Below, piece by piece: positions 1 through 64,000 of a stretch of 64,000 nt of DNA. The notes beneath the pieces were generated by a model. It saw only the letters and a program-made list of their open reading frames with translations. It ran no database searches and was not told the origin of the DNA. Positions within the stretch are counted from its first letter, which is position 1. Every line of letters begins with the position of its first letter. Location of the stretch: contig DAOTMV010000012.1 in NCBI GenBank assembly GCA_035450485.1, positions 38,882 to 102,881 of the forward strand. The letters run 5' to 3'. Made by a program: the position numbers and the translations under genes. Source of the DNA: Anaerohalosphaeraceae bacterium. GTDB taxonomy: Bacteria > Planctomycetota > Phycisphaerae > Sedimentisphaerales > Anaerohalosphaeraceae.

Positions 1-146
1 GGGGCGCATGGGTCTTCTGTACCGAACAGCGGTGATGTCGAAGTATCAAGCACACGCTTGCTGCGCGGGGCTATAAGGGAATCCCGGCGCCGATTTATTC
101 ATGGGCGCCGGGATTCTTTGGTTGTTGGTTGTCTTTGGGCATGGCT

Positions 147-1493
147 TCAGAGGGACCAGCCGGGTCTTGAGGGGGGGTCGATGAGTGCATTTGCCTGCGG
201 GTTGTTGGTGAACTTCATGGCCGGGCCGTCCCAGGCGAGTTTCTGGCCGGGGAACTGCATGGCGATGATGCCGAGTCGGGCGAGTTCGGTGAGCGGGCCG
301 CCGTAGTCGAAGTTGGAACCGGCCTGTCTGCCGTTCTTGATGGCCTCGAGCCAGTCGGCATGGTGGCCGCGGGTGCGGGGGATGGTCCTGTCGGGCTGCC
401 TGTACTCCTTCATCTTGGTTTCGGGGATGATGCGAAGCCCCCCTGCCCCGTGCGAGCCGTACATGATGGCGCCTTTTGTGCCGTAGACGACGGCGCCGGT
501 GTCGACGACGTTTCGGCTTTCTTCGAGCATTTTAGGGCGAGGCATCCCGGCGTTGGCACTGTGCCAGAGCAGCTTGACCGGGCCACGTTTGCCTTTGGCG
601 GGAAACTCGAAGGTTATGATCTTCCAGGGGGCGAAGGTGTCGTTATGGAGTTTGGGGTCGTAGTCCTTGACTTCGGCCTGGACGGAGGTCGGGGCGCCGA
701 GGTCGAGCGCCCAGAAGACAGGGTCGACGACATGGCAGATCCAATCGCCGATGGTGCCGGAGCCGAAGGGCATCCATGCACGCCAACTGCCGGGGAGGTA
801 CATCGGGTTGTAGGGACGAGGCTTTGCCGGGCCGAGCCAGAGGTTCCAGTCGAGGCCGGCGGGGATATCGTGCTTTTCAGTGCGCTTGGCGAGCTGGTTG
901 ACCCGGCAGTGGTTTGCGCCACAGCGGGCGTGGACTTCGGTGACTTCGCCGATGGCGCCGTCCCAGATCCACTCGCAGAACATGCGGATGGTGTCGGTGG
1001 AGTGGCCCTGGTTGCCGAGTTGTGTGACGACTTTCTGCCTGCGGGCCTCGGCCATGATGGCGCGGATTTCGCCGATGGAGTGGGCGAGGGGCTTTTCGCA
1101 GTAGACGTGCTTGCCGCGCTTGAGGGCGTTCATGACGGCGACGGCGTGGGTGTGGTCGGGCGTGGAGATGCAGACGGCGTCGATTTCGTTTTCGACGGCA
1201 TCGAGCATCTTGCGGAAATCGGTGAAGCGTTTCGCGTTGGGAAATCTGGCGAAGGCGCCGGCGGCGCGGCGTTCGTCGACGTCGCAGAGGGCGACGCAGT
1301 TTTCGCTGCTGCAGCCGTCCAGTTGCGCGGCGCCGCGGCCACCGATGCCAATGTGGGCGATGTTGAGCTTTTCGCTGGGGGGCACCTGGCCGGGACCGCC
1401 GAGGACGTGGCGAGGGACGAGGGTGAAGGCGGCTGTTGCGGCGGCGGCGGCGGACATGAATCGGCGTCTGGAAACGTGTTTCGCAGTTTGCAT
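147..1493 (-). CDS. Gfo/Idh/MocA family oxidoreductase with twin-arginine (Tat) signal peptide
   Basis: 448 aa. N-terminus SRRRFMSAAAAATAAF is a Tat motif. A GIGGRG Rossmann dinucleotide-binding motif follows shortly, and the overall pattern is typical of Gfo/Idh/MocA dehydrogenases. Confidence 0.85.
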   Translation of the reverse strand: MQTAKHVSRRRFMSAAAAATAAFTLVPRHVLGGPGQVPPSEKLNIAHIGIGGRGAAQLDGCSSENCVALCDVDERRAAGAFARFPNAKRFTDFRKMLDAVENEIDAVCISTPDHTHAVAVMNALKRGKHVYCEKPLAHSIGEIRAIMAEARRQKVVTQLGNQGHSTDTIRMFCEWIWDGAIGEVTEVHARCGANHCRVNQLAKRTEKHDIPAGLDWNLWLGPAKPRPYNPMYLPGSWRAWMPFGSGTIGDWICHVVDPVFWALDLGAPTSVQAEVKDYDPKLHNDTFAPWKIITFEFPAKGKRGPVKLLWHSANAGMPRPKMLEESRNVVDTGAVVYGTKGAIMYGSHGAGGLRIIPETKMKEYRQPDRTIPRTRGHHADWLEAIKNGRQAGSNFDYGGPLTELARLGIIAMQFPGQKLAWDGPAMKFTNNPQANALIDPPSRPGWSL

Positions 1494-1549
1494 GACAGAT
1501 CTCCTATGAGGGGCATGAATGCGATTACGTCAGCCCCAGGCTTTGCAGG

Positions 1550-3313
1550 TCATCCGTTGAAGTAGATATAGGCCGCCGCAATGATCACCAGAACGACAAC
1601 GGTAAAGAACAAATCCATGGTGGTCCAACTTGCACGTGATTGACGACGATCTTCGGCCGTAAGGGTTGCGTAGGTCAGGCCCTGAATCTTCTCATAGGTG
1701 GGCGCCGACGTCATATAGCTGACGACCATCATTACCGCGATACAGACCAGGAAAATCAACAGACTGTAGTATTGGAAGAACACGTTGTTGACGATCCACA
1801 GGAACGATCCCTCGGCATAGGTGAAACCGTGCTTGAGCTTTACGGGGGTATCGACCGCCAGTCTGAACAGACCCATTGCAAAACCGACCAACAGGGCCGC
1901 AAGGCAACCCTTTGCATTGACGCGCTTCACGAAGACGCCGAGGAAGAAGACCACGAAGATCGGCGGGGCAAGGTAGGCCTGGACGCCTTGGAGGTAGTCG
2001 TAAAGGCCTCTGCCGCCGCGGATTACGGGGATCCAGAGCAGGCCGATGAGCACCATGACCGCGGTGGCAACCCGGCCCATCCAGACCAACTGATGCTGCG
2101 AGGCGCCGGGGCGGAGTTTATCGTAAAAATCCATGGTAAAGAGGGTTGCGCAGGCGTTGAAGACGCCGGCCAAAGAACTCATAAGGGCGGCGAGCAGACC
2201 TGCGACGACGATGCCGCGGACGCCGGCCGGCAGGACATGGGTGACGAGCAGCGGAAAGGCTTGCTGACCTTCTGCACGGATGAGATTGCCTTGTTCGTCG
2301 AAGAGGGCCTCGGTCACAGCGGGCACGGCACCGCTCTTGGCCAGAGCAAAGGCAATAATGCCGGGGATAATGAAGATGAAAACCGGCAGCAGCTTGAAGA
2401 AGGCGGCACAGATCGAGCCGCGCCGGGCCTGGCGTTCATCGGGGGCGCCGAGAACGCGCTGGACGATGTACTGATCGGTGCACCAGTACCAGAGGCCGAC
2501 GATGGGGGCACAGAACAACATGCCGATCCAGGGATAATTGTCGTTGAAGTACCAGGCCATCCGGCCGGGTTCGCGGACCGGCGCCCATGTGCCTACGACA
2601 CCATCCGGCACGAGGGGTTTCCAAAGGTTGAACATCTCGGAGTCGACGGTCTCTCTGAGAACGCCCCAACCGCCGAGGGCTTTGAGACCGAAGATCGTGA
2701 CCAGGGCAGAGCCCACTACCAGGATGATCGTTTGAAGCGCCTCGGTATAGGCGACTGCCCGGAGGCCGCCGACGATGGTGTAGAGGCCGGTGAGGACGAT
2801 GACGAGGATGGAGCCGACCCAGAAGGCGTCAAGATCCACGAAGCCGAGGTTGAGATGCATCTCGGGAAACAGAGCGGCGAAGACGATGCCGCCAGCGAAG
2901 ATGCCTACGGCGATCTTGGTCAAAACATAGGCAACGAGCGAGATCAATGACAATATCCAGCGGCTCGAGGCGGAAAACCGTTTTTCGAGGAACTCGGGCA
3001 TGGTGAAGACCTCTGAGCGCATGTAAAAGGGCACGAAGACCCAGGCCAAAATGAGGAGGCACCATGCGTGAAGTTCATAATGGGCCATTGCCACGCCGTC
3101 GGTGGCGCCGGAGCCGGCCAGGCCAACGACGTGCTCGCTTCCGATGTTGCTGGCGAAGATAGAGGCACCGATGATGAACCAGCCAAGGTTGCGGCCCGCG
3201 AGGAAGTAGTCATCGGCCGTGTCCTTGGTCCGCAGGATCACCCATATTGCCAGACCGAAGAGGATGACGAAGTAGCCGGCTATAGCGATCCAGTCAATTA
3301 CCGAGAAGTCCAT
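1550..3313 (-). CDS. sodium:solute symporter (SSF/SGLT family) transporter
   Basis: 587 aa polytopic membrane protein. N-terminal DWIAIAGYFVILFGLAIW...YFLAGR motif is characteristic of the SSF family. Confidence 0.85.
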   Translation of the reverse strand: MDFSVIDWIAIAGYFVILFGLAIWVILRTKDTADDYFLAGRNLGWFIIGASIFASNIGSEHVVGLAGSGATDGVAMAHYELHAWCLLILAWVFVPFYMRSEVFTMPEFLEKRFSASSRWILSLISLVAYVLTKIAVGIFAGGIVFAALFPEMHLNLGFVDLDAFWVGSILVIVLTGLYTIVGGLRAVAYTEALQTIILVVGSALVTIFGLKALGGWGVLRETVDSEMFNLWKPLVPDGVVGTWAPVREPGRMAWYFNDNYPWIGMLFCAPIVGLWYWCTDQYIVQRVLGAPDERQARRGSICAAFFKLLPVFIFIIPGIIAFALAKSGAVPAVTEALFDEQGNLIRAEGQQAFPLLVTHVLPAGVRGIVVAGLLAALMSSLAGVFNACATLFTMDFYDKLRPGASQHQLVWMGRVATAVMVLIGLLWIPVIRGGRGLYDYLQGVQAYLAPPIFVVFFLGVFVKRVNAKGCLAALLVGFAMGLFRLAVDTPVKLKHGFTYAEGSFLWIVNNVFFQYYSLLIFLVCIAVMMVVSYMTSAPTYEKIQGLTYATLTAEDRRQSRASWTTMDLFFTVVVLVIIAAAYIYFNG

Positions 3314-3582
3314 AGAATTCCTTTCGTAGATGTTATGAGCATGAATACATTGATCGGGATTCTACCCTGACGATATCTGCAAAAGCGCACCCACCCTTGA
3401 CTTGCCGCCGAGATGGCGACGGAACGATTTGAGGCAACCAACGATCGAGCCTGTGCAACCCGTTCATTTTCAATCTTTTCCCTGGCGTTGAACTCGGCCA
3501 AACCACGTTTGCGGTATTCTGACCCGTACGAGCAGAAAATGCAAGCATTTTGTTGTTCCGATCACGGGTTATCCACCAAGGT

Positions 3583-4407
3583 CTACAGCAGGGATTTGAG
3601 GTATCTGATGCTTTTTTCGGCCTGTTCTATTGTTCCGCACTCCACGGACATGACGATGTCCCGAGGGGCTTTTTTGCAGATGGCGATGACGGCTTTCCAG
3701 TCGATGACGCCTTCGCCGCAGGCACAGCCTACGGGGGTTCCGGTGACCTTGCCTCGTTCGTCGGCGGACTGCTGCACGGAGATGTCTTTTGCATGGAGGT
3801 GGACGAGTCGGTCGGCGACGTGTTCAAGCCATTTGATGGGATCGGCGCCGCTGAGGTAGGCGTTGCCCGTGTCGAAGTTGATGCCGATGGCGGGCGAATC
3901 GACGAGGCTGCAGATACGGTCGAGGTTTTCGGGGGTCTTGCTGTACTGCTGGTGGGGTTCGAGGCCGATGAGGATGCCGCGGCGTTCGGCGAGTTTGGCG
4001 GCTTCGGTGAGGGTATACCTGATGAGGACGAAGTCTTCTTCTTCGGTGGTCCAGGGCTGCTTGGGGCCTTCGTCGGTGTTGACGACGGGTGCGGCGCATT
4101 CGGCGGCGTAGCGGACGGCCTGCTTGAGGTATTCGACGCCGATTTCGGGTTTGGTGAGGGGACAGTGAGCGGACAGGGCTGACATCTTGACGCCGGCGGC
4201 GTCGCAGGCATCCTTGAGACGGAGGGGATCGTCGAGCATGGAGACGCTGTGGAAGTATCCGGCTTCACTGAGGAGTTCACGGCCCCAGTGGACCATGGGC
4301 TCGACGTACTCGTAGCCGAGTTCGGCGGCCTTTTGGCAGGCGAACTCGAAGTTCTTGTCTTTGTAGCGGACGAATTCGTTGTTGACGCCGATGTAAACGT
4401 TTGCCAT
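3583..4407 (-). CDS. sugar phosphate isomerase/epimerase (xylose-isomerase-like TIM barrel)
   Basis: 274 aa. Pattern resembles the AP-endonuclease-2 / xylose-isomerase-like TIM barrel (…IGLEPHQ…, …INFDTGN…). Co-directional with the upstream symporter and oxidoreductase. Confidence 0.8.
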   Translation of the reverse strand: MANVYIGVNNEFVRYKDKNFEFACQKAAELGYEYVEPMVHWGRELLSEAGYFHSVSMLDDPLRLKDACDAAGVKMSALSAHCPLTKPEIGVEYLKQAVRYAAECAAPVVNTDEGPKQPWTTEEEDFVLIRYTLTEAAKLAERRGILIGLEPHQQYSKTPENLDRICSLVDSPAIGINFDTGNAYLSGADPIKWLEHVADRLVHLHAKDISVQQSADERGKVTGTPVGCACGEGVIDWKAVIAICKKAPRDIVMSVECGTIEQAEKSIRYLKSLL

Positions 4408-4425
4408 GTGAGTCTCCTTTCCGCT

Positions 4426-4638
4426 CTACTGTGACTGACTCATATCTATTATTCCAAAGGCGGCGAGGACGCCAAGGATGATGAGGCCTGCGCCGAGGAG
4501 GATGTAGAAGATGCGGGCCCCCGTGCGAGAGAGGAGGGTCACGAAGATGCGGTTCATAAACCATTCCCAGTCGCAGACGGCGCCGCAGATTGCAAAACCG
4601 CCAGACAGCACAAACAGCCATCCCAAGAGTTGAGTCAT
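4426..4638 (-). CDS. small two-TM membrane protein, unknown function
   Basis: 70 aa, two hydrophobic helices. 18-nt gap to the upstream isomerase gene, so probably co-transcribed. Confidence 0.4.
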   Translation of the reverse strand: MTQLLGWLFVLSGGFAICGAVCDWEWFMNRIFVTLLSRTGARIFYILLGAGLIILGVLAAFGIIDMSQSQ

Positions 4639-5046
4639 AGGTCGCCTCCTTACTTTGACTTATCCGTTATTCTCCAGTTGTCCCGATTTGTCACTTGCAG
4701 TCATTGTCTGTACCGGGCGCCGATGGGGGCGGCTTCGATCCTGTCGCGGCCGCAGCGGCAGATGACGATGCTTCATCGTTATCTTTTCTCCTTCTGTCTG
4801 CGTGGGGATTTTACCGACGCCGGCGTCATTGTATCCGGACAGTGAGGCCGGTTCAAAGCAAAAATGGCTCCAATGCCGAGGCACGTGAGAGTCGTCATGC
4901 TGCGGCGGGCGGCTATCGGCAAGACCTGCAAATCAGGCTTCGCTTCAGGGGCCGGCTCCCCCTGCCGGCCCCCCTACCGCCCCCCTGCCAACATATTATT
5001 TCCGGGGAGCTGCTCCCTGCAAAAATGGGCCTAATTGGGCAGAGGA

Positions 5047-5074
5047 TTGACATCATGGGGCGGGGGTTTATGAT
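5047..5074 (+). promoter_or_regulatory. sigma70-like promoter TTGACA-16-TATGAT abutting yjbQ start (possible leaderless mRNA)
   Basis: The -10 ends 6 nt before the annotated ATG at 5081. No RBS is evident. Confidence 0.3.
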
Positions 5075-5080
5075 GGCGGC

Positions 5081-5506
5081 ATGGTTAAGACTTATCAAAT
5101 CAAGGTGCAGACGCGGGGGAACTGTCACGTCGTGAATATAACCGACGACGTGATTTCGGCAGTAGAGGATTCGGGGTGCCAGGACGGGGCCGTGGTGCTG
5201 TTCAACGTGGGGTCGACGGCGGGGATTACGACATTGGAGTATGAGCCGGGTCTGGTGAAGCATGATATTGCGGCGCTATTCGAGCGGCTGGCGCCGGCAA
5301 ATGCCAGGTATGAGCACGAGGAGACGTGGCACGACGACAACGGGCATTCGCATTGCCGGGCGGCGCTATTGGGGCCGTCGCTGAATGTGCCGATCGTAGA
5401 TGGGAAGATGACGTTGGGGACGTGGCAGCAGATTGTCCTGGTCGATTTCGATACGCGGGAGCGGACGCGGACGGTGGTTTGCCAGGTCATGGGTGTGGGG
5501 ACGTAA
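5081..5506 (+). CDS. YjbQ/UPF0047 family protein (secondary thiamine-phosphate synthase-like)
   Basis: 141 aa. N-terminus MVKTYQIKVQT aligns with E. coli YjbQ (MWYQKTLTL…). Conserved H..H and C motifs of UPF0047 are present. Confidence 0.8.
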   Translation: MVKTYQIKVQTRGNCHVVNITDDVISAVEDSGCQDGAVVLFNVGSTAGITTLEYEPGLVKHDIAALFERLAPANARYEHEETWHDDNGHSHCRAALLGPSLNVPIVDGKMTLGTWQQIVLVDFDTRERTRTVVCQVMGVGT

Positions 5507-5537
5507 CAGACACGCTGTAATGGGACGGGGATCGGCT

Positions 5538-6206
5538 ATGCGGCATTCACACTCGCAGGCGGGGTCCGGGAGGCGCGGCTCGGCGATACTGGCTCTGTTA
5601 GTTGCGGTCGCTATTCTGATGGTGCTGTATTTCCTTGATGTACACCGGATATTCGGGCCGGGATTGAGCGGGAGGTCCAGTGTGCCGGAGTCACGGCCAT
5701 GGTTAGAGGAGGACCTAATCAAGGGGCCGGGCGAGGAGATCCGGATGCCGAAGGCGCCGAAGCCGCAGTTGGACGAACAGCGAGAGATAACGGCGGCTGT
5801 GAGTCGCGAGGGGGCGGAGCGGGGGACAATGGAACTGACGTTCGGGGCCGACGGGCGGGTGCGCGGGACGTGGGGGTGTGCATACCGACACGGCAATCAG
5901 GATTATACATACGATTCGAGCTTTGCGGGGAATATCGACGCGAAGAAGGTATTCGTGTCGGCAGAAGGCACGAAGGACAAGTCGCTGCTGTATTTCATTG
6001 CGCGAGGGCCATACACCCAGCGGATGACGAACGTGAATAATGGGCAAACCACCACGGAGGAGGGGACGATCTGGGTGACGGGGTGGCTTGGGGCGGATTA
6101 CTCTGCACGGGGGCTGATTACGATTACTACCGATAACACGTGGTCCGTGACGTACGACTGGCAAAGCAGCAACGCGGGTGAGACGGGCGTCGGCAGCGTG
6201 CGATAA
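5538..6206 (+). CDS. hypothetical membrane-anchored protein
   Basis: ATG at 5538 chosen because the long ORF from 5433 overlaps yjbQ. N-terminal TM helix ILALLVAVAILMVLYF, then a soluble Thr/Gly-rich domain. No family recognised. Confidence 0.45.
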   Translation: MRHSHSQAGSGRRGSAILALLVAVAILMVLYFLDVHRIFGPGLSGRSSVPESRPWLEEDLIKGPGEEIRMPKAPKPQLDEQREITAAVSREGAERGTMELTFGADGRVRGTWGCAYRHGNQDYTYDSSFAGNIDAKKVFVSAEGTKDKSLLYFIARGPYTQRMTNVNNGQTTTEEGTIWVTGWLGADYSARGLITITTDNTWSVTYDWQSSNAGETGVGSVR

Positions 6207-6234
6207 CCTGCTTTTGGGGGTTTTTTCGTTTGAC

Positions 6235-6264
6235 CTTGCTTTGCGGTGCGCCGATATGCTAAAA
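6235..6264 (+). promoter_or_regulatory. candidate promoter TTGCTT-18-TAAAAT upstream of glmS
   Basis: Located after a T-rich stretch downstream of the preceding gene. Leaves a ~100-nt leader before glmS. Confidence 0.3.
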
Positions 6265-6370
6265 TCCGCCGTGGGGTCGGTGATTCATGTGCATCAGACA
6301 CCCGGCGGCGTAACGCGGCGGGCTAAATCGTAAGTGATGGGCTGGCAATCCGTTAGGAGCATGGCGGTAC

Positions 6371-8239
6371 ATGTGCGGTATAGTTGCATACTTAGGACAT
6401 AAGGCGGCACGTCCGATATTAATCGAGGGGCTGAAGCGGCTGGAGTATCGCGGGTACGATTCGGCGGGGATTGCGCTTCTGGTCGAAAACGGCTTCGAGA
6501 TTTACAAGACGGTGGGGCGGATTTCGGCGCTGGAGGCCATTCTGCCGAAGGCGGATGCACAGGAGGTTATCGGGATCGGGCATACGCGGTGGGCAACACA
6601 CGGGGAGCCGAGCACGATCAATGCACATCCACACGCCGATGCGACGGGCAAGATCACCATCGTTCATAACGGGATCATCGAGAATTACGCGACACTGAAG
6701 AAGTGGCTGATGGAGAAGGGCTGCACGTTTCGCAGCGCGACGGACAGCGAGGTGATCGCGAACCTGATCGGATATTTCTACACGACCGACAATGCGCGGG
6801 ACGGGCAGAACCGCCCTGCCGACGAGAACAAGTTCGAGTGGGCAGTGCAGCAGGCGCTTCATGAGCTGTGCGGGACGTACGGACTGGCGATCATGTGTTC
6901 GGATTTTCCGGATGTGCTGATCGGCGCCAAGAAAGGAAGCCCGCTTATCCTGGGCGTGGGCGATGGGGAGTACATTATCGCGTCCGATGCGGCGGCGATT
7001 GTGGAGCATACGACGCAGGCGATTTACCTTTCGGACAACGAGATGGTGATCTGCACGCCGACAGCTTTTCGCACAAAGACCATAGACAACGTGCTCGTGA
7101 CGAAGAGCCTCAAGGATATTGAGTTCTCGTTGGAGCAGATCGAATTAGCGGGCCATGAACATTACATGGCCAAGGAGATCGCGGAGCAGCCGCGGGCGCT
7201 GGCGACGTGCCTGGGCGGGCGAATCGATTTGAAGAATGCGCGGGTGGTGTTGGGCGGGATTCAGAATCACCTTCGGGACCTGACGCGGACACGGCGCATT
7301 ATTCTGACGGCGTGCGGGACGGCATGGCATGCGGGGCTGGTGGGCGAGTTTCTGTTCGAGCAGCTGGCGCGGATTCCGGCGGAGGTGGAGTACGCAAGCG
7401 AGTTTCGGTATCGCAACCCGATCATCGAGGACGGGACGATTGTGATCGCGATCAGCCAGTCGGGGGAGACGGCAGATACGTTGGCGGCCGTGGAGCAGGC
7501 GAAGGAGCGAGGTGCACGGGTGTTAGGGCTGGTCAACGTAGTAGGCAGCACGATTGCGCGGTCCACGGATGCGGGGGTGTACCTGCGGGTGGGGCCGGAG
7601 ATCGGGGTGGCGAGCACGAAGGCGTTTACGGCGCAGGTGGCGGTCCTTACGATGTTGGCGATCGAGCTGGGGCGGCGGCGGCATTTGAGCAGCGATTATG
7701 CGGCGTCGCTGCTGAAGGAACTTCACGAGATGCCGGCGAAGATCGACCGGATCCTGGAGCAGTCGGAGCATATCAAGGCGATTGCCCAGGAGAACGTTGG
7801 CAAGGAAAACTGGCTGTTTCTCGGGCGGGGCGTGAATTATCCGGTGGCGCTGGAGGGGGCGCTGAAGCTTAAGGAGATCAGCTATATTCATGCGGAGGGG
7901 CTGCCTGCGGCGGAGATGAAGCATGGGCCGATTGCGCTGATTACGGACCAGATGCCGGCGGTGTTTATTGCGACGCGGTGTTCGCAGTACGAGAAGATCA
8001 TCGGCAACATCGAGGAGGTGCGGGCGCGCGGGGGCAGAACGATCATGGTGGCGACGGAGGGGGACGACCATATCGCACGATACGCGGATCATCTGATTAC
8101 GGTGCCGGATGCGACGGAGCAACTGCAGCCGATGCTTACGGTGGTGCCGCTGCAGTTGTTGGCCTATCATGCGGCGGTGCTGCGGGGGCACGACGTGGAC
8201 AAGCCGCGGAATCTGGCGAAGAGCGTTACCGTGGAGTGA
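6371..8239 (+). CDS. glmS: glutamine--fructose-6-phosphate aminotransferase (isomerizing)
   Basis: 622 aa. Starts MCGIVAY (Ntn Cys2 nucleophile), has two SIS domains, ends …AKSVTVE. Unambiguous GlmS. Confidence 0.95.
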   Translation: MCGIVAYLGHKAARPILIEGLKRLEYRGYDSAGIALLVENGFEIYKTVGRISALEAILPKADAQEVIGIGHTRWATHGEPSTINAHPHADATGKITIVHNGIIENYATLKKWLMEKGCTFRSATDSEVIANLIGYFYTTDNARDGQNRPADENKFEWAVQQALHELCGTYGLAIMCSDFPDVLIGAKKGSPLILGVGDGEYIIASDAAAIVEHTTQAIYLSDNEMVICTPTAFRTKTIDNVLVTKSLKDIEFSLEQIELAGHEHYMAKEIAEQPRALATCLGGRIDLKNARVVLGGIQNHLRDLTRTRRIILTACGTAWHAGLVGEFLFEQLARIPAEVEYASEFRYRNPIIEDGTIVIAISQSGETADTLAAVEQAKERGARVLGLVNVVGSTIARSTDAGVYLRVGPEIGVASTKAFTAQVAVLTMLAIELGRRRHLSSDYAASLLKELHEMPAKIDRILEQSEHIKAIAQENVGKENWLFLGRGVNYPVALEGALKLKEISYIHAEGLPAAEMKHGPIALITDQMPAVFIATRCSQYEKIIGNIEEVRARGGRTIMVATEGDDHIARYADHLITVPDATEQLQPMLTVVPLQLLAYHAAVLRGHDVDKPRNLAKSVTVE

Positions 8240-8376
8240 TGTCTTTCGGCGTGATGTTGGGCTCGGCGAGCCAGTCCATCACAAAACGGCGGCTTGCCGG
8301 CGACAGAATCACATGGCCGTGCAGCCTGCTTTCGTCTCAAGGTAAGTGTCGGGCGTAATGAGGGCCGTTTCGTCGC

Positions 8377-8829
8377 TCACCTTCGGGATACAGGTCGGCG
8401 ACGGACATTCTCTTTGCTTTTAGGGGGTTTGGAGTGGGATTCCTTGAGGATTTTCATGGCCTTTTTTACATCGGCGACCTTGAGGATACCGGTGGTACGG
8501 CCGCCGCGTGCGCCGGCTGTGCAGTAGGCATAGGAGATGTTGATGTGGGCTTCGGCGAGTTTCTGGGTGACGGTGGCGAGGGCGCCGCTCTTGTTTGAGA
8601 GCTGGACGCAGAGGACATCGGTCTCGTTAACGGGCATGTTGAGACGGGCGAGGATGGCGCGGGTTTTTTCGCGCGAGGAGGTGACTACGCGCATGACGCC
8701 GTGCTCGACGGAGTCCATCATTGTGATGGCGATGATGTTTATCTTTGCGTTTGCGAACTCGGTGAGGACCTTTGCGAGGACGCCGGGTTTGTTGACCATG
8801 AAGATTGAGAACTGGGTTTCGATGTGCAT
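8377..8829 (-). CDS. ACT-domain protein
   Basis: 150 aa. The N-terminal ~80 aa and a repeat of it show ACT-like ligand-binding fold signatures (…MVNKPGVLAKVLTEFANAKINI…). Confidence 0.55.
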   Translation of the reverse strand: MHIETQFSIFMVNKPGVLAKVLTEFANAKINIIAITMMDSVEHGVMRVVTSSREKTRAILARLNMPVNETDVLCVQLSNKSGALATVTQKLAEAHINISYAYCTAGARGGRTTGILKVADVKKAMKILKESHSKPPKSKENVRRRPVSRR

Positions 8830-8906
8830 TGCTTTACCCCTATTAATGCGAATCCGTCCTTGTTCTTATCCGCAGTTTACGCCCGCGGCGCAGACATCCC
8901 TTGCTC

Positions 8907-9269
8907 TTACATTTCGCCCATGGCTGTTACGGCGGCGTCGCAGTCCGGGTAGAACTCGAAGATGCGGTCGAGGTTGGTGATCTTAAAGACGCGGTTGAGC
9001 TGTGGGTTGATGCCGCAGATCAGGAGTCGGCCGCCGCAGTCGCGGAGGCGTCGCCAGACGTCGACGAGGAGGCCGAGCATCTGCGACGTGAAAAACCGCA
9101 CGTTGGAGAAATCAACCACCATTTTTCGGGGCTGTTCGGTCCCGATATACGTGCGGAGGCGATGGGTCATTTCTTCGATGCCGCTGAGCGCGTCGATGGC
9201 GGCGGCCCCGAAGGAAACGACTGCGACATCGCCTCTGGTGGTGATTTGCAGTTCGGCTGTGCTGTCCAT
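8907..9269 (-). CDS. STAS-domain anti-sigma-factor antagonist
   Basis: Internal ATG (MDSTAELQITTRGDVAVVSF…) gives 120 aa, typical for SpoIIAA-like proteins. The longer ORF to 9368 starts with GTG and adds an atypical 33-aa basic extension. Coordinates are ±1-2 nt. Confidence 0.6.
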   Translation of the reverse strand: MDSTAELQITTRGDVAVVSFGAAAIDALSGIEEMTHRLRTYIGTEQPRKMVVDFSNVRFFTSQMLGLLVDVWRRLRDCGGRLLICGINPQLNRVFKITNLDRIFEFYPDCDAAVTAMGEM

Positions 9270-9424
9270 TGGTTTCGGTCTCCGTACTTGCGGGCGTCGG
9301 TCGGCCACGGTATTTATTATATCGTTTTGCAGGTGCCGGGGCAACAGGTATTGGCGGTCTTCAGGCACGTGCCCCCGGTGCTTCCGGGGCGGAAAGGCAT
9401 TGCCTTGGGCCCGTACACTCCGGA

Positions 9425-10426
9425 TCAGAGGTTTGCTTTCCAGCAGGCGACGAGGTGGCCCGGTGAACCTATGGGACGGAGCTGCTGGACTTCGCGGGTG
9501 CAGCGGGGTGTGGCAACCGGGCAGCGCGGGTGGAACGGGCAGCCGGCGGGCGGGTTGGACGGGCTGGGGACCTCGCCTTTGAGGGTGATGCGTTCGCGGG
9601 TGCGGCGTGGTTCGGGGCGGGGGATGGCGCTCAGGAGGGCACGGGTGTAGGGATGCAGAGGGTTTGCGTATAGTGCGTCGCGGGAGGCGTACTCGACGAT
9701 GCGGCCGAGGTACATGACGGCGACGTCATCGGAGATGTGCTCGACGACGGCGAGGTCGTGGGCGATAAAGAGGTAGGTGAGGCCCATCTCGGCCTGAAGG
9801 TCCTTGAGGAGGTTTATGATCTGGGACTGGATGGAGACGTCAAGGGCGCTGACGGGCTCGTCGCAGACGATGAACTGGGGATCAAGGGCCAGTGCGCGGG
9901 CGATACCGATGCGCTGGCGCTGGCCGCCGGAGAATTCGTGGGGATAGCGGTCGGCGTGATGGGCCGAGAGGCCGACCTTTTCGAGGAGCGCGACGACCTT
10001 GTCTCGCCGTTTGCGGCCGGTGAGGCCATCGTGGACGGTGAGGGCCTCGCCGATGATGCTTTCGACGGTCATTCGAGGGTTGAGGGAGCCGTAGGGGTCC
10101 TGGAAGATGATCTGCATGCGGCGGCGAAGGAGGCGGAGCTGCTCGTCGCGAAGCATGAAGATGTCGCGGCCGGCGTAGATGACACTGCCATCGGTGGCGG
10201 GGATGAGGCGCAGGAGGGTGCGGCCGACGGTGGTCTTTCCACAGCCGCTTTCGCCGACGAGGCCGAGGGTCTTGCCGCGCGGTATGCGGAAGCTGACGCC
10301 GTCAACTGCTTTCACGGAGCCGACGACGCGGCGCAGCAGCCCCTTGCGTATGGGAAAGTGCGTCTTGAGGTCGACGACCTCGATCAGATTTTTCTGCGGA
10401 GCTATCATCTTCTTCCAACTTGTCAT
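9425..10426 (-). CDS. peptide ABC transporter ATP-binding protein (OppF/DppF-like)
   Basis: Walker [10 protein letters not shown], signature FSGGQRQR, Walker B IVCDE, C-terminal oligopeptide-transporter motif CPFHPRCP. Start set at [18 protein letters not shown]; the first ~107 codons of ORF 9425..10747 are a Pro/Ser/Ala-rich artefact. Confidence 0.8.
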
Positions 10427-11426
10427 CTTCGGTTTCGTAGCCGGGGGCGTGCCAACAGGCGACGTTTCGGTCGGGGCGGACGGGGCGAAGTTCGGGTTCC
10501 ATAGTCTGGCAACGGCGGTCGTTTGCGCCGAGGGGGCAGCGAGGGTGGAATTTGCAGCCGGTCGGGAAGTGCAGGGGATCGGGGACCGTGCCGCCGATGA
10601 CGTCGAGGCGCTGGCGGCGGACGCCGAGGCGCGGCAGCGAGCGGAGCAGGCCCTGCGTGTAGGGGTGGAGGGGCTCTTCAAAGATTGCCTCGACGGGGGC
10701 GCTTTCGGCGACGCGCGAGGCATACATGACGACGACTTCGTCGGCATTTTCAGCGACGACGCCGAGGTCGTGGGTGATGAGGAGGACGGACATCTGCGTT
10801 TCGTACTGCAGGCGGCGGATGAGTTCGAGGATCTGGGCCTGGATGGTGACGTCGAGAGCCGTGGTCGGTTCGTCGGCGATGAGCAGCGAAGGGTTGCAGC
10901 TCAAGGCCATTGCGATCATGACGCGCTGACGCATGCCGCCGGACATCTGGTGTGGGTATTCCCTGGCGCGGCGCACGGGATCGGCGATGCCGACGAGCTG
11001 GAGCATGTCGGCGGCACGGCGCCAGGCGTCGGCGTCCTTCATCGGCTGGTGGAGCTGGATGGCCTCGACGATCTGCCGGCCGACGGTGTAGACGGGGTTG
11101 AGGCTTGTCATCGGCTCCTGGAAGATCATGGCGATGTCGTTGCCCCGGACCTGGCGCATTCGATTTTCCTTTGCGTTGAGCAGATCCTGGCGGTTGAACC
11201 AGACGCGGCCGCGGATGATTTTGCCGGGCGGGTCGGGTATGAGACGCAGTATGGACAGGGCTGTGACGCTCTTGCCGCAGCCGCTTTCGCCGACGAGGGC
11301 GACGGTTTTGGCCTTGCCGATGTCGAAGCAGACGTCATTGACGGCGCGGATTTCCCCGGAGTCGGTCTTGAAACTGACCGTGAGATTGCGAATCGACAGA
11401 AGGCTGTCTTTCTTTATGCGGCTCAT
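10302..11426 (-). CDS. peptide ABC transporter ATP-binding protein (OppD/DppD-like)
   Basis: Start MSRIKK overlaps the permease stop by ATGA. Walker A GESGCGKS, signature [16 protein letters not shown]. Has an unusually long acidic C-terminal tail that overlaps the next gene by ~40 codons. Confidence 0.85.
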
Positions 11427-12490
11427 GTCGTGCCTCTCAGTCGTGGATCGATGGCGTCGCGGAGGGCATCGCCGACGAGGTTGTAAGCCAGCACGGCAAG
11501 GAAGATTGCGATGCACGGGGGATAGACCATGTGCGGGGCGACGTTGAGCGAATCGTAAGCGGTGCGGAGGATGTTGCCCCAGGACGGGTCGGGCGGCTGG
11601 ACACCGAAGCCGAGCCAGCTCAAGCCCGCTTCGACGAGGACGGCGTCGGCGATGCCGAAGGTGACACTGACGAGGATAGGAGCCAAGGCGTTGGGGAGGA
11701 TGTGTCGGAACATGATACGTGCGTGGCCGATGCCGAGGGCGCGGGCGGCAGTGACATAGTCCTGGCCCTTGATGCGCATGAATTCGCCGCGTGTGTAGCG
11801 GGCGATGCTTGTCCAGCGGGTCAGGCCGATAACGATCATTACGTTGACGATGTTCGGTTCGAGCCAGACCATGATTGCGAGGATGAGAAAGAAGACCGGG
11901 AAGCAGACGACGATTTCGATGACGCGGCTGATGAGCATATCGACGAGGCCGCCCCAGTAGCCGGCCAGGCCGCCCATGAGGATACCGATGACGGCGGCGA
12001 TGCCCATGGAGACGAAGCCGACCTTGACGGAGACGGCGGCGCCGTGGATCATGCGTGCGGCGAGATCGCGACCGAGTTCGTCGGTGCCGAGCCAGTGGCG
12101 GCTGGAGGGGGGCTGGAGGAATTCGGTGCTTTGTTCGTACTCGTGGTACGGGATGAGCGGCCAGATGGCGAAGGCCTCGGGGTCGAGCTCCTTTTTGGCA
12201 TCGAACTGGGGCAGATTGAAGGGCCTGGGTTTCTCGATCCAGTGCGGCCCGGCGCCTCGGGACTGGAAGATCTCGATAACGGCGGGAAAGTACCAGCGGC
12301 CGTTGTACTTGCAGACGATGGGCTGATTTGTAGCCAGCAGCGGGCTGAAGATCCAGACGGCGAGCATCGCTGCAATGACGATGAGGCCGGCGAGGCCGCG
12401 GCGGTTGCGGCGGACGTTGCGCCAGACGTAACGCCAGTAGTTTTCGGAGGAGGCCTGCGGCTGGGGAAGTGTGATCGTCGGCTCAGTCAT
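11423..12490 (-). CDS. peptide ABC transporter permease (OppC/DppC-like)
   Basis: 355 aa, six TM segments, and an N-terminal OppC_N-like region. Confidence 0.85.
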   Translation of the reverse strand: MTEPTITLPQPQASSENYWRYVWRNVRRNRRGLAGLIVIAAMLAVWIFSPLLATNQPIVCKYNGRWYFPAVIEIFQSRGAGPHWIEKPRPFNLPQFDAKKELDPEAFAIWPLIPYHEYEQSTEFLQPPSSRHWLGTDELGRDLAARMIHGAAVSVKVGFVSMGIAAVIGILMGGLAGYWGGLVDMLISRVIEIVVCFPVFFLILAIMVWLEPNIVNVMIVIGLTRWTSIARYTRGEFMRIKGQDYVTAARALGIGHARIMFRHILPNALAPILVSVTFGIADAVLVEAGLSWLGFGVQPPDPSWGNILRTAYDSLNVAPHMVYPPCIAIFLAVLAYNLVGDALRDAIDPRLRGTT

Positions 12491-13463
12491 AGGCTATCCT
12501 CGGGTCGACGAATGGATAACTGAGGTCGGCAAGGAGCGTACCGAGCAGGACGAGGCATGCGGTGATGAATGTCAGGGCCATGATGGTCGGGTAGTCGCGG
12601 GACATCATGCTCTCGAAGAAGAGCCGGCCCATGCCGGGCCAGTTGAACATGACCTCGAGGATGACGGAGCCGCCGATGATGGACGGCAACAGGAGACCGA
12701 AGAGCGTCATGACGGGGATCAGGGCGTTGCGGAAGCCGTGGCGCATGATGACGTCTCTTTCACGGAGGCCCTTTGCGCGTGCGGTGCGGATGTAATCCTG
12801 TCGGAGAACTTCGAGCATGTTCTGGCGGACGAAACGGGCATAGTAGGCCAGTGCGCCGTAACTGAAGCAGAAGGTAATGAGGGTGTAGTGGCGGACGAGA
12901 TCGACAATCTTGCCGAGGGCGGAGAGCTGTTCGAAATCGTCGGACCTGATGCCCTGGAACGGCAAGAGATTCCACTGGATGGCGACGATGAGGATGAGGG
13001 GCACGGCCATGACGTAGCTTGGGACGGAATAGAGCGCATAGAGGATGGTGCTGCCGGCGGTGTCAAAGAGGCTGTCTTGGCGTGCGGCGGAATAGATGCC
13101 GATGGGGATTGCGACAGCAAGGCTGATGCCGAGTGAGAGTATGGCCAGCGACATGGTGGGCCAGAGGCGCTCGCGGATTTTGTGCCAGACGGGCCGGCGG
13201 TCGGTGGACATGGAGGCGCCGAAGTCGAGACGCACAAGGCGCCAGAGCCACTGGCCGTAGCGTTTGATGATGGGCTGGTCGAGGCCGTAGTACTGGCGCA
13301 GCTCTTCGTAGACGCGGTTAGAGACTTTGCTGTCCATAATGCCCTGTGTCTGGAGCTGGGCCGGGTCGCCGGGGGCCAGGTTGATGATAAAAAAGGTCAC
13401 CAGCGTGATTCCGAACAGCGTCGGAACAGCAAGCAAGACTCTGCGAAGGACATAAGCCAGCAT
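12483..13463 (-). CDS. peptide ABC transporter permease (OppB/DppB-like)
   Basis: 326 aa. MLAYVLRRVLLAVPTLFGITLVTF is the canonical OppB N-terminus. Confidence 0.85.
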   Translation of the reverse strand: MLAYVLRRVLLAVPTLFGITLVTFFIINLAPGDPAQLQTQGIMDSKVSNRVYEELRQYYGLDQPIIKRYGQWLWRLVRLDFGASMSTDRRPVWHKIRERLWPTMSLAILSLGISLAVAIPIGIYSAARQDSLFDTAGSTILYALYSVPSYVMAVPLILIVAIQWNLLPFQGIRSDDFEQLSALGKIVDLVRHYTLITFCFSYGALAYYARFVRQNMLEVLRQDYIRTARAKGLRERDVIMRHGFRNALIPVMTLFGLLLPSIIGGSVILEVMFNWPGMGRLFFESMMSRDYPTIMALTFITACLVLLGTLLADLSYPFVDPRIAYD

Positions 13464-13479
13464 ATCACGTTCACCTGTG

Positions 13480-15240
13480 CTATTGACCGAGCAGCGCGGC
13501 GCTGGGCATCCACCAATTACTGATGCCCGGATCGAAACTCATGATGCCCCTGGGGGAGAACTGCACGCCGCGGATGCGCTTGTTGATCGCGGCGAGGATC
13601 GGACGGTTGTAGATCCACGTGTAGGGCTGCTCGTCATAGAGTATCTTGTGAATTTCCTGGTAGATGAGCCGGCGTTTTTCGGGGTCAAATTCGCGGCGCC
13701 CGGCGGCGAAGAGTTCATCGACGCGCGGATTGGAATAGCCGATGTAGTTGCGGCCGATGTCGTACTGCTCGGTTCGCCAGAGGTCCCAGCCGGTGTCGGG
13801 GTCGGTGCCGGTGCCCCACGCGGCGGTCTGGGCCTGAAATTCGTGCTGGCGGACGCACTTGAGGAAGGAGGACCATTCGAGTGTCCTGGTCTTCATGTCG
13901 ACGCCAAGTTTCTTGAGGTCCTCCTGGAGGATAGCGGCAATCTGCGGGGCGGTCGGCGAGCCCTGAGGGGTCAGGAGGGTAAATTCTAAGCGGACTTTGG
14001 CACCGTCGATGTTCTTGTATCGCCAGCCGTCATTGGGGTTGACGGTCCAGCCGGCCTCATCGAGCAGGGCGGCGGCCTTTTCGAGATCGTAGGGCAGGAG
14101 CTTGATGTCGGGGTTGGCCATCCATGAATCCGGGTGGTAGACACCGTAACACGGACTGGCCAGATTGTAGTAGATCTTGTCGAGGATGCGGGGGATGTTG
14201 AGCGCATGTGTCATGGCCCTGCGGACACGGACATCGGTGAAGAACGGGTTACTGCCGTCCATGTTCCAGCCGATGTAGCCGAAGAGCCATTGCGTGCCCC
14301 ACGCCTTGTAACCAACGTCAGCGAAGGTCCGGGTGTTTGTTTCGCGTGCGAACTGCTGGGCACTGAGGTTCTCAATGACGTGCACCTGGCCTTTCTGGAA
14401 TGCCAGGAGCGACATATTGGAATCGGGGATGATGCGGAAGATGATACGTTTGAAATAGGGCTTCCTGCCCTTGTAGCCGTCCCATCGTTCGACAACGATC
14501 TTGTCGTTTTCTTTCCATTCGACAAGGCGGTATGGTCCGCTTCCGACGGGGTTGCGGGATTGCAAGACGTAATAGTCGCCGCTCCTGAGGTCGGGATTGT
14601 TCTGCTTGTCCTTTTCGTAGATGTGTTTGGGGATGATGGGGAAATGCAGATTCCAGAGGCGCGTCGCAAGGGGTTCGGGCTGGACGTACTTGACGGTGAG
14701 AGGATCAAGGGCGACGCATTCGGTGATGGGCTCGACGCTGGGTTTCTGGGTACCGCAGGGGACGGCGGGGTCAAGTATCTGCCGCCAGGAGAACACGATG
14801 TCGTCGGCGGTGAACGGGTGGCCGTCGTGCCAGGTGAGGCCTGGCTTGATCCTGAGGATGAAAGTGGTGTGGTCCTCGGATTCTTCGAAGGATTCGACCA
14901 CCTCCGTGTTGACCATCCAATTCATGTCTTTGTCAAAGGAAAACGGGCCGGTGTAGAGGACGCCCTGTACGATGCCTTCATATTGGGAACTGGCGAAGAG
15001 CGGATTGAGGGTGTTGGGGTTGCCATCGAGCTGGACGAAGAGCGTTTCATCGGTGTTGATCAAGGCGGGATCGTCCGGCGGCGGCTCGAAGAGCACGGGC
15101 GGATTGACCAGGGGGTCTGTGGTGGGGTCATAGGTTACGTCGGCCGCTTCGGGGCCTGCGGGCGGTTTGCGACATCCCGCCAGCGCGAGCGAAGCGACAA
15201 ACAGGACCGCCGCGATGCGCGGAAGAGACGGTTTGTTCAT
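13480..15240 (-). CDS. ABC transporter substrate-binding protein, family 5 (OppA/DppA-like) lipoprotein
   Basis: Start MNKPSLPRIAAVLFVASLALAGC (lipobox LAGC) is preceded by a GGAG RBS. The family-5 SBP fold is visible throughout. The ORF extension to 15357 is rejected. Confidence 0.85.
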   Translation of the reverse strand: MNKPSLPRIAAVLFVASLALAGCRKPPAGPEAADVTYDPTTDPLVNPPVLFEPPPDDPALINTDETLFVQLDGNPNTLNPLFASSQYEGIVQGVLYTGPFSFDKDMNWMVNTEVVESFEESEDHTTFILRIKPGLTWHDGHPFTADDIVFSWRQILDPAVPCGTQKPSVEPITECVALDPLTVKYVQPEPLATRLWNLHFPIIPKHIYEKDKQNNPDLRSGDYYVLQSRNPVGSGPYRLVEWKENDKIVVERWDGYKGRKPYFKRIIFRIIPDSNMSLLAFQKGQVHVIENLSAQQFARETNTRTFADVGYKAWGTQWLFGYIGWNMDGSNPFFTDVRVRRAMTHALNIPRILDKIYYNLASPCYGVYHPDSWMANPDIKLLPYDLEKAAALLDEAGWTVNPNDGWRYKNIDGAKVRLEFTLLTPQGSPTAPQIAAILQEDLKKLGVDMKTRTLEWSSFLKCVRQHEFQAQTAAWGTGTDPDTGWDLWRTEQYDIGRNYIGYSNPRVDELFAAGRREFDPEKRRLIYQEIHKILYDEQPYTWIYNRPILAAINKRIRGVQFSPRGIMSFDPGISNWWMPSAALLGQ

Positions 15241-15500
15241 GTTATCAAATCTCCGTTCTTGATCCCCCCCAAACACATGGTTACACACACGAGTTTCAAC
15301 TGGTTCGCAGAATCCATTGCTTATCGTGTTTACGCAGGTCGACGACGTTTCAATCAAGCAGTTTTGGGGGTTGGAGTCAATGAAAAAAGCATGGCGAGGC
15401 CAAAAAACGGCGTCTGAGGCGGGCGAGGACGAACGATGCGCGCCATTTGCGTCCGATAACTTTGAAGCAGTCCCGGTTGCGACGATGCGCGGACTATCTG

Positions 15501-16661
15501 TCAGGGCTGCGCAGCATCGGGCGAGGCAGTGAGCGCGGGCGGAGCCTTCAACCGCAGGGGCTCCGTGAGGGCGGCGTTGCCGGGCCCTTTGCCGTAGTCA
15601 TAAGCGAACTTGCCAGCCAGTTGGCCGGGCTGGGTGGCGCTTCCGAGGAGGATTTGCCGCTCGGCATCGATCACAGAGCCTTTGCCGCCTTCGAGAGCCT
15701 TGCGGAGGCGATTCTGGGGGCGAGCAAGGATTTCAGTAATTGGGCCGTTTTCTATTTCGGCGATGACGGAGACCAGTTGCTGCTTCTGCAGTTCGTCGAG
15801 GAGATTTTCGCCGAGGACATAGCGCTCGATGACATAGGAGTAGAGCTGGGAGAACCGCCGCAGGAGATCGGCCCTGCGTGCATCGGCCGTCTCAGCGATG
15901 ATCTGTTTGCCGAGTGCGGTAAGAAGCGGCATTTCGAGCATTTCATACCTGACCGTCCAGTTTGCGTACTGCAAGGTTCGCAGGTCCGCGATCTTGTTGA
16001 CGAGTGCACGGGCTTCGGCGGTGTTGAGGCGATCGGCGAACTCGACGATCATTCGCATGGTCTCGGGGGCCATCGTGTCGCTGACGACCTGATCGAGACG
16101 GCTGATGATGCGGCGGGCGAGATCTTCATCGCCGAGGACCTGCGAGGTCAATTGGGCGGCGACGCCGGGATTGGTAACGGTCTTGACGGCCCAGTATTGC
16201 GTGGTTGGGTGGGTGTCGCCAAGTCTGTCGAGGCCGAACTGGACCATTTCGGTGGTCTGAAGGCCAGCGGCAAGTATGATCAGATTCAGAGTCAGGCGCT
16301 GCCGATGGTCAGGATTCTGCAGGCGTGCGGCGTTTTCGAAGGTGGTCTTGAGGTGTTTTGCAACGGCTTCGGCGAAGGCGATCTTGTAGGGGCTGGGGTC
16401 TGCTGCGCCTTTCTGCGCCAGGATGGTCTCGCGGACATCGACGGCACGCCAGGGGTCCTCTTCGAAGTAGAGTTCCTCCAGTGCATCGTGCACGAATTTG
16501 TCCAGGATCGCCTGATCAGCGGGCGACAGGGTGGCCTTGGATTGGAGTGTGCGGGCACGGACCGCTTCGATTTCGGCAGTGTTTGCGGCGTAAAGGCTTG
16601 ATACCGGGAACAGTATTGCTGCAATTGCACCCACGAAAAGACAGATTCTCTTAGAGACCAT
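15501..16661 (-). CDS. hypothetical secreted alpha-helical protein
   Basis: Signal peptide MVSKRICLFVGAIAAILFPVSSLYAANTA. Helical repeats; no family recognised. Confidence 0.45.
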   Translation of the reverse strand: MVSKRICLFVGAIAAILFPVSSLYAANTAEIEAVRARTLQSKATLSPADQAILDKFVHDALEELYFEEDPWRAVDVRETILAQKGAADPSPYKIAFAEAVAKHLKTTFENAARLQNPDHRQRLTLNLIILAAGLQTTEMVQFGLDRLGDTHPTTQYWAVKTVTNPGVAAQLTSQVLGDEDLARRIISRLDQVVSDTMAPETMRMIVEFADRLNTAEARALVNKIADLRTLQYANWTVRYEMLEMPLLTALGKQIIAETADARRADLLRRFSQLYSYVIERYVLGENLLDELQKQQLVSVIAEIENGPITEILARPQNRLRKALEGGKGSVIDAERQILLGSATQPGQLAGKFAYDYGKGPGNAALTEPLRLKAPPALTASPDAAQP

Positions 16662-17103
16662 TGCGTGGCTTTCCAAAAATGCGCTAACAAAGCAAGATCG
16701 GCAATAATTACCTATGAGGATAACCTATTATTGGCGTCAAGTCAAGCCAATTCGCGGGCCAAAACGGCCGGCTGCCGGCAGCCAACGCAGCCGGAAAAAC
16801 GGACTAACGCCTGATAATATCGAGGGTTGCGAGGAATCCAGCAGGCGAAGTAAAGCAAAAACCGGATGCAGGTTATACCGGAAGGTGTCTTTGCCGAAAA
16901 AGTGGGTAGCGCCGGCAGGTCGCACACGTCTAAGGGGAAAAACGCCTCATTGGAACGAACTTACTGATTATGGAGTCAGTACAGTTTTTTTGTTGCGGGT
17001 GCGAGCGGGGGAGGCGTTACGCGGAATAAACGTTGAAACAGACGCGGGAACATGGTAGTTTGTGTGGCCTGGGATCAATAACCGCGACTCGCGGCAGAGA
17101 CAA

Positions 17104-18366
17104 ATGAAGAAGTACCTGCTCATCGTAGCTGCTCTTGTGATTATTGCCTGCCCAGGCTGTCAGCCGAAGGAACAGGACGGGGGTATCGTCGCGCAGCAGC
17201 GGATAAGCGAATTGCCTTTGGAGGGTCCCGCGGTAACGGATGAGGGCGGGGATACGGCGGAGGCGGGTGAGGGTGTACCTGAGACGCCAACCGAGGTAAC
17301 CGCCCTGCCGCAAGAGGCACAGGCACCGTCCGAAGAGATGACGACTGCGGTTGAGGAACCGACGGATACGGCACCGACGGAGGAGATCGCCGTGACGTCT
17401 GCGCCAAGAGAGGAGCAAAAACCCGAAGAGAAGGCGTCGGCGCCACCAGACGAGCAGGCAGGTGCGGAGGCAAAGGCGGATGAGGTCGAGGTGTCTGCCG
17501 AACCAGCCCAGAACGGAGAGGCAGGCGGCTCGACCGCTGCCAAGGCGGAGTCGGAGGCAGACACGGATAATGGCGCGGCTGCGGCGGAGGATTTCGAGCT
17601 GCTCGGACCGCGGATTCTTACTGCTTATGGAAATCTGCTGCGTTCTTATGTGGATGAGCACGGCAACGTCGACTATCCTACGCTGCGGCGAAAACGGGGC
17701 GAACTTTACGCTATTCTTCGGGATCTGGACAAGCTCGATCCGCGGGAGTACTTCCCATGGGGGCGCAACGAGAAGATCGCCTTCTGGATTAATGCATATA
17801 ACCTGTTCACCCTGAAGGTGGTCGTGGAGAATTACCCGATCGAGCCGAACTGGGCGAAGGTCATGCTCAACTATCCGAAGAACAGCATCGTTCACATCAA
17901 CGCCCCGTGGACAAAGCAGTATTTCAAGGTGATGGGGATGCAGCACACGCTTCGCGAGATCGAGCGAAGCAATCTGTTAGCACGCTACGGCGATCTGCGG
18001 GTGTGCATGGCTTTATCGTATGCTTCGATGGGCGGGGCGATGCTGCGTAACGAGCCATATCGTGGGGACAAACTTGACGAACAATTAGACGACCAGGTGA
18101 GGCGGTTCCTTGCGGACAAGCGAGGCTTTCAGATCAGCGACGGGACGGTCTGCTTAGCCGATATTTTCAACTGGTACAAGCAAGATTTCATCCGGAAGTA
18201 TGGGGAAGTTCGCAGGTTCCGGGAAAAGCCGGAACACATCCAGGCCTACCTGAATTTCATCGTGGGGTATGTCAGCGCCAGTGACGCGCAATATCTCGAG
18301 ACACGGGATTACACGGTCGAGTTCCGCAAATATGACTGGCGTCTGAACGAGCAAACGAACAAGTAA
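17104..18366 (+). CDS. DUF547-domain lipoprotein with acidic low-complexity linker
   Basis: MKKYLLIVAALVIIACPGC lipobox, then a ~150-aa E/A/T/P-rich linker. The C-terminal half matches DUF547 (…FWINAYNLFTLKVVV…, …YKQDF…). Confidence 0.65.
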   Translation: MKKYLLIVAALVIIACPGCQPKEQDGGIVAQQRISELPLEGPAVTDEGGDTAEAGEGVPETPTEVTALPQEAQAPSEEMTTAVEEPTDTAPTEEIAVTSAPREEQKPEEKASAPPDEQAGAEAKADEVEVSAEPAQNGEAGGSTAAKAESEADTDNGAAAAEDFELLGPRILTAYGNLLRSYVDEHGNVDYPTLRRKRGELYAILRDLDKLDPREYFPWGRNEKIAFWINAYNLFTLKVVVENYPIEPNWAKVMLNYPKNSIVHINAPWTKQYFKVMGMQHTLREIERSNLLARYGDLRVCMALSYASMGGAMLRNEPYRGDKLDEQLDDQVRRFLADKRGFQISDGTVCLADIFNWYKQDFIRKYGEVRRFREKPEHIQAYLNFIVGYVSASDAQYLETRDYTVEFRKYDWRLNEQTNK

Positions 18367-18414
18367 TCGACCGGCGAAGTACAACATTTCACCGACGGCG
18401 GGGCCTTATTACGT

Positions 18415-18444
18415 TTGACAGGGGCGGCGCAGTCGCTGTATATT
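18415..18444 (+). promoter_or_regulatory. sigma70 consensus promoter TTGACA-18-TATATT upstream of metK
   Basis: Perfect -35 and near-perfect -10, ~45 nt upstream of the metK start. The leader is too short for a SAM riboswitch. Confidence 0.4.
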
Positions 18445-18487
18445 ACGCTTTTTGTCATACATAAAGACCCTGTGAATAGGAGATAAT

Positions 18488-19693
18488 TTGATGATACGAA
18501 GGGCATCTGGAAGACGCCTGGACGGCCGGGGGCATCTGTTCACAAGCGAATCGGTAACGATGGGGCATCCGGACAAGGTCGCCGATCAGATCTCCGATTC
18601 CATTCTTGACGCCATCATCGCACAAGACCCCAACTGCCGGGTGGCCTGTGAGACGCTGGTTTCGACCGGTCTTGTGGTTATTGCGGGCGAGGTGACGACC
18701 ACCGCGATCGTGGATATTCCGGCCATCGCGCGGCAGACCATCAAACGCATCGGGTACACCGATCCGCATATCGGTTTTGATTATGAGAACTGCGCGGTGA
18801 TGGTTGCGCTGGGTCATCAGAGCCCGGACATATCGCAGGGTGTGACGGAGGGGCAAGGGCTGCACAAGGAACAGGGCGCGGGCGACCAGGGCCTGATGTT
18901 CGGGTACGCCTGCACGGAGACACCGAGCCTGATGCCGATGCCGATCTCACTGGCGCACAAGCTGACGGACCGGCTCACCCGGATGCGCGAATCGGGCAAG
19001 ATCGACTGGCTGCGGCCGGACGGCAAGAGCCAGGTAACCGTGGAGTACGGAGAGAACGGCAAGCCCAAGCGGATTCACACGGTGCTGATCAGCACGCAGC
19101 ATGCGCCGCACGTCAAGTACGCAACGATCAAGAAGGAAATCATCGAGAAGGTGATCATGCCGGTTCTGCCGAAGAAGTTGGTGGATGGCAAGATCACGAT
19201 TCACGTCAATCCCACGGGGCGGTTCGTGGTGGGCGGGCCAAAGGGCGACTGCGGCATGACGGGGCGAAAGATCATCGTGGACACTTATGGCGGTCGCGGC
19301 AGCCACGGCGGAGGGGCCTTCAGCGGTAAGGATCCGTCGAAAGTCGATCGGACGGCGAGTTATATGGCGCGTTACATCGCGAAGAATATCGTGGCGGCCG
19401 GACTGGCCGAGGCGTGCGAGGTGCAGTTGTCTTACGCGATCGGCGTGGCCAAGCCGCTTTCGGTGCTCGTTGATACGGAGGGGACGGCGAAGGTCGATGA
19501 GCTTCTGATCGAAGACCTGGTGTTGGAGCATTTCCCGCTGACGCCGAAGGGGATGATCGAGCATTTACAGTTGAGGCGGCCGATCTTCGCCGAGACGGCA
19601 CGCAACGGTCATTTCGGGCCCAACCTGCCGGAGTTCACGTGGGAGAAGACCGACATGGCGGCGACGCTGCGTAAGGCGGCGGGGCTGAAATAG
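18488..19693 (+). CDS. metK: S-adenosylmethionine synthetase
   Basis: HLFTSESV(TM)[29 protein letters not shown]…[16 protein letters not shown]. Complete MetK; the exact start (18488 vs 18491) is uncertain. Confidence 0.95.
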
Positions 19694-19720
19694 ACGAAGT
19701 ACGGCATGTGAAAACAACGT

Positions 19721-19754
19721 GGGCGACCTCGGGTGGGAGGTCGCCCATTTTTTG
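19721..19754. terminator. bidirectional intrinsic terminator between convergent metK and purH
   Basis: GGGCGACCTC-gggtgg-GAGGTCGCCC hairpin followed by ATTTTTTG. The complementary strand has an A-run preceding the stem. Confidence 0.65.
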
Positions 19755-19796
19755 TAACAGTCATAACCGCACGGGCGGTATCTGGCAACGTGACGA

Positions 19797-21407
19797 CTAA
19801 TGTTTGAAGTGGCGTTTGCCGGTAAAGACCATTGCGATGCCTGCTTCATCGGCGGCGGCGATACTTTCGTCGTCCTTCTTCGAGCCGCCCGGCTGAACAA
19901 TACAGGCGATGCCGGCCCTGGCGGCGTTGATGACGTTATCGGGGAACGGGAAAAAGGCATCTGAGCCCATGGCGGCGCCTTTTGCGGCGTCGCCGGCGTG
20001 CTTGAAGGCGATGAGACCGGACTCGACACGGTTCATCTGGCCGGCGCCTACGCCCACGAGCCGGCGGCCGTTGACGAGCGTGATGGTGTTGCTCTTGACG
20101 TGCTTGGCAACGAGCCATGCGATGCGCAGATCCTCGAGCTGGGCGGGGGTGGGTTTGAGTTTTGTGGGGTACTGCAACTGATCGGGCTCCCATCCGACGA
20201 GATCACGCTGCTGAAGGAGCAGCCCGCCGACGATGCAGCGGACGTCGTATTCGGCAACGTTTATCTTCGCCCTGTCGATGGGGCCGCTGGCCATCAGGCG
20301 GACGCGCTGGCCCCATTCTTTCATGGTTCGAATGGCCTTGACGGCGTCAGGGTCGAAGTCGGGTGCGATAATGACTTCGGCAAAGAAGCCTGCGGCGCCG
20401 GCGGCCTTGCCGAAGAGGCTGTAGGATTCCATGATCGTCTCGGCGAGCTTGAGGTCGACGTTCCGGTTGAGGGCGACGATGCCCCCGAAGGCGCTGACGA
20501 CGTCGCCGAGATAGGCTTTTTCATATGCCTTGAGGATGTCGTCATCGACGGCACATCCGCAAGGGTTGAGGTGCTTGACGACAACAGCGGCAGGCTCATC
20601 GAATTCCTTGACCAGCTCAAAGGCGGCATTGACGTCGAGCAGGTTGTTGAAGCTGATGGCGGTGCCGCCTTCGAGGAGTCTGGCGCTGCCGACGCTGACC
20701 TCGCCGCTGGGCGGGAGGACGTAGAATGCGGCGGTCTGGTGGGGGTTCTCGCCGTAGCGGAGGTCGATCTGTTTGGCCGCAGCGAGGGAAATGCGCTCGG
20801 GGTACTGGATGCCGGCCTTGGCGTTCAAGTACTTTGAGATAGCGGCATCGTAGGCGGCCGTGAGGCCAAACGCAACACGGGCGAAGTCCTTGCGAAGTTC
20901 TTCACCGACGGCGCCGTCCTTGGCTTTCATTTCCTCGATCATGCGGCCGTACTGGGCGGGGTTGGTTACGACTGTGACGTATTTGTGGTTCTTGGCGGCG
21001 GAGCGGACCATGCTGGGGCCGCCGATATCGATGTTTTCGATGGCCTCTTCGAAGGTACAACCCGGCCTGGCAACGGTCTGCTCGAAGGGATAAAGGTTGA
21101 CACAGACGAGATCGATGGGCTCGATGTTGTGTTCCTTGAGGGCAGCGGCATGGTCGGCCTTGTCGCGTATGGCGAGCAGGCCGCCGTGAATCTTAGGGTG
21201 AAGCGTCTTGACGCGGCCGTCCATCATTTCGGGGAAACCGGTGACGGCGTCAATGCTGACGACATCGATGCCCGCCTCGGAGAGGGCCCGCGCGGTTCCT
21301 CCCGTACTGATGATTTTGACCCCCATACCGCTGAGCTGTTTTACGAAGTCGACAAGGCCTTCCTTGTTCGACACGCTCACCAGCGCCGTCCTGATCTTGA
21401 CGTCCAT
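19797..21407 (-). CDS. purH: bifunctional AICAR formyltransferase / IMP cyclohydrolase
   Basis: 536 aa. MDVKIRTALVSVSNKEGLV (MGS-like domain) followed by an AICARFT domain. Canonical PurH. Confidence 0.95.
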   Translation of the reverse strand: MDVKIRTALVSVSNKEGLVDFVKQLSGMGVKIISTGGTARALSEAGIDVVSIDAVTGFPEMMDGRVKTLHPKIHGGLLAIRDKADHAAALKEHNIEPIDLVCVNLYPFEQTVARPGCTFEEAIENIDIGGPSMVRSAAKNHKYVTVVTNPAQYGRMIEEMKAKDGAVGEELRKDFARVAFGLTAAYDAAISKYLNAKAGIQYPERISLAAAKQIDLRYGENPHQTAAFYVLPPSGEVSVGSARLLEGGTAISFNNLLDVNAAFELVKEFDEPAAVVVKHLNPCGCAVDDDILKAYEKAYLGDVVSAFGGIVALNRNVDLKLAETIMESYSLFGKAAGAAGFFAEVIIAPDFDPDAVKAIRTMKEWGQRVRLMASGPIDRAKINVAEYDVRCIVGGLLLQQRDLVGWEPDQLQYPTKLKPTPAQLEDLRIAWLVAKHVKSNTITLVNGRRLVGVGAGQMNRVESGLIAFKHAGDAAKGAAMGSDAFFPFPDNVINAARAGIACIVQPGGSKKDDESIAAADEAGIAMVFTGKRHFKH

Positions 21408-21522
21408 TTCTCTGCGTCTCCTTACCTAATCGTCCTTGTGTTTACGGGTTCAACCGGTGCAGGGCTTTGCGCCGCGGGCGGGCCGGCAAACCTGCACGCT
21501 CAGGGCGCGACATGCCGCGCCC

Positions 21523-22641
21523 CTACTGATTCTTCTGTTTAATGCACATGACGCGCCCCTGCAAGTCTGCCACATAGAGCGAGGCATCCGTCGTGTTGAT
21601 TGCGTATTTTTCGACGGTGGCGAAATTGACAGAGCAAAGCTGCCCGCCTTTGGCATTGTCCATGACGGCGAGCAGGCCGGGTCGGGCGTAGACGTAGGCG
21701 AGGTCGCCTATTTCGACGATCACGTCGACACCCGCGGGCAGATGCCAGACGCTTTTTCCGGTCTGCTTGTCAACGGCGTAGACACCCTTGTCGTCAGCGC
21801 TCTGGTAGACAACGTTCTTGCCGAGGACGACGGATTTCGTGAGGGGTTCTCCTGCGTGAAAGGCGTCGGTCCAGGCGCCGCGGCCGGTGCGAACCGAGAG
21901 CTTGTAAAGCTTTGTGTTTTCACTGCTGACATACAGCCATTCGTCTTCGCTGACAATGGGAGCAGTGATGCGGCCGACGACGTCATAGGCCCAGCGCTTT
22001 TTGGCCTGATCGGGCCAGATGCTGATGACATGGCCGGATTCGGTGGTGAGCACGACGTACTCATCGTCGGCGGTGACGGAGTTGATCTGTGCGCCGTCGT
22101 CGGCAGCGACCATGAAATCCTGCCAGTAGCCATCCAAATTGATCGAATGCAGCCGCGTGTCGGAAGACGGCACATAGAGGCGGTAGCGGTTGGCGTCCAT
22201 AGCGCCCAACGCGGTACGCCCAAGCTGCTTGAGGTTCTTCTTGAAGGCTATGCCTCCGGCTTTGGGATCGACGGCAACGAGGTCACTTCCGACCATGAAC
22301 CATACCTGGCCGTCGCGCGACAGGGGCGAACTTACGGGCAAGCCCCGAAGGGCCATCTGCACGCCGAATCGAAATGCCTGTTTTTCGATGTCGATTACAT
22401 ACAGGTAGTTGTGATTTGTCAGGGCATAGAGATATGCATCGAAGACGAACAAGCGGTCGATTTTCTCAGCGGCTCGCATGGGCAGATTGACCTGCCAGGC
22501 GGGCTCGAGTCCGGCGGGCGCCAAGAGGTGCCGCTCGACCAGCAGGCCGGTATCGACAGTTGCGGCCGCGGCAGCGGACAACAACAAAATGACAGACAGT
22601 ATGACATTTCGATACATGGTTTTACCCCGGATTTTCATCAC
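21523..22641 (-). CDS. secreted PQQ-like beta-propeller repeat protein
   Basis: Signal peptide, then repeated …LY(V/A)….G.(V/L).(C/A)(L/I)D…TG…W motifs typical of PQQ-like (BamB-like) propellers. Confidence 0.6.
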   Translation of the reverse strand: MMKIRGKTMYRNVILSVILLLSAAAAATVDTGLLVERHLLAPAGLEPAWQVNLPMRAAEKIDRLFVFDAYLYALTNHNYLYVIDIEKQAFRFGVQMALRGLPVSSPLSRDGQVWFMVGSDLVAVDPKAGGIAFKKNLKQLGRTALGAMDANRYRLYVPSSDTRLHSINLDGYWQDFMVAADDGAQINSVTADDEYVVLTTESGHVISIWPDQAKKRWAYDVVGRITAPIVSEDEWLYVSSENTKLYKLSVRTGRGAWTDAFHAGEPLTKSVVLGKNVVYQSADDKGVYAVDKQTGKSVWHLPAGVDVIVEIGDLAYVYARPGLLAVMDNAKGGQLCSVNFATVEKYAINTTDASLYVADLQGRVMCIKQKNQ

Positions 22642-22670
22642 AATGACCCCTGCCGTAGTTCAGGATCGTT

Positions 22671-22967
22671 TCAGGCCAATGTGACATAGTCGGCCAGATC
22701 GATCCCATGGGCGTTCTCAAAGTCCCTCATCTCCTTAATCCGCTCCACATCGTCCCGGATGCGGTTGGTCAGCTTGAATATGTAAGGTTTGCCCGCCAGG
22801 CGATTTTGGAGGTCGTCCAGCATGGCGTCCCAGTCGCCTCCGTAGAGCTGCGACTTCAGGACGACGAGCATCTTGTGCTCATCGTCGAGGCGTTCAACGT
22901 AGGCCGCGACCGCCGATTTGACCGGCGTATCCTCCTGATTCTTGCGGTCTTGGGGTACGTTGGCCAT
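22671..22967 (-). CDS. hypothetical small protein
   Basis: 98 aa acidic protein. No recognised family; co-directional with atpC. Confidence 0.35.
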   Translation of the reverse strand: MANVPQDRKNQEDTPVKSAVAAYVERLDDEHKMLVVLKSQLYGGDWDAMLDDLQNRLAGKPYIFKLTNRIRDDVERIKEMRDFENAHGIDLADYVTLA

Positions 22968-23096
22968 CAGAAACCTCGTTAGTGTTTATGATAACCGCCT
23001 CGTGCCCAAAAATCAACCAAAAACCGCCAAGACACGGGGACAGGCACTGCGACACGATGTCGCTACAGGCCGTACATTCGGCACGACCTGACCGGC

Positions 23097-23531
23097 TCAT
23101 TGTCCCTGGGCCACGTTGGCGAGGCGGCCCATTTTGACCAGGAGCCGGGCCCGATCGACGTCCATGTCTTCGGTCTGGCGGATGTAACCGCCGCCTACGA
23201 GGACACTCCTGGCCCGTGAGATGAGAAGCTCAGCCTCCTCGGGGGCCATAGTCTCGAAGGTGGTGACATCGTAGGTCAGGACCGTGACGAGGTTGAGAGC
23301 GATTCGGGCGAAGCCCCCGTCGATCAGGTAGAAGGCATCCTTCCTGTCGGGGATGTCGCGGACTTCCATGATCCCGGTTCCGAGTTTGCAGAGCATGGGG
23401 GCGTGGTTTCTCAGGACGCCGCGCATGCCGTCGTGTGCCGGCAGGACGAGCGAGCCGGCTCGGCAGTCCAGCAGTTTACCCGAAGGCGTCAGGAGGACGC
23501 ATCGGAACACACCCATTGAGATTCGAACCAT
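23097..23531 (-). CDS. atpC: F0F1 ATP synthase subunit epsilon
   Basis: The β-sandwich N-domain pattern (LLTPSGKLL…AGSLVLPAHDGMRGVL.NHAP) aligns with E. coli epsilon. AAGGGAG RBS before the ATG at 23531; an alternative start lies at 23516. Confidence 0.8.
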   Translation of the reverse strand: MVRISMGVFRCVLLTPSGKLLDCRAGSLVLPAHDGMRGVLRNHAPMLCKLGTGIMEVRDIPDRKDAFYLIDGGFARIALNLVTVLTYDVTTFETMAPEEAELLISRARSVLVGGGYIRQTEDMDVDRARLLVKMGRLANVAQGQ

Positions 23532-23602
23532 GTTCGATCAACTCCCTTGAAGAGGTCTTTACGTTGCGAGCGCGGACAGGATGCCCCGCGGCGTACGTTA
23601 CC

Positions 23603-25072
<1,470 letters not shown>

Positions 25073-25080
25073 TCAATTGT

Positions 25081-25974
25081 CTAACGCATAGCCTCCACGC
25101 CGCCAATGATGTCGAGCAGTTCCTCGGTGATCTGGCCCTGGCGGGCACGGTTGTATTGCCTGGTGAGTTCGCGAATCATTTCACCGGCGTTGTCGGTGGC
25201 GCTGCGCATGGCGATGACCCTCTGGAGGTGCTCGCTGAGTGCGGCGTCGAGAAAACATCCGGTAATGGCGGTACGGACTATCATGACTGCAAGACTGTCG
25301 AAGAGTTCCGGGGCTGATGGGCTTAAGAGGAAATCCTCGAAGGCCAGTTCCCACGGCCAGATGACCGTCGCCCGCGTTGTGAGATCGTCTATGAGTTCGG
25401 AAACGGGCAGGATGGTGAGCGTCTGGGCCTTCTGGTTGGCCGGCGAGAAGAAACGGGTGTAGACGATGCTGAGGCGGCTTATTTCGCCGCGGCGGTACTG
25501 GGCGATGAAATCTTCGGCGATGTCGCGGACCTGGGCGACGGTGGGCATTTCTTCGAAATCGCTGAGGGCTCGTTCGATATCGATATTACGGGCGGCAAGG
25601 CTGGAGAGGATCTTGTTGCCGTGGGCGTAGATCTTGAGCCGCCGGCCGAAACGGGAAGCCATCTTGCGGTGGACTTCCAGCAGTTTCATGACGTTGGAGT
25701 TGTAGGCGCCGCAGAGGCCACGGTTACTGCCGGTGACGATGACAGCCTGGCAGTCGGACCTGTTGGTGAGCATGAGCGGGTGTTCGATCGTCTGCTCGGC
25801 GGCGACCATGAGGTAGGCGAGTTCGGCGAGGGCATCATAGAAATCGAGGCCCTGTACCCAGCGGCGGTAATACTGGCGATAGCGAACGGCACTGACCGTT
25901 TCCATCGTGTGGGTGACCTTGCCGATGTTCTCTGCGGCCTGGCGGCGCTGGAGTATCTGACGTGTTCCGGCCAT
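25081..25974 (-). CDS. atpG: F0F1 ATP synthase subunit gamma
   Basis: 297 aa. The N-terminal coiled-coil pattern (MAGTRQILQRRQAAENIGKVTHTMETVSAVRYRQ) resembles E. coli gamma (…MKMVAAAKMRKAQ). Confidence 0.9.
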   Translation of the reverse strand: MAGTRQILQRRQAAENIGKVTHTMETVSAVRYRQYYRRWVQGLDFYDALAELAYLMVAAEQTIEHPLMLTNRSDCQAVIVTGSNRGLCGAYNSNVMKLLEVHRKMASRFGRRLKIYAHGNKILSSLAARNIDIERALSDFEEMPTVAQVRDIAEDFIAQYRRGEISRLSIVYTRFFSPANQKAQTLTILPVSELIDDLTTRATVIWPWELAFEDFLLSPSAPELFDSLAVMIVRTAITGCFLDAALSEHLQRVIAMRSATDNAGEMIRELTRQYNRARQGQITEELLDIIGGVEAMR

Positions 25975-26016
25975 CAGTATATTCCCGTCCTAAGTTGTGT
26001 GCCTGTCATCGCCCCA

Positions 26017-27540
26017 TCAGCCGCCGAAAGAGAATTTGTAGATGGTTTTGAACGCCTCGACGGCCTCTTTGAGTTCGTCTTTCAACTCGTCGGGCAGGTC
26101 GAGCGTCTCGTTGATCTGATCGATGTACTCCGGGGCCTCGAGCTTCAACCAGTCGAGCAGTTCGTCGATGAAGTGGGCGACGGAGGCGACTTCGATGTCG
26201 TCGAGCATGCCGGTGGAGCCGGCAAGAATGCTGATGACCTGTTCACCGACGGTGAGCGGGGCGAACTGCTTCTGTTTGAGCACTTCGACCATGCGGTAGC
26301 CGAGGTCGAGCTGTCTTTGCGCGGCGGGGTCGAGCTCGGTGCCGAGGCGGGCGAAATCCTGCATCTCGCGAAAGGCGGCCAGGTCGAGGCGGAGCTTGGG
26401 GGCAACTTTGTACATGGCCGGCGGCTGGGCCTTGCCGCCGACGCGGCTAACACTGATGCCGACGTCTATAGCGGGCCGAACACCCGAGAGGAACAGTTCG
26501 CGGTCGAGGTAGATCTGGCCGTCGGTGATTGAGATAATGTTCGTGGGGATGTAGGCGCTGACCTGGCCTTCCAGCGTTTCAACGATGGGAAGAGCGGTCA
26601 GCGATCCGCCGCCGAGAGCGGCGGTGACCTTGGCACTGCGTTCGAGCAGGCGGCTGTGGAGATAGAAGATGTCGCCCGGGTAGGCCTCGCGGCCGGGCGG
26701 GCGGCGAAGCAGGAGGCTCAGTTCGCGGTAGGCGATGGCATGCTTGCTCAGGTCGTCATAGATGCACAGGGTGTCCATGCCGTGCTCGTACATGAAGTAC
26801 TCGGCGACGGCGGTGCCGGCGTACGGGGCGACAAACTGCATGGCGGCCGACTCCGATGCCGCGGCGGTGATCACGATTGTGTGCCCCATGGCTCCGTGGT
26901 CACGGAGCGTGCGGACGACTTCGGCGACCGTAGACTCTTTCTGGCCTATGGCCACGTAGACACAGGTAACGTTCTTGCCTTTCTGGTTGATGATCGTATC
27001 AAGCGCGAGAGCGGTTTTTCCGGTCTTGCGGTCGCCAATGATCAACTCGCGCTGGCCTTTGCCGATGGGGATCATCGAATCGATGCTCTTGATGCCCGTG
27101 GCGAGGGGCTCGTTGACTGGCTCCCGTTCGGCAATACCGGGCGACGGAGACTCGACGCGTCTTCGGGCCTCTGCTTCGATGGGCGGGCCGCCGTCAATGG
27201 GCTGGCAAAGGGCGTCCAGTACACGGCCGACCAGATTGAACCCCACGGGGACGGTAAGGACCGTGCCGGAGGACCGCACCAGCGATGATTCGGTTACTTT
27301 GGTGTAATCGCCGTAGATGACGGCGCCGACACTTTCCTCTTCCAGATTGAAGACCTCGCCGACGACGCCGTTCTCAAAGTCGAGCATTTCGCCGGCCATG
27401 GCGTTGTCGAGGCCGTAAATACGGGCGATGCCGTCGCCGACTTCGAGGACGCGCCCGACGCGGGCCACGTCCACCCGGCTCTTGTACCGGCTGATCTCCT
27501 GTTTGATCAGAGTACTGATTTCACTGACGTCGAACTTCAT
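26017..27540 (-). CDS. atpA: F0F1 ATP synthase subunit alpha
   Basis: Start [17 protein letters not shown] aligns with E. coli alpha MQLNSTEISELIKQRIA. P-loop GDRKTGKT. The upstream TTG extension is rejected. Confidence 0.95.
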
Positions 27541-27601
27541 TGAAGATTCCAACTCACACTCGCAGGCAATCCAGGCAAGGCCCGGCGTCGATGCAGCCGC
27601 T

Positions 27602-28183
27602 TCAGGGTGCGGCCTGCCTGCGTTCTTTTTCCTTCATATTCTCCACAATCGTTCGGACAGCGCGCTCCAGAGAGGACCTGACCGAACCATCGATCATCAT
27701 GTCGTCCTTGCGAAGGACGACACCGCCGATCAGCGAGGGATCGACCCGCACCGACAGCTTGACTTCGCTGTTGAGCGCCGCGGCGAGATCGGCTTTTAGT
27801 TTTTCGATAAAGGCCGCGTCGGGTTCCTTGGCGACGGTGACCTCGACCGGCTGGCGGTGGTGGTATTCGTCGGCCAGCGCTTCGAAACGGTCACTGATTC
27901 CGGCCAGGAAACCCATGCGTCCCCGCCGGGCCAGCACACAGAGGAAGTTAACAGTCAAAGGCGACAGGCGTCCGTCAAAAACGCGTCGGACGATGCCCAT
28001 CTTTTCCTCGCCCTTGATGATCTCGGAATTCAGCAGCGCGGCGAATTCGGGCTCCTGCCTGAGGATCTGGCGGACGACGGCCAGTTCCTCCTGGACGGTG
28101 TTAATCTCGCCGCCCTGTTCGGCAAGATCGAAGAGCACCTCGCTGTAGATCTCACGAACAATGTATCTGCGCGACTGACTCAT
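27602..28183 (-). CDS. atpH: F0F1 ATP synthase subunit delta (OSCP)
   Basis: 193 aa. Position and pattern match the delta subunit (…ARPYA.ALF…LGG.V…). Confidence 0.85.
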
Positions 28184-28216
28184 GTATCCCGCCCGGCTTT
28201 CTGTGTACGCCTCTTC

Positions 28217-28837
28217 TCAACCCGCACCGCCTGCGCCGCCGGCATCCGGCTGTCCGGTTTCCTGGCGCAATCGTGCGATGGCCTGGTCGACCATTTTCTG
28301 ATGGTCGTCATCCCGCATTGAGCGGCCGAGGATTTCCTCGCCGAGGCGCAGGACAATGCCGCCGGCCTGATCCAGCAATTCGGATTCGGCCTGACGCCGC
28401 GCGCGGGCCAGTTCCATTTCCTGCCGGAGGCGCAGCGTTTCGGCGTCTCTGCGGGCATCATCCATGATGCGGCGGGCTTCCTTGTCGGCCTCTTTTATGC
28501 GCATGTCCATGATCTGCCGGCATTCCTTTTCGACGCTGTTGAGCTTTTCCTGGTACTGGGCCAGGATAACCTGGGCGTCTTTCTTGGTCTGCTCGGCATC
28601 GCGAATCTGCTTTTCAATATAGGTTTCGCGCGCCGTAAGGCCTTCGAGCACCCGCTTCCAAGCCAGTTTCCACAGGACCAGCAACAGGATCAGAAACGCC
28701 AGGACGGTCCAGATCGCGTCACCCAGCGTCCCGGAGAACGGACTGAGTTCTTCTTCGGCAGGGTGTCCCCCGCCGGCGAAAACAGCGGCGTTGGCACAGA
28801 GCAGCGTTACGAGTATCGATACGATACCGATCCGCAT
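28217..28837 (-). CDS. atpF: F0F1 ATP synthase subunit b
   Basis: 206 aa. Single N-terminal TM helix, then a long charged coiled coil; operon position supports the call. Confidence 0.8.
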   Translation of the reverse strand: MRIGIVSILVTLLCANAAVFAGGGHPAEEELSPFSGTLGDAIWTVLAFLILLLVLWKLAWKRVLEGLTARETYIEKQIRDAEQTKKDAQVILAQYQEKLNSVEKECRQIMDMRIKEADKEARRIMDDARRDAETLRLRQEMELARARRQAESELLDQAGGIVLRLGEEILGRSMRDDDHQKMVDQAIARLRQETGQPDAGGAGGAG

Positions 28838-28850
28838 GGATCAAACCTCA

Positions 28851-29198
28851 TCAGGACAGCCGCCACATCGCCAGGAAGCATATAATCAGGGCCAGCAGCA
28901 TGCCGCCTTCGATCAGGGCCGAAGCCAGGAGCATTGTCGTAAAGATACGCCCACCGGCTTCCGGCTGGCGTGCGATGGCTTCGCAGGCGCAGGAGGCGAT
29001 CCTGCCGATGCCCATTGCCGCGCCGAAGACAATGACGCCGGCGCCGATGACCGCGCCAAGGACGCCAAGCACGTCCCAGTGCGAAATCGCCGCTTGCCCA
29101 GCCGCTTCGGCCGCAGCGGCAGGCACCTCGGCAGCCGCCAGAATACCGCCCATCAAATCCAACATTGCAACCAAACCTCCCAATTCCATAACTAACAT
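28851..29198 (-). CDS. atpE: F0F1 ATP synthase subunit c, with ~30-aa N-terminal extension
   Basis: GAAMGIGRIASCACEAIARQPEAGG…LIEG helix hairpin with the conserved carboxylate. The first ~30 residues precede the usual start of the c-subunit. Confidence 0.85.
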   Translation of the reverse strand: MLVMELGGLVAMLDLMGGILAAAEVPAAAAEAAGQAAISHWDVLGVLGAVIGAGVIVFGAAMGIGRIASCACEAIARQPEAGGRIFTTMLLASALIEGGMLLALIICFLAMWRLS

Positions 29199-29222
29199 CC
29201 TTCATGATCCATCGCCGAAGCG

Positions 29223-30029
29223 TCAGTGCTCGGGATGGATTGCCAGTCCCATGAATATTGCGGATAGAAACGTAAATATATACGCCTGCAGAAAGGCGAC
29301 AAGCAGTTCCAGGAGCGACGCGGCGACCACGGCGGCGACAGTGAGTCCGGAAACCGCATAATTCTTGAAGATGACGATGAACAAAAACAGCGTTGCCACC
29401 AGGATATGGCCGGCAAAGATGTTGGCGAAGAGTCGGATAGTCAGCGACACAGGCTTAACCAAGGCGCCGATTATCTCCATAAGATAGATAAAGGGCGCCA
29501 TGGGCCAGGGCACATGTGGGATGAAGTTCTTGAGATAGCCGGCCAGGCCCTGCTCGCGTATGCCAGCGATGTGGATGGAGAAGAAGGCCATCAGCGCCAG
29601 CGACCCCACTACCCAGATGTTTGCCGTGGCAGCACCACCGAGGTGATTGGGAGTACCGGTGATGAGATAGATGATTTGCGCAAGGGGCACCATGCCAAGC
29701 AGGTTGAGCGTCAGGATAAAGAAGAACAGGGTCCATAGAAAGCCGACGTGCTTGTCCGTCCTGTCGCCGAGGAAGGGCCGTGCAATATCCTCGCGGATGA
29801 AGATACAGGTGGCCTCGATGAGGCCGCCAAAACCCCGGCGGACAAGACCTTTGCCCCGCAGGGCCAGAGGCAGAAGAATCATCAGGATGACGGCGCCCAG
29901 GGTAACCATAAACATGTGATTACTGAAGACGACGGTTCGGCCGAACAGTTCGAAAGTGAACAGTTCTTTGACCACGACTTCTTCAAGAGGATTGATCTGG
30001 GCCAGCATTGCGCCGGCTAATTCCAGCAT
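29223..30029 (-). CDS. atpB: F0F1 ATP synthase subunit a
   Basis: 268 aa. Conserved …SLTIRLFANIFAGH… region with the essential Arg. Confidence 0.9.
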   Translation of the reverse strand: MLELAGAMLAQINPLEEVVVKELFTFELFGRTVVFSNHMFMVTLGAVILMILLPLALRGKGLVRRGFGGLIEATCIFIREDIARPFLGDRTDKHVGFLWTLFFFILTLNLLGMVPLAQIIYLITGTPNHLGGAATANIWVVGSLALMAFFSIHIAGIREQGLAGYLKNFIPHVPWPMAPFIYLMEIIGALVKPVSLTIRLFANIFAGHILVATLFLFIVIFKNYAVSGLTVAAVVAASLLELLVAFLQAYIFTFLSAIFMGLAIHPEH

Positions 30030-30078
30030 GTTCGCCTTCCCTCAGTGCGGGGCGGTGTGACGCCCCGCGTGCAAATAT

Positions 30079-30318
30079 CTATTTGGATTCCTTGTAAAAC
30101 AAGTACACCATGCCTATAAAACCGATAAAAAAGCCCGTCAGCATCAGAAACGGGCCCGTACCGAAATACTCGTCCAGTTTATAACCGAAATAGCAGAAAA
30201 TCGCTATGACCGCACAAAACTCAATGCCCGCGCCCATCCATCGCAAGCCGCTTCGGCCGGCCTCGTCGTCGCGCCGCTTCTTTTCGTCTTGCTCGTTCAA
30301 ATCGCCCGGCGACTCCAT
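30079..30318 (-). CDS. AtpZ/AtpI-like small membrane protein (ATP synthase protein I)
   Basis: 79 aa, two TM helices. Located first in the atp operon directly upstream of atpB. Confidence 0.5.
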   Translation of the reverse strand: MESPGDLNEQDEKKRRDDEAGRSGLRWMGAGIEFCAVIAIFCYFGYKLDEYFGTGPFLMLTGFFIGFIGMVYLFYKESK

Positions 30319-30492
30319 TCCAGCCGTCCCACCCCTGTTGCCTTGTGCGGCAAGGTCCTTCGACCCGGGGTTTGCCTAAACCGGTGTCTGTCGCCGGCGG
30401 GCTTCAGGCAATCACCCGTGACCGGCGATTGCCGGTATCTTTAGCAATTTGCATCGAAAAGGCAAGTGCAAATTCGTGCGGTCGGTAAATTC

Positions 30493-32262
30493 CTAACTCC
30501 TGGCCTGGTCCAGAATGAGGTCTTTGACGCGTTTGCTGGGCAGATTCAGAGCGCCATATGCGCTGGCGGCGGCGCTTCGCAGTTCCGGATCGGTCGTATC
30601 GGAACTGATCAGGCTGTAAATGGCGTCAATCTGCTCTTCGGTCAGGAGCCGGGCGTTGAGCTTGGCGGAGGCGGCCAGGGAGCCGAAAGCAGCGATTCGC
30701 ACGGCCTTGCTGTTGGACTCCAGCAGCGCCATATCGGCAATCGCCCGCTGGGCGTCCGGGCTGGACAGCCTGGCGAGCACCTCGCCGGCAAGGGTTTGCA
30801 TTTCCGGACGGCTCTTTTTGGTCACCCCGATGAGGGCGTCGCGTGCCTCGGAGACGTTGATAACGGCGTTTCGGGTGATGGCCAGTTTCAACATGACCTG
30901 TATGGCCCGCATCTCGTAGACGTCGGCCAGCGCGTCGCCGAGTTCGGCGCGTCCGCTGTCGTCGATGGCTTCGGCGAGATTGCGGATGATCAGGCTGCTG
31001 CCGGTGAACTCGGCGTTGGGGCCGGCCTGCCCGATGGCAATGGCAGCGCTGTAGCGCACCATGCGATCTTCAAAGCTGAGTGCCTTGACGAGGGGCTGTT
31101 CGGTGCCGATGCGGTAGAGGAGCGACTTTTCGCCGGCGTTGGCGGCAAGCGCTTCCACGAGCCCGAGCGACACGTATGCGTCCTTGTCCTTCAAGGCGCG
31201 GTCGAGCCCCTCGTGGAGATACTCGGGACCTGCGGTTGTTGCGTAGGTCATGGCATCGGCATGGCCCTGGCCGAAATAGGCCGGCTGAGGTACACCAGTG
31301 CCCTCGGCCTTGAAGAAGGCGGCCAGCCAGAGTGCGATAGCGCTGCCGGTATTTGCATCAGCCTTCAGGGCCCACTCACAGGACCGCATGGCCATCAGTT
31401 CATAGAAGTACTGCTTGTTGACCTCCTCGCGGACGAGGCTGTTTGCCGCGGCGTCCCAGAACCAGATGTTGGCGAAATCGTATTCCGCGGCGGGCCCCAC
31501 CGACTCAGCGTGGTTGTAGTAGCTTTCGGCCAGTTGGAAAAACAGTTGTGCAGCCGGAATCTTCAGCGCGGCCGGATCAATCTTTTCAATAGCCTTTGCA
31601 GCAAGTTGCCGCAACAGTTCGGACTCGTCGTTTTCCATGACATATTTGAGGTGGCCGGCGGCCTGCAGATAGCCGATTTCGCCAAGGGCCTTGATGATTT
31701 CGGCCTTGACTCCGACATTGTTCATCTGCAGGGCGGCGACAAGCGGGCGGATGGCATCGCGGCCAATCTTCGGCAGCGCGCCGGTGATGTTGGCGAACTC
31801 GTTCTTGCGGGCGGGGTCAGCCATGGCGTCGAGCATGTAGGGAATGGCGTATTCGCCGGCATTCTTGAGGCGCTGCTCGGCGGCAATGCGGCCGCGGATG
31901 GCCGTGCTGAGGCGTTTGATCTCCTGGATGATGATTCGCGGTTCAGTGCGGCGCAGGAACCGCCCCTTTTCGATGACAGCGAGGATCTTGGCGCTGACGT
32001 CCCTGAGTTCGTCGCTGGAAGCGTTCATCTTCAAGAGGATCTGGTAGCCGTTCGGGTTGGACTCGGCCAGTTCCAGAAGCTCCAGCGGATCGGGCGAACT
32101 GTCAATGATCGCCTGGGCGTAACCGGCGGCCAGGTCCAGACGGCCGATGGCGGTGTAATGAAGGAAATCATCCCAATTGTCTTCCAGGCTCTGGCCGAAA
32201 CTGACGCCGACCGAACAAACCGCGACCGCCAGGAATGTCATCATACCCTTTTTCACAAACAT
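30493..32262 (-). CDS. secreted HEAT/ARM-repeat protein
   Basis: Signal peptide MMTFLAVAVCSVGVSFGQS. Repeated ~30-40-aa helical pairs (…IRAEIIKALGEIG…, …VRYSAAIAIGQAG…, …VRIAAFGSLAA…) typical of HEAT repeats. Confidence 0.55.
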   Translation of the reverse strand: MFVKKGMMTFLAVAVCSVGVSFGQSLEDNWDDFLHYTAIGRLDLAAGYAQAIIDSSPDPLELLELAESNPNGYQILLKMNASSDELRDVSAKILAVIEKGRFLRRTEPRIIIQEIKRLSTAIRGRIAAEQRLKNAGEYAIPYMLDAMADPARKNEFANITGALPKIGRDAIRPLVAALQMNNVGVKAEIIKALGEIGYLQAAGHLKYVMENDESELLRQLAAKAIEKIDPAALKIPAAQLFFQLAESYYNHAESVGPAAEYDFANIWFWDAAANSLVREEVNKQYFYELMAMRSCEWALKADANTGSAIALWLAAFFKAEGTGVPQPAYFGQGHADAMTYATTAGPEYLHEGLDRALKDKDAYVSLGLVEALAANAGEKSLLYRIGTEQPLVKALSFEDRMVRYSAAIAIGQAGPNAEFTGSSLIIRNLAEAIDDSGRAELGDALADVYEMRAIQVMLKLAITRNAVINVSEARDALIGVTKKSRPEMQTLAGEVLARLSSPDAQRAIADMALLESNSKAVRIAAFGSLAASAKLNARLLTEEQIDAIYSLISSDTTDPELRSAAASAYGALNLPSKRVKDLILDQARS

Positions 32263-32436
32263 AAAAGAACTCCCAAAACAGTCTTATCCTGACAACAGAG
32301 CCATCCTGGTGCACATTGGATCAGAATGTCGAACCCTCTTTCCTGAGAACCATGCAATTCCCTGATTCCATTATAGTTTTCATACCTCAGTTGTCAATTA
32401 AAAACCCCCTTGGAAAGGGCTTTGCCGGGGGTTTTT

Positions 32437-33048
32437 TCAGCGGTAGAGGCCGTTTTTTTCGATATAATCCAACACGAGCGGGGGTAAAAGTCCGGTAACA
32501 TCGTGGCCGGCTGCGAGTTTGCGCCTGATTTCGGTACTGCTGATGTCGACAGAGGGGGTTTCAAGCAGGTTGGCGCGGAGCCGGGCCACCCGGTCGGCGC
32601 CCAACGCCTGCAACGCTTCGAACTCCGGCGGCGGGCATCCTCCACGGTGCATGACACACAGGGTGCAGGCGTCGAGCAGGTCGTCGACGCGGTGCCATTT
32701 GGGAAGGTCCTTAAGCATGTCGGCACCGATGAGCCAGAAGAGTTGGGCCGAAGCGCCGAAGCGCCGACGGAAATACAGCACGGTGTCGAGCGTGTAGCTT
32801 GGTTCTTCGCGGCGCAGTTCGCAGTCACTGACATGGAACCGTTTGCACTGGCGCGCGGCCAGTCGCAGCATCGCAAGTCGATGTTCTCCGGAAGCGACCG
32901 GATTGACGCGCTTGTGCGGCGAACGCCTGGCCGGAATGAAGAAGACCATGTCAGCGCAAAGATGTTCGGCGGCGAACTGCGCAACGGTTGTGTGTCCCAC
33001 ATGCACGGGGTCGAACGTTCCGCCGAAGAGCACAATGCGCTGCTCCAT
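32437..33048 (-). CDS. nadD: nicotinate-nucleotide adenylyltransferase
   Basis: MEQRIVLFGGTFDPVHVGH (HxGH nucleotidyltransferase motif), 203 aa. Confidence 0.9.
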   Translation of the reverse strand: MEQRIVLFGGTFDPVHVGHTTVAQFAAEHLCADMVFFIPARRSPHKRVNPVASGEHRLAMLRLAARQCKRFHVSDCELRREEPSYTLDTVLYFRRRFGASAQLFWLIGADMLKDLPKWHRVDDLLDACTLCVMHRGGCPPPEFEALQALGADRVARLRANLLETPSVDISSTEIRRKLAAGHDVTGLLPPLVLDYIEKNGLYR

Positions 33049-33510
33049 GATGCCTCAAGAATTCACACAGACTTGTGCGATTAGCCAAGAATTTTATCGT
33101 ACGTTGGAAATATTTTCGCTTTTCCGAAAAAATATTTTGCGCGGCACAACGGCGATGTGATCAACAGAAACTCGTTTGCGTCAAGGGCGCTGCGCGTTCG
33201 GTGTCCGTGTGCGACAAGCAGAAACGTCGTGTTGGCGAAACTGCAATATAATGCATCGAAACCCGTGTTTCAAGCAAATTAACGAAACGCCGGCAGATGC
33301 TGTCAGCACGGCTGCATCGTGTGAGCAGCGCAGCGCAAGCAACGACACAGCATGCGTTGATGTGTTCGACGAACGGATTGCATGTTGCGGAAAACGAAAA
33401 AAAATGAAGTATTTTTCTGGCGTTTGACGATAAAGATGGGTACTTAAGAAACTTACGATTAAGTCTTCGATACCTTTGATGATGTCTTAATTGCCAACGC
33501 CGAAAGGAGG

Positions 33511-33621
33511 TGACAAGACTATGGCAAAGAAAAAAGCCGCGACCAAGAAAGCGAAAAAGAAAGTAGCGAAGAAAGCCACTAAGAAGGCGCCGGCCAAGAA
33601 GAAAGCCAAGAAGAAGAAGAA
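33511..33621 (+). CDS. Lys/Ala-rich small basic protein (histone H1 / Hc1-like, 36 aa)
   Basis: ATG preceded by a near-perfect RBS (AAAGGAGGTG, 8-nt spacer). Encodes MAKKKAATKKAKKKVAKKATKKAPAKKKAKKKKKKK. Followed ~100 nt downstream by a strong intrinsic terminator. The overlapping minus ORF 33161..33691 is rejected. Confidence 0.55.
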
Positions 33622-33721
33622 GAAAAAATAAGTGATTCTTGTTCCCCTCCTCTCGGGGTGGGGAAGAGCAGGCTGACGGGCCTGTTCGCAAGCTGAATTA
33701 GCTGGTAGTACTCGCTAAAAA

Positions 33722-33769
33722 AAGAAGGTTCTCCTGCCACGGCGGAACCTTCTTTTTTTTGCGCGATCA
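33722..33769 (+). terminator. rho-independent terminator
   Basis: AGAAGGTTC-tcctgccacggcg-GAACCTTCT hairpin followed by a TTTTTTTT run. Confidence 0.75.
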
Positions 33770-33938
33770 GCGACAAGTGAACCTGTTCGAGGTGGTGGAG
33801 GGTGTGCCGACACAGCAGACCCTACGAGGGAGACCAAGGCGAAATCACAGCGGGTTGTTGACAATTACAGGTATGCGACCTATACTTCAATTGTGGATGT
33901 CGGTCTTGGGTAAGTACAGGTTGAAAGGAACGCCTTCA

Positions 33939-34316
33939 ATGAAGAATTTTGCGATTTCACTGCTGGCAGCGACCTTGTTGCTGAGCACAGGGGTCGTTTT
34001 TACCGGATGCGAGGAGGAGGCGACTGACGCGTCGACGATGCGAAAGGCCCGGCTTGTGGCCGATGAAAACATCGAATTGAAGAGGCAGCTCGCTGAGAAG
34101 GACAAGGAAATCGAGAAGCAGAAACAGCTCGTGGAGCAGTGCAAGCAGGAGATGAGCAAGGCCCAGGAGGATAGCGGCACGGCCATGCTGCAGATGCTTC
34201 AGCACCTTGCGGAAAGCGCCAAGGAGGTCGAGGCGCTGACACAGGAGAACAGCAAGCTCAAGGAGCGGATCGCCGAGCTGGAAGCCAAACTGGCGACGCC
34301 CAGATCGGAACCGTGA
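33939..34316 (+). CDS. coiled-coil lipoprotein
   Basis: ATG at 33939 with an AAAGGAA RBS. MKNFAISLLAATLLLSTGVVFTGC lipobox, then a ~100-aa heptad-rich helical region (…LKRQLAEKDKEIEKQKQLVEQCKQE…LKERIAELEAKL). Confidence 0.5.
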   Translation: MKNFAISLLAATLLLSTGVVFTGCEEEATDASTMRKARLVADENIELKRQLAEKDKEIEKQKQLVEQCKQEMSKAQEDSGTAMLQMLQHLAESAKEVEALTQENSKLKERIAELEAKLATPRSEP

Positions 34317-34336
34317 CCGCCCGGTCAGCTGCGGCC

Positions 34337-36103
34337 TTAAATACAGACCTTCTGGGATGCTTCCACGCAGTCGCAGAGGTTTTCGTCAGGATAGCGGCGA
34401 CGCATGGCGGCGGCGATGAGGGCGACAAACATGGGTTGCGGCCGCAGGGGTCTTGACGTCAAGCATGGGTGGGCCTGCGTGCCCATGAAGAATGGGTGTG
34501 CCGGGATCTCAAGTATTTGCATTATGGGATAGTCAGGCGCCTTGCCGGAAAAGACCATGCCGTGCTGTTCGAGTATCGGCACGTATCGCGGATCGACCTC
34601 GTAACGGTGCCGGAATCGCATTCTGACTCGGTCCCGGCCACCGAAGATCTTCCAGGCAAGGGTATCGCGTCTTAGTTCGATATCCCTGCCGCCCAGGCGC
34701 ATGTTGCCGCCAAGCCCTTCAATCTTTTTCTGTTCAGGCAGAGAATCGATGACAGGTTCCGAACAACCGGGGTCGGTCTCCGTGCTGTTGGCGCCCTTCA
34801 AGCCGCAAACGTTGCGGGCGAACTCAATCACGGCCATCTGGAAGCCGAGGCACAGGCCGAGATAGGGCACGCTGTTTTCGCGAGCGTAACGGATACAGGT
34901 GATTTTGCCCTCCGTGCCGCGGGTCCCGAACCCGCCGGGCACAATGATGCCGTCGACGTCCCGCAAGTGGGCGCTGACGTTCTTGTCGGTGACATCCGTT
35001 GTTTCGATCCATTTGATTTTGACGCGGGTGCTGAGCGCGATACCGCTGTGTTCAAGGGCGTGGAGGATCGAGGCGTAGCTGTCGCGAACAGAGGTGTATT
35101 TGCCGGTGATGCCGATGGTGACCGTGTATTTTTCCTTGCCGATCTTGTCGGTGAAATCGCACCACCGGCCCCACTCCACGCGTTCGTGACGAAGGTTGAT
35201 GCGGTCCTCGATTCTGAGCAGCCGCAGCACCTCGAAGTCCAGGCCGCAATCGCGGAGCATGGCGGGGATGGTGTAGATACTGGCGGAGTCGTGCATGCTG
35301 AAGACGCGTTCGAACGGCACGTTGCTGAAGACGCTGATCTTCTGCCGGGCCTGGTCGCTGACGGGATTCTCAGCCCGGCAGGCGATAATATCAGGCTGAA
35401 TGCCCATCTGCATCAACTGCTTGATGCCTAACTGGGCGGCCTTGGACTTCTGCTCGCCGAGGGTGCGGGGCTCCAGGATATAGGTCAAGCCCACAAAACA
35501 GCAACTGTCCGGCCCTTCTTCGTAGGCCAGTTCGCGCATGGCCTCGATATAAAAGGCGTTCTCCAGGTCCCCTACCGTGCCGCCGATTTCGACGAAGACG
35601 ACATCGGCGCCGGTTTCCATGGCCAGCCGCCGCAACTTGAGTTTGACTTCGCCGGTGACGTGAGGAATCATCTGCACATCGCGGCCGAGGTAATCGCCGT
35701 GACGCTCCTTGTCCAGAACGGAGCGGTAGATTTGGCCGCTGGTGGAGAAATTGGCCCTGCTGAGGTTCTGGTCGAGCATTCGCTCATAGGTGCCCAGGTC
35801 CATGTCGCATTCCATGCCGTCATCGAGTACGAAGACTTCGCCATGACGGAACGGGTTAAGGGTTCCCGAGTCGATGTTAAGGTAGCCTTCCAGCTTGATC
35901 GGGGCGACTTTGAGGCCTTTGTCCTGCAGGAGTTTGGCCAGGCAGGATGAAAAGATACCCTTCCCCAGGCCGCTCATCACCGTGCCCATCACGACGACAT
36001 ACCGGGCCTTGCCCTTTCGATAACCATTGGGAATAGGCGAGAAATACTCCGTTTCGGTCGTCACATCCCTTACGCTGGCCAACAAATCCTTGCTATCCGC
36101 CAT
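34337..36103 (-). CDS. pyrG: CTP synthase
   Basis: 588 aa. N-terminal synthetase domain (…RYVVVMGTVMSGLGKG…) and a C-terminal class-I glutamine amidotransferase domain (GLCLGFQ…, H and E of the triad). Confidence 0.95.
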   Translation of the reverse strand: MADSKDLLASVRDVTTETEYFSPIPNGYRKGKARYVVVMGTVMSGLGKGIFSSCLAKLLQDKGLKVAPIKLEGYLNIDSGTLNPFRHGEVFVLDDGMECDMDLGTYERMLDQNLSRANFSTSGQIYRSVLDKERHGDYLGRDVQMIPHVTGEVKLKLRRLAMETGADVVFVEIGGTVGDLENAFYIEAMRELAYEEGPDSCCFVGLTYILEPRTLGEQKSKAAQLGIKQLMQMGIQPDIIACRAENPVSDQARQKISVFSNVPFERVFSMHDSASIYTIPAMLRDCGLDFEVLRLLRIEDRINLRHERVEWGRWCDFTDKIGKEKYTVTIGITGKYTSVRDSYASILHALEHSGIALSTRVKIKWIETTDVTDKNVSAHLRDVDGIIVPGGFGTRGTEGKITCIRYARENSVPYLGLCLGFQMAVIEFARNVCGLKGANSTETDPGCSEPVIDSLPEQKKIEGLGGNMRLGGRDIELRRDTLAWKIFGGRDRVRMRFRHRYEVDPRYVPILEQHGMVFSGKAPDYPIMQILEIPAHPFFMGTQAHPCLTSRPLRPQPMFVALIAAAMRRRYPDENLCDCVEASQKVCI

Positions 36104-36162
36104 AAGCCGGGTCTTACCTCTCTATTTTTATGTCTGTTCCGACGTCCGCGGGCGGCGGACCA

Positions 36163-36903
36163 TCACTGCCGCGCCAGATACCTCTTCACGAACGCCTCAT
36201 ACTGCCGGGGGGTGTCGATACCCTCCCATGCATGCCGCACCCGTCCTGCGATAACGGTATAACCACGCTCAATGGCCCGGAGTTGTTCAAGTTTCTCAAT
36301 TCGCTCCAGGACACCCTGCGGCAATTGCGTAAACGTTGTCAGAAAGGCCTTGCGATACGCATAAAGGCCCATGTGGCGAAGATACTGCGAGACATCGCCC
36401 ACGCCGCCGGCCTGGCGGTCGTACGGAATGACCGAGCGCGAGAAGTAGATCGCCCTTCCGCGTGCATCGAGAATGGCTTTGACCACATTGGGATCGGCGA
36501 TTTGCCGAGGGTCTTCGAAACGAGCAACAAGCGTTGCCATATCCGCGTCGGGATGCTCCCAAAGCAAGGCGGCCACGTCGTCGATGTACTGCGGATCGAT
36601 TTCCGGTTCGTCGGCCTGGAGGTTGACGACCAAGTCCGTTCGGACATCCGCGACCGCTTCGGCGATGCGGTCGGTGCCGCTTTCGTGGTCAGCCGAGGTC
36701 ATGACACATTCGGCGCCGAACTCTTCGCAGGCGTGCAAGACGGCTTCGCTGTCAGTGGCGACGAGCACCCGGCTTACACTTTTGGCACAGAGCGCTTGTT
36801 CGTAGGTATGCTGAACAAGGTATTTGCCAGTCTGTTTAGCGAGAACTTTTCCCTCGAAGCGACTTGATCCGTATCGAGCGGGTATTACAACAACCACCTT
36901 CAC
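36163..36903 (-). CDS. kdsB: 3-deoxy-manno-octulosonate cytidylyltransferase (CMP-KDO synthetase)
   Basis: MKVVVVIPARYGSSRFEGK…, 246 aa. Canonical KdsB, adjacent to pyrG as in many Gram-negatives. Confidence 0.9.
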   Translation of the reverse strand: MKVVVVIPARYGSSRFEGKVLAKQTGKYLVQHTYEQALCAKSVSRVLVATDSEAVLHACEEFGAECVMTSADHESGTDRIAEAVADVRTDLVVNLQADEPEIDPQYIDDVAALLWEHPDADMATLVARFEDPRQIADPNVVKAILDARGRAIYFSRSVIPYDRQAGGVGDVSQYLRHMGLYAYRKAFLTTFTQLPQGVLERIEKLEQLRAIERGYTVIAGRVRHAWEGIDTPRQYEAFVKRYLARQ

Positions 36904-37019
36904 TCAGGTTCTTCCTTGCAGCGACTCCGGCCAACAGTATCTTCCTGAAACCACTGCCCGTATAGAATAAGCCGACGTGAAACGGCTGTCAACGCCGCCG
37001 GTGATTTTTTTGCCGGCCA

Positions 37020-38888
37020 TTATGCGGACGGTTGGGCATCGGTGGTCTGTGCCTGGGGATTGTCGTCTTTGGGCTGTTCCTCGGCGACTTGCAGGCTGGT
37101 TGAGACTGTGGACGGCACAGATGCACCTGAACTTGCGGCGTGATCGTCGAAGACGCGCCAGGCGGGGGCCAGCAGTTCCGGCACTTCCCAGGCACTGCCG
37201 CAGTGGTGGCATTTCTCCATGTCCGGCCTGCGCCCCCTGCCGCAATTGGCACAGGTTACAAGCGTGTGCGTCGGGCGCGTAAACCGCCATGTCAGGAAGG
37301 CGGGCAAACCGAATGTCAGGATGGCGGCCGTCCAATACTTTATTGACCGATCCGAAAGTCCGATTGTCCGCGCCTGGCGCCTGACGGCCATCGTCAGCAC
37401 CGCGGCGATCAGCAGCGACGGCGACATCGTCATGGCAAGGACGGCGAGGCGCTGGAAGCGATCCTCCTGGTACTTACGGCCCAGCGAGCCGGCAAACGAA
37501 TGCGGCAGGAGCAGCAGATTGCGCTGCCCCTTCTCGGGGGAAATATACGGCGCCGTGAAGTAAGAGGCTACGCTGAATACGGGGGGCTGAAGGTTTTCCA
37601 GCAAGTATCTTAGACCCGTCAGTGCGGGTCCCCCGGGCATCTCGAAATAGGTATTGATTGTCCTTGCCCGGGCCACTGTATCGTCATCCAGCGGACCACC
37701 GGCTCTTGCACCACTGCCCCCAGGTAGTTGCTTGCCGTACCCCGTGTCCGCCTCTGCGTCAGATAGATCGCGGACTCTTGGCCCGTTTTCGCGTTCGAAG
37801 CGGCGACGTACACGTGTGGCCATGGTCATGTCGGATGCGACCATTTCGCCGTCGGCATCGAAGACGGCAACCGTTGCGCCGGTGCCATCGGGCGACAGGG
37901 TCGCGACAAGGGCGCCAAGATAGGTGTTGTTCGGGTCAAAGCTGACGGACACGGCAATCCAGGCCGGCAGGTCGTAGGGCCGGGCCATCTCATCTCGCGA
38001 CATTGCGAATTCGGGCGCCGTCGGCAGATACCCGGTCTGTCCGGCCCATTGAAGCGTTTGGCGGTTGAGCTTGTGAAGGCGGCCGGCGTTATCGAGCACC
38101 AGCACGTATTCGCCGGCATTTATGGACAGCGGCACAGCAGGTATAAAATTGCCCGGGACAATCTCGTCTTGGCGCGTTCGGCGCTCTTGCTCAGTGGCTT
38201 CCCTGAGGGGCGGGGTCCACTGCATGGACAGTAGATTCGGGTTCTTGCTGATTCGACCGGCGGCCACAGGGGCGCCCATTTCGGCCAGCGACTCAGCAGG
38301 CGCTTCCACGACCTGCCGTGCGGCGAGATTGACACGGAAGAGCCTGCGCAGCTTCGTGTCAAGAATGATCAGGTCCTCTTTGCCGTCGAAAACCGCCCTG
38401 GGCTCCACAAAGCGGCCTGTCTCATCGCTGTCGATTACCGAGATGCCCTCCGGTCCGACAAACAACTGCGGCTCATTGATCCACAAACCGTTCGACTCGC
38501 CGTCTTCATCTTCTTCCTGGTAGATCTTGCACTGCACGATCTTACCGATGGCCGGGTCGAAGTACGTGTACAGCCTCTTTTCGTCTTCAAGGGGTTGCAC
38601 GCCAATCAGCCACAGATCCGTATGTTCGTTCAGAGGCACTGTCTCCTCAGGATGCACATCGACCATGACTCGGGATGGAACCACAACGGCAGGCTGGGTC
38701 TCGAGGGACAGAGGAAGAAGACCACAGGGCTGCACCTGGGCCCGACGGTTGGCCAAGGGGGTAATTCCGCCGAGAACCGACTTGCATGCGAAACGGGCCC
38801 AGTACAGAACAAGGCTCAGCAGCAGCGTGACGATGACACCCACGGTTACAACATGGACCAGATAGCTTCGCAAGGTATTCATGAGCAT
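37020..38888 (-). CDS. large membrane protein with C-terminal TM bundle and zinc-ribbon (last gene of GntR-ABC operon)
   Basis: 622 aa. N-terminal TM helix, ~450-aa extracytoplasmic/soluble region, C-terminal TM helices, and a CANCGRG…CHHCGS C-x2-C…C-x2-C motif. No family recognised. Confidence 0.5.
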   Translation of the reverse strand: MLMNTLRSYLVHVVTVGVIVTLLLSLVLYWARFACKSVLGGITPLANRRAQVQPCGLLPLSLETQPAVVVPSRVMVDVHPEETVPLNEHTDLWLIGVQPLEDEKRLYTYFDPAIGKIVQCKIYQEEDEDGESNGLWINEPQLFVGPEGISVIDSDETGRFVEPRAVFDGKEDLIILDTKLRRLFRVNLAARQVVEAPAESLAEMGAPVAAGRISKNPNLLSMQWTPPLREATEQERRTRQDEIVPGNFIPAVPLSINAGEYVLVLDNAGRLHKLNRQTLQWAGQTGYLPTAPEFAMSRDEMARPYDLPAWIAVSVSFDPNNTYLGALVATLSPDGTGATVAVFDADGEMVASDMTMATRVRRRFERENGPRVRDLSDAEADTGYGKQLPGGSGARAGGPLDDDTVARARTINTYFEMPGGPALTGLRYLLENLQPPVFSVASYFTAPYISPEKGQRNLLLLPHSFAGSLGRKYQEDRFQRLAVLAMTMSPSLLIAAVLTMAVRRQARTIGLSDRSIKYWTAAILTFGLPAFLTWRFTRPTHTLVTCANCGRGRRPDMEKCHHCGSAWEVPELLAPAWRVFDDHAASSGASVPSTVSTSLQVAEEQPKDDNPQAQTTDAQPSA

Positions 38889-38892
38889 TTCC

Positions 38893-39522
38893 TTAAAGAG
38901 GCGTTGAGATGAAATGCTGTCGACTGCGGATCAGCGATACCGCCGTAACCAAGACCAGAATGACGGCCGTTTCCATGCCTGAGCCTTTGAGGATAACGAG
39001 TGGAATGAGAATCAAGGCCAAGGTCGTGCCACCCAACACCGGGACAACCCTGCCCGGGGCCCAGCCGGTCAACAGTCCCAGACTGTAGGAGGCCAGGCTC
39101 AAAAGGAGAACCGTCCGAACACCTGCCACGAACATGGCCTGGTACAGGGGGATCGGCGGCATGACAACCTTCAGAATGATTATCCACGCAGCGGTCACCG
39201 GCAGAAGCGTCATCACGATCAGCAGCACGCCCGTGATCACGCGGGCCGTAAAGATTGCGCTTCGGGTCACGGCCAATGTCGACAGAAAACAGGAGATGCG
39301 GCGCGTTTTGTCCATATACATCTGTTTGGCTCCCATGCCGCTGAATAACACCATTGCCCAGACGAGCATGGGGAGTATTGGCCAGCCAGACATGCTCTTC
39401 GAACTGAGGCCGCCCGAGTATACGTTGGAGATCACGAACACGATTATGCTTATGGTATATGCTGCACCGGTGATAAAAAAGGCGCGACTGTCATCGATTT
39501 CACGCTTGATCAGTGTCCACAT
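38893..39522 (-). CDS. ABC-2-type transporter permease
   Basis: 209 aa, ~6 TM helices. Directly follows the ABC ATPase with a 14-nt gap. Confidence 0.6.
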   Translation of the reverse strand: MWTLIKREIDDSRAFFITGAAYTISIIVFVISNVYSGGLSSKSMSGWPILPMLVWAMVLFSGMGAKQMYMDKTRRISCFLSTLAVTRSAIFTARVITGVLLIVMTLLPVTAAWIIILKVVMPPIPLYQAMFVAGVRTVLLLSLASYSLGLLTGWAPGRVVPVLGGTTLALILIPLVILKGSGMETAVILVLVTAVSLIRSRQHFISTPL

Positions 39523-39536
39523 GGTCGTCTCCTTAT

Positions 39537-40439
39537 TTACACGGCCGTCGGCATTCGGACGGGATTAGTGCACTCAATGAACAGATCTTCCAATGTCATC
39601 GGGATTTCCGCGACGTGCTGCGGACGGAAGGCTTCCACCACGGCCCGCTTGGCGGCATCCCAGTTGGCCACGGTAATGATCACTTCAGTACCGGAACGCT
39701 GCTGCCGGATGATGCCGGTCAGCGGCAGGTCGTCAGGGGGGCTCTCGGCGAAGATGATCTGCACCTTGCAGATCCGCCGCTTGAGTTCTTCCAGGGAGCA
39801 GTCGACCACCAGTTTGCCGCCGGCGAGGATACCGATGCGGTCAGCGATTCGTTCGACGTCGCTGAGGATATGCGAGCTGAAGAGGATTGTTCGGCCGTCC
39901 CGCTGTATCACATCGATGGCCAGTGCAAGGAATTGCCACCGTGCGACGGTATCGAGCCCAAGTGTGGGATCATCGAGGATAAGCACCTCCGGGTCGATGG
40001 CCATGGCCAGGGCCAGGTTGAGCTGAGCCCGCATGCCGGTTGACAGTTCGCGGACCCGGCGTTCCATGGGCAGGCGGAAGGTTTCGTTGAGCTTGTCGAA
40101 AAAGGGCTGGTTCCACTGGCATGACAACCTGCGGCATAGTCTCACGAGATGGCCCACGCGGTAATGCTGCAGGAGGTGGTGTCCTTCCGCCACGTAGCCG
40201 ATGCGCCCCCGCGTCCGGGCGTCAAGCTGCATCGATTCAGTCCCCAGGACGAAGGTCCGGCCGCGGCTGGCCGGCTCCTGTCCGAGGAGGATGCGGATGA
40301 GCGTGGTCTTTCCGATGCCGTTGCGGCCGAGCAGCCCGTAGATGCAGCCGCGTCGAACCTGCAGGCTGACGCCGTCCAGAACGCAGCGGCCGCCGTAGTA
40401 CTTCACCAGATCCCTGACTTCGATCGCGATGTCACTCAT
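39537..40439 (-). CDS. ABC transporter ATP-binding protein
   Basis: Walker A GRNGIGKTT, signature LSTGMRAQ, Walker B ILDDP. 8-nt overlap with the gntR stop. Confidence 0.85.
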   Translation of the reverse strand: MSDIAIEVRDLVKYYGGRCVLDGVSLQVRRGCIYGLLGRNGIGKTTLIRILLGQEPASRGRTFVLGTESMQLDARTRGRIGYVAEGHHLLQHYRVGHLVRLCRRLSCQWNQPFFDKLNETFRLPMERRVRELSTGMRAQLNLALAMAIDPEVLILDDPTLGLDTVARWQFLALAIDVIQRDGRTILFSSHILSDVERIADRIGILAGGKLVVDCSLEELKRRICKVQIIFAESPPDDLPLTGIIRQQRSGTEVIITVANWDAAKRAVVEAFRPQHVAEIPMTLEDLFIECTNPVRMPTAV

Positions 40440-40836
40440 CGGTCTGCCCTTTCCCGTCGAATCTGAATTTTTTCAGCGTGTTTTCGAACCACTCCCGCAG
40501 GGTTTCACTGTCGATCTGCATGTGGATCGCCTCGACTACCAGGAGTTCCAACTGCTCGTGCAGGATGCGGCGGCGAACCGCGCGGCTCAAATTGCTTGAC
40601 AACTCCGCCACAAAGGCCCCCGCCCCGGGCCGTGTGACGATGATACCGTCCTGTTCGAGCTGACGATAGGCCTTGGCAATGGTGTTGGGATTGATGACCA
40701 GGGCGGCCGACAGTTCGCGAACGGTCGGCAGGCGCTGGCCCGTTTTGAGCCGTCCCATGGCGATATCCCGCTTGACCTGGTCGATAATCTGCTGGTAGAC
40801 GGCCCTCTCGGAGCCGTGATCGATGGTAATCTGCAT
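40432..40836 (-). CDS. GntR-family (YtrA-like) transcriptional regulator
   Basis: 134 aa. N-terminal winged-HTH RLPTVRELSAALVINPNTIAKAYRQLEQDGII, with the short C-terminal domain typical of the YtrA subfamily. First gene of the operon. Confidence 0.85.
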   Translation of the reverse strand: MQITIDHGSERAVYQQIIDQVKRDIAMGRLKTGQRLPTVRELSAALVINPNTIAKAYRQLEQDGIIVTRPGAGAFVAELSSNLSRAVRRRILHEQLELLVVEAIHMQIDSETLREWFENTLKKFRFDGKGQTDE

Positions 40837-40869
40837 GAGCCATACCTTTCGGATTGTGCCCCTGTTACC

Positions 40870-40896
40870 ACTTGTACTATGGCATCTATTACAAGT
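40870..40896. promoter_or_regulatory. inverted repeat ACTTGTA-N13-TACAAGT; candidate GntR/YtrA operator
   Basis: Perfect 7-bp inverted repeat ~35 nt upstream of the gntR start, in the divergent intergenic region. YtrA-type regulators usually bind GT..AC-containing palindromes in their own promoters. Confidence 0.35.
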
Positions 40897-40985
40897 ATAT
40901 CACAGAAAAGGCCACGGTCAAGTCACAAGGGAAGATTTTCTTCAAAATTGGCGGCAGTCTGCAGTTCGGATGCCCGGAATTAAGC

Positions 40986-41013
40986 TTGCCAATGGCTGCC
41001 AGGCCGCTATAAT
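40986..41013 (+). promoter_or_regulatory. sigma70-like promoter TTGCCA-16-TATAAT for DUF3592 operon
   Basis: Near-consensus -35 and a perfect -10 with 16-nt spacer, ~50 nt upstream of the ATG at 41069. Confidence 0.45.
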
Positions 41014-41068
41014 GACAAGTAATCGCTGTCGGGCCAAGAGTAAATCCGCGTATGCAGGATCACTGCGT

Positions 41069-42337
41069 ATGAAATTCCACATAAGATCAGGTCGTCGCAA
41101 CGACTTGCGTGTCGGATCCCGCCACGCACGGCCTCTCTCTTCGAGAGCGGCAAGCGGCAAGAGAGCCAAAGCCGCCGCGTTCATCGTCTTCGGTATGTTC
41201 ACCGTGTTCGGCTTTGCGTTCTCGTATTTCTTTCTGGTCCGACCGGTGAAGAACCTCATTGCCGCCCGCTCCTGGGTCGAGACGCCGTGCACGATTCTCA
41301 GCGCCAACGTGAAGTCGCACAGCAGCAGCGACGGTACAACGTACAGCGTGGACATCACTTACGAGTACCGGTTCGGCAACCGGACGTATACGTCGGACCG
41401 CTACAATTTCATGGGAGGCTCATCCAGCGGCCGTTCCGGCAAGCAGGAAGTGGTTGACCGGTACCGCAAGGCCAAGAACCCCGTCTGCTACGTCGACCCG
41501 CACAACCCGCAGTCCGCCGTGCTCGTACGCAAGGTTCAGCCGGTCATGCTCTGGGGACTGTTTCCTGTGATTTTCATTCTCGTGGGTGTCGCCGGCGTCA
41601 CAGCCACTTTGCGAGGGCGACGGAAGCCCGTCTCGGCGAGCGCCGGCAAAGATACCGCCGCCGACTGGCTGCCGGAGACAAGAACCGCCGTGCCGGGCAA
41701 CGTTTATGCCGCGCCGATCGCCGCGGGTGGCCCGGTTGTCCTGAAAGCCAAACATTCGCGGGCTTCCAAGGTGGTCTTTCTGGTCATCTTTGCCGTCCTC
41801 TGGAACGGCATCGTCTCGATCCCTGTCACCCAGGTCGTCAAGAGCTTTCAACGAGGCCGTCCCGAGTGGGGACTGACCCTTTTCATCTCCATCTTTGTGC
41901 TCGTTGGCTTGGCCGTCATCGTGGCCGTCGTGCACCAATTTCTCGCAATGTTCAATCCAAAGACGCAGTTGACGCTGAATTCTGCCAGCATTCCTTTAGG
42001 CGGCGCGGGGTATCTCAAGTGGGAGATTCTCGGCGCGGTCAATCGGATCAGCGAACTCATCATCACGCTGACGGCCCGCGAGGAATGCAGGTACCGGCGC
42101 GGGACCAAGACCTATACCGACAAGAACACGTTCTTCACCTTTGAGATCGCCCGCACGACGGAGCCTGTGCAAATGGCGTTCGGGGAGATTGCCTTCGCGA
42201 TTCCCTCCGACACCATGCATTCGTTCGAGGCGACGAACAACAAGATCATCTGGTCGCTGCACGTCAAAGGCGACATCAAGCGCTGGCCCGATCTGGACGA
42301 CCAGTTCGACATCACGATCACCCCGGCGGAATCATGA
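41069..42337 (+). CDS. membrane protein with two DUF3592-like domains
   Basis: ATG at 41069 (MKFHIRSG…); upstream ORF codons are rejected. The pattern TM helix – ~100-aa β-rich domain (…TYTSDRYNF…NPVCYVDPHNP…) – TM helix occurs twice, as in the DUF3592 fold. Confidence 0.6.
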   Translation: MKFHIRSGRRNDLRVGSRHARPLSSRAASGKRAKAAAFIVFGMFTVFGFAFSYFFLVRPVKNLIAARSWVETPCTILSANVKSHSSSDGTTYSVDITYEYRFGNRTYTSDRYNFMGGSSSGRSGKQEVVDRYRKAKNPVCYVDPHNPQSAVLVRKVQPVMLWGLFPVIFILVGVAGVTATLRGRRKPVSASAGKDTAADWLPETRTAVPGNVYAAPIAAGGPVVLKAKHSRASKVVFLVIFAVLWNGIVSIPVTQVVKSFQRGRPEWGLTLFISIFVLVGLAVIVAVVHQFLAMFNPKTQLTLNSASIPLGGAGYLKWEILGAVNRISELIITLTAREECRYRRGTKTYTDKNTFFTFEIARTTEPVQMAFGEIAFAIPSDTMHSFEATNNKIIWSLHVKGDIKRWPDLDDQFDITITPAES

Positions 42338-42717
42338 GCATGAGTGAAATCGAGATACGAACCGACAACGACGTCACCCGTCTTGCCCCCGGTGAGATAC
42401 TTGCAGGCAGTGTCCGCTGGAACCTGCTCGAGCCGCCGCGATCGATCGACCTGCGCCTGATGTGGTATACCCAGGGCAAAGGCGACGGCGATGTCGGCGT
42501 CGTTGATTCAATCACGTTCGACAATCCCGCACAGTATGAGACCCGAAGGTTTCAGTTTCAGCTACCCAATGGCCCGTACAGTTTCAGCGGCAAGCTGATT
42601 GCCCTCATCTGGGCCCTCGAAGCAGTTGTCCAGCCGCGCGATCGATTCGAGCGGCTCGAGATCGTGGTGTCACCCACCCGCCGGGAAATCGCCCTGCTTG
42701 CCCCGCAACCCCAATGA
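42334..42717 (+). CDS. hypothetical 127-aa protein (translationally coupled)
   Basis: Start overlaps the upstream stop as ATGA. β-rich; no family recognised. Confidence 0.45.
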   Translation: MSMSEIEIRTDNDVTRLAPGEILAGSVRWNLLEPPRSIDLRLMWYTQGKGDGDVGVVDSITFDNPAQYETRRFQFQLPNGPYSFSGKLIALIWALEAVVQPRDRFERLEIVVSPTRREIALLAPQPQ

Positions 42718-43280
42718 CAACGGCACGGCACAACCCCTTTGCCATGCACCGTATCCATTCTATACGGTACATGCCCCAGACGTGTACGTGGCCGGAGTTG
42801 CTTGAACGCTTGCGCACGATGGAATACCGCGGCGCAATCGTCGGGCCGGAAGGTTCCGGCAAGACGACGCTCCTTGAAGACCTCGGCCGGCACCTTGCTG
42901 AGGAAGGCCGCACCTGCCGGAGTATCTTCATTACGCTGGACGTAAAGGTTCCTCCGAGGGAGATCCGTGCCGCGGTCAACGCAGCGGATTACGACGTTCT
43001 TCTGATCGATGGGGCCGATCACCTCCACCCGCTTGTCTTCGGCATTATCAAGCACAAGACCGCTCGCGGCCGAAAGGGCCTGGTTATCACCTCGCACAGG
43101 CCCAACCTGCTGCCCACGCTCATCGAATGCCACACCAGCCCGGACCTCTTTGGCCAAATTGTCGAGACCCTCGCTCCCAGCGGTGACTGCCCCGAGAATA
43201 TCGCCGCGGTTTATCATAAACACAAGGGCAACATCCGGGATGCTCTGCGGGAACTCTATGATCTGACCGCATTGAAATAA
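42714..43280 (+). CDS. small P-loop NTPase
   Basis: Walker A GPEGSGKTT, Walker B-like VLLIDGADH, then LVITSH (sensor-like). 188 aa. Start overlaps the upstream stop (ATGA). Confidence 0.6.
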   Translation: MTTARHNPFAMHRIHSIRYMPQTCTWPELLERLRTMEYRGAIVGPEGSGKTTLLEDLGRHLAEEGRTCRSIFITLDVKVPPREIRAAVNAADYDVLLIDGADHLHPLVFGIIKHKTARGRKGLVITSHRPNLLPTLIECHTSPDLFGQIVETLAPSGDCPENIAAVYHKHKGNIRDALRELYDLTALK

Positions 43281-43602
43281 CTGCGCCAAGTCGTGCACAT
43301 TTCTACTGAAAATTCTTAAAAACCCTGTCACGCCCCTGCCGGCACCCAGTCTAATCCTGTGAAAAGCGGGCTTTACGCGACAAAAACGCACGTGAGGTCA
43401 AAAATTTTATCGGACGCCGGATTTCCGTTTGACAATTCTCCGGCCGCCCGGTATCACAAGAGTGGATATTCTGGACGTATCCGGTGCCGTCTGTGTAGGA
43501 CGGAGATCGCCGGCTACTCAGGACGATCAGACCGGCACCCATGCCGGCCGTCGTCGGTCATTCCGGCAAAAAGCCGGAAGCCTAACAGAAAGGAGTATCA
43601 AA

Positions 43603-44289
43603 ATGGGTCTTTTCAAACGCATCCACAGAATCACCGTTGGCCGCATTGAAACCTTCCTCGACCGCGCCGAAGATCCCGAGGTCATCTTCCCGGTGCTCAT
43701 CCAGGAGATGGAAAAGCAGCTTAAGGCGGCGACCGAAGCCGAGGCCAAGGCGTCGGCTGCGGTGAAGGCCGCCCAGCGCGACCTGAAGCGGCAGCAGGAG
43801 AAGGTCGACCGGTTCGGCAAAGGCGCGGCGCAATCGCTTAAGAAAGGCGACGAGGAGACGGCCCGCATGTCGATCGAGGCGCAGATCGAGGCGGAAAAGA
43901 ACCTTGCCGTGGCGCAGCAGAACGTCGATTCGGCGACGGACTCGCTGGACCACGCCAATGCGGCGCGTCGCCGCATCCAGCAGCAGCTTGATGAGCTTCG
44001 CACGCGCAAAGAAGACATCCTCACACGGGCCCGTGTCGCCAAGGCGCAAAAGAAGATTCAGCGGACCGTCAGCGGCTCGGCGGGCTCTACCGACAGCATC
44101 CTCGATGCGGTCGCACGGCTGGAGGCGGGCGTGGAACAGGCCGAGGCGGAGTTGGAAATCCAGGCCAGTTTGACGGGCACCTCCAACGGCAGCCCTTCGC
44201 TGGAAAAATGCCTGCGTGATCTGGACCACGACAGCGAAGTCGAGGCCCGCCTGTCGCAGATTCGCCTGTCGATCGCGGAGAGCGCCTGA
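43603..44289 (+). CDS. PspA/IM30 (Vipp1/ESCRT-III-like) family protein, paralog 1
   Basis: ATG at 43603 with an AGAAAGGAG RBS. MGLFKRIHRITVGRIETFLDRAEDPEVI… is the canonical PspA N-terminus. 228 aa coiled coil. Confidence 0.8.
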   Translation: MGLFKRIHRITVGRIETFLDRAEDPEVIFPVLIQEMEKQLKAATEAEAKASAAVKAAQRDLKRQQEKVDRFGKGAAQSLKKGDEETARMSIEAQIEAEKNLAVAQQNVDSATDSLDHANAARRRIQQQLDELRTRKEDILTRARVAKAQKKIQRTVSGSAGSTDSILDAVARLEAGVEQAEAELEIQASLTGTSNGSPSLEKCLRDLDHDSEVEARLSQIRLSIAESA

Positions 44290-44334
44290 CCGGTTGCCCC
44301 GGTCGGCAATCCACCGGAAGAGAGGAGCAAACCA

Positions 44335-45012
44335 ATGTCCATATTCGAACGCATACAGCGCATCGCCAAGGCGAACGTCAACTGGCTGCTTGACAAGGCC
44401 GAGCCCGCCGAGCAGGAACTGGCCTCCAAGATCAAGGAACTCGAAGAGACGCTTCTCGAAGGACGCGAAAGCGCGGCGACCTATGGCGCGACGTTCCGTC
44501 GGCTCGAAACCGAAATGCAGCAGCTCCAGCAGAAACAGGCCGACCTGACCGCGCAGGCCGAGACGGCGCTCAAGGCCGGAGACGAGACAGCTGCGCGGAA
44601 GGCGCTCGCCGAAAAAGTGCGATTAGCCGAACGGATCGCCCAGATGAAGCCCGGCCTGGACCGCGGCCGGCAGACCTTCGAGATGCTGCGTGACAACATG
44701 ATCAAGCTGCAGGAACAGCTTAAGGCCGCCAAGCTGAAATTCGAGGACCTTAAGGCCCGCAAACGGACCGCCGAGGCCCAGAAGGCCTTTGACAAGCACC
44801 TCAGCCGGGCCGTGGCCTTCAATCCGGACGGCGTCACCTTCGACCGACTCGAAGACCAGGTCCTCCAGTCCGAGGCCGAGGTGCAGATCAACCAGGAACT
44901 CCGCGGCGATTCGCTCACCGAGATCGAACTGGCCCAGAGAGCCCGCGACATGCAGGTCGAAGCGGAACTGGCGGAACTCAGAGAACGCCTCAACCAGGGC
45001 AAAGCCGGATAA
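44335..45012 (+). CDS. PspA/IM30 family protein, paralog 2
   Basis: MSIFERIQRIAKANVNWLLDKAEPAEQEL…, 225 aa. GAGAGGAG RBS. Confidence 0.8.
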   Translation: MSIFERIQRIAKANVNWLLDKAEPAEQELASKIKELEETLLEGRESAATYGATFRRLETEMQQLQQKQADLTAQAETALKAGDETAARKALAEKVRLAERIAQMKPGLDRGRQTFEMLRDNMIKLQEQLKAAKLKFEDLKARKRTAEAQKAFDKHLSRAVAFNPDGVTFDRLEDQVLQSEAEVQINQELRGDSLTEIELAQRARDMQVEAELAELRERLNQGKAG

Positions 45013-45024
45013 GGAGAACCTCCC

Positions 45025-45666
45025 GTGGAACTTCTGCACATGTCCCTGATGCCCGCCAACATTGGCGCGACCGTCTTTCTTGCGATGATACTCGCTTACT
45101 GGCTCACGGTCCTCCTCGGTGCGCTCGATCTGGACTTCCTTGATTTCGATCTTGACGCCGACGTCGACGCCGATCTCGGCAGCGATCTGGATGTCTCCGT
45201 CGGCGTCTTCGACGGCATGCTTGCCTTTTTCTATCTGGGCAAGATCCCACTCATGATCCTCTTGAGCATATTCGCACTCTGCCTCTGGGTCATCTCGATA
45301 ATCGCCAACGGCTATCTCAATCCTTCGGGTTCGCTCGCCCTGGGCTTGCCCCTGGCTGTTGGCAACCTGATCGTTTCGCCGTTCATCTGCAAGGTGATCT
45401 GTGCACCTTTAGCGAGGTTCTTCATGGCTTTGAAAAAAGATCCCAATGCCCCGGCGGACGTTATGGGCCGCATTTGCAGAGTAACCACCTCCCAGGTGTC
45501 TGCGAAAATGGGGCAGGCGGAGGTCTCCACCAGCGGGGCCCCGATACTGCTGAATGTTGTTGCCGACGGCGATCATGTCTTCAAAAAGGGAGACGAAGCC
45601 GTCGTCATCGGAAAAGATGAGAAGAAGGGCGTGCACATCATTGCACCGGTAAATCTGGAGGACTGA
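45025..45666 (+). CDS. YqiJ/NfeD-like membrane protein (OB-fold C-terminal domain)
   Basis: Two TM segments separated by an acidic D/L repeat loop. The C-terminal ~70 aa (…GRICRVTTSQ…GQAEV…DEAVVIGKDEKKGVHIIAPV) has an NfeD-like β-barrel pattern. Sits immediately upstream of the flotillin, as in yqiJK. Start codon is GTG. Confidence 0.6.
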   Translation: MELLHMSLMPANIGATVFLAMILAYWLTVLLGALDLDFLDFDLDADVDADLGSDLDVSVGVFDGMLAFFYLGKIPLMILLSIFALCLWVISIIANGYLNPSGSLALGLPLAVGNLIVSPFICKVICAPLARFFMALKKDPNAPADVMGRICRVTTSQVSAKMGQAEVSTSGAPILLNVVADGDHVFKKGDEAVVIGKDEKKGVHIIAPVNLED

Positions 45667-45668
45667 AC

Positions 45669-47663
45669 ATGTTGGCAGCGGTTCCGTTTGAGCAGTTGAT
45701 TGTGACTTGCGGCATTATTGTTGGTGGTATATTCTTCATCGCTCTCCTACTGTTTGCCAAATGCTGGCGCAAAGTCGCACAGGGTCAGGCACTAATCCGC
45801 AATGGCCTGTGGGGAACACAGGTCAGCTTCTCTGGCAAAATGGTTTTCCCCGTCCTGCACCGCGTCGAGTACATGGACATCTCCGTCAAGCGGATCGAGA
45901 TCGACCGCGGCGGCGCCTCGGGCCTTATCTGCAAGGACAACCTGCGTGCGGACATCAAGGTGGCGTTCTTCGTGCGCGTCAACAATACGGCCGAGGACGT
46001 CAAGAAGGTCGCTCAGGCCTTGGGCTGTATGCGGGCCAGCGACGAACGGGCGCTCTATGAACTCTTCGACGCCAAGTTTTCAGAGGCGCTCAAGACGATC
46101 GGCAAGAAATTCGATTTTGCGGAACTGTACGTCGAACGCGTCAGGTTCAAAGAGGAGATACTGCAGATCATCGGCACGGACCTCAACGGCTACATCCTCG
46201 AAGACGCCGCCATCGACTACCTGGAGCAGACCGACAAGAAGCTGCTCAGCCCCGACAACATCCTCGATGCCGAGGGCATCAAGAAGATCACGGTCCTGAC
46301 GGCCGAGCAATTCGAGCTGGCCAACGCCCGCGAGCGCGAAAAGGACATGACGATCACCAAGCAGAATGTCGAGGCCCAGGAGGCGATCCTCGAACTTAAT
46401 CGCCAGTTGGCCGAGGCGGATGCCAAGCAGAAACGCGAAGTCGCCTCCGTGCAGGCCCGCGAAGAAGCCGAGACCAAGCGCATCCAGGCGCAGGAACGCG
46501 AAAAGGCCGAGAAGGCCCGCATCGTCGCCGACGAAGAGATTGCCGTCGCCGAAGAGAACAAGCTGCGTCAGATCATCGTCGCCGCCAAGAACAAGGAGCG
46601 CACCGAGGCCGTTGAGATCGAACGGGTCGAGCGCGACCGGGGCCTGGAGGCCACCGAGCGCGAGCGGCTGGTCACCATCGCCCAGGTCGAAAAGGACAAG
46701 GTGGTCGAGGGCCAGAGGAAGGAACTGCAGGCGGCCATTCGTGAACGGGTCACTGTCGAGAAGACGGTGGTGAAGGAAGAAGAGAACATCAAGGACACCC
46801 GCGCCTTCGCGGGGGCCGACCGACAGAAAAAGGTCGCCATTACGCAGGCCGAGGAGCAGGCCGAGCAGGCCCTGGTCAAGGACATTAAGGCCGCCGAAGC
46901 CAGCAAGAAGGCCGCCGAGTTCTACGCCGAGCAGCAGATCATCGAGGCCCAGGCCAATCTCGACGCCGCCAGCCGCAACGCCGAGGCCAAGAAGACCATC
47001 GCCGCCGCCGAGGTCAAGGAACATGCCGTTGCGGGCATTGCCGAAGCGGAAGTCATGGAGGCAAAGGCGGCGGCCATCGAGAAACAGGGTACCGCCGAAG
47101 CAAAGGTCATGGAACTGAAGTACCACGCCGAGGCCGACGGGATTCGCGACAAGGCCGAAGCGATGAAGATCTTCGATGCGGTCGGCAAGGAGCACGAAGA
47201 GTTCAAGATCCGCATCAACAAAGACAAGGAAGTGGAACTGGCAAGCATCAACGTACAGAAGGACATTGCAGCCGAACAGGCAAAGATCGTGGCCGAGGCC
47301 CTCAAGAGCGCCCGCATCGACATCGTCGGCGGCGACAACAACTTCTTCAATCGGCTGGTCAACTCCATCACAACCGGCAAGGCCGTGGACCGTATGATCG
47401 AAAACAGCGATGCGCTGACCGGCCTCAAGAACACGCTGTTGGGCGGCGACGCGGAACTGAACCGTGAGAACATCCGCCGCTTCATCGATCAGTTTGGCCT
47501 GTCGGCGGAGGATATCAAGAACCTCTCCGTCAGTGCCCTGGTCGTCAAGCTCATGGCCGACGCCGACGAAGGCAGGAAGGGCCTGCTCAGCCGCATCCTG
47601 CACGCGGCCAAGGAAATAGGCATCGCCGATATGCCGGCGGAAAAACTCCTGGCGGAAAAGTAA
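45669..47663 (+). CDS. flotillin / SPFH (band-7) family protein, YqiK-like
   Basis: 664 aa. N-terminal TM helix, an SPFH domain, and a very long Ala/Glu/Lys-rich coiled coil (the flotillin EA-repeat region). GGAGGA RBS. Confidence 0.85.
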   Translation: MLAAVPFEQLIVTCGIIVGGIFFIALLLFAKCWRKVAQGQALIRNGLWGTQVSFSGKMVFPVLHRVEYMDISVKRIEIDRGGASGLICKDNLRADIKVAFFVRVNNTAEDVKKVAQALGCMRASDERALYELFDAKFSEALKTIGKKFDFAELYVERVRFKEEILQIIGTDLNGYILEDAAIDYLEQTDKKLLSPDNILDAEGIKKITVLTAEQFELANAREREKDMTITKQNVEAQEAILELNRQLAEADAKQKREVASVQAREEAETKRIQAQEREKAEKARIVADEEIAVAEENKLRQIIVAAKNKERTEAVEIERVERDRGLEATERERLVTIAQVEKDKVVEGQRKELQAAIRERVTVEKTVVKEEENIKDTRAFAGADRQKKVAITQAEEQAEQALVKDIKAAEASKKAAEFYAEQQIIEAQANLDAASRNAEAKKTIAAAEVKEHAVAGIAEAEVMEAKAAAIEKQGTAEAKVMELKYHAEADGIRDKAEAMKIFDAVGKEHEEFKIRINKDKEVELASINVQKDIAAEQAKIVAEALKSARIDIVGGDNNFFNRLVNSITTGKAVDRMIENSDALTGLKNTLLGGDAELNRENIRRFIDQFGLSAEDIKNLSVSALVVKLMADADEGRKGLLSRILHAAKEIGIADMPAEKLLAEK

Positions 47664-47775
47664 CCTGGATCGATGATGAGAAGCCGCGCCGGGCGTGACG
47701 GGCATATCGGCAACGATGTGCGGTCTCGTCCGGCGCTGCGGCCTCTGCGGCCACGGAATACAGAGAAGTCCGACA

Positions 47776-50700
47776 ATGGTGGAGAACAACGAAACGACCC
47801 CGATGCCGCATGACAATGCGGCCGACGCCGCGCTTCAAGGCGGGGCTTACGAGGTGATTCGCAAGCGTCTCGAGACCCATGGCCGCGAACTGCGGCAGCG
47901 TATGGTGAAACTGAACGCAGCCCGCAAGGATGTTTTCGGGGCGATCGAGTCCCGGCTGATCGCGGCCGAGCGCGTCACGACAAGCAACAACTGCATTCCG
48001 CGCGACATGATCCCGGTCGGCGACCGCTTCATCTTCGGTTACAACGTGTTCGTGGGCCTTAGGACCGAAACGACCCTGGCCGATGTGTTCTCGATTTATC
48101 GGCTTGTGGACGGCCAGTTCGTCGAATGCCCGCTTGAGCTGATCGAAGACGAGCGGTTCATCGCCGACTTCAAGAACCTCTTCAAATACTATCGCCACAC
48201 CACCTTCGCGAAGTTCGCCATCCGGGGCCCACACTTGTTCATGGTGTTCAGCATCGGCAAAAGCGCCGCAGACATCAAGACGTTTAAGTGGCTCATCACC
48301 GAGGGACGTCTTCGGTACCTCGATAACCGCAGCGACCATGAGCTCGTCTATCCGGCCCAGCACCAGTTCGAGTGGATCCGCACCACACAGGACATGCACC
48401 GCAGCGGCCTCAATCCGCACATCTCCATCGAAGAGCGTGTGTTCGTCGAAACCATCGGCGGCGACCTGACCATCAAAATCGAAGACAACACCGAGACCGG
48501 ACAGGGCATCTATTCCGAACCCGTGGACGACCCCGACCAGACGCTCATTGACGCCGAGATATACTACGCCATCATCGGCAATATCATCCTGCTGAAGATC
48601 CGCCCCTACCAGGAAGAGAATTTCCGTTACATTGTCTACAGCGAAAAAACGCGCCGCGCCGTTCGCATCGACTCCATCAAGGACGCCTGTGTGCTTCTGC
48701 CGCAGGGCCAGGGCCTCGTTTTCCCGCGGGGCTATTACCTGCAGACGGGTGAGACCCGGCAGTTCGAAACCAATGTAACCAACATGGTCTTCGAGAAATG
48801 CATCGCCTCGCCCAACGGCGAAGACTTCCTGTACCTCTTCTACAACCACGAAAACGGCGTCTACCTGCTGCTTCCGTACAATCTCATCGAGCAAAGCATG
48901 AGCACGCCGCTGATCTGTAACGGATTCTCCGTGTTCGATGACGGAACACTCATCTGCCTGCGGGCCGGCAGCGAACCGCAGAAGCATCACGCCGTCCAGA
49001 TCTGGAAAACCCCCTACTACGGTCCCGACCACACAATCGAAGTCTTGAAGGACGCGCCGCTTTACAAGATCGGCAACACAGCCATCGTGCGATGCATGGC
49101 CGAGTGCACGGAACTGTTGAACCTGTTGGCTAAAGACGAGTCCTATGCGAACCTGTACGTCGATATCGCCCGCAAGGCCCAGGACATTTGCGACAGTTAC
49201 TTCTGGCTGGGCGACGCGGAGGTCTTCAATCTGGCCGAGCCGCTTGGCAATATCCAGAAAGCCGCCAGCGCGGCGATCGAGGAGTTCGAGAAGGTTGTCC
49301 GCACCCGGCGAAACACCCAGAATGAAATAGATGCCGCGGCGCGCCAGGTCACAGAGGCGATCGCGGCCATTGACTACGACGCCCTCAACAACATCGATCT
49401 TTATGTAAACCATCTGGCGCAACTGCGGGCGCTGCGGGGCCGCGTCGTCTCGCTCAAGGATTTGCGGTACGCCGACCTGGAAACCGTCGAGAAACTCGAA
49501 ACCGAGGTCGCCCAGCACACGGACCGGCTCAGTTCGCTCTGTATACGGTTCCTTCTTGACCCGGAGGCGCTGGCGCCCTACCGGCGCCGCATCGACGAAC
49601 AGTCCGCACAGGTCGACAAGACACAGAAGGTCACCGAGGCCAGGGAGCTATCCGAGCGGGTTGACGAAACAGCCGCTCAACTGGAGATGCTCACCGAGAT
49701 CGTCAGCAATCTGAAGATCGAGGACGCCACCCAGACCGTTGCCGTCATCGACAATATTTCGCTGGTGTACTCGCGGCTCAACCAGGTCCGCAGCGCGCTG
49801 AAGAACCGCATTAACGAACTCGGTACAGTGGAAGGCCAGGCTGAATTTGCCGCCCAGATCAAGCTCCTTGACCAGTCCGTCATCAATTACCTCGATGTCT
49901 GCGACACACCTGAGAAGTGCGACGAGTATCTAACGAAGATAACCGTGCAGCTCGAAACGCTTGAAAGCCGGTTCGCCGACTTTGACGAATTCATCGGCCG
50001 CCTGACGGAGAAGCGCGAAGAGCTTTACAACGCATTCGAAAGCCGCAAGGTCCAGATCGTCGCACACCGTAACCAGCGGGCCTCGGCCCTCATGGCGGCC
50101 GCCGAGCGAGTCCTCAAGGGCATTGAAAACCGCCTCCGCAGCTTCAGCGACATTAATGAGATCAACGGCTACTTCGCTTCCGACCTCATGGTTCAGCGGG
50201 TCCATGACGCAGTGGAACAGTTGCTTGAGTTGGGCGACACCGTCAAGGCTGAGGATATCAGGACGCGCCTAAAGGCGCTCCAGCAGGATGCGGTGCGTCA
50301 GCTCAAGGACCGTCAGGCGCTCTTTGTCGACGGCGACAATATCATTCGCCTCGGCCGTCATCGCTTCCGTGTCAATCGTCAGCCGCTGGAAGGCACGATC
50401 GTCCGCCGCGGCGACAAGATGTTCTATCACCTTACCGGCACCGGCTTCTTCGAGGAGATCACCGATGAAGCACTGCTGGCGGCCCGCGACGCATGGGACC
50501 TCGAAGTGCCGTCGGAAAGCCCTGAGGTCTACCGGGCCGAGTACCTTGCGTATCTCATGCTGCAGGATGCGTCGGTGGATGCACAGTCGCTTGCTGCGGC
50601 CGAATTCGAGCAGGTGCTCGCCCGTGTCCAGGCCTTCATGGGCCCGCGCTACGAAGAAGGCTACATCAAGGGCGTACACGACCACGATGCGGCCAGGATT

Positions 50701-53181
50701 CTTCAGTCACTGGTACAAATGCGGGCCGAGATCGGCCTGCTGCGCTACCCCACGCAGGCCCGTGCGCTGGCCGCGGCCTTCTGGATGCTGTCCGATGAGG
50801 TCGACGCCAAAGCACGGCTGGCATCCCGCATCGCCGCCGCCGGGCGCATCCGCGAATTGTTTGACGATTCCGCGATCGAAAGCCTGTATGTCAGCCAGCT
50901 TACCGACTTGCTGAGCACGTTTGTCGATGAAACCGGCGTGTTCGACTCCAAATGGATCGCTCCGGCCGCGGAGTATCTTTTTTGCGAGCTGGCCAATCCC
51001 GATGATTCGGGCTTCGCCGTAAGCCGCATCGCCGTGGACATCCGTGCCGCTTTTGAGGATCATCTCCGAAAGCGCCGCTTTGTACAGCGTTTCGCGCAGG
51101 CCGACAACGCACTTTCGGGCGATCCTTTGGGTCGTTTGCGTCTGTTGACCGACTGGGTCGGAGCGTTCCTTCGCACAAGTGACGGCGCGAAACTCGAGTA
51201 TGCCGACGAAGTCGCCGTCCTGATGCTTGACGAGAAGGCGCAAAACCGACCTGTTATCGACAAGCCCATTGAGCGGCAACTCAGCGGGATACTCGGTTCA
51301 CACCCCCGCATCGTTCAGGCAGGACTTGAACTGAACTACTGCGATTTCATGACACGGCTGAACCATCATGCACAGCACATCGTGCCCCGCTTTGTCGAAT
51401 TCCGTCGGATCAAGCAAGACCTGGTGGAACAGTACGCCGAGCGTCTCCGCCTTGATGAGTTCAAGCCGCGTGTGCTGTCGACCTTCGTCCGCAACAAGCT
51501 CATCGACAAGGTCTACCTGCCCCTGATCGGCGATAATCTGGCCAAACAGATCGGTTCCGCCGACGAGACGAAGCGCACCGACACGCAAGGCCTGCTGCTG
51601 CTGATCAGCCCGCCCGGCTACGGCAAGACCACCCTGATGGAATATATGGCCAACCGTTTAGGCCTGACCTTCATGAAGATCAACGGGCCGGCCATCGGCA
51701 GCCATGTCACGGCGCTTGACCCGGCGACCGCCCCCAACTCAGCCGCCCGCGAAGAGCTTCAGAAGCTCAATCTTGCCTTCGAGATGGGCGACAACGTCAT
51801 GATTTACATCGACGACATTCAGCATACCAACCCGGAGTTCCTGCAAAAGTTCATTTCGCTCTGCGATGCCCAGCGGCGCATCGAGGGCGTCTTCGGCGGC
51901 AGGCCAAGAACATACGACCTCCGTGGAAAACGCGTCTGCGCCGTCATGGCCGGCAACCCGTACACCGAAAGCGGCGAGAAATTCAAGATACCCGACATGT
52001 TAGCCAACCGTGCCGACACGTACAATATTGGCGATATCGTCGGGGACAACCGCGAAGAATTCGTCTCCAGCTACGTGGAAAATTGCCTTACGTCCAACCC
52101 CGTGCTGCAGTCGCTGGCGATGCGCAGCCAGAAGGACGTGTACACCGTGATGAAAATCGCCGAGACCGGGCGACAGGACAACATGGAATTCGAGGCTAAC
52201 TACAGCGCCGATGAACTCGACGAGTATGTCGCGACAATGAAAAAGCTCTTCGTCGTTCGCGAGGTGCTGCTCAAGGTCAACCAGCAGTACATCGCCTCGG
52301 CGGGGCAAAACGACGCCTACCGCACCGAGCCGCCCTTCCTGCTGCAAGGCTCCTACCGTAACATGAACCGTATCGCCGCACGCGTTCTGCCTGTCATGAA
52401 TGACGACGAGTTGTGGACGCTCATCGTGTCGAGCTACGAGCAGGATGCACAGACACTCACCACCGGAGCTGAAGCCAACATGCTCAAATTTCGTGAACTC
52501 ATCGGGCATCTGACCGATGAACAAGCCAGGCGGTGGAGCGATATCAAGAAGACCTTCACACGCAATCTGCTGCTTGGCGCCGACACCGACGACCGTGTCG
52601 GAAAGATCATCGGCCAGCTCAATGCCTTCAGCGCAGGGCTGGACGGGATCAGGGACGTCCTGGCGGAAGGCATCGCCGCCGCCCGGCATAAGGAGGAGAA
52701 CGCCTGCCGCCAACAGGCGGAAGACGCCGCCCGACAGGTTGAAAAGAGCAGCCGTGATGATGCTGTACAAATTTTGGGTCGACAGGTACTTGATCGATTG
52801 GGTGAAGTCATCGCCGCCTTGAAGGAACGCCAGAAGGCACAGCAAGACCAGGAACAAACAGCCGAAATCAGGCGTCATGACGAGAACACCCGTATGCTCG
52901 TCACCGTACTCGAAGAACAGTTCAAAACGATGGAAACGTGGCTCATTCCGGTGCACCACAGTGACGCCGATCGCAGGGCGTACTTCCAGCACCTCGTTGG
53001 ACGTTTCCAGGAGATGGTGGATGGCTATACGCGGTTAATCGAGGCACTGCGCAACAAGTACGAACCGTTGCTGCGCAGCGAGGCGCCTGTATACCCAACG
53101 AGTAAAGACGAACAACCGAAGTCATCGCCGCCGCCAAAGCGGAACCAGAACAAATCGAAGGACAACCCTAAAAAGCAGTGA
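47776..53181 (+). CDS. giant (~1800 aa) multidomain protein with embedded MoxR/AAA_5-type AAA+ ATPase domain; function unknown
   Basis: Single uninterrupted ORF with good codon periodicity. Start at MVENNETTPM; an alternative start is 47803. AAA+ core around ORF residues ~1290-1480: Walker A LLLISPPGYGKTTL, Walker B VMIYIDDIQH, sensor-1 AVMAGNPY, and IPDMLANRADTYNI resembling the MoxR L..LDRF motif. Flanked by a β-rich N-domain, ~500 aa of coiled coil and a K/P-rich tail. Confidence 0.7.
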   Translation: MVENNETTPMPHDNAADAALQGGAYEVIRKRLETHGRELRQRMVKLNAARKDVFGAIESRLIAAERVTTSNNCIPRDMIPVGDRFIFGYNVFVGLRTETTLADVFSIYRLVDGQFVECPLELIEDERFIADFKNLFKYYRHTTFAKFAIRGPHLFMVFSIGKSAADIKTFKWLITEGRLRYLDNRSDHELVYPAQHQFEWIRTTQDMHRSGLNPHISIEERVFVETIGGDLTIKIEDNTETGQGIYSEPVDDPDQTLIDAEIYYAIIGNIILLKIRPYQEENFRYIVYSEKTRRAVRIDSIKDACVLLPQGQGLVFPRGYYLQTGETRQFETNVTNMVFEKCIASPNGEDFLYLFYNHENGVYLLLPYNLIEQSMSTPLICNGFSVFDDGTLICLRAGSEPQKHHAVQIWKTPYYGPDHTIEVLKDAPLYKIGNTAIVRCMAECTELLNLLAKDESYANLYVDIARKAQDICDSYFWLGDAEVFNLAEPLGNIQKAASAAIEEFEKVVRTRRNTQNEIDAAARQVTEAIAAIDYDALNNIDLYVNHLAQLRALRGRVVSLKDLRYADLETVEKLETEVAQHTDRLSSLCIRFLLDPEALAPYRRRIDEQSAQVDKTQKVTEARELSERVDETAAQLEMLTEIVSNLKIEDATQTVAVIDNISLVYSRLNQVRSALKNRINELGTVEGQAEFAAQIKLLDQSVINYLDVCDTPEKCDEYLTKITVQLETLESRFADFDEFIGRLTEKREELYNAFESRKVQIVAHRNQRASALMAAAERVLKGIENRLRSFSDINEINGYFASDLMVQRVHDAVEQLLELGDTVKAEDIRTRLKALQQDAVRQLKDRQALFVDGDNIIRLGRHRFRVNRQPLEGTIVRRGDKMFYHLTGTGFFEEITDEALLAARDAWDLEVPSESPEVYRAEYLAYLMLQDASVDAQSLAAAEFEQVLARVQAFMGPRYEEGYIKGVHDHDAARILQSLVQMRAEIGLLRYPTQARALAAAFWMLSDEVDAKARLASRIAAAGRIRELFDDSAIESLYVSQLTDLLSTFVDETGVFDSKWIAPAAEYLFCELANPDDSGFAVSRIAVDIRAAFEDHLRKRRFVQRFAQADNALSGDPLGRLRLLTDWVGAFLRTSDGAKLEYADEVAVLMLDEKAQNRPVIDKPIERQLSGILGSHPRIVQAGLELNYCDFMTRLNHHAQHIVPRFVEFRRIKQDLVEQYAERLRLDEFKPRVLSTFVRNKLIDKVYLPLIGDNLAKQIGSADETKRTDTQGLLLLISPPGYGKTTLMEYMANRLGLTFMKINGPAIGSHVTALDPATAPNSAAREELQKLNLAFEMGDNVMIYIDDIQHTNPEFLQKFISLCDAQRRIEGVFGGRPRTYDLRGKRVCAVMAGNPYTESGEKFKIPDMLANRADTYNIGDIVGDNREEFVSSYVENCLTSNPVLQSLAMRSQKDVYTVMKIAETGRQDNMEFEANYSADELDEYVATMKKLFVVREVLLKVNQQYIASAGQNDAYRTEPPFLLQGSYRNMNRIAARVLPVMNDDELWTLIVSSYEQDAQTLTTGAEANMLKFRELIGHLTDEQARRWSDIKKTFTRNLLLGADTDDRVGKIIGQLNAFSAGLDGIRDVLAEGIAAARHKEENACRQQAEDAARQVEKSSRDDAVQILGRQVLDRLGEVIAALKERQKAQQDQEQTAEIRRHDENTRMLVTVLEEQFKTMETWLIPVHHSDADRRAYFQHLVGRFQEMVDGYTRLIEALRNKYEPLLRSEAPVYPTSKDEQPKSSPPPKRNQNKSKDNPKKQ

Positions 53182-53217
53182 CGGCCCGGCCGTATTGCGG
53201 GCGAAAGCATAGAACAC

Positions 53218-53910
53218 ATGGGAAGGATCGCAAACCTCAGAAAAATTACCAAGGCGCGCATTGACGCGTTCTTGAACAGTATCGAGCGGCCGGAACGTAT
53301 CCTGCCGCAACTCGAAAAGGAAATGTCCCAGAAGGTTGCCGAGGCAGCCAAGGCCGAGGCAAAAGCGCTGGCGGCGGTGCGCGGGGCCCAGCGGCGCGTC
53401 GACGAAGCGGCCGGACGGGCAATGCGGCTGGAAAAGGGGGTAAAGCAGGCGATAACCGCCGGCGACATGGAAACGGCCCGCCGCGCAGTGGCCGCGCTTG
53501 TGGAGGCCGAGAAGGACACGGAACGTCTTCGCGCGGCGCTCGATACCGCTCACACAGCGTATCTCGATGCAGGCGCCGTTCGAAAACAGCTCGCCGACAC
53601 CCTCAACGATCTGAAGGCCCGCAGGAAGGACATCATCGACAGAAGTCGTCGTGTGGAATTGCAGAAGGCGATTCAGACGAATCGAGCGCTTGGCATCGCC
53701 GATGGCACAGAAATCCTCGACGTTGTCGCCCGTATGGAAGCAAGACTCGACCATGACGAGACCCTGATCGAAGCCGCCAACCATCTCCGGCCGACACTTG
53801 ACCTGACGCTGGATAGCGATATACTGAAACAGAGACTCCACGATGCAGAGGTCGAGGCGCGGTTGGCCGAACTGAAGGCCAAATACATGCCGCCGGCCAA
53901 CGGAGAGTAA
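53218..53910 (+). CDS. PspA/IM30 family protein, paralog 3
   Basis: MGRIANLRKITKARIDAFLNSIERPERILPQLEKEM… is a PspA-like N-terminus. 230 aa coiled coil. Confidence 0.75.
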   Translation: MGRIANLRKITKARIDAFLNSIERPERILPQLEKEMSQKVAEAAKAEAKALAAVRGAQRRVDEAAGRAMRLEKGVKQAITAGDMETARRAVAALVEAEKDTERLRAALDTAHTAYLDAGAVRKQLADTLNDLKARRKDIIDRSRRVELQKAIQTNRALGIADGTEILDVVARMEARLDHDETLIEAANHLRPTLDLTLDSDILKQRLHDAEVEARLAELKAKYMPPANGE

Positions 53911-53937
53911 CAAGGTCTGGAGGGCCTGGGGAGCAGG

Positions 53938-55200
53938 ATGAACACCGTAAGAGCGCTTCTTCTTTTCATTACTGCGCTGGGGATGCCAGCAGCGCCCCTC
54001 GCCGCCGACGGTCTCATCGCTTCCCCCGAGGATGGCTGGCCTCAATGGCGCGGTCCGAGACGTGATGGAATATCCACTGAAACGGGGCTTCTGCAGGCAT
54101 GGCCAGCGGAGGGGCCGCGGCTCCTGTGGAAGATAGGCGAACTCGGCCGGGGATGGTCGTCGCCCATCATTGTCAACGGTCGGCTTTATATCACGGGGGA
54201 CGCAGGCGATGACCTCGTAATCTTTGCCTTCGACACAGACGGCAAGCCCCTCTGGCGAGCCACAAACGGCAAGGCGTGGAAAGGGCCGTACCCCGGAGCA
54301 CGGGCTGCGTGCACGTTTTCCGAAGGCAAAATCTATAACATGAGTGCGCACGGGCGGGTGACCTGTCTCGATGCCGCATCAGGACGTGAACTGTGGGCGC
54401 TGGACATTCTCGAGCATTTCAGCGCCAAGAACATCACGTGGGCCTTGAGCGAGTGCCTGCTGGTGTACGGCCCGCGGCTCATCGTGACGCCAGGCGGGCC
54501 GAAGGCGCTGATGGCGGCGCTGCACAAGGACGATGGACATGTGCTGTGGAGCACGCCTCCCCTGCGCGAAGAAAACACATCTCATTGTTCTCCCATTCTG
54601 TTCGAGTACGCAGGCCGACGGATTGTCAGCAACTGCTCGGCGTCCTGCGGCTTTGGTCTGGATGCCGACACCGGTAAGCTGCTTTGGACAGTACCGTTGA
54701 AGAACCCGTACGGCACGAACGTCGCCACGCCTGTTTACGGCCGCGGGGCCGTTTACTACGTCACGCCCTATACGGAGATGGGGCGATGCTATCGTCTGCG
54801 TGCTAATGGGGACAAGATCGCCGCCGAGCATCTCTGGATCTCTTGCCTGGATACCGTCACAGGCTGCGCGGTCCTCGTTGATGGCGTGCTCTACGCCGCC
54901 AACTACAACCGGCCGAAGTGGTGGTTCGCCGTTGACTGGCAAACAGGAGAAACGCTGTACGAATGCCGAGAATTTACCACCGGCGCGGCCGTTTATGCCG
55001 ATGGCCGCCTGTACATCCTCGACGAAAGCGGCCAGGTCGGGCTCCTGAAGCCCACCAGAGACGGCCTGCAGATCCATGGCCGATTCTCACTCACCGACAG
55101 GAAAGTCAGGGATGCCTGGGCCCATCCGGTCATCCTCGATGGCCGGCTGTATCTCCGCTACCACGACACGCTGTTCTGCTACGATATTAGACAACGCTGA
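53938..55200 (+). CDS. secreted PQQ-like beta-propeller repeat protein
   Basis: Signal peptide. Repeated W..RG…G.(L/I)Y….DG.L.(A/C).D..TG..LW motifs. 27-nt gap after the third pspA. Confidence 0.65.
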   Translation: MNTVRALLLFITALGMPAAPLAADGLIASPEDGWPQWRGPRRDGISTETGLLQAWPAEGPRLLWKIGELGRGWSSPIIVNGRLYITGDAGDDLVIFAFDTDGKPLWRATNGKAWKGPYPGARAACTFSEGKIYNMSAHGRVTCLDAASGRELWALDILEHFSAKNITWALSECLLVYGPRLIVTPGGPKALMAALHKDDGHVLWSTPPLREENTSHCSPILFEYAGRRIVSNCSASCGFGLDADTGKLLWTVPLKNPYGTNVATPVYGRGAVYYVTPYTEMGRCYRLRANGDKIAAEHLWISCLDTVTGCAVLVDGVLYAANYNRPKWWFAVDWQTGETLYECREFTTGAAVYADGRLYILDESGQVGLLKPTRDGLQIHGRFSLTDRKVRDAWAHPVILDGRLYLRYHDTLFCYDIRQR

Positions 55201-55462
55201 TCGCGCAGGCGGCATCCGTTCTTTCGTGCACCAAGGGATTTGCTGCTGACCAGACAGATGCCGATGGGAATCGGCCTCCAGGTGTTCGGTTCTGTCACAG
55301 TCGCCATGCGCCGGCCGGAATTGCACAGGAAAGTACAGTTGCCGGCCGTACCACACATATGCATTGCACAAACAATTAAGGATCCGTCGGCTTTTAACAA
55401 CTCCCCTTATACGCTTGCCACCGCACGACGCAAGGAATCACAGTCCCGGGTTCAATTGGGGT

Positions 55463-55491
55463 TTGACAGTACAGGGCAAATATGCTCTAAT
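55463..55491 (+). promoter_or_regulatory. candidate sigma70-like promoter (TTGACA-17-TCTAAT) upstream of carB
   Basis: Consensus -35, 17-nt spacer and a 4/6 -10, in the AT-richer 360-nt intergenic region ~70 nt upstream of carB. Confidence 0.3.
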
Positions 55492-55558
55492 CCCGCAACC
55501 ACATGTAAGGATCGCCCCTTTTCACTGTGATTAGCGAATCAGTAGGAGACAATATAAG

Positions 55559-58762
<3,204 letters not shown>

Positions 58763-58785
58763 TCGTACTCTGCAATGGCAGAGAT

Positions 58786-60066
58786 TCACGGCATACGAAA
58801 GAGACGCCCGTCGCCCGGACCTAATGCGATCGTCACTTTGCCCTCGTGATCGGTATTGCCAGCCTCTATCCATTCGCCGGTGGCCCGGTCCAGTTCCTTA
58901 AGCCGCCCGCCGCCGCGGACAAACTGCAGGGTTGCTTTGGCGCTTTGTCTGTAATCGCGATTGACCAGCATAAAAGCCGTTGCGCTGCCCCCCTGCCCGA
59001 AGAGACCAAGTACGTAAGACCCCTCCGAACATATCCGAACGGGTGAATCGCCCGGTACGGGTTCGGTGCCGAGCGGCAGCGGATCGGTATGGTAGGCGCC
59101 CAGTGAGTCAAGCGTCATCAAGGCAGGCCCGAACTTCTCGATCTCGGCATTAAGAGCCGCAACATCCGCCGCCAGCGGCGACGGCTTGCCGTCCCTGTAC
59201 AGCCCCCCGTACGATTCCGGTCCCCAGTATGTGAAATAACTGATGCCGCGGCCGCCATATGCCATGGTCGTAAAGGCAAGCCATCGCACCTCCGCGGCCG
59301 TGGGGAACCGCCAGGCCTTCACCACTGTGCTGGCCTGGATGATGTTCAGAAACGGCTTGCCGCATGCAAGCGCCGCCTCACGAATGAGCGCCAGATTGAG
59401 AAAATACTCTGGGCCGTCGCCGTCCAGGAAGAAGTGGTAATGGTCATAGCTGATCAAGTCGGGTTTGACAGTCTCCACAAACCGCATCAGGTGTTCGCGA
59501 TAACGCAGCACCACGCCGTTGTCCGAACCTATGCCGGCAAGATGGACGGGATAACCGTCGCGGCGGGCCTGCGAAGTGGTGATTCCCAACTGCTGTTCGT
59601 TGGCATACGTTGGAAAGAGATTGATATAAGCCAGATGCTTCGGGTCGCGCTGCCTGAGATAGGCCACCAATCGGCCAAGGGCGGCAAATGCGCCGGCGCT
59701 CGGCTCGTCGACAATATAATACGCCTCAAGCGCCGGGTGATCCTTGACGCGTGCAATCAGGGCGTCCAGTCCCGTACGCTTGTCCGCATCATCCAATATC
59801 TCCGGCCGCAGGAGGCTGTTGGTAAGCATGGCCCGCAGGCCGTGCCGCGCCGCAACGTCCAGACCTTCCTCCGGGACCCACGTAAGGTTGTAGTGTTCGG
59901 CGGCAACCCGGACCAGCGCCTCGTCCGTCGCCGGCGGCGGGCACCAGAACGTGATGAGAAACCGGTCCTGCCTCCATCCGGCGTTTGATTGTACATCCGC
60001 ACCAAAAGCCGGCCATACCAGCAGCGCCATCAGCCCGATGCCCACCAGGATCATTCTCCTGCACAT
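58786..60066 (-). CDS. secreted glycoside-hydrolase-like TIM-barrel protein (family uncertain)
   Basis: Strong RBS GGAGAAAGGAGAG and a signal peptide. The pattern of aromatic/acidic motifs (…YINLFPTYAN…, …ISYDHYHF…) is suggestive of a GH-like (β/α)8 fold; not assignable to a family by eye. Confidence 0.4.
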   Translation of the reverse strand: MCRRMILVGIGLMALLVWPAFGADVQSNAGWRQDRFLITFWCPPPATDEALVRVAAEHYNLTWVPEEGLDVAARHGLRAMLTNSLLRPEILDDADKRTGLDALIARVKDHPALEAYYIVDEPSAGAFAALGRLVAYLRQRDPKHLAYINLFPTYANEQQLGITTSQARRDGYPVHLAGIGSDNGVVLRYREHLMRFVETVKPDLISYDHYHFFLDGDGPEYFLNLALIREAALACGKPFLNIIQASTVVKAWRFPTAAEVRWLAFTTMAYGGRGISYFTYWGPESYGGLYRDGKPSPLAADVAALNAEIEKFGPALMTLDSLGAYHTDPLPLGTEPVPGDSPVRICSEGSYVLGLFGQGGSATAFMLVNRDYRQSAKATLQFVRGGGRLKELDRATGEWIEAGNTDHEGKVTIALGPGDGRLFRMP

Positions 60067-60157
60067 TGCTCTCTCCTTTCTCCGGTAAAATGCGTTGAGG
60101 TTTCATGCCGCTTACAGTATAGTATAATCTAAACGTTATTGACAGTCGGAGGATATT

Positions 60158-61150
60158 ATGAAAACCAGGGCCGTATGCATCATCGTTTTCGCCATCGCCG
60201 CGTTTATTGCACTCACATATGATGCCGCAACCGCATCACCGGACGACCTGTCTGTAAAGACCTATCGCAACCCTATCATCAACCGCATCGGCCCGGCCGA
60301 CCCTGCCGTGATTCGCTACCAGGGCAAGTACTACATGTACCCAACGTGGGACGGGCGGGGTTATGACGTGTTCGTCTCCGATGACCTTGTCACGTGGCAA
60401 CAGAAGCCCAAATGCTACACCGATTCCCGCGGCGGGGCATGGGCGCCGGATGTATTTTGCAACAGCAGGGGCGACGGCAAATTCTATCTCTACTACACGG
60501 TCAACAACCCTAAGGGCGGCAAGCTGATCGGCGTCGCCGTGGCGGACCATCCGCTGGGCCCGTTTGTCGACAAGGGCAACCTGATCGAGAATAATGTCAT
60601 CGACGCGCACCTGTTCCAGGACGACGACGGCAAACTGTACCTCTACTTCGTGCGTATCGGCGACCCGTTTCAGATATTTGTCCAGCCGATGGCCGACCCG
60701 CTGACCCTGACAGGCGCCCCCACGGAAGTCATCCGTGCCGAAACGCCATGGGAGACGGCCCGAGGTAAGGTGACCGAGGGCCCCTGGATGCTCAAGCACA
60801 AGGGACTGTATTATTTAATGTATTCCGGCAGCGGCGCCAATGGGCCGGAGTACGCAATCGGCTACGCCACCGCCAAGTCGCCTCTCGGCCCGTTTGTCAA
60901 GTATGCCGGCAACCCCATCGCCAAACAGGGCAACGGCGTCTTCGGACCCGGCCATCATTGCGTCGTCGAAGGCCCCGACGGCGGCCTGTGGATGGTCTAT
61001 CATCAGCAGAACAGTACAAAGGTGGGTTGGGACCGCTTCCTCGCCATCGACCCGTTGTGGTTCGACGACGAGGGCGTCATTCACGTCAAGACCACACGCA
61101 ATAGTGAGGAACCTCTGGACCACGCCTTGGCACTGAAGGAAATAAAATGA
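60158..61150 (+). CDS. glycoside hydrolase family 43 protein (β-xylosidase/arabinanase-like)
   Basis: Signal peptide. GH43 five-bladed propeller motifs …RNPI…ADP…YYMY (catalytic Asp), …WAPD…, …EGPWM (catalytic Glu region). GGAGGA RBS. Confidence 0.8.
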   Translation: MKTRAVCIIVFAIAAFIALTYDAATASPDDLSVKTYRNPIINRIGPADPAVIRYQGKYYMYPTWDGRGYDVFVSDDLVTWQQKPKCYTDSRGGAWAPDVFCNSRGDGKFYLYYTVNNPKGGKLIGVAVADHPLGPFVDKGNLIENNVIDAHLFQDDDGKLYLYFVRIGDPFQIFVQPMADPLTLTGAPTEVIRAETPWETARGKVTEGPWMLKHKGLYYLMYSGSGANGPEYAIGYATAKSPLGPFVKYAGNPIAKQGNGVFGPGHHCVVEGPDGGLWMVYHQQNSTKVGWDRFLAIDPLWFDDEGVIHVKTTRNSEEPLDHALALKEIK

Positions 61151-61202
61151 ACGGGCGCAGGCCAAAGTGCTGAAGAAGCACGGCAAGCCACCCCCTCACC
61201 AC

Positions 61203-61250
61203 TACGCCCGGCAGGATTCGAACCTGCGACCTTCGGTTTAGGAAACCGAC
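61203..61250 (-). tRNA. truncated tRNA-Arg(CCU) 3' fragment (anticodon stem to discriminator), attachment-site repeat
   Basis: Minus-strand sense: G-TCGGT-TTCCTAA-ACCGA-AGGTC-GCAGG-TTCGAAT-CCTGC-CGGGCGT-A. This gives the anticodon arm (U33, anticodon CCU, A37), variable loop, T-arm with a canonical TTCGAAT loop and the 3' acceptor strand. No matching 5' acceptor strand or D-arm is present upstream, where AT-rich DNA begins. Confidence 0.7.
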
Positions 61251-61305
61251 AACATAATTACATAAAATCTTTACAGTAAATAACTTATGGATTTCTCTGT
61301 TTTTA

Positions 61306-61456
61306 CTTGTCCTTTGCATTGTCCTTTTATGGACTTGCAAAACTCCAAAATACTGCGTTTATCTTCTCTTTTTAGGGACTCCAAAACTCTACCAAAGCGT
61401 TTTTTTATAGTGTCCAAAAACTCTTTTCAATTCTGTTTTATGGACTAAAGAAACCC
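61306..61456. repeat. iteron-like direct repeats (4x ~TTTTATGGACT(C/T)CAAAACTC) in AT-rich non-coding DNA
   Basis: Copies at ~61326-61345, 61371-61389, 61405-61423 and 61436-61456, plus a TGTCCTTT doublet at 61306-61326. Located ~200 nt downstream of the primase-helicase gene. Confidence 0.5.
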
Positions 61457-61633
61457 TGAAGGATTCTTTACATGGCCGCATTGTCCCGGTATCCTGTATG
61501 GCATGGCTGAAGACTGGAAAAAAGTATTGAAAGATTTCCCGATGGACGCTCTCCGAATGATTATTGAATGGGGCATTTTCATCGGTATCATTGCCCTTTT
61601 GGGTTATCTTTTAAGCGACTGAATCAACCGGGA

Positions 61634-63142
61634 CTATCCTTTTACGATAACCCCGTGTTCCCTGAACGTAATGCTTTGTGGGTCCAGACTGTACGCAAGC
61701 CGCATCCCCTGCCCTTTCCCATTCCGGGCCTTGAGAATATGCAGGGTCCGATTGTGTTCCGTCTCGATGGTTCCGCAGGCGGTTTTGACTTCATGGACTT
61801 TCTTATCGTGAATCTCAAGCCAGAGAATCGTTTGGGCAAACCGGGCAAAAGCAGCGGAACCAGCCAGCTTATTCATATCCGGGCAGTCATAATCCTTGAT
61901 GGGGTGCGTTACAAGGATAATACTGCAATCGTACTCAGTCGCCGCTCGTTTGACCTGTTGCAAGAATGTATTATCTTCCTCCCACTGTTTCGACGTGGTA
62001 TGCTCTGCCGCGGTAACGGGGTCAATCGCGATAATCCTACATCCCGCCTTTGCTTTTTGCCGGACCCATTCCGCAATCTGTGCCAGGGTCGGCATAGTTT
62101 CGGGGCAAACTTCGATACATCGGGCCATAGATTCGGCCAGCGGTTCATATTCGGCCAGGATATGCCGCGTTTCTTCCGGATTTGCCGCCGTCCAATCGGG
62201 GTCCGTCATGCCCTGCTGTTTGCTTTGCTGTGCAATCATCCGCCGCAGGTGGTATTCCCGTGAATCTTCAAGCTCATACAGGGCAATCGGGATTCCCTCC
62301 CTATGCCAGAAGGTCGCCGCCTCCAACAGCAAAAGGGATTTTGACGCACCCGGACCGCCGCAAAGGATCGTTATTGCCCCCGGCAAAAGGGCCTTTGTCG
62401 GGCCTCCGATCAATACCCACGGCCAGGCAACCGCCCGCCGCGTGCCGTTGATTTCCGCCTCGTATTGTTCCGCAAGGGCGGTACAGATCCCGCGGGGCTT
62501 TGCCTTACTCAAAGCATCGTAAAGGGCCTGCTGAATCTTTACTCGCTCCGTACGGACCGTTTCCAGCACCCGGACATAATCAACAACATCCTCCTTTTCC
62601 GCAAGGTCCAGTTCTGCCGGGTCCAATATCGAAATACGGGGGGCGGGGGTCAATCCCTGTAAAATTTCCTCCACCTGCCGCATGTGATTATGTCCGGCCT
62701 CGTCCTGATCGGGCCAGAGAATGAGATTTTTCCCTGAAAGCAAGGTCCAATCGGCATAAGGGGCTTTTCCTGCCCCCCCCGGGCTTGTGGTCGCGATAAT
62801 ACCGTATTCGTGCAGACAATGGACCGCCTTTTCACCTTCGACGATTACCACGGTATCGGCCAGCCGTATCCGGGCCCGATTATAGATCGGCCAGGGCTTC
62901 GGGGGGGCCTGCATCACAAAGCCGCCATTTTCCGGCCTGCACTGCCTGAACGTCTTGCCCTCTGCCGTTCGGCAGCGGAATACAATCATATCCGGCTTTT
63001 GTGTAATCGGGTCGGTGTACTGGTAAACCGCCTCCACTTCCTTCTTCCCCAGCCCGAGCCGCTCATTGATTTTCTCCAACCGCGGAGCCAGCGACGTGAC
63101 GGTCGGCTTGGGCTCGCCGATACTCGGCAAGTACCGATTCAT
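61634..63142 (-). CDS. primase-helicase fusion (TOPRIM primase domain + DnaB/RepA-like P-loop helicase domain), mobile-element replication protein
   Basis: 502 aa. TOPRIM motifs VVIVEGEKAV…ILWPDQDEAGHNHM. Helicase Walker A CGGPGASKSLLLLE and Walker B IIAIDPV…, with a typical RecA-like C-terminal domain. Confidence 0.75.
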   Translation of the reverse strand: MNRYLPSIGEPKPTVTSLAPRLEKINERLGLGKKEVEAVYQYTDPITQKPDMIVFRCRTAEGKTFRQCRPENGGFVMQAPPKPWPIYNRARIRLADTVVIVEGEKAVHCLHEYGIIATTSPGGAGKAPYADWTLLSGKNLILWPDQDEAGHNHMRQVEEILQGLTPAPRISILDPAELDLAEKEDVVDYVRVLETVRTERVKIQQALYDALSKAKPRGICTALAEQYEAEINGTRRAVAWPWVLIGGPTKALLPGAITILCGGPGASKSLLLLEAATFWHREGIPIALYELEDSREYHLRRMIAQQSKQQGMTDPDWTAANPEETRHILAEYEPLAESMARCIEVCPETMPTLAQIAEWVRQKAKAGCRIIAIDPVTAAEHTTSKQWEEDNTFLQQVKRAATEYDCSIILVTHPIKDYDCPDMNKLAGSAAFARFAQTILWLEIHDKKVHEVKTACGTIETEHNRTLHILKARNGKGQGMRLAYSLDPQSITFREHGVIVKG

Positions 63143-63407
63143 TGACGTTTTGGCGCATTATCTTTCCGGACCCGTCCCGTAGGACGTTTTTTTGCCGATC
63201 GCGCGCCAAACCCTTAACGGTTGTGGTCTTTTTCGCGCCATAGGGACGATAGGGGTACAGCGGACAGTCGGAAACGGTGCATTTTCTGATTTCATCCTTC
63301 TGCCAGCAGGTACAATCGAGACATTTTGCCTTCAAAGCCGCCGCCTTGCTCTTGCCGGACATGGCCTTTTTGTAAGTCTCACGGTAACGCTCTGGTATTT
63401 CTTCCAT
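63063..63407 (-). CDS. small Cys-rich (zinc-finger-like) protein
   Basis: 114 aa. CLDCTCW…C…CPLYPY cysteine cluster. Overlaps the primase-helicase start by 80 nt; the exact start/stop relationship is uncertain. Confidence 0.4.
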   Translation of the reverse strand: MEEIPERYRETYKKAMSGKSKAAALKAKCLDCTCWQKDEIRKCTVSDCPLYPYRPYGAKKTTTVKGLARDRQKNVLRDGSGKIMRQNVNESVLAEYRRAQADRHVAGSAVGENQ

Positions 63408-63489
63408 TCTGAATATAGTTACTCCTTTCTACAGCTTTTTAACACGTATTTCAGTCCTCGGCCTGTCCGAGTACTCTTTGACCCGGTGC

Positions 63490-64000
63490 ACGGCAAGCCT
63501 CGGCCTTCAGGCCGGGGAAGGATAGCGCGGACGCCGTAGGCGTCCTTTGGCCGGTCAGTGTGGCGTCTGCTGCTGCTCGATGTACTGGCGCACGATGGAA
63601 ATCGGCGCGCCGCCGCAGCTTGAAGCGAAATAGGACGGCGACCACAGCACGCCTTTCCAGTAGCGCTTCTGGATGTCGGGCCGTTCCTTCCGCAGCAGGC
63701 GACTGGAGACGCCTTTGAGGCTGTTCACGAGATTGGAGACAGCCACCTTGGGCGGGTATTCCACAAGCAGGTGAACGTGATCGTCCTCGCCGTCCATCTC
63801 GATCAGTTGCGCCTCGAAGTCGGCGCAGACCTTGGCGAAGATCGTGCGCAGCCGGTTGATGGCGTCGCCATCGAATACCCTGCGGCGATATTTCGCTACA
63901 AAGACCAAATGGACATGCATCTTAAAAACGCAGTGTCGTCCATGCCTAATATCGTTGTCGTCGCTCATAGGCCAAATTATAATATCCGCATGCAACGCCT
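63490..64000. mobile_element. IS200/IS605-family insertion sequence (right end with subterminal hairpins; left end beyond window)
   Basis: Hairpins GGACGCC-gta-GGCGTCC (63529-63545) and CGGCC-ttca-GGCCG (63501-63514) lie just 3' of the tnpA stop, as expected for an IS200 RE. No TnpB is present in the window. Confidence 0.5.
63555..63968 (-). CDS. tnpA: IS200/IS605-family transposase TnpA (HUH Y1 transposase)
   Basis: 137 aa from the internal ATG. HVHLLVEYPP (HUH motif), …SRLLRKE…WSPSYFASSCGGAPISIVRQYIEQQ with the catalytic Tyr. Typical size for TnpA_IS200. Confidence 0.85.
   Translation of the reverse strand: MSDDNDIRHGRHCVFKMHVHLVFVAKYRRRVFDGDAINRLRTIFAKVCADFEAQLIEMDGEDDHVHLLVEYPPKVAVSNLVNSLKGVSSRLLRKERPDIQKRYWKGVLWSPSYFASSCGGAPISIVRQYIEQQQTPH

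Follow-up and report, generated by a model that had tools for sequence, protein, structure and literature searches.

Do three overlapping genes that encode a membrane protein, a small β-rich protein and a P-loop NTPase form a unit, and what might such a unit do? The question arises from a locus in the genome of an Anaerohalosphaeraceae bacterium, lying within the 64,000-nt stretch of DNA analyzed here (“the window”). The three genes are arranged as follows:

41069–42337, + strand: ORF1, 422 aa, four predicted transmembrane (TM) helices, a single DUF3592 domain, arrestin-like lobe at the C-terminus (ORF list; AF2 model, pLDDT 81.9)
42334–42717, + strand: ORF2, 127 aa, a predicted soluble protein made up of one arrestin-like lobe (lobe B); the motifs PYSFSG and W-x-T-x-GKG-x-x-D are invariant
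42714–43280, + strand: ORF3, 188 aa, a putative P-loop NTPase of minimal AAA+/STAND type; its N-terminal NPF...RY extension is invariant (Pfam, conservation)

The stop codon of ORF1 and the start codon of ORF2 overlap in the letters ATGA at 42334–42337, and ORF2 and ORF3 overlap in the same way at 42714–42717. Both the ORFs and the two overlaps, as described in the original prediction, were borne out when coordinates were recomputed and the letters read. The start of ORF1 at 41069 agrees with that of a database entry of 422 aa and 100% identity (P0241, [quoted passage not shown]). Pfam holds no model for the trio family and its sources give it no name; literature searches on DUF3592, on bacterial arrestin-like proteins and on arrestin in Planctomycetes returned no description of such a system.

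Conservation of the three-gene unit

The proposal that the three genes belong together holds in other genomes. Among 80 species loci gathered with the 127-aa ORF2 as the seed, ORF1 lies immediately 5′ of ORF2 in 66/68 loci, and the NTPase gene lies immediately 3′ in 62/77. The close spacing is likewise shared: in other species, 62 of 66 ORF1–ORF2 junctions and 56 of 61 ORF2–ORF3 junctions are overlapping or ≤20 nt apart. As a family trait, the junction overlaps are far beyond chance. When the NTPase is used as the seed, the same trio is recovered among unrelated flanking genes. Linkage is retained even where the order is permuted to ORF2-ORF1-ORF3 (loci L053 and L048). Partial sets also occur, with the ORF1–ORF2 pair lacking the NTPase in 11 of 77 loci and ORF2 paired with the NTPase in the absence of ORF1 in one (L092). 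Members are found across Planctomycetota, Verrucomicrobiota and Acidobacteriota, and the family comprises 2147 clusters at 50% identity from about 420 species genomes.

These data support the view that the three genes are one tightly coupled, co-conserved unit. That they are unrelated neighbors, overlapping by accident, has next to no chance of being correct: co-conservation in at least three phyla, differing flanks, permuted order and gene fusions (see below) refute it.

All-versus-all clustering of the flanking ORFs from 83 loci yielded no fourth conserved gene; the only synteny was local to particular lineages, such as a Thermoanaerobaculia cluster about 4 kb from the trio. One locus (L001) has kinase and phosphatase neighbors, and a cluster containing the L001 ORF that overlaps the kinase gene was seen in just four loci.

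The upstream intergenic region

Two elements lie between ORF1 and its divergent neighbor:

40870–40896, no strand assigned: palindrome ACTTGTACTA-7 nt-TATTACAAGT with 10-nt arms (inverted-repeat scan)
40986–41013, + strand: promoter-like site TTGCCA-16 nt-TATAAT, 55 nt 5′ of the ORF1 start (consensus scan, 11/12 positions, pattern match only)

The original prediction placed a strong consensus promoter upstream of the trio, and a promoter-like pattern is indeed present, at the level of a pattern match. It also described a divergent GntR-family gene followed by an ABC ATPase gene, with a palindrome in the shared intergenic region; all of these were found. The palindrome overlaps a minus-strand promoter-like site at 40921–40894, the predicted gntR promoter, and is about 90 nt 5′ of the trio −35 element. 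It is likely the operator of the neighboring gntR promoter, outside the trio. GntR and ABC genes adjoin the trio only on contigs of the same species and are absent from this position in other lineages; the YtrA-type GntR-ABC operon is an unrelated neighbor. The possibility that it regulates the trio was considered and set aside, because their divergent arrangement is not conserved.

ORF1 carries one DUF3592 domain and an arrestin-like lobe

ORF1 can be divided into the following segments:

41156–41269, + strand: TM helix 1 (aa 30–67; AF2 secondary structure)
41282–41533, + strand: DUF3592 β-domain (aa 72–155; Pfam PF12158, 53.7 bits against a cutoff of 25.3)
41540–41623, + strand: TM helix 2 (aa 158–185; AF2 model)
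41624–41758, + strand: low-confidence, putatively cytoplasmic linker (aa 186–230) ending in a conserved GPVVLK segment (AF2 model, homologue conservation)
41759–41947, + strand: TM hairpin, helices 3 and 4 (aa 231–261 and 267–293; AF2 model)
41960–42322, + strand: C-terminal β-sandwich (aa 298–418), arrestin-like lobe A, directly on TM4

The original prediction of two DUF3592 β-domains was not upheld. Pfam gives a single stretch, aa 72–155; the C-terminal domain does not match the DUF3592 domain (hhalign E 0.47 over 4 columns), and a structure search with the C-terminal domain returns an arrestin-like fold instead. Two DUF3592 domains do occur in many relatives of about 575 aa, both N-terminal to the C-terminal β-domain. 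The number of TM helices is even: there are four here, with two more expected for every additional DUF3592 unit.

The first 29 residues of ORF1, which precede TM helix 1, are rich in Arg and Lys (8 K+R by charge count), and the Cys pair C74 and C140 of the DUF3592 domain is invariant in 41 homologues. Because of this K/R-rich tail, the even TM count and the invariant Cys pair, we infer a topology in which the N-terminal tail is predicted to be cytoplasmic, by the positive-inside rule, and the DUF3592 domain faces the periplasm. The linker has a pLDDT of <50 at aa 185–218 that rises to about 91 at aa 221–230; within its GPVVLK segment, L225 is invariant and residues 223–225 are a predicted strand. 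In the AF2 model, lobe A is flush with the membrane.

ORF1 resembles other DUF3592 membrane proteins in having TM helices on either side of the Pfam match. It differs from them in what lies outside aa 72–155, namely the TM hairpin, the arrestin-like C-lobe and the obligate ORF2 partner.

A probable split two-lobed arrestin

ORF2 is all-β, as the description of a small β-rich protein had anticipated. Its top matches in a structure search are Vps26, ARRDC3, TXNIP, arrestin, Rgp1 and Spo0M, and the C-terminal domain of ORF1, searched independently, has the same top matches. The nearest are the N-lobes of α-arrestins (ARRDC3, TXNIP, ARRD-6) and Vps26. The fold is thus the arrestin-type β-sandwich of Pfam clan CL0135, and the assignment of one arrestin-like lobe each to ORF2 and to the C-terminus of ORF1 is well supported.

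Sequence profiles give fainter signals. ORF2 of the window matches no Pfam model at E≤0.1, neither Arrestin_N/C, Vps26 or Spo0M nor any other, and Arrestin_N is matched below threshold by 3 of 25 relatives (best E 0.016). In a profile search of the PDB, the top match of ORF2 is TXNIP-N (E 0.16), with the LPxGPxxSFxGK motif aligned; the profile of the ORF1 C-terminal domain has no PDB match. On whether lobes A and B are sequence paralogues, two alignments differ: the lobes align colinearly over 101 columns when about 60 sequences are used (hhalign E 0.008), and a second alignment, of 16 against 25 sequences, gives E 0.64. No ORF2 residues specific to NTPase-linked loci stood out.

In the window, the two lobes are divided between ORF1 and ORF2. 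Elsewhere, they are fused in one chain (L083, P0390, P0393, P0397, P0436, P0471 and P0462), and in another locus (L091) such a fusion is followed by the NTPase gene. The repeated appearance of such fusions outside this lineage makes it most likely that the lobes pair to form a split, membrane-tethered, two-lobed arrestin. An apparent ORF2–NTPase fusion (P0494, 313 aa) was not counted, because its last ORF2 strand is replaced by out-of-frame-looking sequence, probably reflecting an assembly frameshift.

Compared with the rest of the arrestin clan (Pfam CL0135: Arrestin_N/C, Vps26 and Spo0M; also Rgp1, TXNIP and ARRDC), the proteins described here are distinct in several ways. Each lobe has a gene of its own, the four-TM DUF3592 protein carries lobe A as a covalent part of its chain, and Pfam arrestin models match the trio proteins nowhere at threshold. 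Their partner is a mini AAA+/STAND ATPase, and we know of no arrestin-clan protein with such a partner. Spo0M, the known bacterial member of the clan, is soluble and consists of a single chain; the phyla from which it has been reported are different ones (PMC2515105).

ORF3 is a minimal P-loop NTPase

ORF3 contains three conserved motifs:

42843–42869, + strand: Walker A, GPEGSGKTT (aa 44–52; read from the letters; G44, G47, G49, K50, T51 and T52 invariant)
42996–43019, + strand: Walker B, VLLIDGAD (aa 95–102), of the form hhhhDGxD/E (D99 and G100 invariant)
43227–43262, + strand: GNIRDALRELYD (aa 172–183), a sensor-2-like arginine motif in a putative C-terminal helical lid (G172, N173, R175, R179 and Y182 invariant)

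The predicted 188-aa P-loop NTPase is confirmed to have a Walker A motif, and Walker A and B are invariant across 30 relatives. Pfam matches ORF3 to AAA_22 with 30.1 bits against a cutoff of 27, a match that covers only profile positions 8–55 of 130; matches to nSTAND5, NACHT and AAA_16 are weaker and fall under their cutoffs. Among the 30 relatives, AAA_22 is matched by 26, AAA_16 by 20, nSTAND5 by 18 and NACHT by 14. In a profile search of the PDB, RFC small subunits align over positions 41–184 (E 2e-4), a span that takes in the arginine motif. The profile of the C-terminal half, searched separately against PDB sequences, returned designed helical repeats and eL19, which we regard as spurious. 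ORF3 is not a known housekeeping enzyme. Judged by its sequence, ORF3 is a minimal AAA+/STAND-type P-loop core.

With STAND proteins, ORC-Cdc6-type AAA+ proteins and clamp-loader small subunits, ORF3 shares Walker A, the hhhhDGxD/E Walker B, a TSHRP strand after Walker B, and a putative C-terminal helical lid with a GNxRxA arginine motif. We take its Walker B to resemble that of NACHT proteins, and the lid motif is presumably comparable to RFC box VIII (GDxRxA). Unlike STAND proteins, ORF3 is only about 190 aa long and ends about 5 residues past the lid motif; a winged helix, a C-terminal repeat sensor (TPR, WD40 or LRR) and an N-terminal effector are all absent from the 188-aa chain. It shows no recognizable SRC-type arginine finger, and its invariant NPF...RY N-terminal extension is specific to the family. 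A sensor or adaptor for ORF3 would come in trans from ORF1 and ORF2.

α-Arrestins (ARTs) bind transporter tails and recruit Rsp5. By analogy, the split arrestin might select proteins of the inner membrane to be removed or passed to a protease, with the ATPase driving their release or extraction. The closest structural matches (ARRDC3, TXNIP, ARRD-6 and Vps26) are all membrane-cargo adaptors, and the position of lobe A against the membrane would suit such a role. We nevertheless give a turnover adaptor little credence: the analogy is one of fold only, neither ORF1 nor ORF2 showed a PPxY-type motif when read through, the 83 loci yielded no linked protease or ligase, and no pore-loop or substrate-engaging domain is evident from the sequence of the 188-aa ATPase core.

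Defense and mobility

The original prediction likened the trio to small signaling or defense modules. The first half, a membrane sensor combined with an NTPase in signaling, remains a reasonable description; the second found no support. For a defense role, a STAND-like NTPase would sense infection via the membrane protein and trigger abortive infection. The weak likeness of the ORF3 P-loop to nSTAND5, NACHT, AriA and PtuA, together with a compact operon of unassigned function, is consistent with an anti-phage or conflict module. However, ORF1 and ORF2 match none of the families in PADLOC-DB 2.0, and matches of ORF3 are confined to the Walker A region (best E 2.5e-4). No relatives of the trio were found in 2.9 M viral contigs or in 72,556 plasmids. 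The trio has no toxic effector domain, GC content around it is uniform (0.58–0.60), and its flanks vary and are largely housekeeping where gene calls were read. The family is present in all three phyla named above, and the trio stays intact rather than diversifying. Since the PADLOC, viral and plasmid searches gave no meaningful match, we reject the defense reading, which we consider very improbable.

A proposed transmembrane adaptor or switch

We lean toward reading the trio as a transmembrane adaptor or switch complex that is chromosomal, vertically inherited, non-mobile and not involved in defense. The three products would assemble into a single membrane-associated complex. ORF1 would cross the inner membrane four times, with the DUF3592 domain and its conserved Cys pair on the periplasmic side and lobe A fixed directly to TM4 at the cytoplasmic face. 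Soluble ORF2 would pair with lobe A to make an arrestin/Vps26-type clamshell against the membrane, and the ORF3 ATPase would dock on this platform. We suggest ORF2 as the hub, because both ORF1–ORF2 pairs without the NTPase and an ORF2–NTPase pair without ORF1 exist. ORF3 may then act as a nucleotide-dependent switch for assembly, oligomerization or client release, so that the complex would couple an input from the periplasm or envelope to an adaptor in the cytoplasm.

A partial parallel is Ric1-Rgp1, a Rab6 GEF with the arrestin-fold subunit Rgp1, which is among the top structural matches here. Both combine an arrestin-fold protein with a P-loop NTPase at a membrane, but the NTPase of the trio belongs to the AAA+/STAND type and not to the Ras-like GTPases, and the likeness is one of analogy only.

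Alternatively, ORF1 could serve as accessory subunit to a membrane enzyme or transporter whose gene is not linked to the trio, with the lobes and the ATPase regulating that enzyme. We regard such a cofactor role as rather unlikely, and it overlaps with the adaptor/switch reading more than it excludes it. Papers mentioning DUF3592 are few and assign no function to it, and the sole functional hint in the literature searched is a predicted MptB-LpqW-ML0614-ML2271 complex with correlated phenotypes. ML2271, a DUF3592 protein predicted to bind the mycobacterial mannosyltransferase MptB, offers a precedent, but its relationship within DUF3592 is a distant one. The trio itself lacks an effector domain, and the flanks that were read include envelope as well as housekeeping genes (e.g., SpoIID, CDP-OH transferase and glycosyltransferase); against this, no conserved linked enzyme gene is present in 83 loci.

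Implications

In eukaryotes, proteins of the arrestin fold serve as central adaptors for membrane cargo and receptors. The bacterial arrestin relatives described in the literature we found are the poorly understood Spo0M proteins. The trio would present an arrestin-like clamshell divided over two proteins, one in the membrane and one soluble, with a genetic link to a minimal AAA+/STAND ATPase. It offers a testable bacterial system both for the role of the arrestin fold at a prokaryotic membrane and for what DUF3592 domains sense. The coexistence of split and fused forms provides a route into how two-lobed arrestins arose.

A bolder proposal, which we think distinctly unlikely as it stands, is that the trio represents a widespread bacterial two-lobed arrestin system of the PVC phyla, Acidobacteriota and others, anchored by a membrane sensor and run by a dedicated ATPase, with its lobes fused in some lineages but still encoded separately in most. 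If true, this would give the arrestin/Vps26 membrane-cargo adaptors of eukaryotes a counterpart in prokaryotes, and possibly the nearest living model for their origin, operating in phyla already debated for their eukaryote-like membrane biology.

Gene organization

ORF calls place three genes on the forward strand where the original prediction had them, and the ATGA overlap that it claimed at both junctions is directly visible in the sequence.

41069–42337 (+): ORF1, 422 aa, membrane protein with DUF3592
42334–42717 (+): ORF2, 127 aa
42714–43280 (+): ORF3, 188 aa, P-loop NTPase

The ORF1 start at 41069 is supported by the database protein P0241 ([quoted passage not shown]; 422 aa, 100% identical), and the trio has identical gene calls in a number of public contigs from the window's species. 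A promoter had been predicted upstream, and a pattern match finds a promoter-like TTGCCA-16-TATAAT (11/12) at 40986–41013. GC content is flat across the region (0.58–0.60). The palindrome proposed as an operator, ACTTGTACTA/TATTACAAGT, is present at 40870–40896; however, it is not an apparent control element of the trio. Because it overlaps a minus-strand promoter-like site ahead of gntR, it looks like the putative operator of the GntR protein itself.

Distribution and linkage

ORF2 is widespread: an exhaustive profile search (E ≤ 1e-3) returned 2147 clusters at 50% identity, and a pattern scan limited to one genome for each species detected it in 420 species, mostly Planctomycetota (Phycisphaerae, Pirellulales), Verrucomicrobiota, and Acidobacteriota (Thermoanaerobaculia, Blastocatellia, Holophagales), with Sumerlaeia also represented. 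The ORF3 NTPase has >900 relatives of ~190 aa each. Linkage was analyzed in 80 loci drawn from the one-genome-per-species ORF2 scan. Of the 68 loci that could be assessed, 66 have an ORF1 homolog immediately 5′ of ORF2; an ORF3 homolog lies immediately 3′ in 62/77, with 4 more at a distance of 1.2–1.7 kb. Most junctions overlap or are separated by ≤20 nt (62/66 for ORF1–ORF2; 56/61 for ORF2–ORF3). In two Holophagales loci, the order is permuted to ORF2-ORF1-ORF3, with the genes still linked. Look-ups seeded with the NTPase found an ORF2 homolog directly upstream in 6/6 cases, with differing flanks, and ORF1 in 5/6. Since ORF2 occurs with ORF1 where an ORF3 homolog is absent (11/77 loci), and with the NTPase where there is no adjacent ORF1 (locus L092), ORF2 is the common partner of the trio.

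Clustering of all flanking ORFs at 83 loci revealed no fourth conserved neighbor, and in the window's own species alone is the trio adjoined by the GntR-ABC operon on one side and the PspA genes on the other. Because the trio remains linked across loci while its flanks vary, the original prediction of a three-gene set stands, as opposed to genes that are not co-conserved or an unrelated housekeeping NTPase.

Some carriers have unusual features. Two contigs (L032 and L039) of one Acidobacteriota MAG (MFD02581.bin.2.147) each carry a trio copy, and some genomes may hold two. Trios also occur in MAGs labeled “uncultured Clostridia,” “Bifidobacterium sp.,” and “Syntrophaceae” (L022, L043, L026, L042); these labels, out of line with other carriers, are probably mislabeled bins rather than true hosts. 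At L090 (1826–4004, +), ORF1 is called as 310-aa and 190-aa genes, followed by ORF2 and the NTPase, probably reflecting a frameshift in a long-read assembly. The candidate ORF2–NTPase fusion P0494 was rejected, as it looks frameshift-made.

Two arrestin-like lobes

ORF1 had been described as a double-DUF3592 protein; Pfam gives a single DUF3592 stretch, aa 72–155. An AlphaFold2 model built on 41 homologs (pLDDT 81.9) has the following architecture.

aa 30–67, 158–185, 231–261, 267–293: TM helices
between TM1 and TM2: DUF3592 beta-domain
aa 185–218: low-confidence linker
aa 298–418: beta-sandwich (lobe A), joined straight to TM4, pLDDT above 90

The N-terminal tail has 8 K/R among 29 residues, the TM count is even (four), and a Cys pair (C74/C140) is invariant in each DUF3592 domain, fitting an extracytoplasmic disulfide, as expected. 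For these three reasons, we infer that the DUF3592 domain is periplasmic and that the linker and lobe A are cytoplasmic. Longer ORF1 relatives would be expected to have two further TMs per extra N-terminal DUF3592 unit. On reading the ORF2 and ORF3 sequences, we found no signal-peptide-like N-terminus in either, and both must therefore be cytoplasmic.

ORF2 (lobe B) has no match in Pfam, NCBIfam, or PADLOC. Its model has seven strands (pLDDT 88.6), and its structural matches, Vps26 (11.9), Spo0M (11.8), ARRDC3 (11.7), and beta-arrestin (11.1), form a list common to the ORF1 C-terminal domain. In a Foldseek search of the PDB with ORF2, every one of the first 42 matches belongs to the arrestin clan (best E 8.9e-8). 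Among ORF2 relatives, the sub-threshold Pfam match seen most often is Arrestin_N (3/25, E 0.016), and a PDB profile search put the TXNIP N-domain on top, aligning the alpha-arrestin LPxGPxxSFxGK with the invariant PYSFSG. These sequence echoes are weak, yet they agree with the arrestin direction. Together, the models, structure matches, and echoes indicate that the window encodes two separate, single lobes of arrestin-like fold, one membrane-tethered and one soluble. As to whether the lobes are sequence paralogs, comparisons between them disagree: one gave a colinear alignment at E 0.008, another E 0.64.

The arrestin clan is known to extend to bacteria via Spo0M, which is soluble and made of one chain; PMC2515105 reports it from Firmicutes, Actinobacteria, Cyanobacteria, and Proteobacteria. 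Lobes A and B are alike in fold to this clan, but their sequences fail the Pfam arrestin models, and we therefore do not file them in an existing family.

ORF1 and ORF2 belong together. In a Tepidisphaeraceae locus (L083), they form a single chain of 570 aa with a Pro/Ala-rich linker of ~30 aa, and the NTPase is next. At least six further cluster representatives are ORF1–ORF2 fusions (P0390, P0393, P0397, P0436, P0462, P0471), spanning single- and double-DUF3592 types. Such a fusion places its two lobes as the N-lobe and C-lobe are placed in arrestins and Vps26. L083 also encodes a stand-alone TM-DUF3592-TM protein (4083–4664, +; 193 aa) after the NTPase.

The NTPase

ORF3 keeps a Walker A motif (GPEGSGKTT) and a Walker B motif of the hhhhDGxD/E form (VLLIDGAD). 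The His of its TSHRP strand, a C-terminal helical GNxRxxLRxLYD segment, and a family-specific N-terminal extension (A-x-x-NPF...RY) are invariant. Among 30 relatives, the recurring Pfam matches are AAA_22 (26), AAA_16 (20), nSTAND_NTPase5 (18), and NACHT (14), and a profile search against PDB sequences aligned RFC small subunits with positions 41–184 (E 2e-4). From these sequence features, we read ORF3 as a probable minimal AAA+/STAND-type core plus lid. Unlike STAND proteins, it lacks their defining winged-helix, repeat, or effector modules within its 188 aa.

Neighboring genes

43603–44289 and 44335–45012 (+): two PspA/IM30 paralogs, right after the trio
45025–45666 (+): YqiJ_N-like membrane protein
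45669–47663 (+): protein of 664 aa, TM segment at the N-terminus, long charged helical regions, no Pfam match
37020–40836 (−): divergent GntR-ABC operon
61208–61276 (−): marginal tRNA match

The cluster from 43603 on, which may be a membrane-stress or remodeling cluster, is not conserved beside the trio elsewhere; in same-species contigs, the 664-aa gene is followed by one for a ~1800-aa DUF3686/DUF7902/AAA protein. In the divergent operon, the GntR regulator is short, its 134 aa being a YtrA-like size, and the ABC ATPase bears a DrrA-like C-terminal domain; the other two products are a multi-TM protein of 209 aa and one of 622 aa that has TM segments and matches a zinc ribbon weakly. The tRNA match (Rfam) scores 30.2 bits, where the gathering score is 29, and covers positions 5–66 of the 71 in the model; ARAGORN called no tRNA there. 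The site may hold a tRNA-like element that is degenerate or atypical.

At L001 (2077–4210, +), whose trio is among the closest to that of the window (62% identity), ORF1 is immediately preceded by genes for a Ser/Thr protein kinase and for a PP2C phosphatase. Such neighbors are intriguing, given that arrestins recognize phosphorylated tails and that the cytoplasmic linker of ORF1 is disordered and contains Ser/Thr. However, the L001 ORF overlapping the kinase gene falls in a cluster that occurs at only 4/83 loci.

Possible functions

Full-text literature searches found no description of the trio, nor any account of an arrestin lobe anchored by DUF3592, of a half-arrestin partner that stands alone, or of the ATPase that accompanies them; the few papers naming DUF3592 give no function for it. 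In one rival reading, the trio would serve an envelope enzyme encoded elsewhere as its cofactor; a predicted MptB–ML2271 complex in mycobacteria is the sole hint in that literature at what any DUF3592 protein does. By analogy with alpha-arrestins, the trio might alternatively be an adaptor for membrane-protein turnover. Phage defense, a role raised in the original prediction, is unlikely. The best-supported picture is that the trio would act as a three-part transmembrane adaptor or switch. Of what this picture draws on, the gene linkage, the folds, and the fusions are observed, whereas the topology, the pairing of the lobes, the docking of the ATPase, and the switch role are deduced. The periplasmic DUF3592 would be the input domain, and the four membrane helices would anchor it and link it to an arrestin clamshell split between the two lobes, which would pair on the inner face; the small ATPase would dock there, and its nucleotide state may set assembly or client binding.

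Follow-up and report, generated by a model that had tools for sequence, protein, structure and literature searches.

What does a giant AAA+ ATPase do when it is encoded amid genes for PspA, a flotillin and an NfeD-type membrane protein, and is it a Vps4-like partner of PspA? This question is raised by a locus in the window (here the whole 64,000 nt stretch of an Anaerohalosphaeraceae contig that was analysed), in which seven co-directional ORFs lie on the + strand in the order PspA-PspA-YqiJ-type protein-YqiK-type flotillin-1801 aa ATPase-PspA-PQQ propeller:

43603..44289, + strand: PspA1, a PspA/IM30 protein of the ESCRT-III superfamily, 228 aa (Pfam PspA_IM30, 2.5e-25)
44335..45012, + strand: PspA2, PspA/IM30, 225 aa (Pfam PspA_IM30, 5.4e-27)
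45025..45666, + strand: YqiJ/YuaF-type membrane protein, 213 aa, with about three TM segments and a C-terminal NfeD-like soluble domain
45669..47663, + strand: YqiK-type flotillin, 664 aa, with an N-terminal TM segment, SPFH domain, long Glu/Ala-rich coiled coil and C-terminal domain
47776..53181, + strand: giant cytoplasmic ATPase, 1801 aa (start as in public records; P0001, 100% identity)
53218..53910, + strand: PspA3, PspA/IM30 paralogue directly following the ATPase gene, 230 aa (Pfam PspA_IM30, 1.8e-15)
53938..55200, + strand: PQQ_2/BamB-like beta-propeller (Pfam PQQ_2, 9.2e-25)

ORFs and profiles agree with the identities proposed for these genes in the initial annotation, and public gene calls made independently on identical contigs match all seven, confirming that the same-strand cluster is real. 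In those records the YqiJ-type gene starts at 45040 and the ATPase gene at 47776; the giant ORF at its full length spans 47695-53181 (1828 aa). The gaps are short, as had been stated, although they measure 45, 12, 2, 112, 36 and 27 nt rather than 12-115 nt; likewise, seven genes are present but the same-strand run continues on both sides: before PspA1 it takes in a DUF3592 gene, a 127 aa ORF and a small P-loop gene, and after the PQQ gene, carB. A scan of the intergenic gaps of the cluster found no terminator-like site on the + strand. Judged by its short spacing, the whole unit is probably expressed as one transcript.

The assignments of the two membrane proteins depend largely on family profiles. 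The YqiJ-type single sequence matches YqiJ_N at 3e-4, under the Pfam cut-off, and within its family YqiJ_N is matched by 6/19 members and NfeD by 2/19, but the family profile and E. coli YqiJ align over 171 columns with a probability of 95.5%. Similarly, the flotillin has no Pfam match as a single sequence and just three of 26 family members match Band_7, but the family profile aligns with E. coli YqiK along both the SPFH domain and the coiled coil (hhalign, 100% probability, E 2.6e-41), with no alignment to YqiK beyond residue ~430. By contrast with the single N-terminal TM segment of the flotillin and the roughly three of the YqiJ-type protein, the ATPase has none. All three PspA proteins individually exceed the Pfam PspA_IM30 gathering score.

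The ATPase belongs to a large family that, in Pfam terms, combines DUF3686, DUF7902 and one AAA+ module, and is organised as follows:

aa 60-411: roughly 7-bladed beta-propeller (DUF3686), preceded by an N-terminal helix
aa 428-846: long helices and coiled coil, including DUF7902
aa ~870-1150: small beta unit and all-alpha domain
aa ~1270-1640: single AAA+ module
following the AAA+ module: variable, Lys/Pro-rich coiled-coil tail
51607..51816, + strand: active-site motifs from Walker A to Walker B, invariant in alignments of 12 and 62 sequences

Walker A reads SPPGYGKT (aa 1278-1285) and Walker B reads MIYIDD (aa 1342-1347, followed by IQH), such that Asp invariably replaces the usual catalytic Glu; sensor-1 N1394 and R1412 are also invariant. 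As read from its sequence, the ATPase is a soluble protein with intact nucleotide-binding motifs, and its large N-terminal region is of the kind that usually binds partners.

The distribution of the family was surveyed at 84 loci from more than eight phyla, 80 of them genome loci chosen as the top matches of a planctomycete-based query and so not an unbiased census. A flotillin gene lies directly upstream of the ATPase gene on the same strand at 63 of the 66 assessable loci (the exceptions being L021, L027 and L039), a YqiJ gene precedes the flotillin at 57 of those 63, and gene order is stable across phyla. The three core genes have therefore been inherited together across many phyla, bearing out the original suggestion that the giant protein is functionally tied to the surrounding membrane genes. 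The same suggestion pointed to an organism group with elaborate endomembranes; the system is specific neither to planctomycetes nor to endomembranes, being present also in Bacteroidota, Verrucomicrobiota, Desulfobacterota, Clostridia, Actinomycetota, Deinococcota and Gammaproteobacteria. The locus is a predicted membrane-maintenance operon, the conserved core of which comprises the YqiJ protein, the flotillin and the giant ATPase.

The question whether orthologues consistently adjoin PspA and flotillin genes can be answered positively only for the latter. Roughly 25-37% of loci have an adjacent PspA gene (16/61 loci upstream, 4/74 downstream), most of them in Bacteroidota and the window's own Phycisphaerae lineage, and triads with no adjacent PspA are found in Proteus, Vibrio, Streptomyces and Deinococcus. 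Nevertheless, the proposed PspA link is upheld in that this is the only recurrent extra neighbour, accounting for 17 of 46 upstream ORFs, every other family being a singleton. In Phycisphaerae, PspA genes flank the triad upstream and downstream, and in Bacteroidota they occur together with CesT/Tir; they have been added beside the triad in some lineages, and PspA is an optional accessory rather than part of the core. The three paralogues in the window are divergent (25-36% identity; 36% between PspA1 and PspA3, 29% between PspA1 and PspA2). The position of PspA2 is common to the relatives P0002, P0003 and P0006, that of PspA3 is shared with L005, L007, L082, L089, L090 and L091, all Phycisphaerae, and the layout in which PspA genes bracket the ATPase is retained down to a relative of 64% identity. 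Because the window PspAs match those of Bacteroidota loci only at E 1e-4 to 1e-5, PspA may have been recruited separately in the two groups. The PQQ propeller, which has a hydrophobic, signal-like N-terminus, had also been counted as part of the cluster; it follows PspA3 only in the two nearest relatives (81% and 79%), is missing from the 64% relative and was not found directly 3' of the ATPase at other loci, one match at L077 lying ~8 kb downstream. It is probably a co-directional neighbour and not a functional member.

The arrangement, initially thought not to have been described, has a published precedent. In a comparative genomic study without experimental data or AAA+ clade assignment, Ravi et al. 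(mSystems 2024, PMC11237479) list a conserved operon of CesT/Tir-PspA, YqiJ/YuaF, Band-7/flotillin and a 'beta-propeller + coiled-coil + AAA-ATPase' protein, and report the flotillin-YqiJ-ATPase core to be widespread (prototype Dokdonia donghaensis ANH61663.1). The window shares with it the three core genes, their order, the ATPase architecture and an adjacent PspA, and our survey recovers the Bacteroidota form (e.g. L001, with a Tir chaperone gene); the window cluster, however, has no CesT/Tir gene, and in place of a single PspA gene it has a tandem pair before the core and a third copy after it. Computational work has thus already defined the operon type, of which the window carries a variant form, with three PspA paralogues and no CesT/Tir. 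The comparison originally drawn with ydjFGHI and yqiJK is sound in part: in these operons and B. subtilis yuaFG (floT), a flotillin gene likewise comes after one for an NfeD/YqiJ-type membrane protein, and the window proteins are homologous to YqiJ and YqiK; as cited in PMC7619361 and PMC9239133, B. subtilis PspA (YdjF) is co-operonic with the SPFH protein YdjI, which links PspA to the membrane. Unlike the window, however, none of the three includes an AAA+ ATPase; the genes that come after yqiK in E. coli are sibD/ibsD.

We consider it reasonably probable that a widespread membrane module of three genes is present here in a lineage-specific form enriched in PspA, its members being the YqiJ/NfeD-type membrane protein, the YqiK-type flotillin and the giant propeller/coiled-coil ATPase with its single MoxR-like AAA+ module, and that it works as follows. 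Flotillin and YqiJ would form a membrane-anchored oligomeric scaffold, its cage and cytoplasmic orientation being modelled on other SPFH proteins, onto which the ATPase would dock through its propeller and coiled coil. Slow, switch-like ATP turnover, as the DD Walker B motif suggests, might then assemble, reset or open the scaffold, or act on proteins gathered there. The three divergent PspA paralogues may be membrane-sealing effectors recruited to this platform, by analogy with the recruitment of PspA by YdjI.

A different role, which we regard as unlikely though conceivable, is that of a functional counterpart of Vps4, extracting subunits from a three-paralogue PspA polymer with the flotillin serving only as the assembly site. 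As in archaeal Cdv and eukaryotic ESCRT systems, several ESCRT-III-superfamily paralogues are encoded beside an AAA+ ATPase, and ATP-driven polymer turnover is therefore conceivable; the retention of flanking PspA genes among relatives and their recurrence as the sole accessory across phyla point the same way. Reviews know of no Vps4-like regulator of bacterial PspA (PMC7619361, PMC11746142), and Ravi et al. propose that the triad may cooperate with PspA proteins whose genes lie elsewhere in the genome (PMC11237479). Unlike Vps4 with ESCRT-III, however, the giant ATPase tracks flotillin and not PspA, and the enzyme itself is not Vps4-like. Pfam finds no MIT or Vps4_C domain; among known folds, that of the AAA+ module comes nearest to MoxR, midasin and dynein; the residues aligned to p97 pore loop 1 (GPAIGSHV) include no aromatic; and the DD Walker B would argue against a fast, processive unfoldase. 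The AAA+ module is also predicted to contain a pre-sensor-1 hairpin, a feature missing from the classical AAA clade. Remodelling of PspA by the ATPase is possible, but not the best-supported reading. Rather less probable again is a chaperone or extraction role for the ATPase, with membrane proteins collected by the flotillin scaffold as its clients instead of the scaffold or PspA. HflK/C and FtsH form such a pair of SPFH scaffold and client-acting AAA+ enzyme. Pairings of this type are also treated in PMC12005517 and PMC9020784, and at the gene level the window resembles HflK/C-FtsH and the analogous prohibitin/m-AAA pairing in this respect. The closest individual folds are the MoxR chaperones CbbQ and NorQ (RavA being another MoxR-family ATPase among the closest known systems, with the midasin and dynein AAA modules), and substrates or adaptors are typically bound by large propeller and coiled-coil regions such as this one. 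MoxR ATPases normally require a VWA partner, however, and no VWA gene was found in the cluster; nor does a conserved candidate client gene adjoin the triad, the neighbours on both sides being heterogeneous. FtsH, moreover, is a membrane-anchored protease of the classical AAA clade, whereas the giant ATPase is MoxR-like, with neither anchor nor, in Pfam searches, protease domain.

Two further readings carry far less weight. A conflict or defence module, such as a membrane-acting abortive-infection system on mobile elements, seems very improbable: some copies are indeed carried by large plasmids (pQBR103, one from Hymenobacter, others from Streptomyces and Deinococcus), and at 19 loci the flotillin-ATPase spacer carries small mobile or toxin-antitoxin-type genes (DUF559, IS200 transposase, PDDEXK_3, AbiEii, ParE, SHOCT), but PADLOC returned no significant match, LmuB and JetC being hit only through coiled-coil noise, most copies sit on chromosomes among housekeeping genes (carB after the window cluster, relA/spoT elsewhere), and the stable gene order is consistent with an old cellular function. 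Membership of a well-characterised family with an unrelated role, never near PspA or flotillin genes, had been named as the finding that would count against a membrane function. Pointing in that direction are the label 'DNA repair ATPase' (Pfam PF12458 description, NCBI product names), weak P-loop similarity to RuvB_N and the first place of RuvB in the Foldseek list (E about 1e-5). That the label is correct and the membrane-gene surroundings coincidental is scarcely credible: Pfam detects no nuclease, helicase or DNA-binding domain, membrane-protein genes are the neighbours at 63/66 loci and repair genes never, and the literature search found no paper mentioning the family and no experimental datum on any member. 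With support in neither domains, gene context nor literature, the repair identity is effectively refuted by conserved synteny.

The three-gene module with accessory PspA is, in the window, preceded by putative regulatory sequences, the second of which is a dedicated feature setting it apart from the operon of Ravi et al.:

43429..43457, + strand: promoter-like site, TTGACA, 17 nt spacer, TATCAC
43460..43602, + strand: structured 5' leader RNA of the operon, with five helices supported by covariation

The promoter-like site was missed by a consensus scan because its -10 hexamer ends in C; its -35 hexamer and spacing are kept in two relatives in which the flanks have diverged. The leader, ~140 nt long and directly 5' of the first PspA gene, is near-invariant in relatives with ~80% identical proteins, and its sequence pattern retrieved ten metagenome contigs, in all of which it is immediately 5' of a PspA gene. 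Among 12 distinct sequences, 91.5% of cells were paired, against 35-54% in slid controls, with compensatory changes at 16 of 42 pairs, levels reached in 0/500 shuffles. The minimum free energy is -61.2 kcal/mol (z = -4.68) and the covariance-model match 147 bits; no Rfam match was found, and this structured RNA is previously undescribed. In helix 1, the 5' end, GGAUAUUCUGG, is paired with the Shine-Dalgarno region, AAGGAGUAUC, a predicted pairing by which the leader would sequester the ribosome-binding site of the first PspA gene and so gate its translation within the single putative transcript. A reduced form of the leader is found immediately 5' of YqiJ at two Phycisphaerae loci that have no PspA (L011, L033).

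The seven consecutive + strand ORFs that the initial annotation placed at 43603-55200 are present in the window, and public gene calls on contigs encoding an identical giant protein concur. In order, they encode two PspA proteins (PspA1 and PspA2), a YqiJ-type protein, a YqiK-type flotillin, a giant ATPase, a third PspA (PspA3) and a PQQ propeller. They are separated by gaps of 2-112 nt, in which a promoter and terminator scan found no terminator-like sites, and may be co-transcribed.

Features of the locus and of the leader RNA (window positions, unless a locus is named)
40823-43280, + strand: three overlapping genes, flanked by divergent GntR/ABC genes on one side and by the PspA leader on the other, encoding a membrane protein of the DUF3592 family, an ORF of 127 aa without family assignment and a small P-loop NTPase of 188 aa (weak STAND/AAA_22)
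43460-43602, + strand: leader RNA, upstream of the first PspA gene
L089:3681-3824, L090:3702-3846 and L091:2985-3137: leader RNA copies at other Phycisphaerae loci; further copies on contigs L094-L103
43603-55200, + strand: the seven-gene cluster
47664-47775, + strand: 112-nt flotillin-ATPase spacer, GC-rich, with inverted repeats
47776, + strand: most likely start of the giant ATPase ORF

This start gives a protein of 1801 aa identical to P0001, the public copy from an Anaerohalosphaeraceae MAG. The spacer preceding it shows moderate, partial conservation between this locus and its two nearest relatives, and may represent a processing site or an internal RNA element. On a larger scale, the GC skew of the + strand is strongly positive over the first ~27 kb of the window (0.06-0.23 per 2-kb window) and near zero in the remainder.

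All three PspA genes give full-length PspA_IM30 matches (89.8, 95.3 and 57.6 bits; Pfam gathering cut-off 33.9), and none of their products reaches the NCBIfam equivalog cut-offs for E. coli PspA or LiaH. They are mutually 25-36% identical and are therefore old paralogs. The YqiJ-type protein is 213 aa long and has approximately three hydrophobic, TM-like segments; in hhalign, its family profile aligns to E. coli YqiJ (95.5% probability) along 171 columns that take in the C-terminal soluble domain. Assignment of the 664-aa flotillin to the YqiK type relies on profile comparison because sequence-to-Pfam detection fails: Band_7 is missed in the window protein and in 23 of 26 relatives, and the single sequence retrieves no Pfam, NCBIfam or useful PDB match, the solved structure found being TAF1 (E 0.49), while the profile matches just the coiled coil of QmcA. 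By contrast, E. coli YqiK aligns to the 26-member flotillin family profile with 100% probability (E 2.6e-41), spanning the SPFH domain and coiled coil and covering flotillin residues 27-429. The protein accordingly displays the organisation of YqiK-type SPFH proteins, namely a membrane anchor, here one N-terminal TM segment, then an SPFH domain and a long coiled coil. The final gene encodes a PQQ/BamB-like propeller with a signal-like N-terminus, which is probably periplasmic; the gene is retained in only the two closest of three relatives compared, and is probably not a functional member of the cluster.

The giant protein, previously regarded as uncharacterised, was resolved by HMMER/Pfam and structural modelling into recognisable parts. 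Pfam detects DUF3686 (aa 38-476, E 4e-183), DUF7902 and one P-loop with weak matches to AAA, AAA_5 and RuvB_N. The family comprises at least 5,200 proteins at E 1e-10, and the N-terminal domain alone, used as a query, retrieves 749 clusters at 50% identity; full-length members among the matches listed are ~1,600-1,930 aa long, with the query domain at the N-terminus. AF2 models covering aa 1-1660 (pLDDT 84.6 and 85.9) consist of a single N-terminal helix, an approximately seven-bladed beta-propeller (aa 60-411), ~420 residues of long helices, and then a small beta unit and an all-alpha domain preceding a single AAA+ module (aa ~1270-1640); beyond aa 1660 lies a variable tail with a Lys/Pro-rich end. 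No TM segment is predicted. Foldseek searches with the N-terminal model return generic propellers alone (CyRPA, Kelch, the clathrin terminal domain and IFT-A), and a coat-protein reading of the clathrin and IFT matches was not adopted. Sequence searches against solved structures match ~40 residues around the P-loop and nothing more. Foldseek also left the class of the AAA+ module ambiguous, with RuvB, Hsp104, FtsH, MCM and NorQ each near E 1e-5.

The genomic context of this ATPase family is nearly constant on its upstream side. Plasmid or chromid records from Hymenobacter, P. fluorescens (pQBR103), Streptomyces and Deinococcus each contain a small ORF of ~145-215 aa, matching YqiJ in all except Streptomyces, followed by a flotillin/SPFH gene and a 'DNA repair ATPase'; in Hymenobacter, a Tir chaperone and a PspA precede this triad. 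A genome-collection scan added 80 loci, these being the best matches to a planctomycete-based query, from Planctomycetota, Bacteroidota, Verrucomicrobiota, Desulfobacterota, Omnitrophota, Kiritimatiellota, Clostridia and Chitinispirillaceae. When all ORFs were scored with the window proteins and an iterated PspA profile, a same-strand flotillin was found upstream of the ATPase at 63 of 66 assessable loci (~95%), and YqiJ upstream of the flotillin at 57 of 63. PspA lies just upstream of the triad at 16 of 61 loci and just downstream of the ATPase at four of 74, three of these being same-strand and all in Phycisphaerae. In an independent Pfam census, the ORF immediately upstream of YqiJ was PspA_IM30 in 17 of 46 cases, with each other family occurring once. 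Genes downstream of the ATPase are mutually unrelated (transglutaminase-like, subtilase, RelA/SpoT, transposase). In Proteus mirabilis and Vibrio campbellii the triad stands on its own. On the basis of these counts and the varied downstream neighbours, the conserved unit is YqiJ, flotillin and ATPase, to which PspA is a recurrent, optional addition. The cluster is real and coherent, as the initial annotation had it, but its interpretation is better centred on flotillin; adjacency of ATPase orthologs, expected for both partners, is near-constant for flotillin and recurrent for PspA.

ORFs lying between flotillin and ATPase, or downstream of the ATPase, are heterogeneous and were rejected as conserved members. 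At 19 loci, mostly in Bacteroidota and Verrucomicrobiota, the flotillin-ATPase spacer is enlarged to 0.5-2.4 kb (L020, L022, L026, L030-L032, L035, L036, L038, L041-L044, L048, L049, L052, L054, L066 and L073) and holds small genes of mobile or toxin-antitoxin type (DUF559, IS200 transposase, PDDEXK_3, AbiEii, ParE, DMP19, SHOCT), such that it looks like an insertion hotspot within an otherwise fixed operon; a DUF3592 gene was also found once in such a position. Separately, an extra gene of ~184 aa encoding Band_7 alone occurs between YqiJ and the large flotillin at some loci (L091:5331-5885 and L018:6987-7538).

Although the arrangement had been thought undescribed, this type of operon was reported from comparative genomics by Ravi et al. 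(mSystems 2024; preprint 2020; PMC11237479), whose table example is Dokdonia donghaensis. Their operon comprises a flotillin, an upstream YqiJ/YuaF-type multi-TM protein and an ATPase with an N-terminal beta-propeller, coiled coil and C-terminal AAA+ domain, all of which are found in the window. The same authors found a shortened flotillin-YqiJ-ATPase form over a wider range and suggested that it could act with PspA encoded elsewhere (PMC11237479). Their long form is headed by a CesT/Tir-PspA dyad; the window locus has PspA but no CesT/Tir, and is therefore a variant of this form. No CesT/Tir was detected near the cluster, where small ORFs lack Pfam matches even at E <= 1, nor in the public gene calls. 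New in this copy are the triplication of PspA, the lack of CesT/Tir and a leader RNA of its own. The PspA-PspA-YqiJ-flotillin-ATPase-PspA order is kept in relatives at 81%, 79% and 64% identity, and one of these carries an additional small Band_7 gene; all three lack the DUF3592, 127-aa and P-loop genes that lie ahead of the leader. A proposed link between the C-terminal tail of the ATPase and downstream PspA3 was rejected, as Pirellulales copies have a long tail and no downstream PspA.

The ~140 nt upstream of PspA1 are almost invariant relative to two relatives, and divergence sets in beyond them. Ahead of the leader lies a conserved TTGACA-N17-TATCAC site; it was missed by the promoter and terminator scan, the counts from which were not clearly above shuffle expectation. 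A pattern built from two invariant blocks identified 10 metagenome contigs, in all of which the match lies directly upstream of a PspA gene. Twelve distinct sequences back a five-helix structure in which 91.5% of cells are paired (35-54% in controls with slid partners) and 16 of 42 pairs have compensatory changes; the observed values were reached by none of 500 shuffles, and the covariation falls in regions that the search pattern, which fixes the invariant blocks, left free. The single-sequence fold concurs (-61.2 kcal/mol, z = -4.68), and no Rfam match was found. In helix 1 the 5' end pairs with the Shine-Dalgarno sequence, and is predicted to sequester that of PspA1. A covariance model also finds sequences not used in building it: a full-length copy at locus L082, ~210 nt upstream of the ORF called as PspA there and out of frame with it, and reduced copies, limited to helix 1 and the first hairpin, immediately ahead of YqiJ in L011 (7228-7305) and L033 (7240-7317), two Phycisphaerae loci without PspA. 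Because of these copies, the leader is considered to belong with the operon rather than with PspA alone, and it offers a handle on the signal controlling the system.

In the AF2 model of the AAA+ module, a beta-hairpin directly precedes the sensor-1 strand, a feature absent from the classical AAA clade, and the sensor-1 region (GNPYTESGEKFKIPDMLANR) resembles the MoxR signature. The module has a core of MoxR/AAA_5 type and was assigned to the MoxR/dynein-like group. MoxR proteins normally have a VWA/MIDAS-domain partner encoded nearby; for the proteins of this cluster, neither Pfam scans nor public annotations show a VWA family. The Walker A motif (SPPGYGKT), sensor-1 Asn and one Arg are invariant in alignments of the ATPase, as is a Walker B of Asp-Asp followed by IQH. 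The segment aligned by HMMER to p97 pore loop 1 (GPAIGSHV) contains no aromatic residue. Such an enzyme is probably a competent, slow, switch-like ATPase and not a processive threading unfoldase. The family is named 'DNA repair ATPase' by NCBI and 'MoxR-like ATPase' by JGI. The former, an example of the kind of outcome that was to have refuted the initial proposal, is scarcely credible as a function: Pfam finds no DNA-binding, nuclease or helicase domain, the neighbours encode membrane proteins rather than repair proteins, and no mention was found in the literature of DUF3686, PF12458 or a 'DNA repair ATPase' with flotillin. The PF12458 name is a mislabel. The giant ATPase is likewise absent from the papers examined on P. 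aeruginosa SPFH proteins and SPFH evolution.

We tend to favour a reading in which the flotillin-YqiJ pair would form a membrane scaffold that the ATPase binds through its propeller and coiled coil, using ATP to assemble, reset or open the scaffold, or to act on material gathered there; in the window organism, the three PspA proteins would be effectors recruited to this platform. The analysis shows that the genes are inherited together, and shows their homologies, how the ATPase is built, its conserved active site and the predicted topology; the scaffold, the docking, the direction of action and co-transcription are inferred. It differs from the HflK/C-FtsH type, in which FtsH is membrane-anchored and carries a protease, since the giant ATPase has neither a TM segment nor a peptidase family. 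We know of no turnover mechanism for bacterial flotillin assemblies, and a widespread family adjoining flotillin at 63 of 66 loci, and repeatedly adjoining PspA, is a testable candidate. The initial proposal that the ATPase is a Vps4-like partner of PspA draws on the PspA paralogs bracketing it, but appears doubtful. In Vps4, ESCRT-III tails are bound by an N-terminal MIT domain, whereas the giant ATPase begins with a helix and beta-propeller; Pfam detects no MIT or Vps4_C domain, and the AAA+ module is neither of the classical clade nor equipped with an aromatic pore loop 1. Linkage to PspA holds in the window and close relatives but, counting genes next to the triad, at just ~25-37% of loci family-wide. 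A speculative extension, to which we attach similarly little weight, is that a MoxR-like ATPase docked on flotillin/YqiJ might be a non-homologous Vps4 analogue turning over a three-PspA heteropolymer, with the leader RNA sensing a membrane-related signal and switching the unit on. According to recent structural work and reviews on PspA/Vipp1, ESCRT-III-type polymers have no Vps4-like regulator in bacteria (PMC7619361, PMC11746142); if the extension is true, the ATPase would be this missing energy-consuming regulator.

Other functions are less likely than either the scaffold or the Vps4-analogue reading. A chaperone role directed at clients is improbable, and a defence role for the triad, for which PADLOC gives just coiled-coil noise to LmuB and JetC, is very improbable and was set aside. 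The system, so far known from sequence, bears on the open question of bacterial ESCRT-III regulation; the present analysis puts flotillin in the place of PspA as the main partner of the ATPase and corrects the annotation of the family. Carriers include the culturable Proteus mirabilis and Vibrio campbellii, Pseudomonas fluorescens pQBR103, Streptomyces and flavobacteria. On pQBR103 (locus L002, P. fluorescens SBW25, 85-98 kb), the triad is joined to genes of the second PspA operon type that Ravi et al. describe (PspA, rhomboid, DUF2491, DUF350 (YjfL), DUF1190 and glutathionylspermidine synthase), giving a ten-gene same-strand run.

Follow-up and report, generated by a model that had tools for sequence, protein, structure and literature searches.

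MoxR proteins are maturation chaperones, and known MoxR ATPases act with VWA/MIDAS partners. The PspA/Vipp1 proteins of Bacteria are homologues of ESCRT-III, and we know of no described mechanism by which bacterial flotillin scaffolds are assembled and recycled. According to a 2025 review, bacterial PspA has no known Vps4-like ATPase (PMC7619361), and in B. subtilis, as cited in the same review, SPFH proteins recruit PspA.

The closest described system is a CesT/Tir-PspA-YqiJ/YuaF-Band-7/flotillin operon with a 'β-propeller + coiled-coil + AAA-ATPase' protein, exemplified by a locus of Dokdonia donghaensis (ANH61663.1; Ravi et al., 2024, mSystems, PMC11237479). It was covered in one descriptive passage, which leaves the AAA+ module unclassified and proposes chaperone-like and ESCRT-like roles, including the assembly of membrane complexes. 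Here we analyzed a window of 64,000 nucleotides from an Anaerohalosphaeraceae genome that carries an ATPase of the same family, with the same domain order and with YqiJ-like and SPFH/flotillin genes upstream. Unlike the described operon, the copy in the window has no CesT/Tir gene, has three PspA paralogues (two upstream and one downstream), and encodes an ATPase whose C-terminus carries a coiled coil particular to its lineage and a Lys/Pro tail. Since Pfam, NCBI and one comparative-genomics paper already cover the family and the operon, what the window contributes is an example rich in PspA and a classification at the level of the fold, rather than a new kind of system.

The giant ATPase gene and its operon

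The frame is open from 47695 to 53181 on the forward strand (1828 codons counted from a GTG in the ORF list). With the ATG at 47776 as start it encodes a protein of ~200 kDa, and the same start is used in a public 1801-aa protein of 100% identity and 100% coverage, which comes from an Anaerohalosphaeraceae metagenome-assembled genome and carries the product name "DNA repair ATPase". The single frame of >5.4 kb and ~1800 aa given in a preliminary description of this DNA, which was made from the sequence alone, is therefore correct, and its concern about a mis-assembled fusion is settled, as colinear homologues occur in the complete genomes of isolates. The probability that several ordinary genes were joined here by mis-assembly or a frameshift is negligible; unusual length is the sole point in favour of such an artefact, which is refuted by more than 4,700 mostly full-length relatives (E<=1e-10), including those in closed isolate genomes.

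Among 120 listed homologues, most are 1,750-1,890 aa long, are colinear over 97-100% of the query and share the same set of Pfam domains, and the N-domain sits at the N-terminus in the full-length matches listed (1,600-1,930 aa). Clustering at 50% identity divides the family into 732 groups. Members were found in no fewer than 593 species genomes of Planctomycetota, Bacteroidota, Verrucomicrobiota, Desulfobacterota, Clostridia, Omnitrophota and Kiritimatiellota, as well as in Gammaproteobacteria, Actinomycetota and Deinococcota, for a total of about ten phyla. Homologues are found in Proteus mirabilis, Vibrio campbellii, the Pseudomonas fluorescens plasmid pQBR103, Streptomyces and Hymenobacter, with copies on megaplasmids (pQBR103 and plasmids of Streptomyces, Deinococcus and Hymenobacter). 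Given these numbers, the giant ATPase is not rare, and the earlier view that such a protein is unusual for bacteria does not hold. The family is catalogued, with its own Pfam models (DUF3686 and DUF7902) and the NCBI product name 'DNA repair ATPase', so that there is a confident match to a known large ATPase family (DUF3686), though not to one with an established function. Full-text literature searches for DUF3686, PF12458, or "DNA repair ATPase" with flotillin returned nothing, and we found no experiments on any DUF3686-family member in the literature. Searches for YqiK, YqiJ, NfeD, flotillin and PspA together with AAA+ retrieved nothing beyond general reviews and Ravi et al. (2024).

The ATPase gene belongs to a same-strand (+) run of seven genes (43603-55200) encoding three PspA proteins, a YqiJ-like protein, an SPFH-like protein, the giant ATPase and a PQQ_2 protein (Table 1). 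PspA/IM30 paralogue 1, to which paralogue 2 is 29% identical, is probably the first gene of the operon, and a PspA gene downstream of the ATPase is also present in two close relatives (loci L001 and L004). The window's own SPFH-like protein has no Pfam match. Four of its 29 orthologues match Band_7 (best E 3.4e-13), the family profile matches the SPFH protein QmcA in the PDB, and RefSeq names the orthologues 'SPFH domain-containing' or 'flotillin family'. With a single, N-terminal hydrophobic segment in the SPFH-like protein, both it and the YqiJ-like partner are predicted to be membrane-anchored, unlike the giant ATPase, which is a cytosolic protein (no hydrophobic stretch at the transmembrane threshold in a scan of the whole protein). 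The last gene of the run is not conserved next to the ATPase in other loci, and whether its PQQ_2/BamB-like product is part of the system is uncertain. Rfam and tRNA scans gave nothing within or close to the operon. The window is high-GC planctomycete sequence, for which promoter and terminator consensus scans were uninformative.

Table 1. Genes of the operon and domains and motifs of the giant ATPase, in window coordinates (aa, residues of the giant ATPase unless stated).
Feature	Position	Strand	Basis or remark
PspA/IM30 paralogue 1	43603..44289	+	Pfam PspA_IM30, E=7e-25; ATG with AAGGAG ribosome-binding site ahead
PspA/IM30 paralogue 2	44335..45012	+	Pfam, E=5e-27
YqiJ/YuaF (NfeD-like) membrane protein, ~3 TM segments and C-terminal soluble domain	45025..45666	+	YqiJ_N, E=3e-4, just below Pfam cut-off
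SPFH/flotillin-like protein, 664 aa: N-terminal membrane anchor, SPFH domain, Glu/Ala-rich coiled coil	45669..47663	+	Orthologue matches
Giant ORF, DUF3686-family AAA+ ATPase (NCBI name 'DNA repair ATPase')	47776..53181	+	1801 aa plus stop; ORF list and translation
N-terminal β-rich domain, DUF3686, aa 38-476, irregular β-propeller-like	47887..49203	+	Pfam and AF2; preceded by helix aa 24-54
Helical arm, aa 428-849, ~12 helices of 10-58 aa, spectrin-like or coiled-coil hairpins	49057..50322	+	AF2
DUF7902, aa 597-680, inside helical arm	49564-49815	+	Pfam, 96 bits
Five-stranded small β unit, aa 856-894	50341..50457	+	AF2, strands in both overlapping models
All-helical middle domain, aa ~920-1151	50533..51228	+	AF2, pLDDT >90
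Single AAA+ module, MoxR-type fold, aa ~1265-1600	51568..52575	+	Pfam, AF2
Walker A SPPGYGKTT, aa 1278-1286	51607-51633	+	AAA+ module
Walker B D1346-D1347	51811-51816	+	AAA+ module
Sensor-1 N1394	51955-51957	+	AAA+ module
Arg finger R1412	52009-52011	+	AAA+ module
GSYR motif with R1528			AAA+ module
Lineage-specific C-terminal helical/coiled-coil segment, aa ~1607-1760, and Lys/Pro-rich tail, aa 1761-1801	52594..53178	+	Sequence, composition
PspA/IM30 paralogue 3	53218..53910	+	Pfam, E=1.8e-15; start 36 nt past ATPase stop codon
Exported PQQ_2/BamB-like β-propeller protein, last gene of the run	53938..55200	+	Pfam PQQ_2, E=9e-25; signal-peptide-like N-terminus

Domain anatomy and the MoxR-type AAA+ module

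The giant ATPase runs from DUF3686 into ~400 aa of interrupted helices that contain DUF7902; a small β unit and a helical domain come next, then the AAA+ module, and last a coiled coil with the Lys/Pro tail. The domain order of the preliminary description agrees with this, as does its placement of the AAA+ module deep in the protein rather than at a terminus. The β-rich N-domain that it described is DUF3686 (609.5 bits against a cut-off of 25, E=4e-183, covering profile positions 1-448 of 448), with ~27 strands within aa 60-411 of the AF2 model. The ~500-aa coiled coil that was expected to follow is a long helical region, but not one continuous coil, as its helices are separated by short breaks and heptad-type periodicity is enriched only at aa ~450-800. 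No known family was matched by the middle domain in Pfam and PDB sequence searches. Both the helical C-terminal part and the Lys/Pro-rich tail (20% Lys and 20% Pro) were found as described; the heptad signal in this part lies at aa 1550-1650 and 1700-1750, and 30 of 78 relatives have fewer than 25 residues past aa 1625. The suggested dynein- or midasin-like architecture was not borne out. Dynein and midasin (Rea1) have six concatenated AAA+ modules, whereas the window ATPase has one; their stalk or linker emerges from the AAA ring, whereas the helical arm here is ~400 aa N-terminal to the core; and the window ATPase has no MIDAS domain, unlike midasin. Nor is the coiled coil inserted in the AAA core, from which it is separated by the β unit and the 230-aa helical domain.

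Read from the sequence, the ATPase motifs of the giant protein are intact, and the named motif residues are unchanged in all 78 sequences compared. Walker B is Asp-Asp, not Asp-Glu, in every one of these sequences (78/78), which could point to slow hydrolysis or to a cycle that resembles a switch more than a motor. On its high-confidence model, the module belongs with MoxR-type folds: solved MoxR proteins are its nearest neighbours, and the large and lid subdomains align together, in agreement with the MoxR-like core proposed earlier. In the AF2 model, a β-hairpin (aa 1369-1380) lies before sensor 1, between α3 and β4, and the 18 conserved residues inserted between β2 and α2 (aa 1304-1321) are modelled as a loop rather than a hairpin. 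Pfam matched the module to PF00004 (30.9 bits), AAA_22 (28.5 bits) and AAA_5 (25.8 bits, cut-off 22), and AAA_3 was not matched in the giant ATPase. PDB sequence searches with the single sequence and with a 19-sequence profile aligned only ~40 residues around Walker A with p97, VAT and RuvB, which is uninformative on clade. Against NCBIfam, the giant ATPase, the SPFH partner and the YqiJ-like protein all had no match above cut-off.

The window ATPase differs from the MoxR-family proteins CbbQ (6l1q) and NorQ (9qh4) in more than its low identity to them (13-17%). These proteins are ~260 aa long and have metalloenzymes as partners, whereas the 1801-aa ATPase has membrane scaffolds; the Asp-Asp Walker B and the missing AAA_3 match also set it apart. 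A VWA/MIDAS partner like CbbO or NorD is missing, as no VWA domain was found in the protein, in its neighbours in the window or among the scanned conserved neighbour clusters. A second AAA+ or MoxR gene was sought across the window and the related loci, and none was found.

Conservation of the neighbourhood

We compared the genetic contexts of 80 loci, the best-scoring subset of at least 593, and clustered the neighbours after filtering out shadow ORFs that overlap the Glu/Ala-rich flotillin gene. In 63 of 66 loci the gene immediately before the ATPase encodes the SPFH-like protein, and a YqiJ-like gene is present in 54 of the 63 loci with enough flank. The triad has the order YqiJ/NfeD-like, SPFH/flotillin-like and giant ATPase, often with gaps of <60 nt, and spans at least seven phyla; it is also found on Pseudomonas pQBR103 and in Proteus, Vibrio and Deinococcus. 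In Streptomyces, flotillin is followed by the ATPase and a YqiJ-like gene was not detected. Sulfatase, PSD1/DUF1501, SDR and ABC ATPase genes are also recurrent neighbours, which we rejected as parts of the system and regard as lineage background.

PspA genes occur within 10 kb in 17 of the 80 loci and are absent from the 10-kb neighbourhood in 63, as detected with a home-made iterated HMM that may under-count (phmmer with the PspA sequences of the window under-detected them). PspA is also near the triad on pQBR103. Given the 63 loci with no PspA within 10 kb, PspA cannot be an obligatory substrate of the ATPase. A CesT_Tir gene is in the same operon run in 10 Bacteroidota loci, one representative of which was scanned against Pfam. 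The NfeD/YqiJ-flotillin-ATPase triad with three PspA genes is the decisive context of the giant ATPase; it was missing from the preliminary description, and Ravi et al. (2024; PMC11237479) had already described it.

Candidate functions of the giant ATPase

As the ATPase is almost always beside the flotillin/NfeD pair, and is here among three PspA genes, a membrane-scaffold remodelling motor is the most likely function, and we propose with moderate confidence that the giant ATPase uses ATP to remodel scaffolds of flotillin, PspA or both. The MoxR-type module would form an oligomeric ring, as its Walker A, sensor-1 Asn and trans-acting Arg, all invariant, suggest. The propeller-like N-domain and the ~400-aa helical arm may dock this ring onto a cytoplasmic flotillin/NfeD assembly, where ATP hydrolysis would remodel, open or recycle the flotillin scaffold; in loci that encode PspA, it would act in the same way on the PspA polymers that seal stressed membranes. 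Such a role would be analogous to that of Vps4 on ESCRT-III, or of FtsH with HflK/C cages. That the ATPase forms oligomers, what it binds and which way it remodels are inferred here, and it is gene order that suggests contact of the ATPase with flotillin or PspA. In HflK/C-FtsH and the prohibitin-m-AAA protease, as here, an SPFH scaffold is genetically coupled to an AAA+ enzyme. With Vps4/ESCRT-III of archaea and eukaryotes, the locus shares an AAA+ ATPase beside several ESCRT-III-superfamily (PspA) genes and a proposed role in polymer remodelling at membranes, but Vps4 has an N-terminal MIT domain and a classical-clade AAA fold, neither of which is present in the window ATPase. Points against the remodeller interpretation are the absence of the VWA/MIDAS partner typical of known MoxR ATPases from both the protein and its conserved neighbourhood, the Asp-Asp Walker B, and the many loci without nearby PspA.

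The PspA polymer could instead be the primary substrate, with the ATPase as a dedicated bacterial ESCRT-III disassembly enzyme analogous to Vps4 and flotillin/NfeD as a mere membrane platform. The three paralogues that flank the ATPase here, the recurrence of PspA near the triad elsewhere (including on pQBR103), the absence of a known bacterial Vps4 equivalent noted in reviews and the ESCRT-like analogues suggested by Ravi et al. (2024; PMC11237479) favour this possibility, which we nevertheless consider doubtful. Somewhat less probable again is a chaperone role like that of MoxR, in which the ATPase would mature, insert or extract clients among the membrane proteins held in flotillin microdomains and would act on these clients rather than on the scaffold. 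The predicted MoxR-type fold, the chaperone activity of MoxR proteins, the role in membrane-complex assembly proposed by Ravi et al. (2024; PMC11237479) and a report of bacterial flotillin holding unfolded membrane proteins (PMC11222466) are in line with such a chaperone, but the neighbourhood has no conserved client gene or VWA adaptor.

Giant coiled-coil NTPases are frequent in defence systems, and the copies on megaplasmids and PLD genes near a few loci could be taken as signs of an anti-phage or other conflict system, with the large coiled-coil ATPase as a sensor of infection that sets off a response at the membrane. This is improbable, since PADLOC returned only LmuB, at the level of the coiled coil (E 2.9e-6), with no matches for the partners, the neighbours are housekeeping rather than defence-island genes, and the triad is kept across phyla with an invariable set of partners. 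Least credible among these functions is DNA repair in the literal sense of the Pfam/NCBI names, for which there is the database name itself and a weak, Walker-A-centred similarity to RuvB. That similarity, like the one to p97, is confined to the residues around the P-loop, Pfam and NCBIfam scans of the giant ATPase turned up neither a nuclease nor a DNA-binding domain, its conserved neighbours encode membrane proteins, and literature searches found no paper tying the family to repair. "DNA repair ATPase", which has been propagated over thousands of database entries, is probably a misnomer.

Returning to the remodelling of membrane scaffolds, we tentatively suggest a more specific and considerably less certain version, in which the whole family may use ATP to remodel or take apart bacterial membrane scaffolds, both the cages of flotillin/SPFH and the polymers of PspA (ESCRT-III). 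The family would then be a functional counterpart of Vps4 that evolved independently from a MoxR-type AAA+ module and grips its scaffold by a coat-protein-like arm, a β-propeller followed by helical repeats. The remodeller hypothesis is directly testable, as tractable bacteria have homologues. Its intact motifs, and genes for flotillin/NfeD almost always and for PspA repeatedly at its side, make the giant AAA+ ATPase an obvious candidate for the missing Vps4 equivalent. If this is true, an operon like the one in the window, with its three PspA paralogues, would amount to a complete 'ESCRT-like' repair machine of bacteria.

Reality and spread of the giant ATPase gene

The giant ATPase gene lies in a single open frame (47695-53181, + strand) in the ORF list of the window, and translation from the ATG at 47776 to the stop codon at 53179-53181 yields a protein of 1801 aa. 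A protein database search recovered a public protein (P0001, "DNA repair ATPase") of identical sequence and length (100% identity and coverage), together with more than 4,700 proteins matching at E ≤ 1e-10. Of the 120 homologues listed, most are 1,750-1,890 aa long and align across 97-100% of the query. With each species represented by a single genome, relatives turned up in at least 593 genomes, and homologues are present in closed replicons of cultured bacteria. The identical public protein and the thousands of matches bear out the preliminary description, which had read the frame as one real gene, while its view that such a protein is unusual for bacteria is contradicted by the number of matches and genomes. 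Since the long homologues are colinear and copies occur in closed replicons, a mis-assembled fusion or hidden frameshift is excluded. Long ORFs on the opposite strand of this region are the usual shadow frames of 59% G+C sequence. The protein, from the Anaerohalosphaeraceae (Planctomycetota, class Phycisphaerae, order Sedimentisphaerales), is a fresh member of a known, widespread family already noted in the literature and no new discovery.

Domain anatomy and the AAA+ module

Pfam assigns DUF3686 ("ATPase involved in DNA repair") to aa 38-476 (E=4e-183) and DUF7902 to aa 597-680 (E=1e-27); NCBIfam gave no match above cut-off. The structures described here are predictions, from two overlapping AlphaFold2 models based on 81-sequence alignments, both of them confident (aa 1-900, pLDDT 85.8; aa 870-1640, pLDDT 88.7, pTM 0.76). 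The anatomy proposed earlier, a β-rich N-domain, a coiled coil of ~500 aa, an AAA+ core and a Lys-Pro tail, largely stands, with the coiled coil now modelled as an arm of about 12 helices with short breaks. A hydrophobicity scan found no segment of transmembrane strength. In 30 of 78 relatives, fewer than 25 residues extend beyond aa 1625, and the C-terminal coiled coil and Lys/Pro tail are lineage-specific. The longest weak Foldseek alignments of the aa 1-900 model (window 47776-50475) include clathrin heavy chain, IFT-A and Elp1, in which, as in membrane-coat proteins, helical repeats come after a β-propeller; with TM-scores ≤0.2, this likeness is one of domain order alone.

Pfam matches to the AAA+ module (aa ~1265-1400) are weak and generic (AAA, 30.9 bits; AAA_22, 28.5; RuvB_N, 26.5; AAA_5, 25.8). 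Likeness to solved structures (p97, VAT, RuvB) is limited to about 40 residues around the P-loop, so sequence does not identify the AAA+ clade. The predicted fold supports a MoxR-type module placed beside CbbQ/NorQ, to which its identity is 13-17%, and backs the earlier MoxR/AAA_5 assignment in the main. Unlike typical MoxR proteins, the giant ATPase has no AAA_3 match and no VWA/MIDAS partner was found. The suggested analogy with dynein or midasin fails, since there is a single AAA+ module and the helical arm lies outside it rather than being inserted. None of the 78 sequences, which come from several phyla, departs from the intact catalytic motifs. Walker B reads Asp-Asp followed by Ile-Gln-His in all 78 relatives, across phyla, instead of the usual Asp-Glu, and this may point to slow or regulated hydrolysis.

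Features of the gene neighbourhood and of the giant ATPase (residues, aa; other positions, window nucleotides)
Feature	Position	Strand	Remark
PspA/IM30 paralogue 1	43603-44289	+	AAGGAG ribosome-binding site
PspA paralogue 2	44335-45012	+	
YqiJ/YuaF (NfeD-like) 3-TM protein	45025-45666	+	
664-aa protein	45669-47663	+	
PspA paralogue 3	53218-53910	+	downstream of giant ATPase
Exported PQQ_2/BamB-like β-propeller	53938-55200	+	signal-peptide-like N-terminus; 27 nt past PspA paralogue 3
carB			beyond PQQ_2/BamB-like gene, 358-nt gap
Helix	aa 24-54		AlphaFold2 model
β-rich domain	aa 60-411		about 27 strands; AlphaFold2 model
Helical region	aa 428-849		about 12 helices of 10-58 residues, short breaks between; AlphaFold2 model
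Five-stranded β unit	aa 856-894		AlphaFold2 model
All-helical domain	aa ~920-1151		AlphaFold2 model
β-hairpin and long linker helix	between all-helical domain and AAA+ module		AlphaFold2 model
Single AAA+ module	aa ~1265-1600		AlphaFold2 model
Walker A SPPGYGKTT	aa 1278-1286		invariant 78/78
Walker B D1346-D1347, then IQH	51811-51816		invariant 78/78
Sensor-1	N1394		invariant 78/78
Arg finger	R1412		invariant 78/78
C-terminal helical segment, then Lys/Pro-rich tail	tail, aa 1761-1801		tail 20% K, 20% P

Gene neighbourhood in the window and in other genomes

The neighbours of the ATPase gene are all on its strand, with short gaps between them. The 664-aa protein itself has no Pfam match. It carries an N-terminal anchor, 4 of 29 orthologues match Band_7 (best E 3.4e-13), its family profile matches the SPFH protein QmcA, and RefSeq names the orthologues "SPFH domain-containing" or "flotillin family"; the protein is a divergent flotillin/YqiK-like scaffold. 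Upstream of the operon are genes for a 504-aa DUF3592 protein (40823-42337, +) and a 188-aa stand-alone P-loop NTPase with weak AAA_22, AAA_24 and nSTAND matches (42714-43280, +), which end about 320 nt ahead of the first PspA gene. A tRNA-like Rfam match at 61208-61276 (-) scores 30.2 bits against a gathering score of 29, with no ARAGORN call.

We compared 80 related loci, the top-scoring subset of the genome hits, from Planctomycetota, Bacteroidota, Verrucomicrobiota, Desulfobacterota, Clostridia, Omnitrophota and Kiritimatiellota. An SPFH gene lies immediately 5′ of the ATPase gene in 63 of the 66 loci with enough flank (about 95%), and a YqiJ-like gene precedes it in 54 of 63. The same triad is common to Pseudomonas fluorescens plasmid pQBR103, Proteus mirabilis, Vibrio campbellii and Deinococcus grandis; the Streptomyces ATPase gene follows a flotillin gene, with no YqiJ-like gene detected. 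PspA, sought with a custom HMM within ±10 kb, is a recurrent yet facultative neighbour (17/80 loci, about 21%). The neighbour clusters scanned held no VWA gene and no other universal partner, and the PQQ_2/BamB-like gene, a doubtful part of the system, is not conserved beside the ATPase in other loci. The flotillin/NfeD pair and PspA, the decisive gene context, had been missed in the preliminary description.

Exactly this operon type is already on record (Ravi et al. 2024, mSystems, PMC11237479), with genes for CesT/Tir, PspA, YqiJ/YuaF and Band-7/flotillin proteins and for a protein made up of a β-propeller, a coiled coil and an AAA-ATPase. The authors found abbreviated versions without PspA to be more widespread, list an identically ordered locus from Dokdonia in their supplementary table and propose chaperone-like, ESCRT-like roles. 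Our literature searches brought up neither experiments on a member of the ATPase family nor a paper that uses its Pfam names.

Several loci carry additional genes. In ten Bacteroidota loci (L015, L020, L021, L023, L032, L035, L036, L042, L060, L069), nine of which have a detected PspA, the upstream end of the operon, some 3.5-5.5 kb before the ATPase gene, is formed by a conserved ~140-aa gene, of which the single representative scanned matches CesT_Tir_1 (Pfam). A divergent LexA-like HTH_3 and Peptidase_S24 repressor gene adjoins it in these ten loci, which suggests that the operon there is controlled by a cleavable repressor. On the P. fluorescens SBW25 megaplasmid pQBR103 (L081, NC_009444.1 84437-97641), a single 10-gene run unites two PspA operon classes of Ravi et al., in the order YjfI, PspA, rhomboid protease, DUF2491, DUF350, DUF1190, glutathionylspermidine-synthase-like, YqiJ-like, SPFH and giant ATPase. 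A PLD-like gene (PLDc_2, HKD; one representative scanned against Pfam) lies near the triad in L020 (3271-3975, -), L024, L067, L069 and L072, as already noted for some Proteobacteria (Ravi et al., PMC11237479). In a Rubripirellula MAG (L040, 9908-15229), the orthologous ATPase gene is divided into three consecutive ORFs (9908-12244, 12248-12481 and 12485-15229), through either pseudogene formation or sequencing errors.

Candidate functions

Here we established that the giant ATPase is cytosolic, has a MoxR-type AAA+ fold with intact motifs and carries large interaction modules in its N-terminal part. Genetically it is locked to a flotillin/NfeD pair anchored in the membrane and, in the window, also to three ESCRT-III-like PspA proteins. 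Its AAA+ module would assemble as a ring, since an invariant Arg acting in trans implies that hydrolysis depends on oligomer formation. With its propeller-like domain and helical arm the protein could dock onto a cytoplasmic flotillin assembly, and ATP turnover would then remodel or recycle the flotillin scaffold and, where present, PspA polymers under envelope stress, much as Vps4 does with ESCRT-III or FtsH inside HflK/C cages. We consider this general model, a ring-forming ATPase docked on flotillin that remodels the scaffold with or without PspA, somewhat more probable than its alternatives taken together.

PspA is unlikely to be the sole substrate, and client proteins held by flotillin are a slightly more doubtful candidate still. 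A defence role is unsupported, with no backing from PADLOC or the gene neighbourhood. A literal part in DNA repair likewise has no support, as that reading derives solely from the database name "DNA repair ATPase", which is probably a misnomer.

Beyond the published operon descriptions, our analysis adds the fold-level placement of the AAA+ module near CbbQ/NorQ, the invariant Asp-Asp Walker B, quantified linkage to flotillin and PspA, and the probable misnaming of the family. According to a 2025 review, a Vps4-like ATPase "appears absent in bacteria" (PMC7619361). The DUF3686 family is a credible, testable candidate for the ATPase that works on the flotillin or PspA scaffolds of bacteria.

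Follow-up and report, generated by a model that had tools for sequence, protein, structure and literature searches.

The window, i.e., the whole 64-kb stretch of DNA that was analysed, belongs to an uncultured Planctomycete population from anaerobic digesters. Near its right-hand end, the chromosomal gene carB, a gene for a 426-amino acid protein, and a GH43 glycosidase gene, which ends at position 61150, are followed by a 48-nt piece of a tRNA gene. Beyond this piece there are an AT-rich block, a primase/helicase gene, a small Cys-rich ORF, and the transposase gene of an insertion of the IS200/IS605 family (Table 1). The end of the window falls inside that insertion, which itself lies inside the element described below. 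Contigs L001 and L012 share 13.8 kb with the window at 100% identity, and past the window end they contain the partner TnpB gene and then a second TnpB copy.

Table 1. Features around the tRNA fragment (positions are those of the window).
Feature	Position	Strand	Remarks
Native host flank between the tRNA 3′ end and the GH43 stop codon	61151..61202	.	identical in occupied and empty-site contigs
Proposed attR core, displaced host tRNA-Arg(CCU) 3′ end including discriminator A	61203..61250	-	identity to the empty-site gene
AT-rich element arm (P arm of the proposed attR)	61251..61633	-	GC 0.37; missing from empty-site strains
Two direct AAAGGACAA sites, candidate arm-type integrase sites	61307..61327	-	12 bp apart, 57-77 bp from the core
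Four direct repeats of ~21 nt (TTTTATGGACTnnnAAAACTC)	61325..61456	+	spacing 44, 34, and 33 nt
ORF for a strongly hydrophobic 39-amino acid product (MAEDWKKVLKDFPMDALRMIIEWGIFIGIIALLGYLLSD)	61503..61622	+	called as gene in L012, L013, and L015
DNA primase/helicase gene (502 amino acids)	61634..63142	-	Toprim-type N-terminus and DnaB_C/AAA_25 helicase domain
Small Cys-rich ORF (CLDCTCW...CTVSDCPLYPYRPY)	63063..63407	-	no match in Pfam and PHROG searches
IS200-type TnpA (Y1 transposase), IS200/IS605 family	63555..63995	-	PF01797, 4.6e-46

Read on the minus strand from 61250 to 61203, the fragment has the sequence G TCGGT-TTCCTAA-ACCGA AGGTC GCAGG-TTCGAAT-CCTGC CGGGCGT A, which begins with tRNA position 26 and the anticodon arm (anticodon CCT), continues through the variable loop and the T arm, and closes with the 3′ acceptor strand and the discriminator base. 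It agrees at 48 out of 48 nucleotides with the intact tRNA-Arg(CCT) gene that ARAGORN calls in near-identical strains, a gene of 74 nt of which it covers linear positions 27-74. The 3′ half of a tRNA-Arg(CCU) gene without its 5′ half, as described in the earlier note, is indeed present with exact coordinates and represents the last 48 nt of the gene. In the 64-kb window no tRNA is called by ARAGORN and the 5′ half is also absent; the Rfam tRNA model reaches 30.2 bits against a cut-off of 29, with an alignment that covers the 3′ part alone. A second copy of the 48-mer is not present in the window at up to three mismatches, and none of 100 shuffles gave a match. Folded as a single strand, the fragment forms two hairpins and nothing more. 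An intron of the group I type splitting the tRNA-Arg(CCU) gene was rejected: the break is at position 26, 5′ of the whole anticodon arm, the window offers no 5′ half, and no intron family was found in an Rfam scan of positions 58000-64000. Likewise rejected was truncation by the IS200/IS605 insertion, the nearest gene of this type starting 2.3 kb off and the junction DNA being a conserved att arm.

The GC content is 0.371 in 61251-61633 versus 0.594 in positions 1-61202 of the window. The collapse in GC content on this side of the fragment, on which the earlier note relied, is a real drop, but it is local to about 380 bp and not island-wide; the island genes past the AT-rich block have values of 0.47-0.55, and that of the next gene is 0.55. 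The block holds candidate integrase arm-type sites and iteron-like repeats. The four TTTTATGGACTnnnAAAACTC repeats are located directly downstream of the primase/helicase gene and are candidate replication-origin iterons or sites for accessory proteins. We infer that the low-GC block is functional DNA, composed of arm sites and a probable origin, and not a compositional scar. The hydrophobic ORF is flanked by the primase stop codon and the att arm and has a promoter-like site at 61467-61495; its product could be a small membrane peptide. The primase/helicase itself is matched by Pfam families PF13481 (6e-11) and PF03796 (1.5e-9) and by PHROG 239, “DNA primase/helicase” (1.7e-43). Its identity to proteins of known phages is below 31%, and scans of IMG/VR and of the GTDB genome set returned no relatives.

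A lookup of the exact GH43 protein in public assemblies returned two kinds of contigs. In five of them (L008-L011 and L016), an identical GH43 protein is encoded, followed by a gap of 280 bp and the ThuA gene, and an intact 74-nt tRNA-Arg(CCT) gene is called by ARAGORN inside the gap. In contigs L012-L015 the primase gene is present, and these are 100% identical to the window. The empty-site contigs match the window from the host flank through position 61250 and then diverge into the 5′ half of the tRNA gene; the empty attB site that had been expected in relatives thus exists, with an intact tRNA gene and with the breakpoint exactly at the repeat. In the host flank, the number of SNPs relative to the window is 1-6 in 11,093 nt for L008-L011 and 0 in the shorter stretch of L016; with so few differences, occupied and empty contigs are alleles within one population. 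Contig L017 ends exactly at the junction and L027 inside the anticodon loop, as is expected if both alleles coexist in a sample. The junction is reproduced in JGI, ENA, and Logan assemblies, and tRNA-Arg(CCU) occurs once per locus in every contig examined. The DNA from 61251 onward, with its phage-type primase/helicase and IS copies, is missing from the empty-site strains, which bears out the view of the earlier note that it was acquired. An 8.6-kb contig, L005, which ends 7 nt past the fragment, was considered as a circular excised form and rejected, its ends not overlapping; an attP junction, as would be found in the circular form, was not present among the loci fetched.

The far junction was sought with the exact ThuA protein in public assemblies. 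Contigs L024, L025, L028, and L029 contain the ThuA gene, an intact tRNA-Arg(CCT) gene, about 500 bp of AT-rich DNA, and the gene of a 437-amino acid tyrosine integrase, followed by HTH_17/excisionase-like ORFs and a replication-initiator gene. The integrase is assigned to PF00589 (5e-21; 75.6 bits versus a cut-off of 27.1) and to PHROG 1 (1e-36), and the motifs TGLRRDE, HSLRHT, MRHSD, and LYTH are readable in its translation; identity to deposited phage integrases is below 30%. The excisionase candidates are three small ORFs with HTH_17 or PHROG 66 matches, all of which remain below the cut-off (22-23.5 versus 27 bits for Pfam). An intact tRNA-Arg gene and a tyrosine integrase beyond the window end had been predicted, and these four contigs possess both; provided that they are linked to the window as discussed below, the two genes would be located an estimated 11-12 kb past its end. 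The second copy of the fragment, which had also been predicted, is on L024 as an exact direct repeat of 46 nt, positions 61205-61250 of the window being identical to positions 11195-11240 of that separate contig. The junction next to the integrase gene is denoted attL and the one in the window attR in the following.

In a three-way alignment, attB equals attL leftward up to tRNA position 71, and it equals attR from position 26 rightward. At the tips, attB and attR read ...CGGGCGTA and then GTGGTGA, while attL reads ...CGGGCGCG and then TTCCCC, so that the 3′ tip of the tRNA is of the host type (GTA) at attR and derived from the element (GCG) at attL. Because of this difference, the copy in the window is the original host 3′ end, and the working tRNA is completed by element DNA. 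The regenerated tRNA at attL is changed from G1·U72 to G1-C72 and from A73 to G73. At L024 11168-11243, the C preceding tRNA position 1 can pair with the new discriminator G73; due to this pairing, ARAGORN calls a 76-nt gene that is shifted by one base.

A variant of the attL-side tRNA-Arg(CCT) was observed on L026 (11169-11240), where the T arm has compensatory changes, GTGAG/CTCGC versus GCAGG/CCTGC. This T arm was also found at five similar places, and the L026 contig ends at the tRNA. An explanation as strain polymorphism was rejected, since L023, with the same SNP pattern, has a normal T arm at an empty site. The variant sequence suggests that a second, different element may also integrate into tRNA-Arg(CCU).

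Further evidence on the nature of the junction comes from the sequence motifs in its arm. In the 64 kb of the window, the motif AAAGGACA is present at five places, two of which form a tandem next to the core; at the attL arm, three occurrences (two direct, one inverted) are found within 60 nt. The paired GGACAA sites with their 12-bp spacing, which are candidate integrase sites, are present in both arms and are kept in five relatives. Related integrases, with identities of 47-65%, are encoded on L031/L033, L034, L040, L041, and L043, and all of them adjoin tRNA-Arg genes (CCT; TCG in L034). Downstream of the tRNA in L024, L031, L034, L040, L041, and L043 there are two direct GGACAA sites and usually an inverted one. 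In three relatives a truncated tRNA repeat is found at the far end, 6.5 kb (L031), 7.1 kb (L043), and 9.7 kb (L040) away; these copies begin at about the same tRNA position as the fragment in the window, and upstream of each there is a GGACAA pair at the same distance from the core. From the layout shared with the relatives, the arm in the window is assigned to an attR of the 437-amino acid integrase family; the 8.5 kb adjoining this arm do not encode a member of the family.

Among the relatives is the complete 6.5-kb element on L031/L033 (9625-16198; Phycisphaerae MAG JAAYCR010000031), the integrase of which is 64% identical. Its order is tRNA-Arg(CCT), integrase, AlpA-like ORF, replication initiator, DnaC-like loader, two unknown ORFs, and a small terminase subunit (TerS; PF03592, 8e-26) adjoining attR, with a 36-nt tRNA repeat closing the element. 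This layout is that of a PICI-like satellite in a Planctomycete. The cargo of L040 is a lone 609-amino acid capsid gene, and that of L041 is GmrSD and a type I restriction subunit.

Sister samples, rather than the assembly of the window, supplied the contigs with attL and the long ones with attR. A contig that spans both junctions was not found: each of the nine integrase contigs inspected ends at the same IS, and walking into the gap from the attR side (with the DnaD-like protein) and from the attL side (with the exact integrase) led to short contigs or to the same stop. The integrase and the primase co-occur in one sequencing run, ERR14964767. All attL contigs break at one place, and the longest contig of the attR side, L005, begins at the matching place. 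At both break points, the 15-bp sequence AGGGCTTGCTGAATA forms a perfect inverted repeat with the tetranucleotide AATT next to it; contigs from SPAdes reach 54 nt into the repeat from both sides (k-1 at k=55), and a k141 contig reaches about 140 nt. The IS ends are located at L024 15278-15414 and at L005 1-50 (equivalent to ~69.76 kb) and interrupt the replication-initiator gene; removal of the IS lengthens the interrupted ORF by just 13 codons. A second copy of the IS end was observed in a different strain upstream of the GH43 gene (L016 1-124, equivalent to ~60131 in the window), and an IS with AGGGCTTGCTGAATA terminal repeats is absent from the window. From the IS ends, the AATT duplication, the contig overhangs, and the copy on L016, it is most plausible that the gap consists of one multi-copy insertion sequence, and this IS inside the element would be the reason why every short-read assembly breaks. 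A weak DnaC-like match ties the attR-side half to the complete relative on L031. Thus, attL and attR would bound one element, joined through the unassembled IS, with an estimated size of 12,541 bp plus the IS, or ~13-14 kb in total.

From attL to attR, the element would encode the following functions. At the attL end there are a partial inverted copy of the Cys-rich ORF, the 437-amino acid integrase, a 219-amino acid protein with a C-terminal HTH, and two AlpA/HTH_17-like ORFs. The middle part comprises the replication initiator, whose gene the IS interrupts close to the 3′ end, two DUF1376/DnaD-like proteins, and a DnaC-like loader; next are a RusA-like ORF abutting TnpB, a 288-amino acid XerC/D-like integrase between identical TnpB copies, and TnpA. 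The attR end consists of the Cys-rich ORF, the primase/helicase, the AT-rich block with the four 21-nt repeats and the GGACAA pair, and attR. The Cys-rich ORF (CLDCTCW...PLYPYRPY) has a 202-bp segment of which the element contains two copies, in inverted orientation and with 94% identity (window 63124-63324; L024 11521-11721); one copy is upstream of the primase gene and the other one, devoid of the N-terminal part, is between the tRNA and int at attL. On L001 (1362-5485, ~63.55-67.68 kb), the two identical 415-amino acid TnpB genes of the IS605 family that enclose the 288-amino acid integrase gene have the same orientation, and one is accompanied by an IS200 TnpA gene, an arrangement that looks composite. 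In the variant on L035, TnpB is directly upstream of the DnaD-like gene. The element may have been rearranged in the past or be of composite origin, as hinted at by the inverted 202-bp duplicate and the duplicated DnaD-like modules. Several IS insertions interrupt the replication-initiator gene and apparently also the RusA-like gene, and for this reason mobility may have been lost. Genes for head, tail, terminase, and lysis functions were not seen in the two halves (12.5 kb in total outside the IS gap). A complete temperate prophage was rejected, as only genes for integration, replication, and IS are present and the estimated ~13-14 kb would be too small.

From these data, it is very probable that the fragment is attR, the distal junction of an element that entered the single-copy tRNA-Arg(CCU) gene of an Anaerohalosphaeraceae bacterium (Planctomycetota, Phycisphaerae) in its 3′ part. 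Site-specific integration into the 3′ end of a tRNA gene, with the fragment as the distal att repeat, was the central proposal of the earlier note, and it is supported by the empty site, by attL, and by the 46-nt repeat. According to the predicted mechanism, attP of the circular element would copy tRNA positions ~26-73, differing only at 72 and 73, and its junction would read ...TTATGTAATTATGTT, the 46-nt core, and GCGTTCCCCTTTTAACTCC.... The 437-amino acid tyrosine integrase would catalyze a lambda-type recombination between the chromosomal gene and attP, in which the 3′ two-thirds of tRNA-Arg(CCU) are imitated, with strand exchange taking place somewhere within the 46 bp of identity and no finer placement. 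The 5′ part of the host tRNA would be completed by the copy from the element, giving attL beside int and regenerating a working tRNA, while the original 48 nt of the host 3′ end, together with the native flank and the GH43 gene, would be stranded at the far end as attR. The AT-rich 380 bp would then be the P arm of the element, with the GGACAA pairs as predicted sites for the N-terminal domain of the integrase and, probably, the replication origin downstream of the primase/helicase gene within the same block.

The alternative that survives best, though it is very unlikely, is that the fragment is the attR of a different or composite element, i.e., of a tandem or nested array in which the primase half represents a second element; integration would then be due to another integrase, such as the internal 288-amino acid XerC/D-like one, and the 437-amino acid integrase would belong to a neighbour. 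The two halves having never been found on one contig, the second integrase inside the attR-side half, the duplicated replication-organiser modules with the 202-bp inverted duplicate, and the attL variant of L026, which indicates that more than one element uses tRNA-Arg(CCU), would all agree with such an array. The IS ends and the 4-bp duplication, however, match across the gap, and no extra tRNA-like copy is present in the 8.5 kb by attR or the 4 kb by attL. Furthermore, the GGACAA pair has the core distance of L031, L040, and L043, whose sole integrase is of the 437-amino acid family, and the 288-amino acid integrase between its two identical TnpB copies looks like secondary cargo.

Less probable still, and indeed hardly to be expected, is a decayed tRNA pseudogene or old remnant whose partner junction was deleted, the strain being left without a restored tRNA-Arg(CCU) and the adjacent DNA being dead. 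While the element is riddled with IS copies and the sequence past the window end comes from other assemblies, the 48/48 identity to a live gene implies that no decay has occurred, and at most six SNPs in 11 kb between occupied and empty flanks point to a recent event. In addition, the population is rich in intact attL junctions, and the tRNA-Arg(CCU) gene is seen once per locus throughout. An assembly artefact, by which host and element would have been joined chimerically at the repeated tRNA sequence of a genome with a complete tRNA gene, is the least credible reading: tRNA segments are repeats prone to mis-joins in metagenomes and several contigs end at the junction, but at least five long contigs, produced by different projects and assemblers (JGI, megahit, SPAdes), share the identical junction, the primase gene is on two short Logan contigs as well, the complementary junction was found as predicted, and through the arm motif the two junctions are linked to a single integrase family.

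Considering the fragment as the attR of one integrated element, the closest functional parallel is the argW prophage family with KplE1/CPS-53 and HK620. KplE1 (CPS-53), HK620, and Sf6-type prophages use, via IntS, the same target species, argW, which is the tRNA-Arg(CCU) of E. coli and Shigella, and in both cases the ends are a duplicated core derived from the tRNA. In KplE1, the tRNA and intS are co-oriented with the P′ arm-type sites between them (PMC2951348), as are the corresponding parts here, and KplE1 is a defective element of 10.2 kb (PMC2951348, PMC3509656), similarly small. Its core has 16 nt (PMC2951348) versus 46 nt in the present case, where the anticodon and T arms are spanned. 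Differences from the KplE1 type are also seen in the unrelated GGACAA arm motif, the distant integrase, the Planctomycete host, and the regenerated tRNA, which deviates from the original at positions 72 and 73.

The element also resembles PICI/SaPI satellites in its small size, the location of int at one end, the AlpA/HTH_17-like regulators, the primase/helicase followed by an AT-rich iteron block, and the lack of a virion module in the sequence seen, and this resemblance extends to the relatives with terS beside attR (L031) and a lone capsid gene (L040). It differs with regard to the packaging genes by which PICIs are judged: terS, capsid-remodelling, and packaging genes are not found among the ORFs of the 12.5 kb available outside the IS gap. 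SaPIs, in addition, have non-tRNA att sites, unlike the element described here. Gram-negative PICIs often use tRNA att sites. Common to P4-like satellites or cryptic P4-type islands are the tyrosine integrase by a tRNA, the large fused primase/helicase, and frequent decay; unlike in P4, the 502-amino acid primase/helicase is of the Toprim plus DnaB_C and not of the alpha (D5_N/primase-polymerase) type, and psu, delta, and sid were not seen in the element.

Summarizing, the fragment is an ordinary attR site of a partly decayed element, and the mechanism behind it is textbook. In this Anaerohalosphaeraceae population, it shows precisely where the core genome gives way to mobile DNA. The truncation of the tRNA explains the empty result of the tRNA finder, and the IS of the element explains the breaks in the assemblies a few kb further on. 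The analysis yields attB, attL, and attR together with candidate arm sites for an uncharacterised integrase clade, found in a phylum from which hardly any mobile elements have been described, and hints at satellite-like elements there. It is conceivable, if somewhat doubtful, that an undescribed lineage of small (6.5-14 kb) phage-satellite-like elements exists in Phycisphaerae (Planctomycetota), of which the element described here would be a decaying member. Such a lineage may be defined by a tRNA-Arg-targeting integrase clade, a conserved GGACAA arm layout, and swappable cargo, of which TerS (L031), a lone capsid (L040), GmrSD with a type I restriction subunit (L041), and the primase/helicase of the window have been seen. 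If this were true, lysogeny would rewrite the acceptor end of the host tRNA-Arg(CCU), with G1·U72 becoming G1-C72 and A73 becoming G73.
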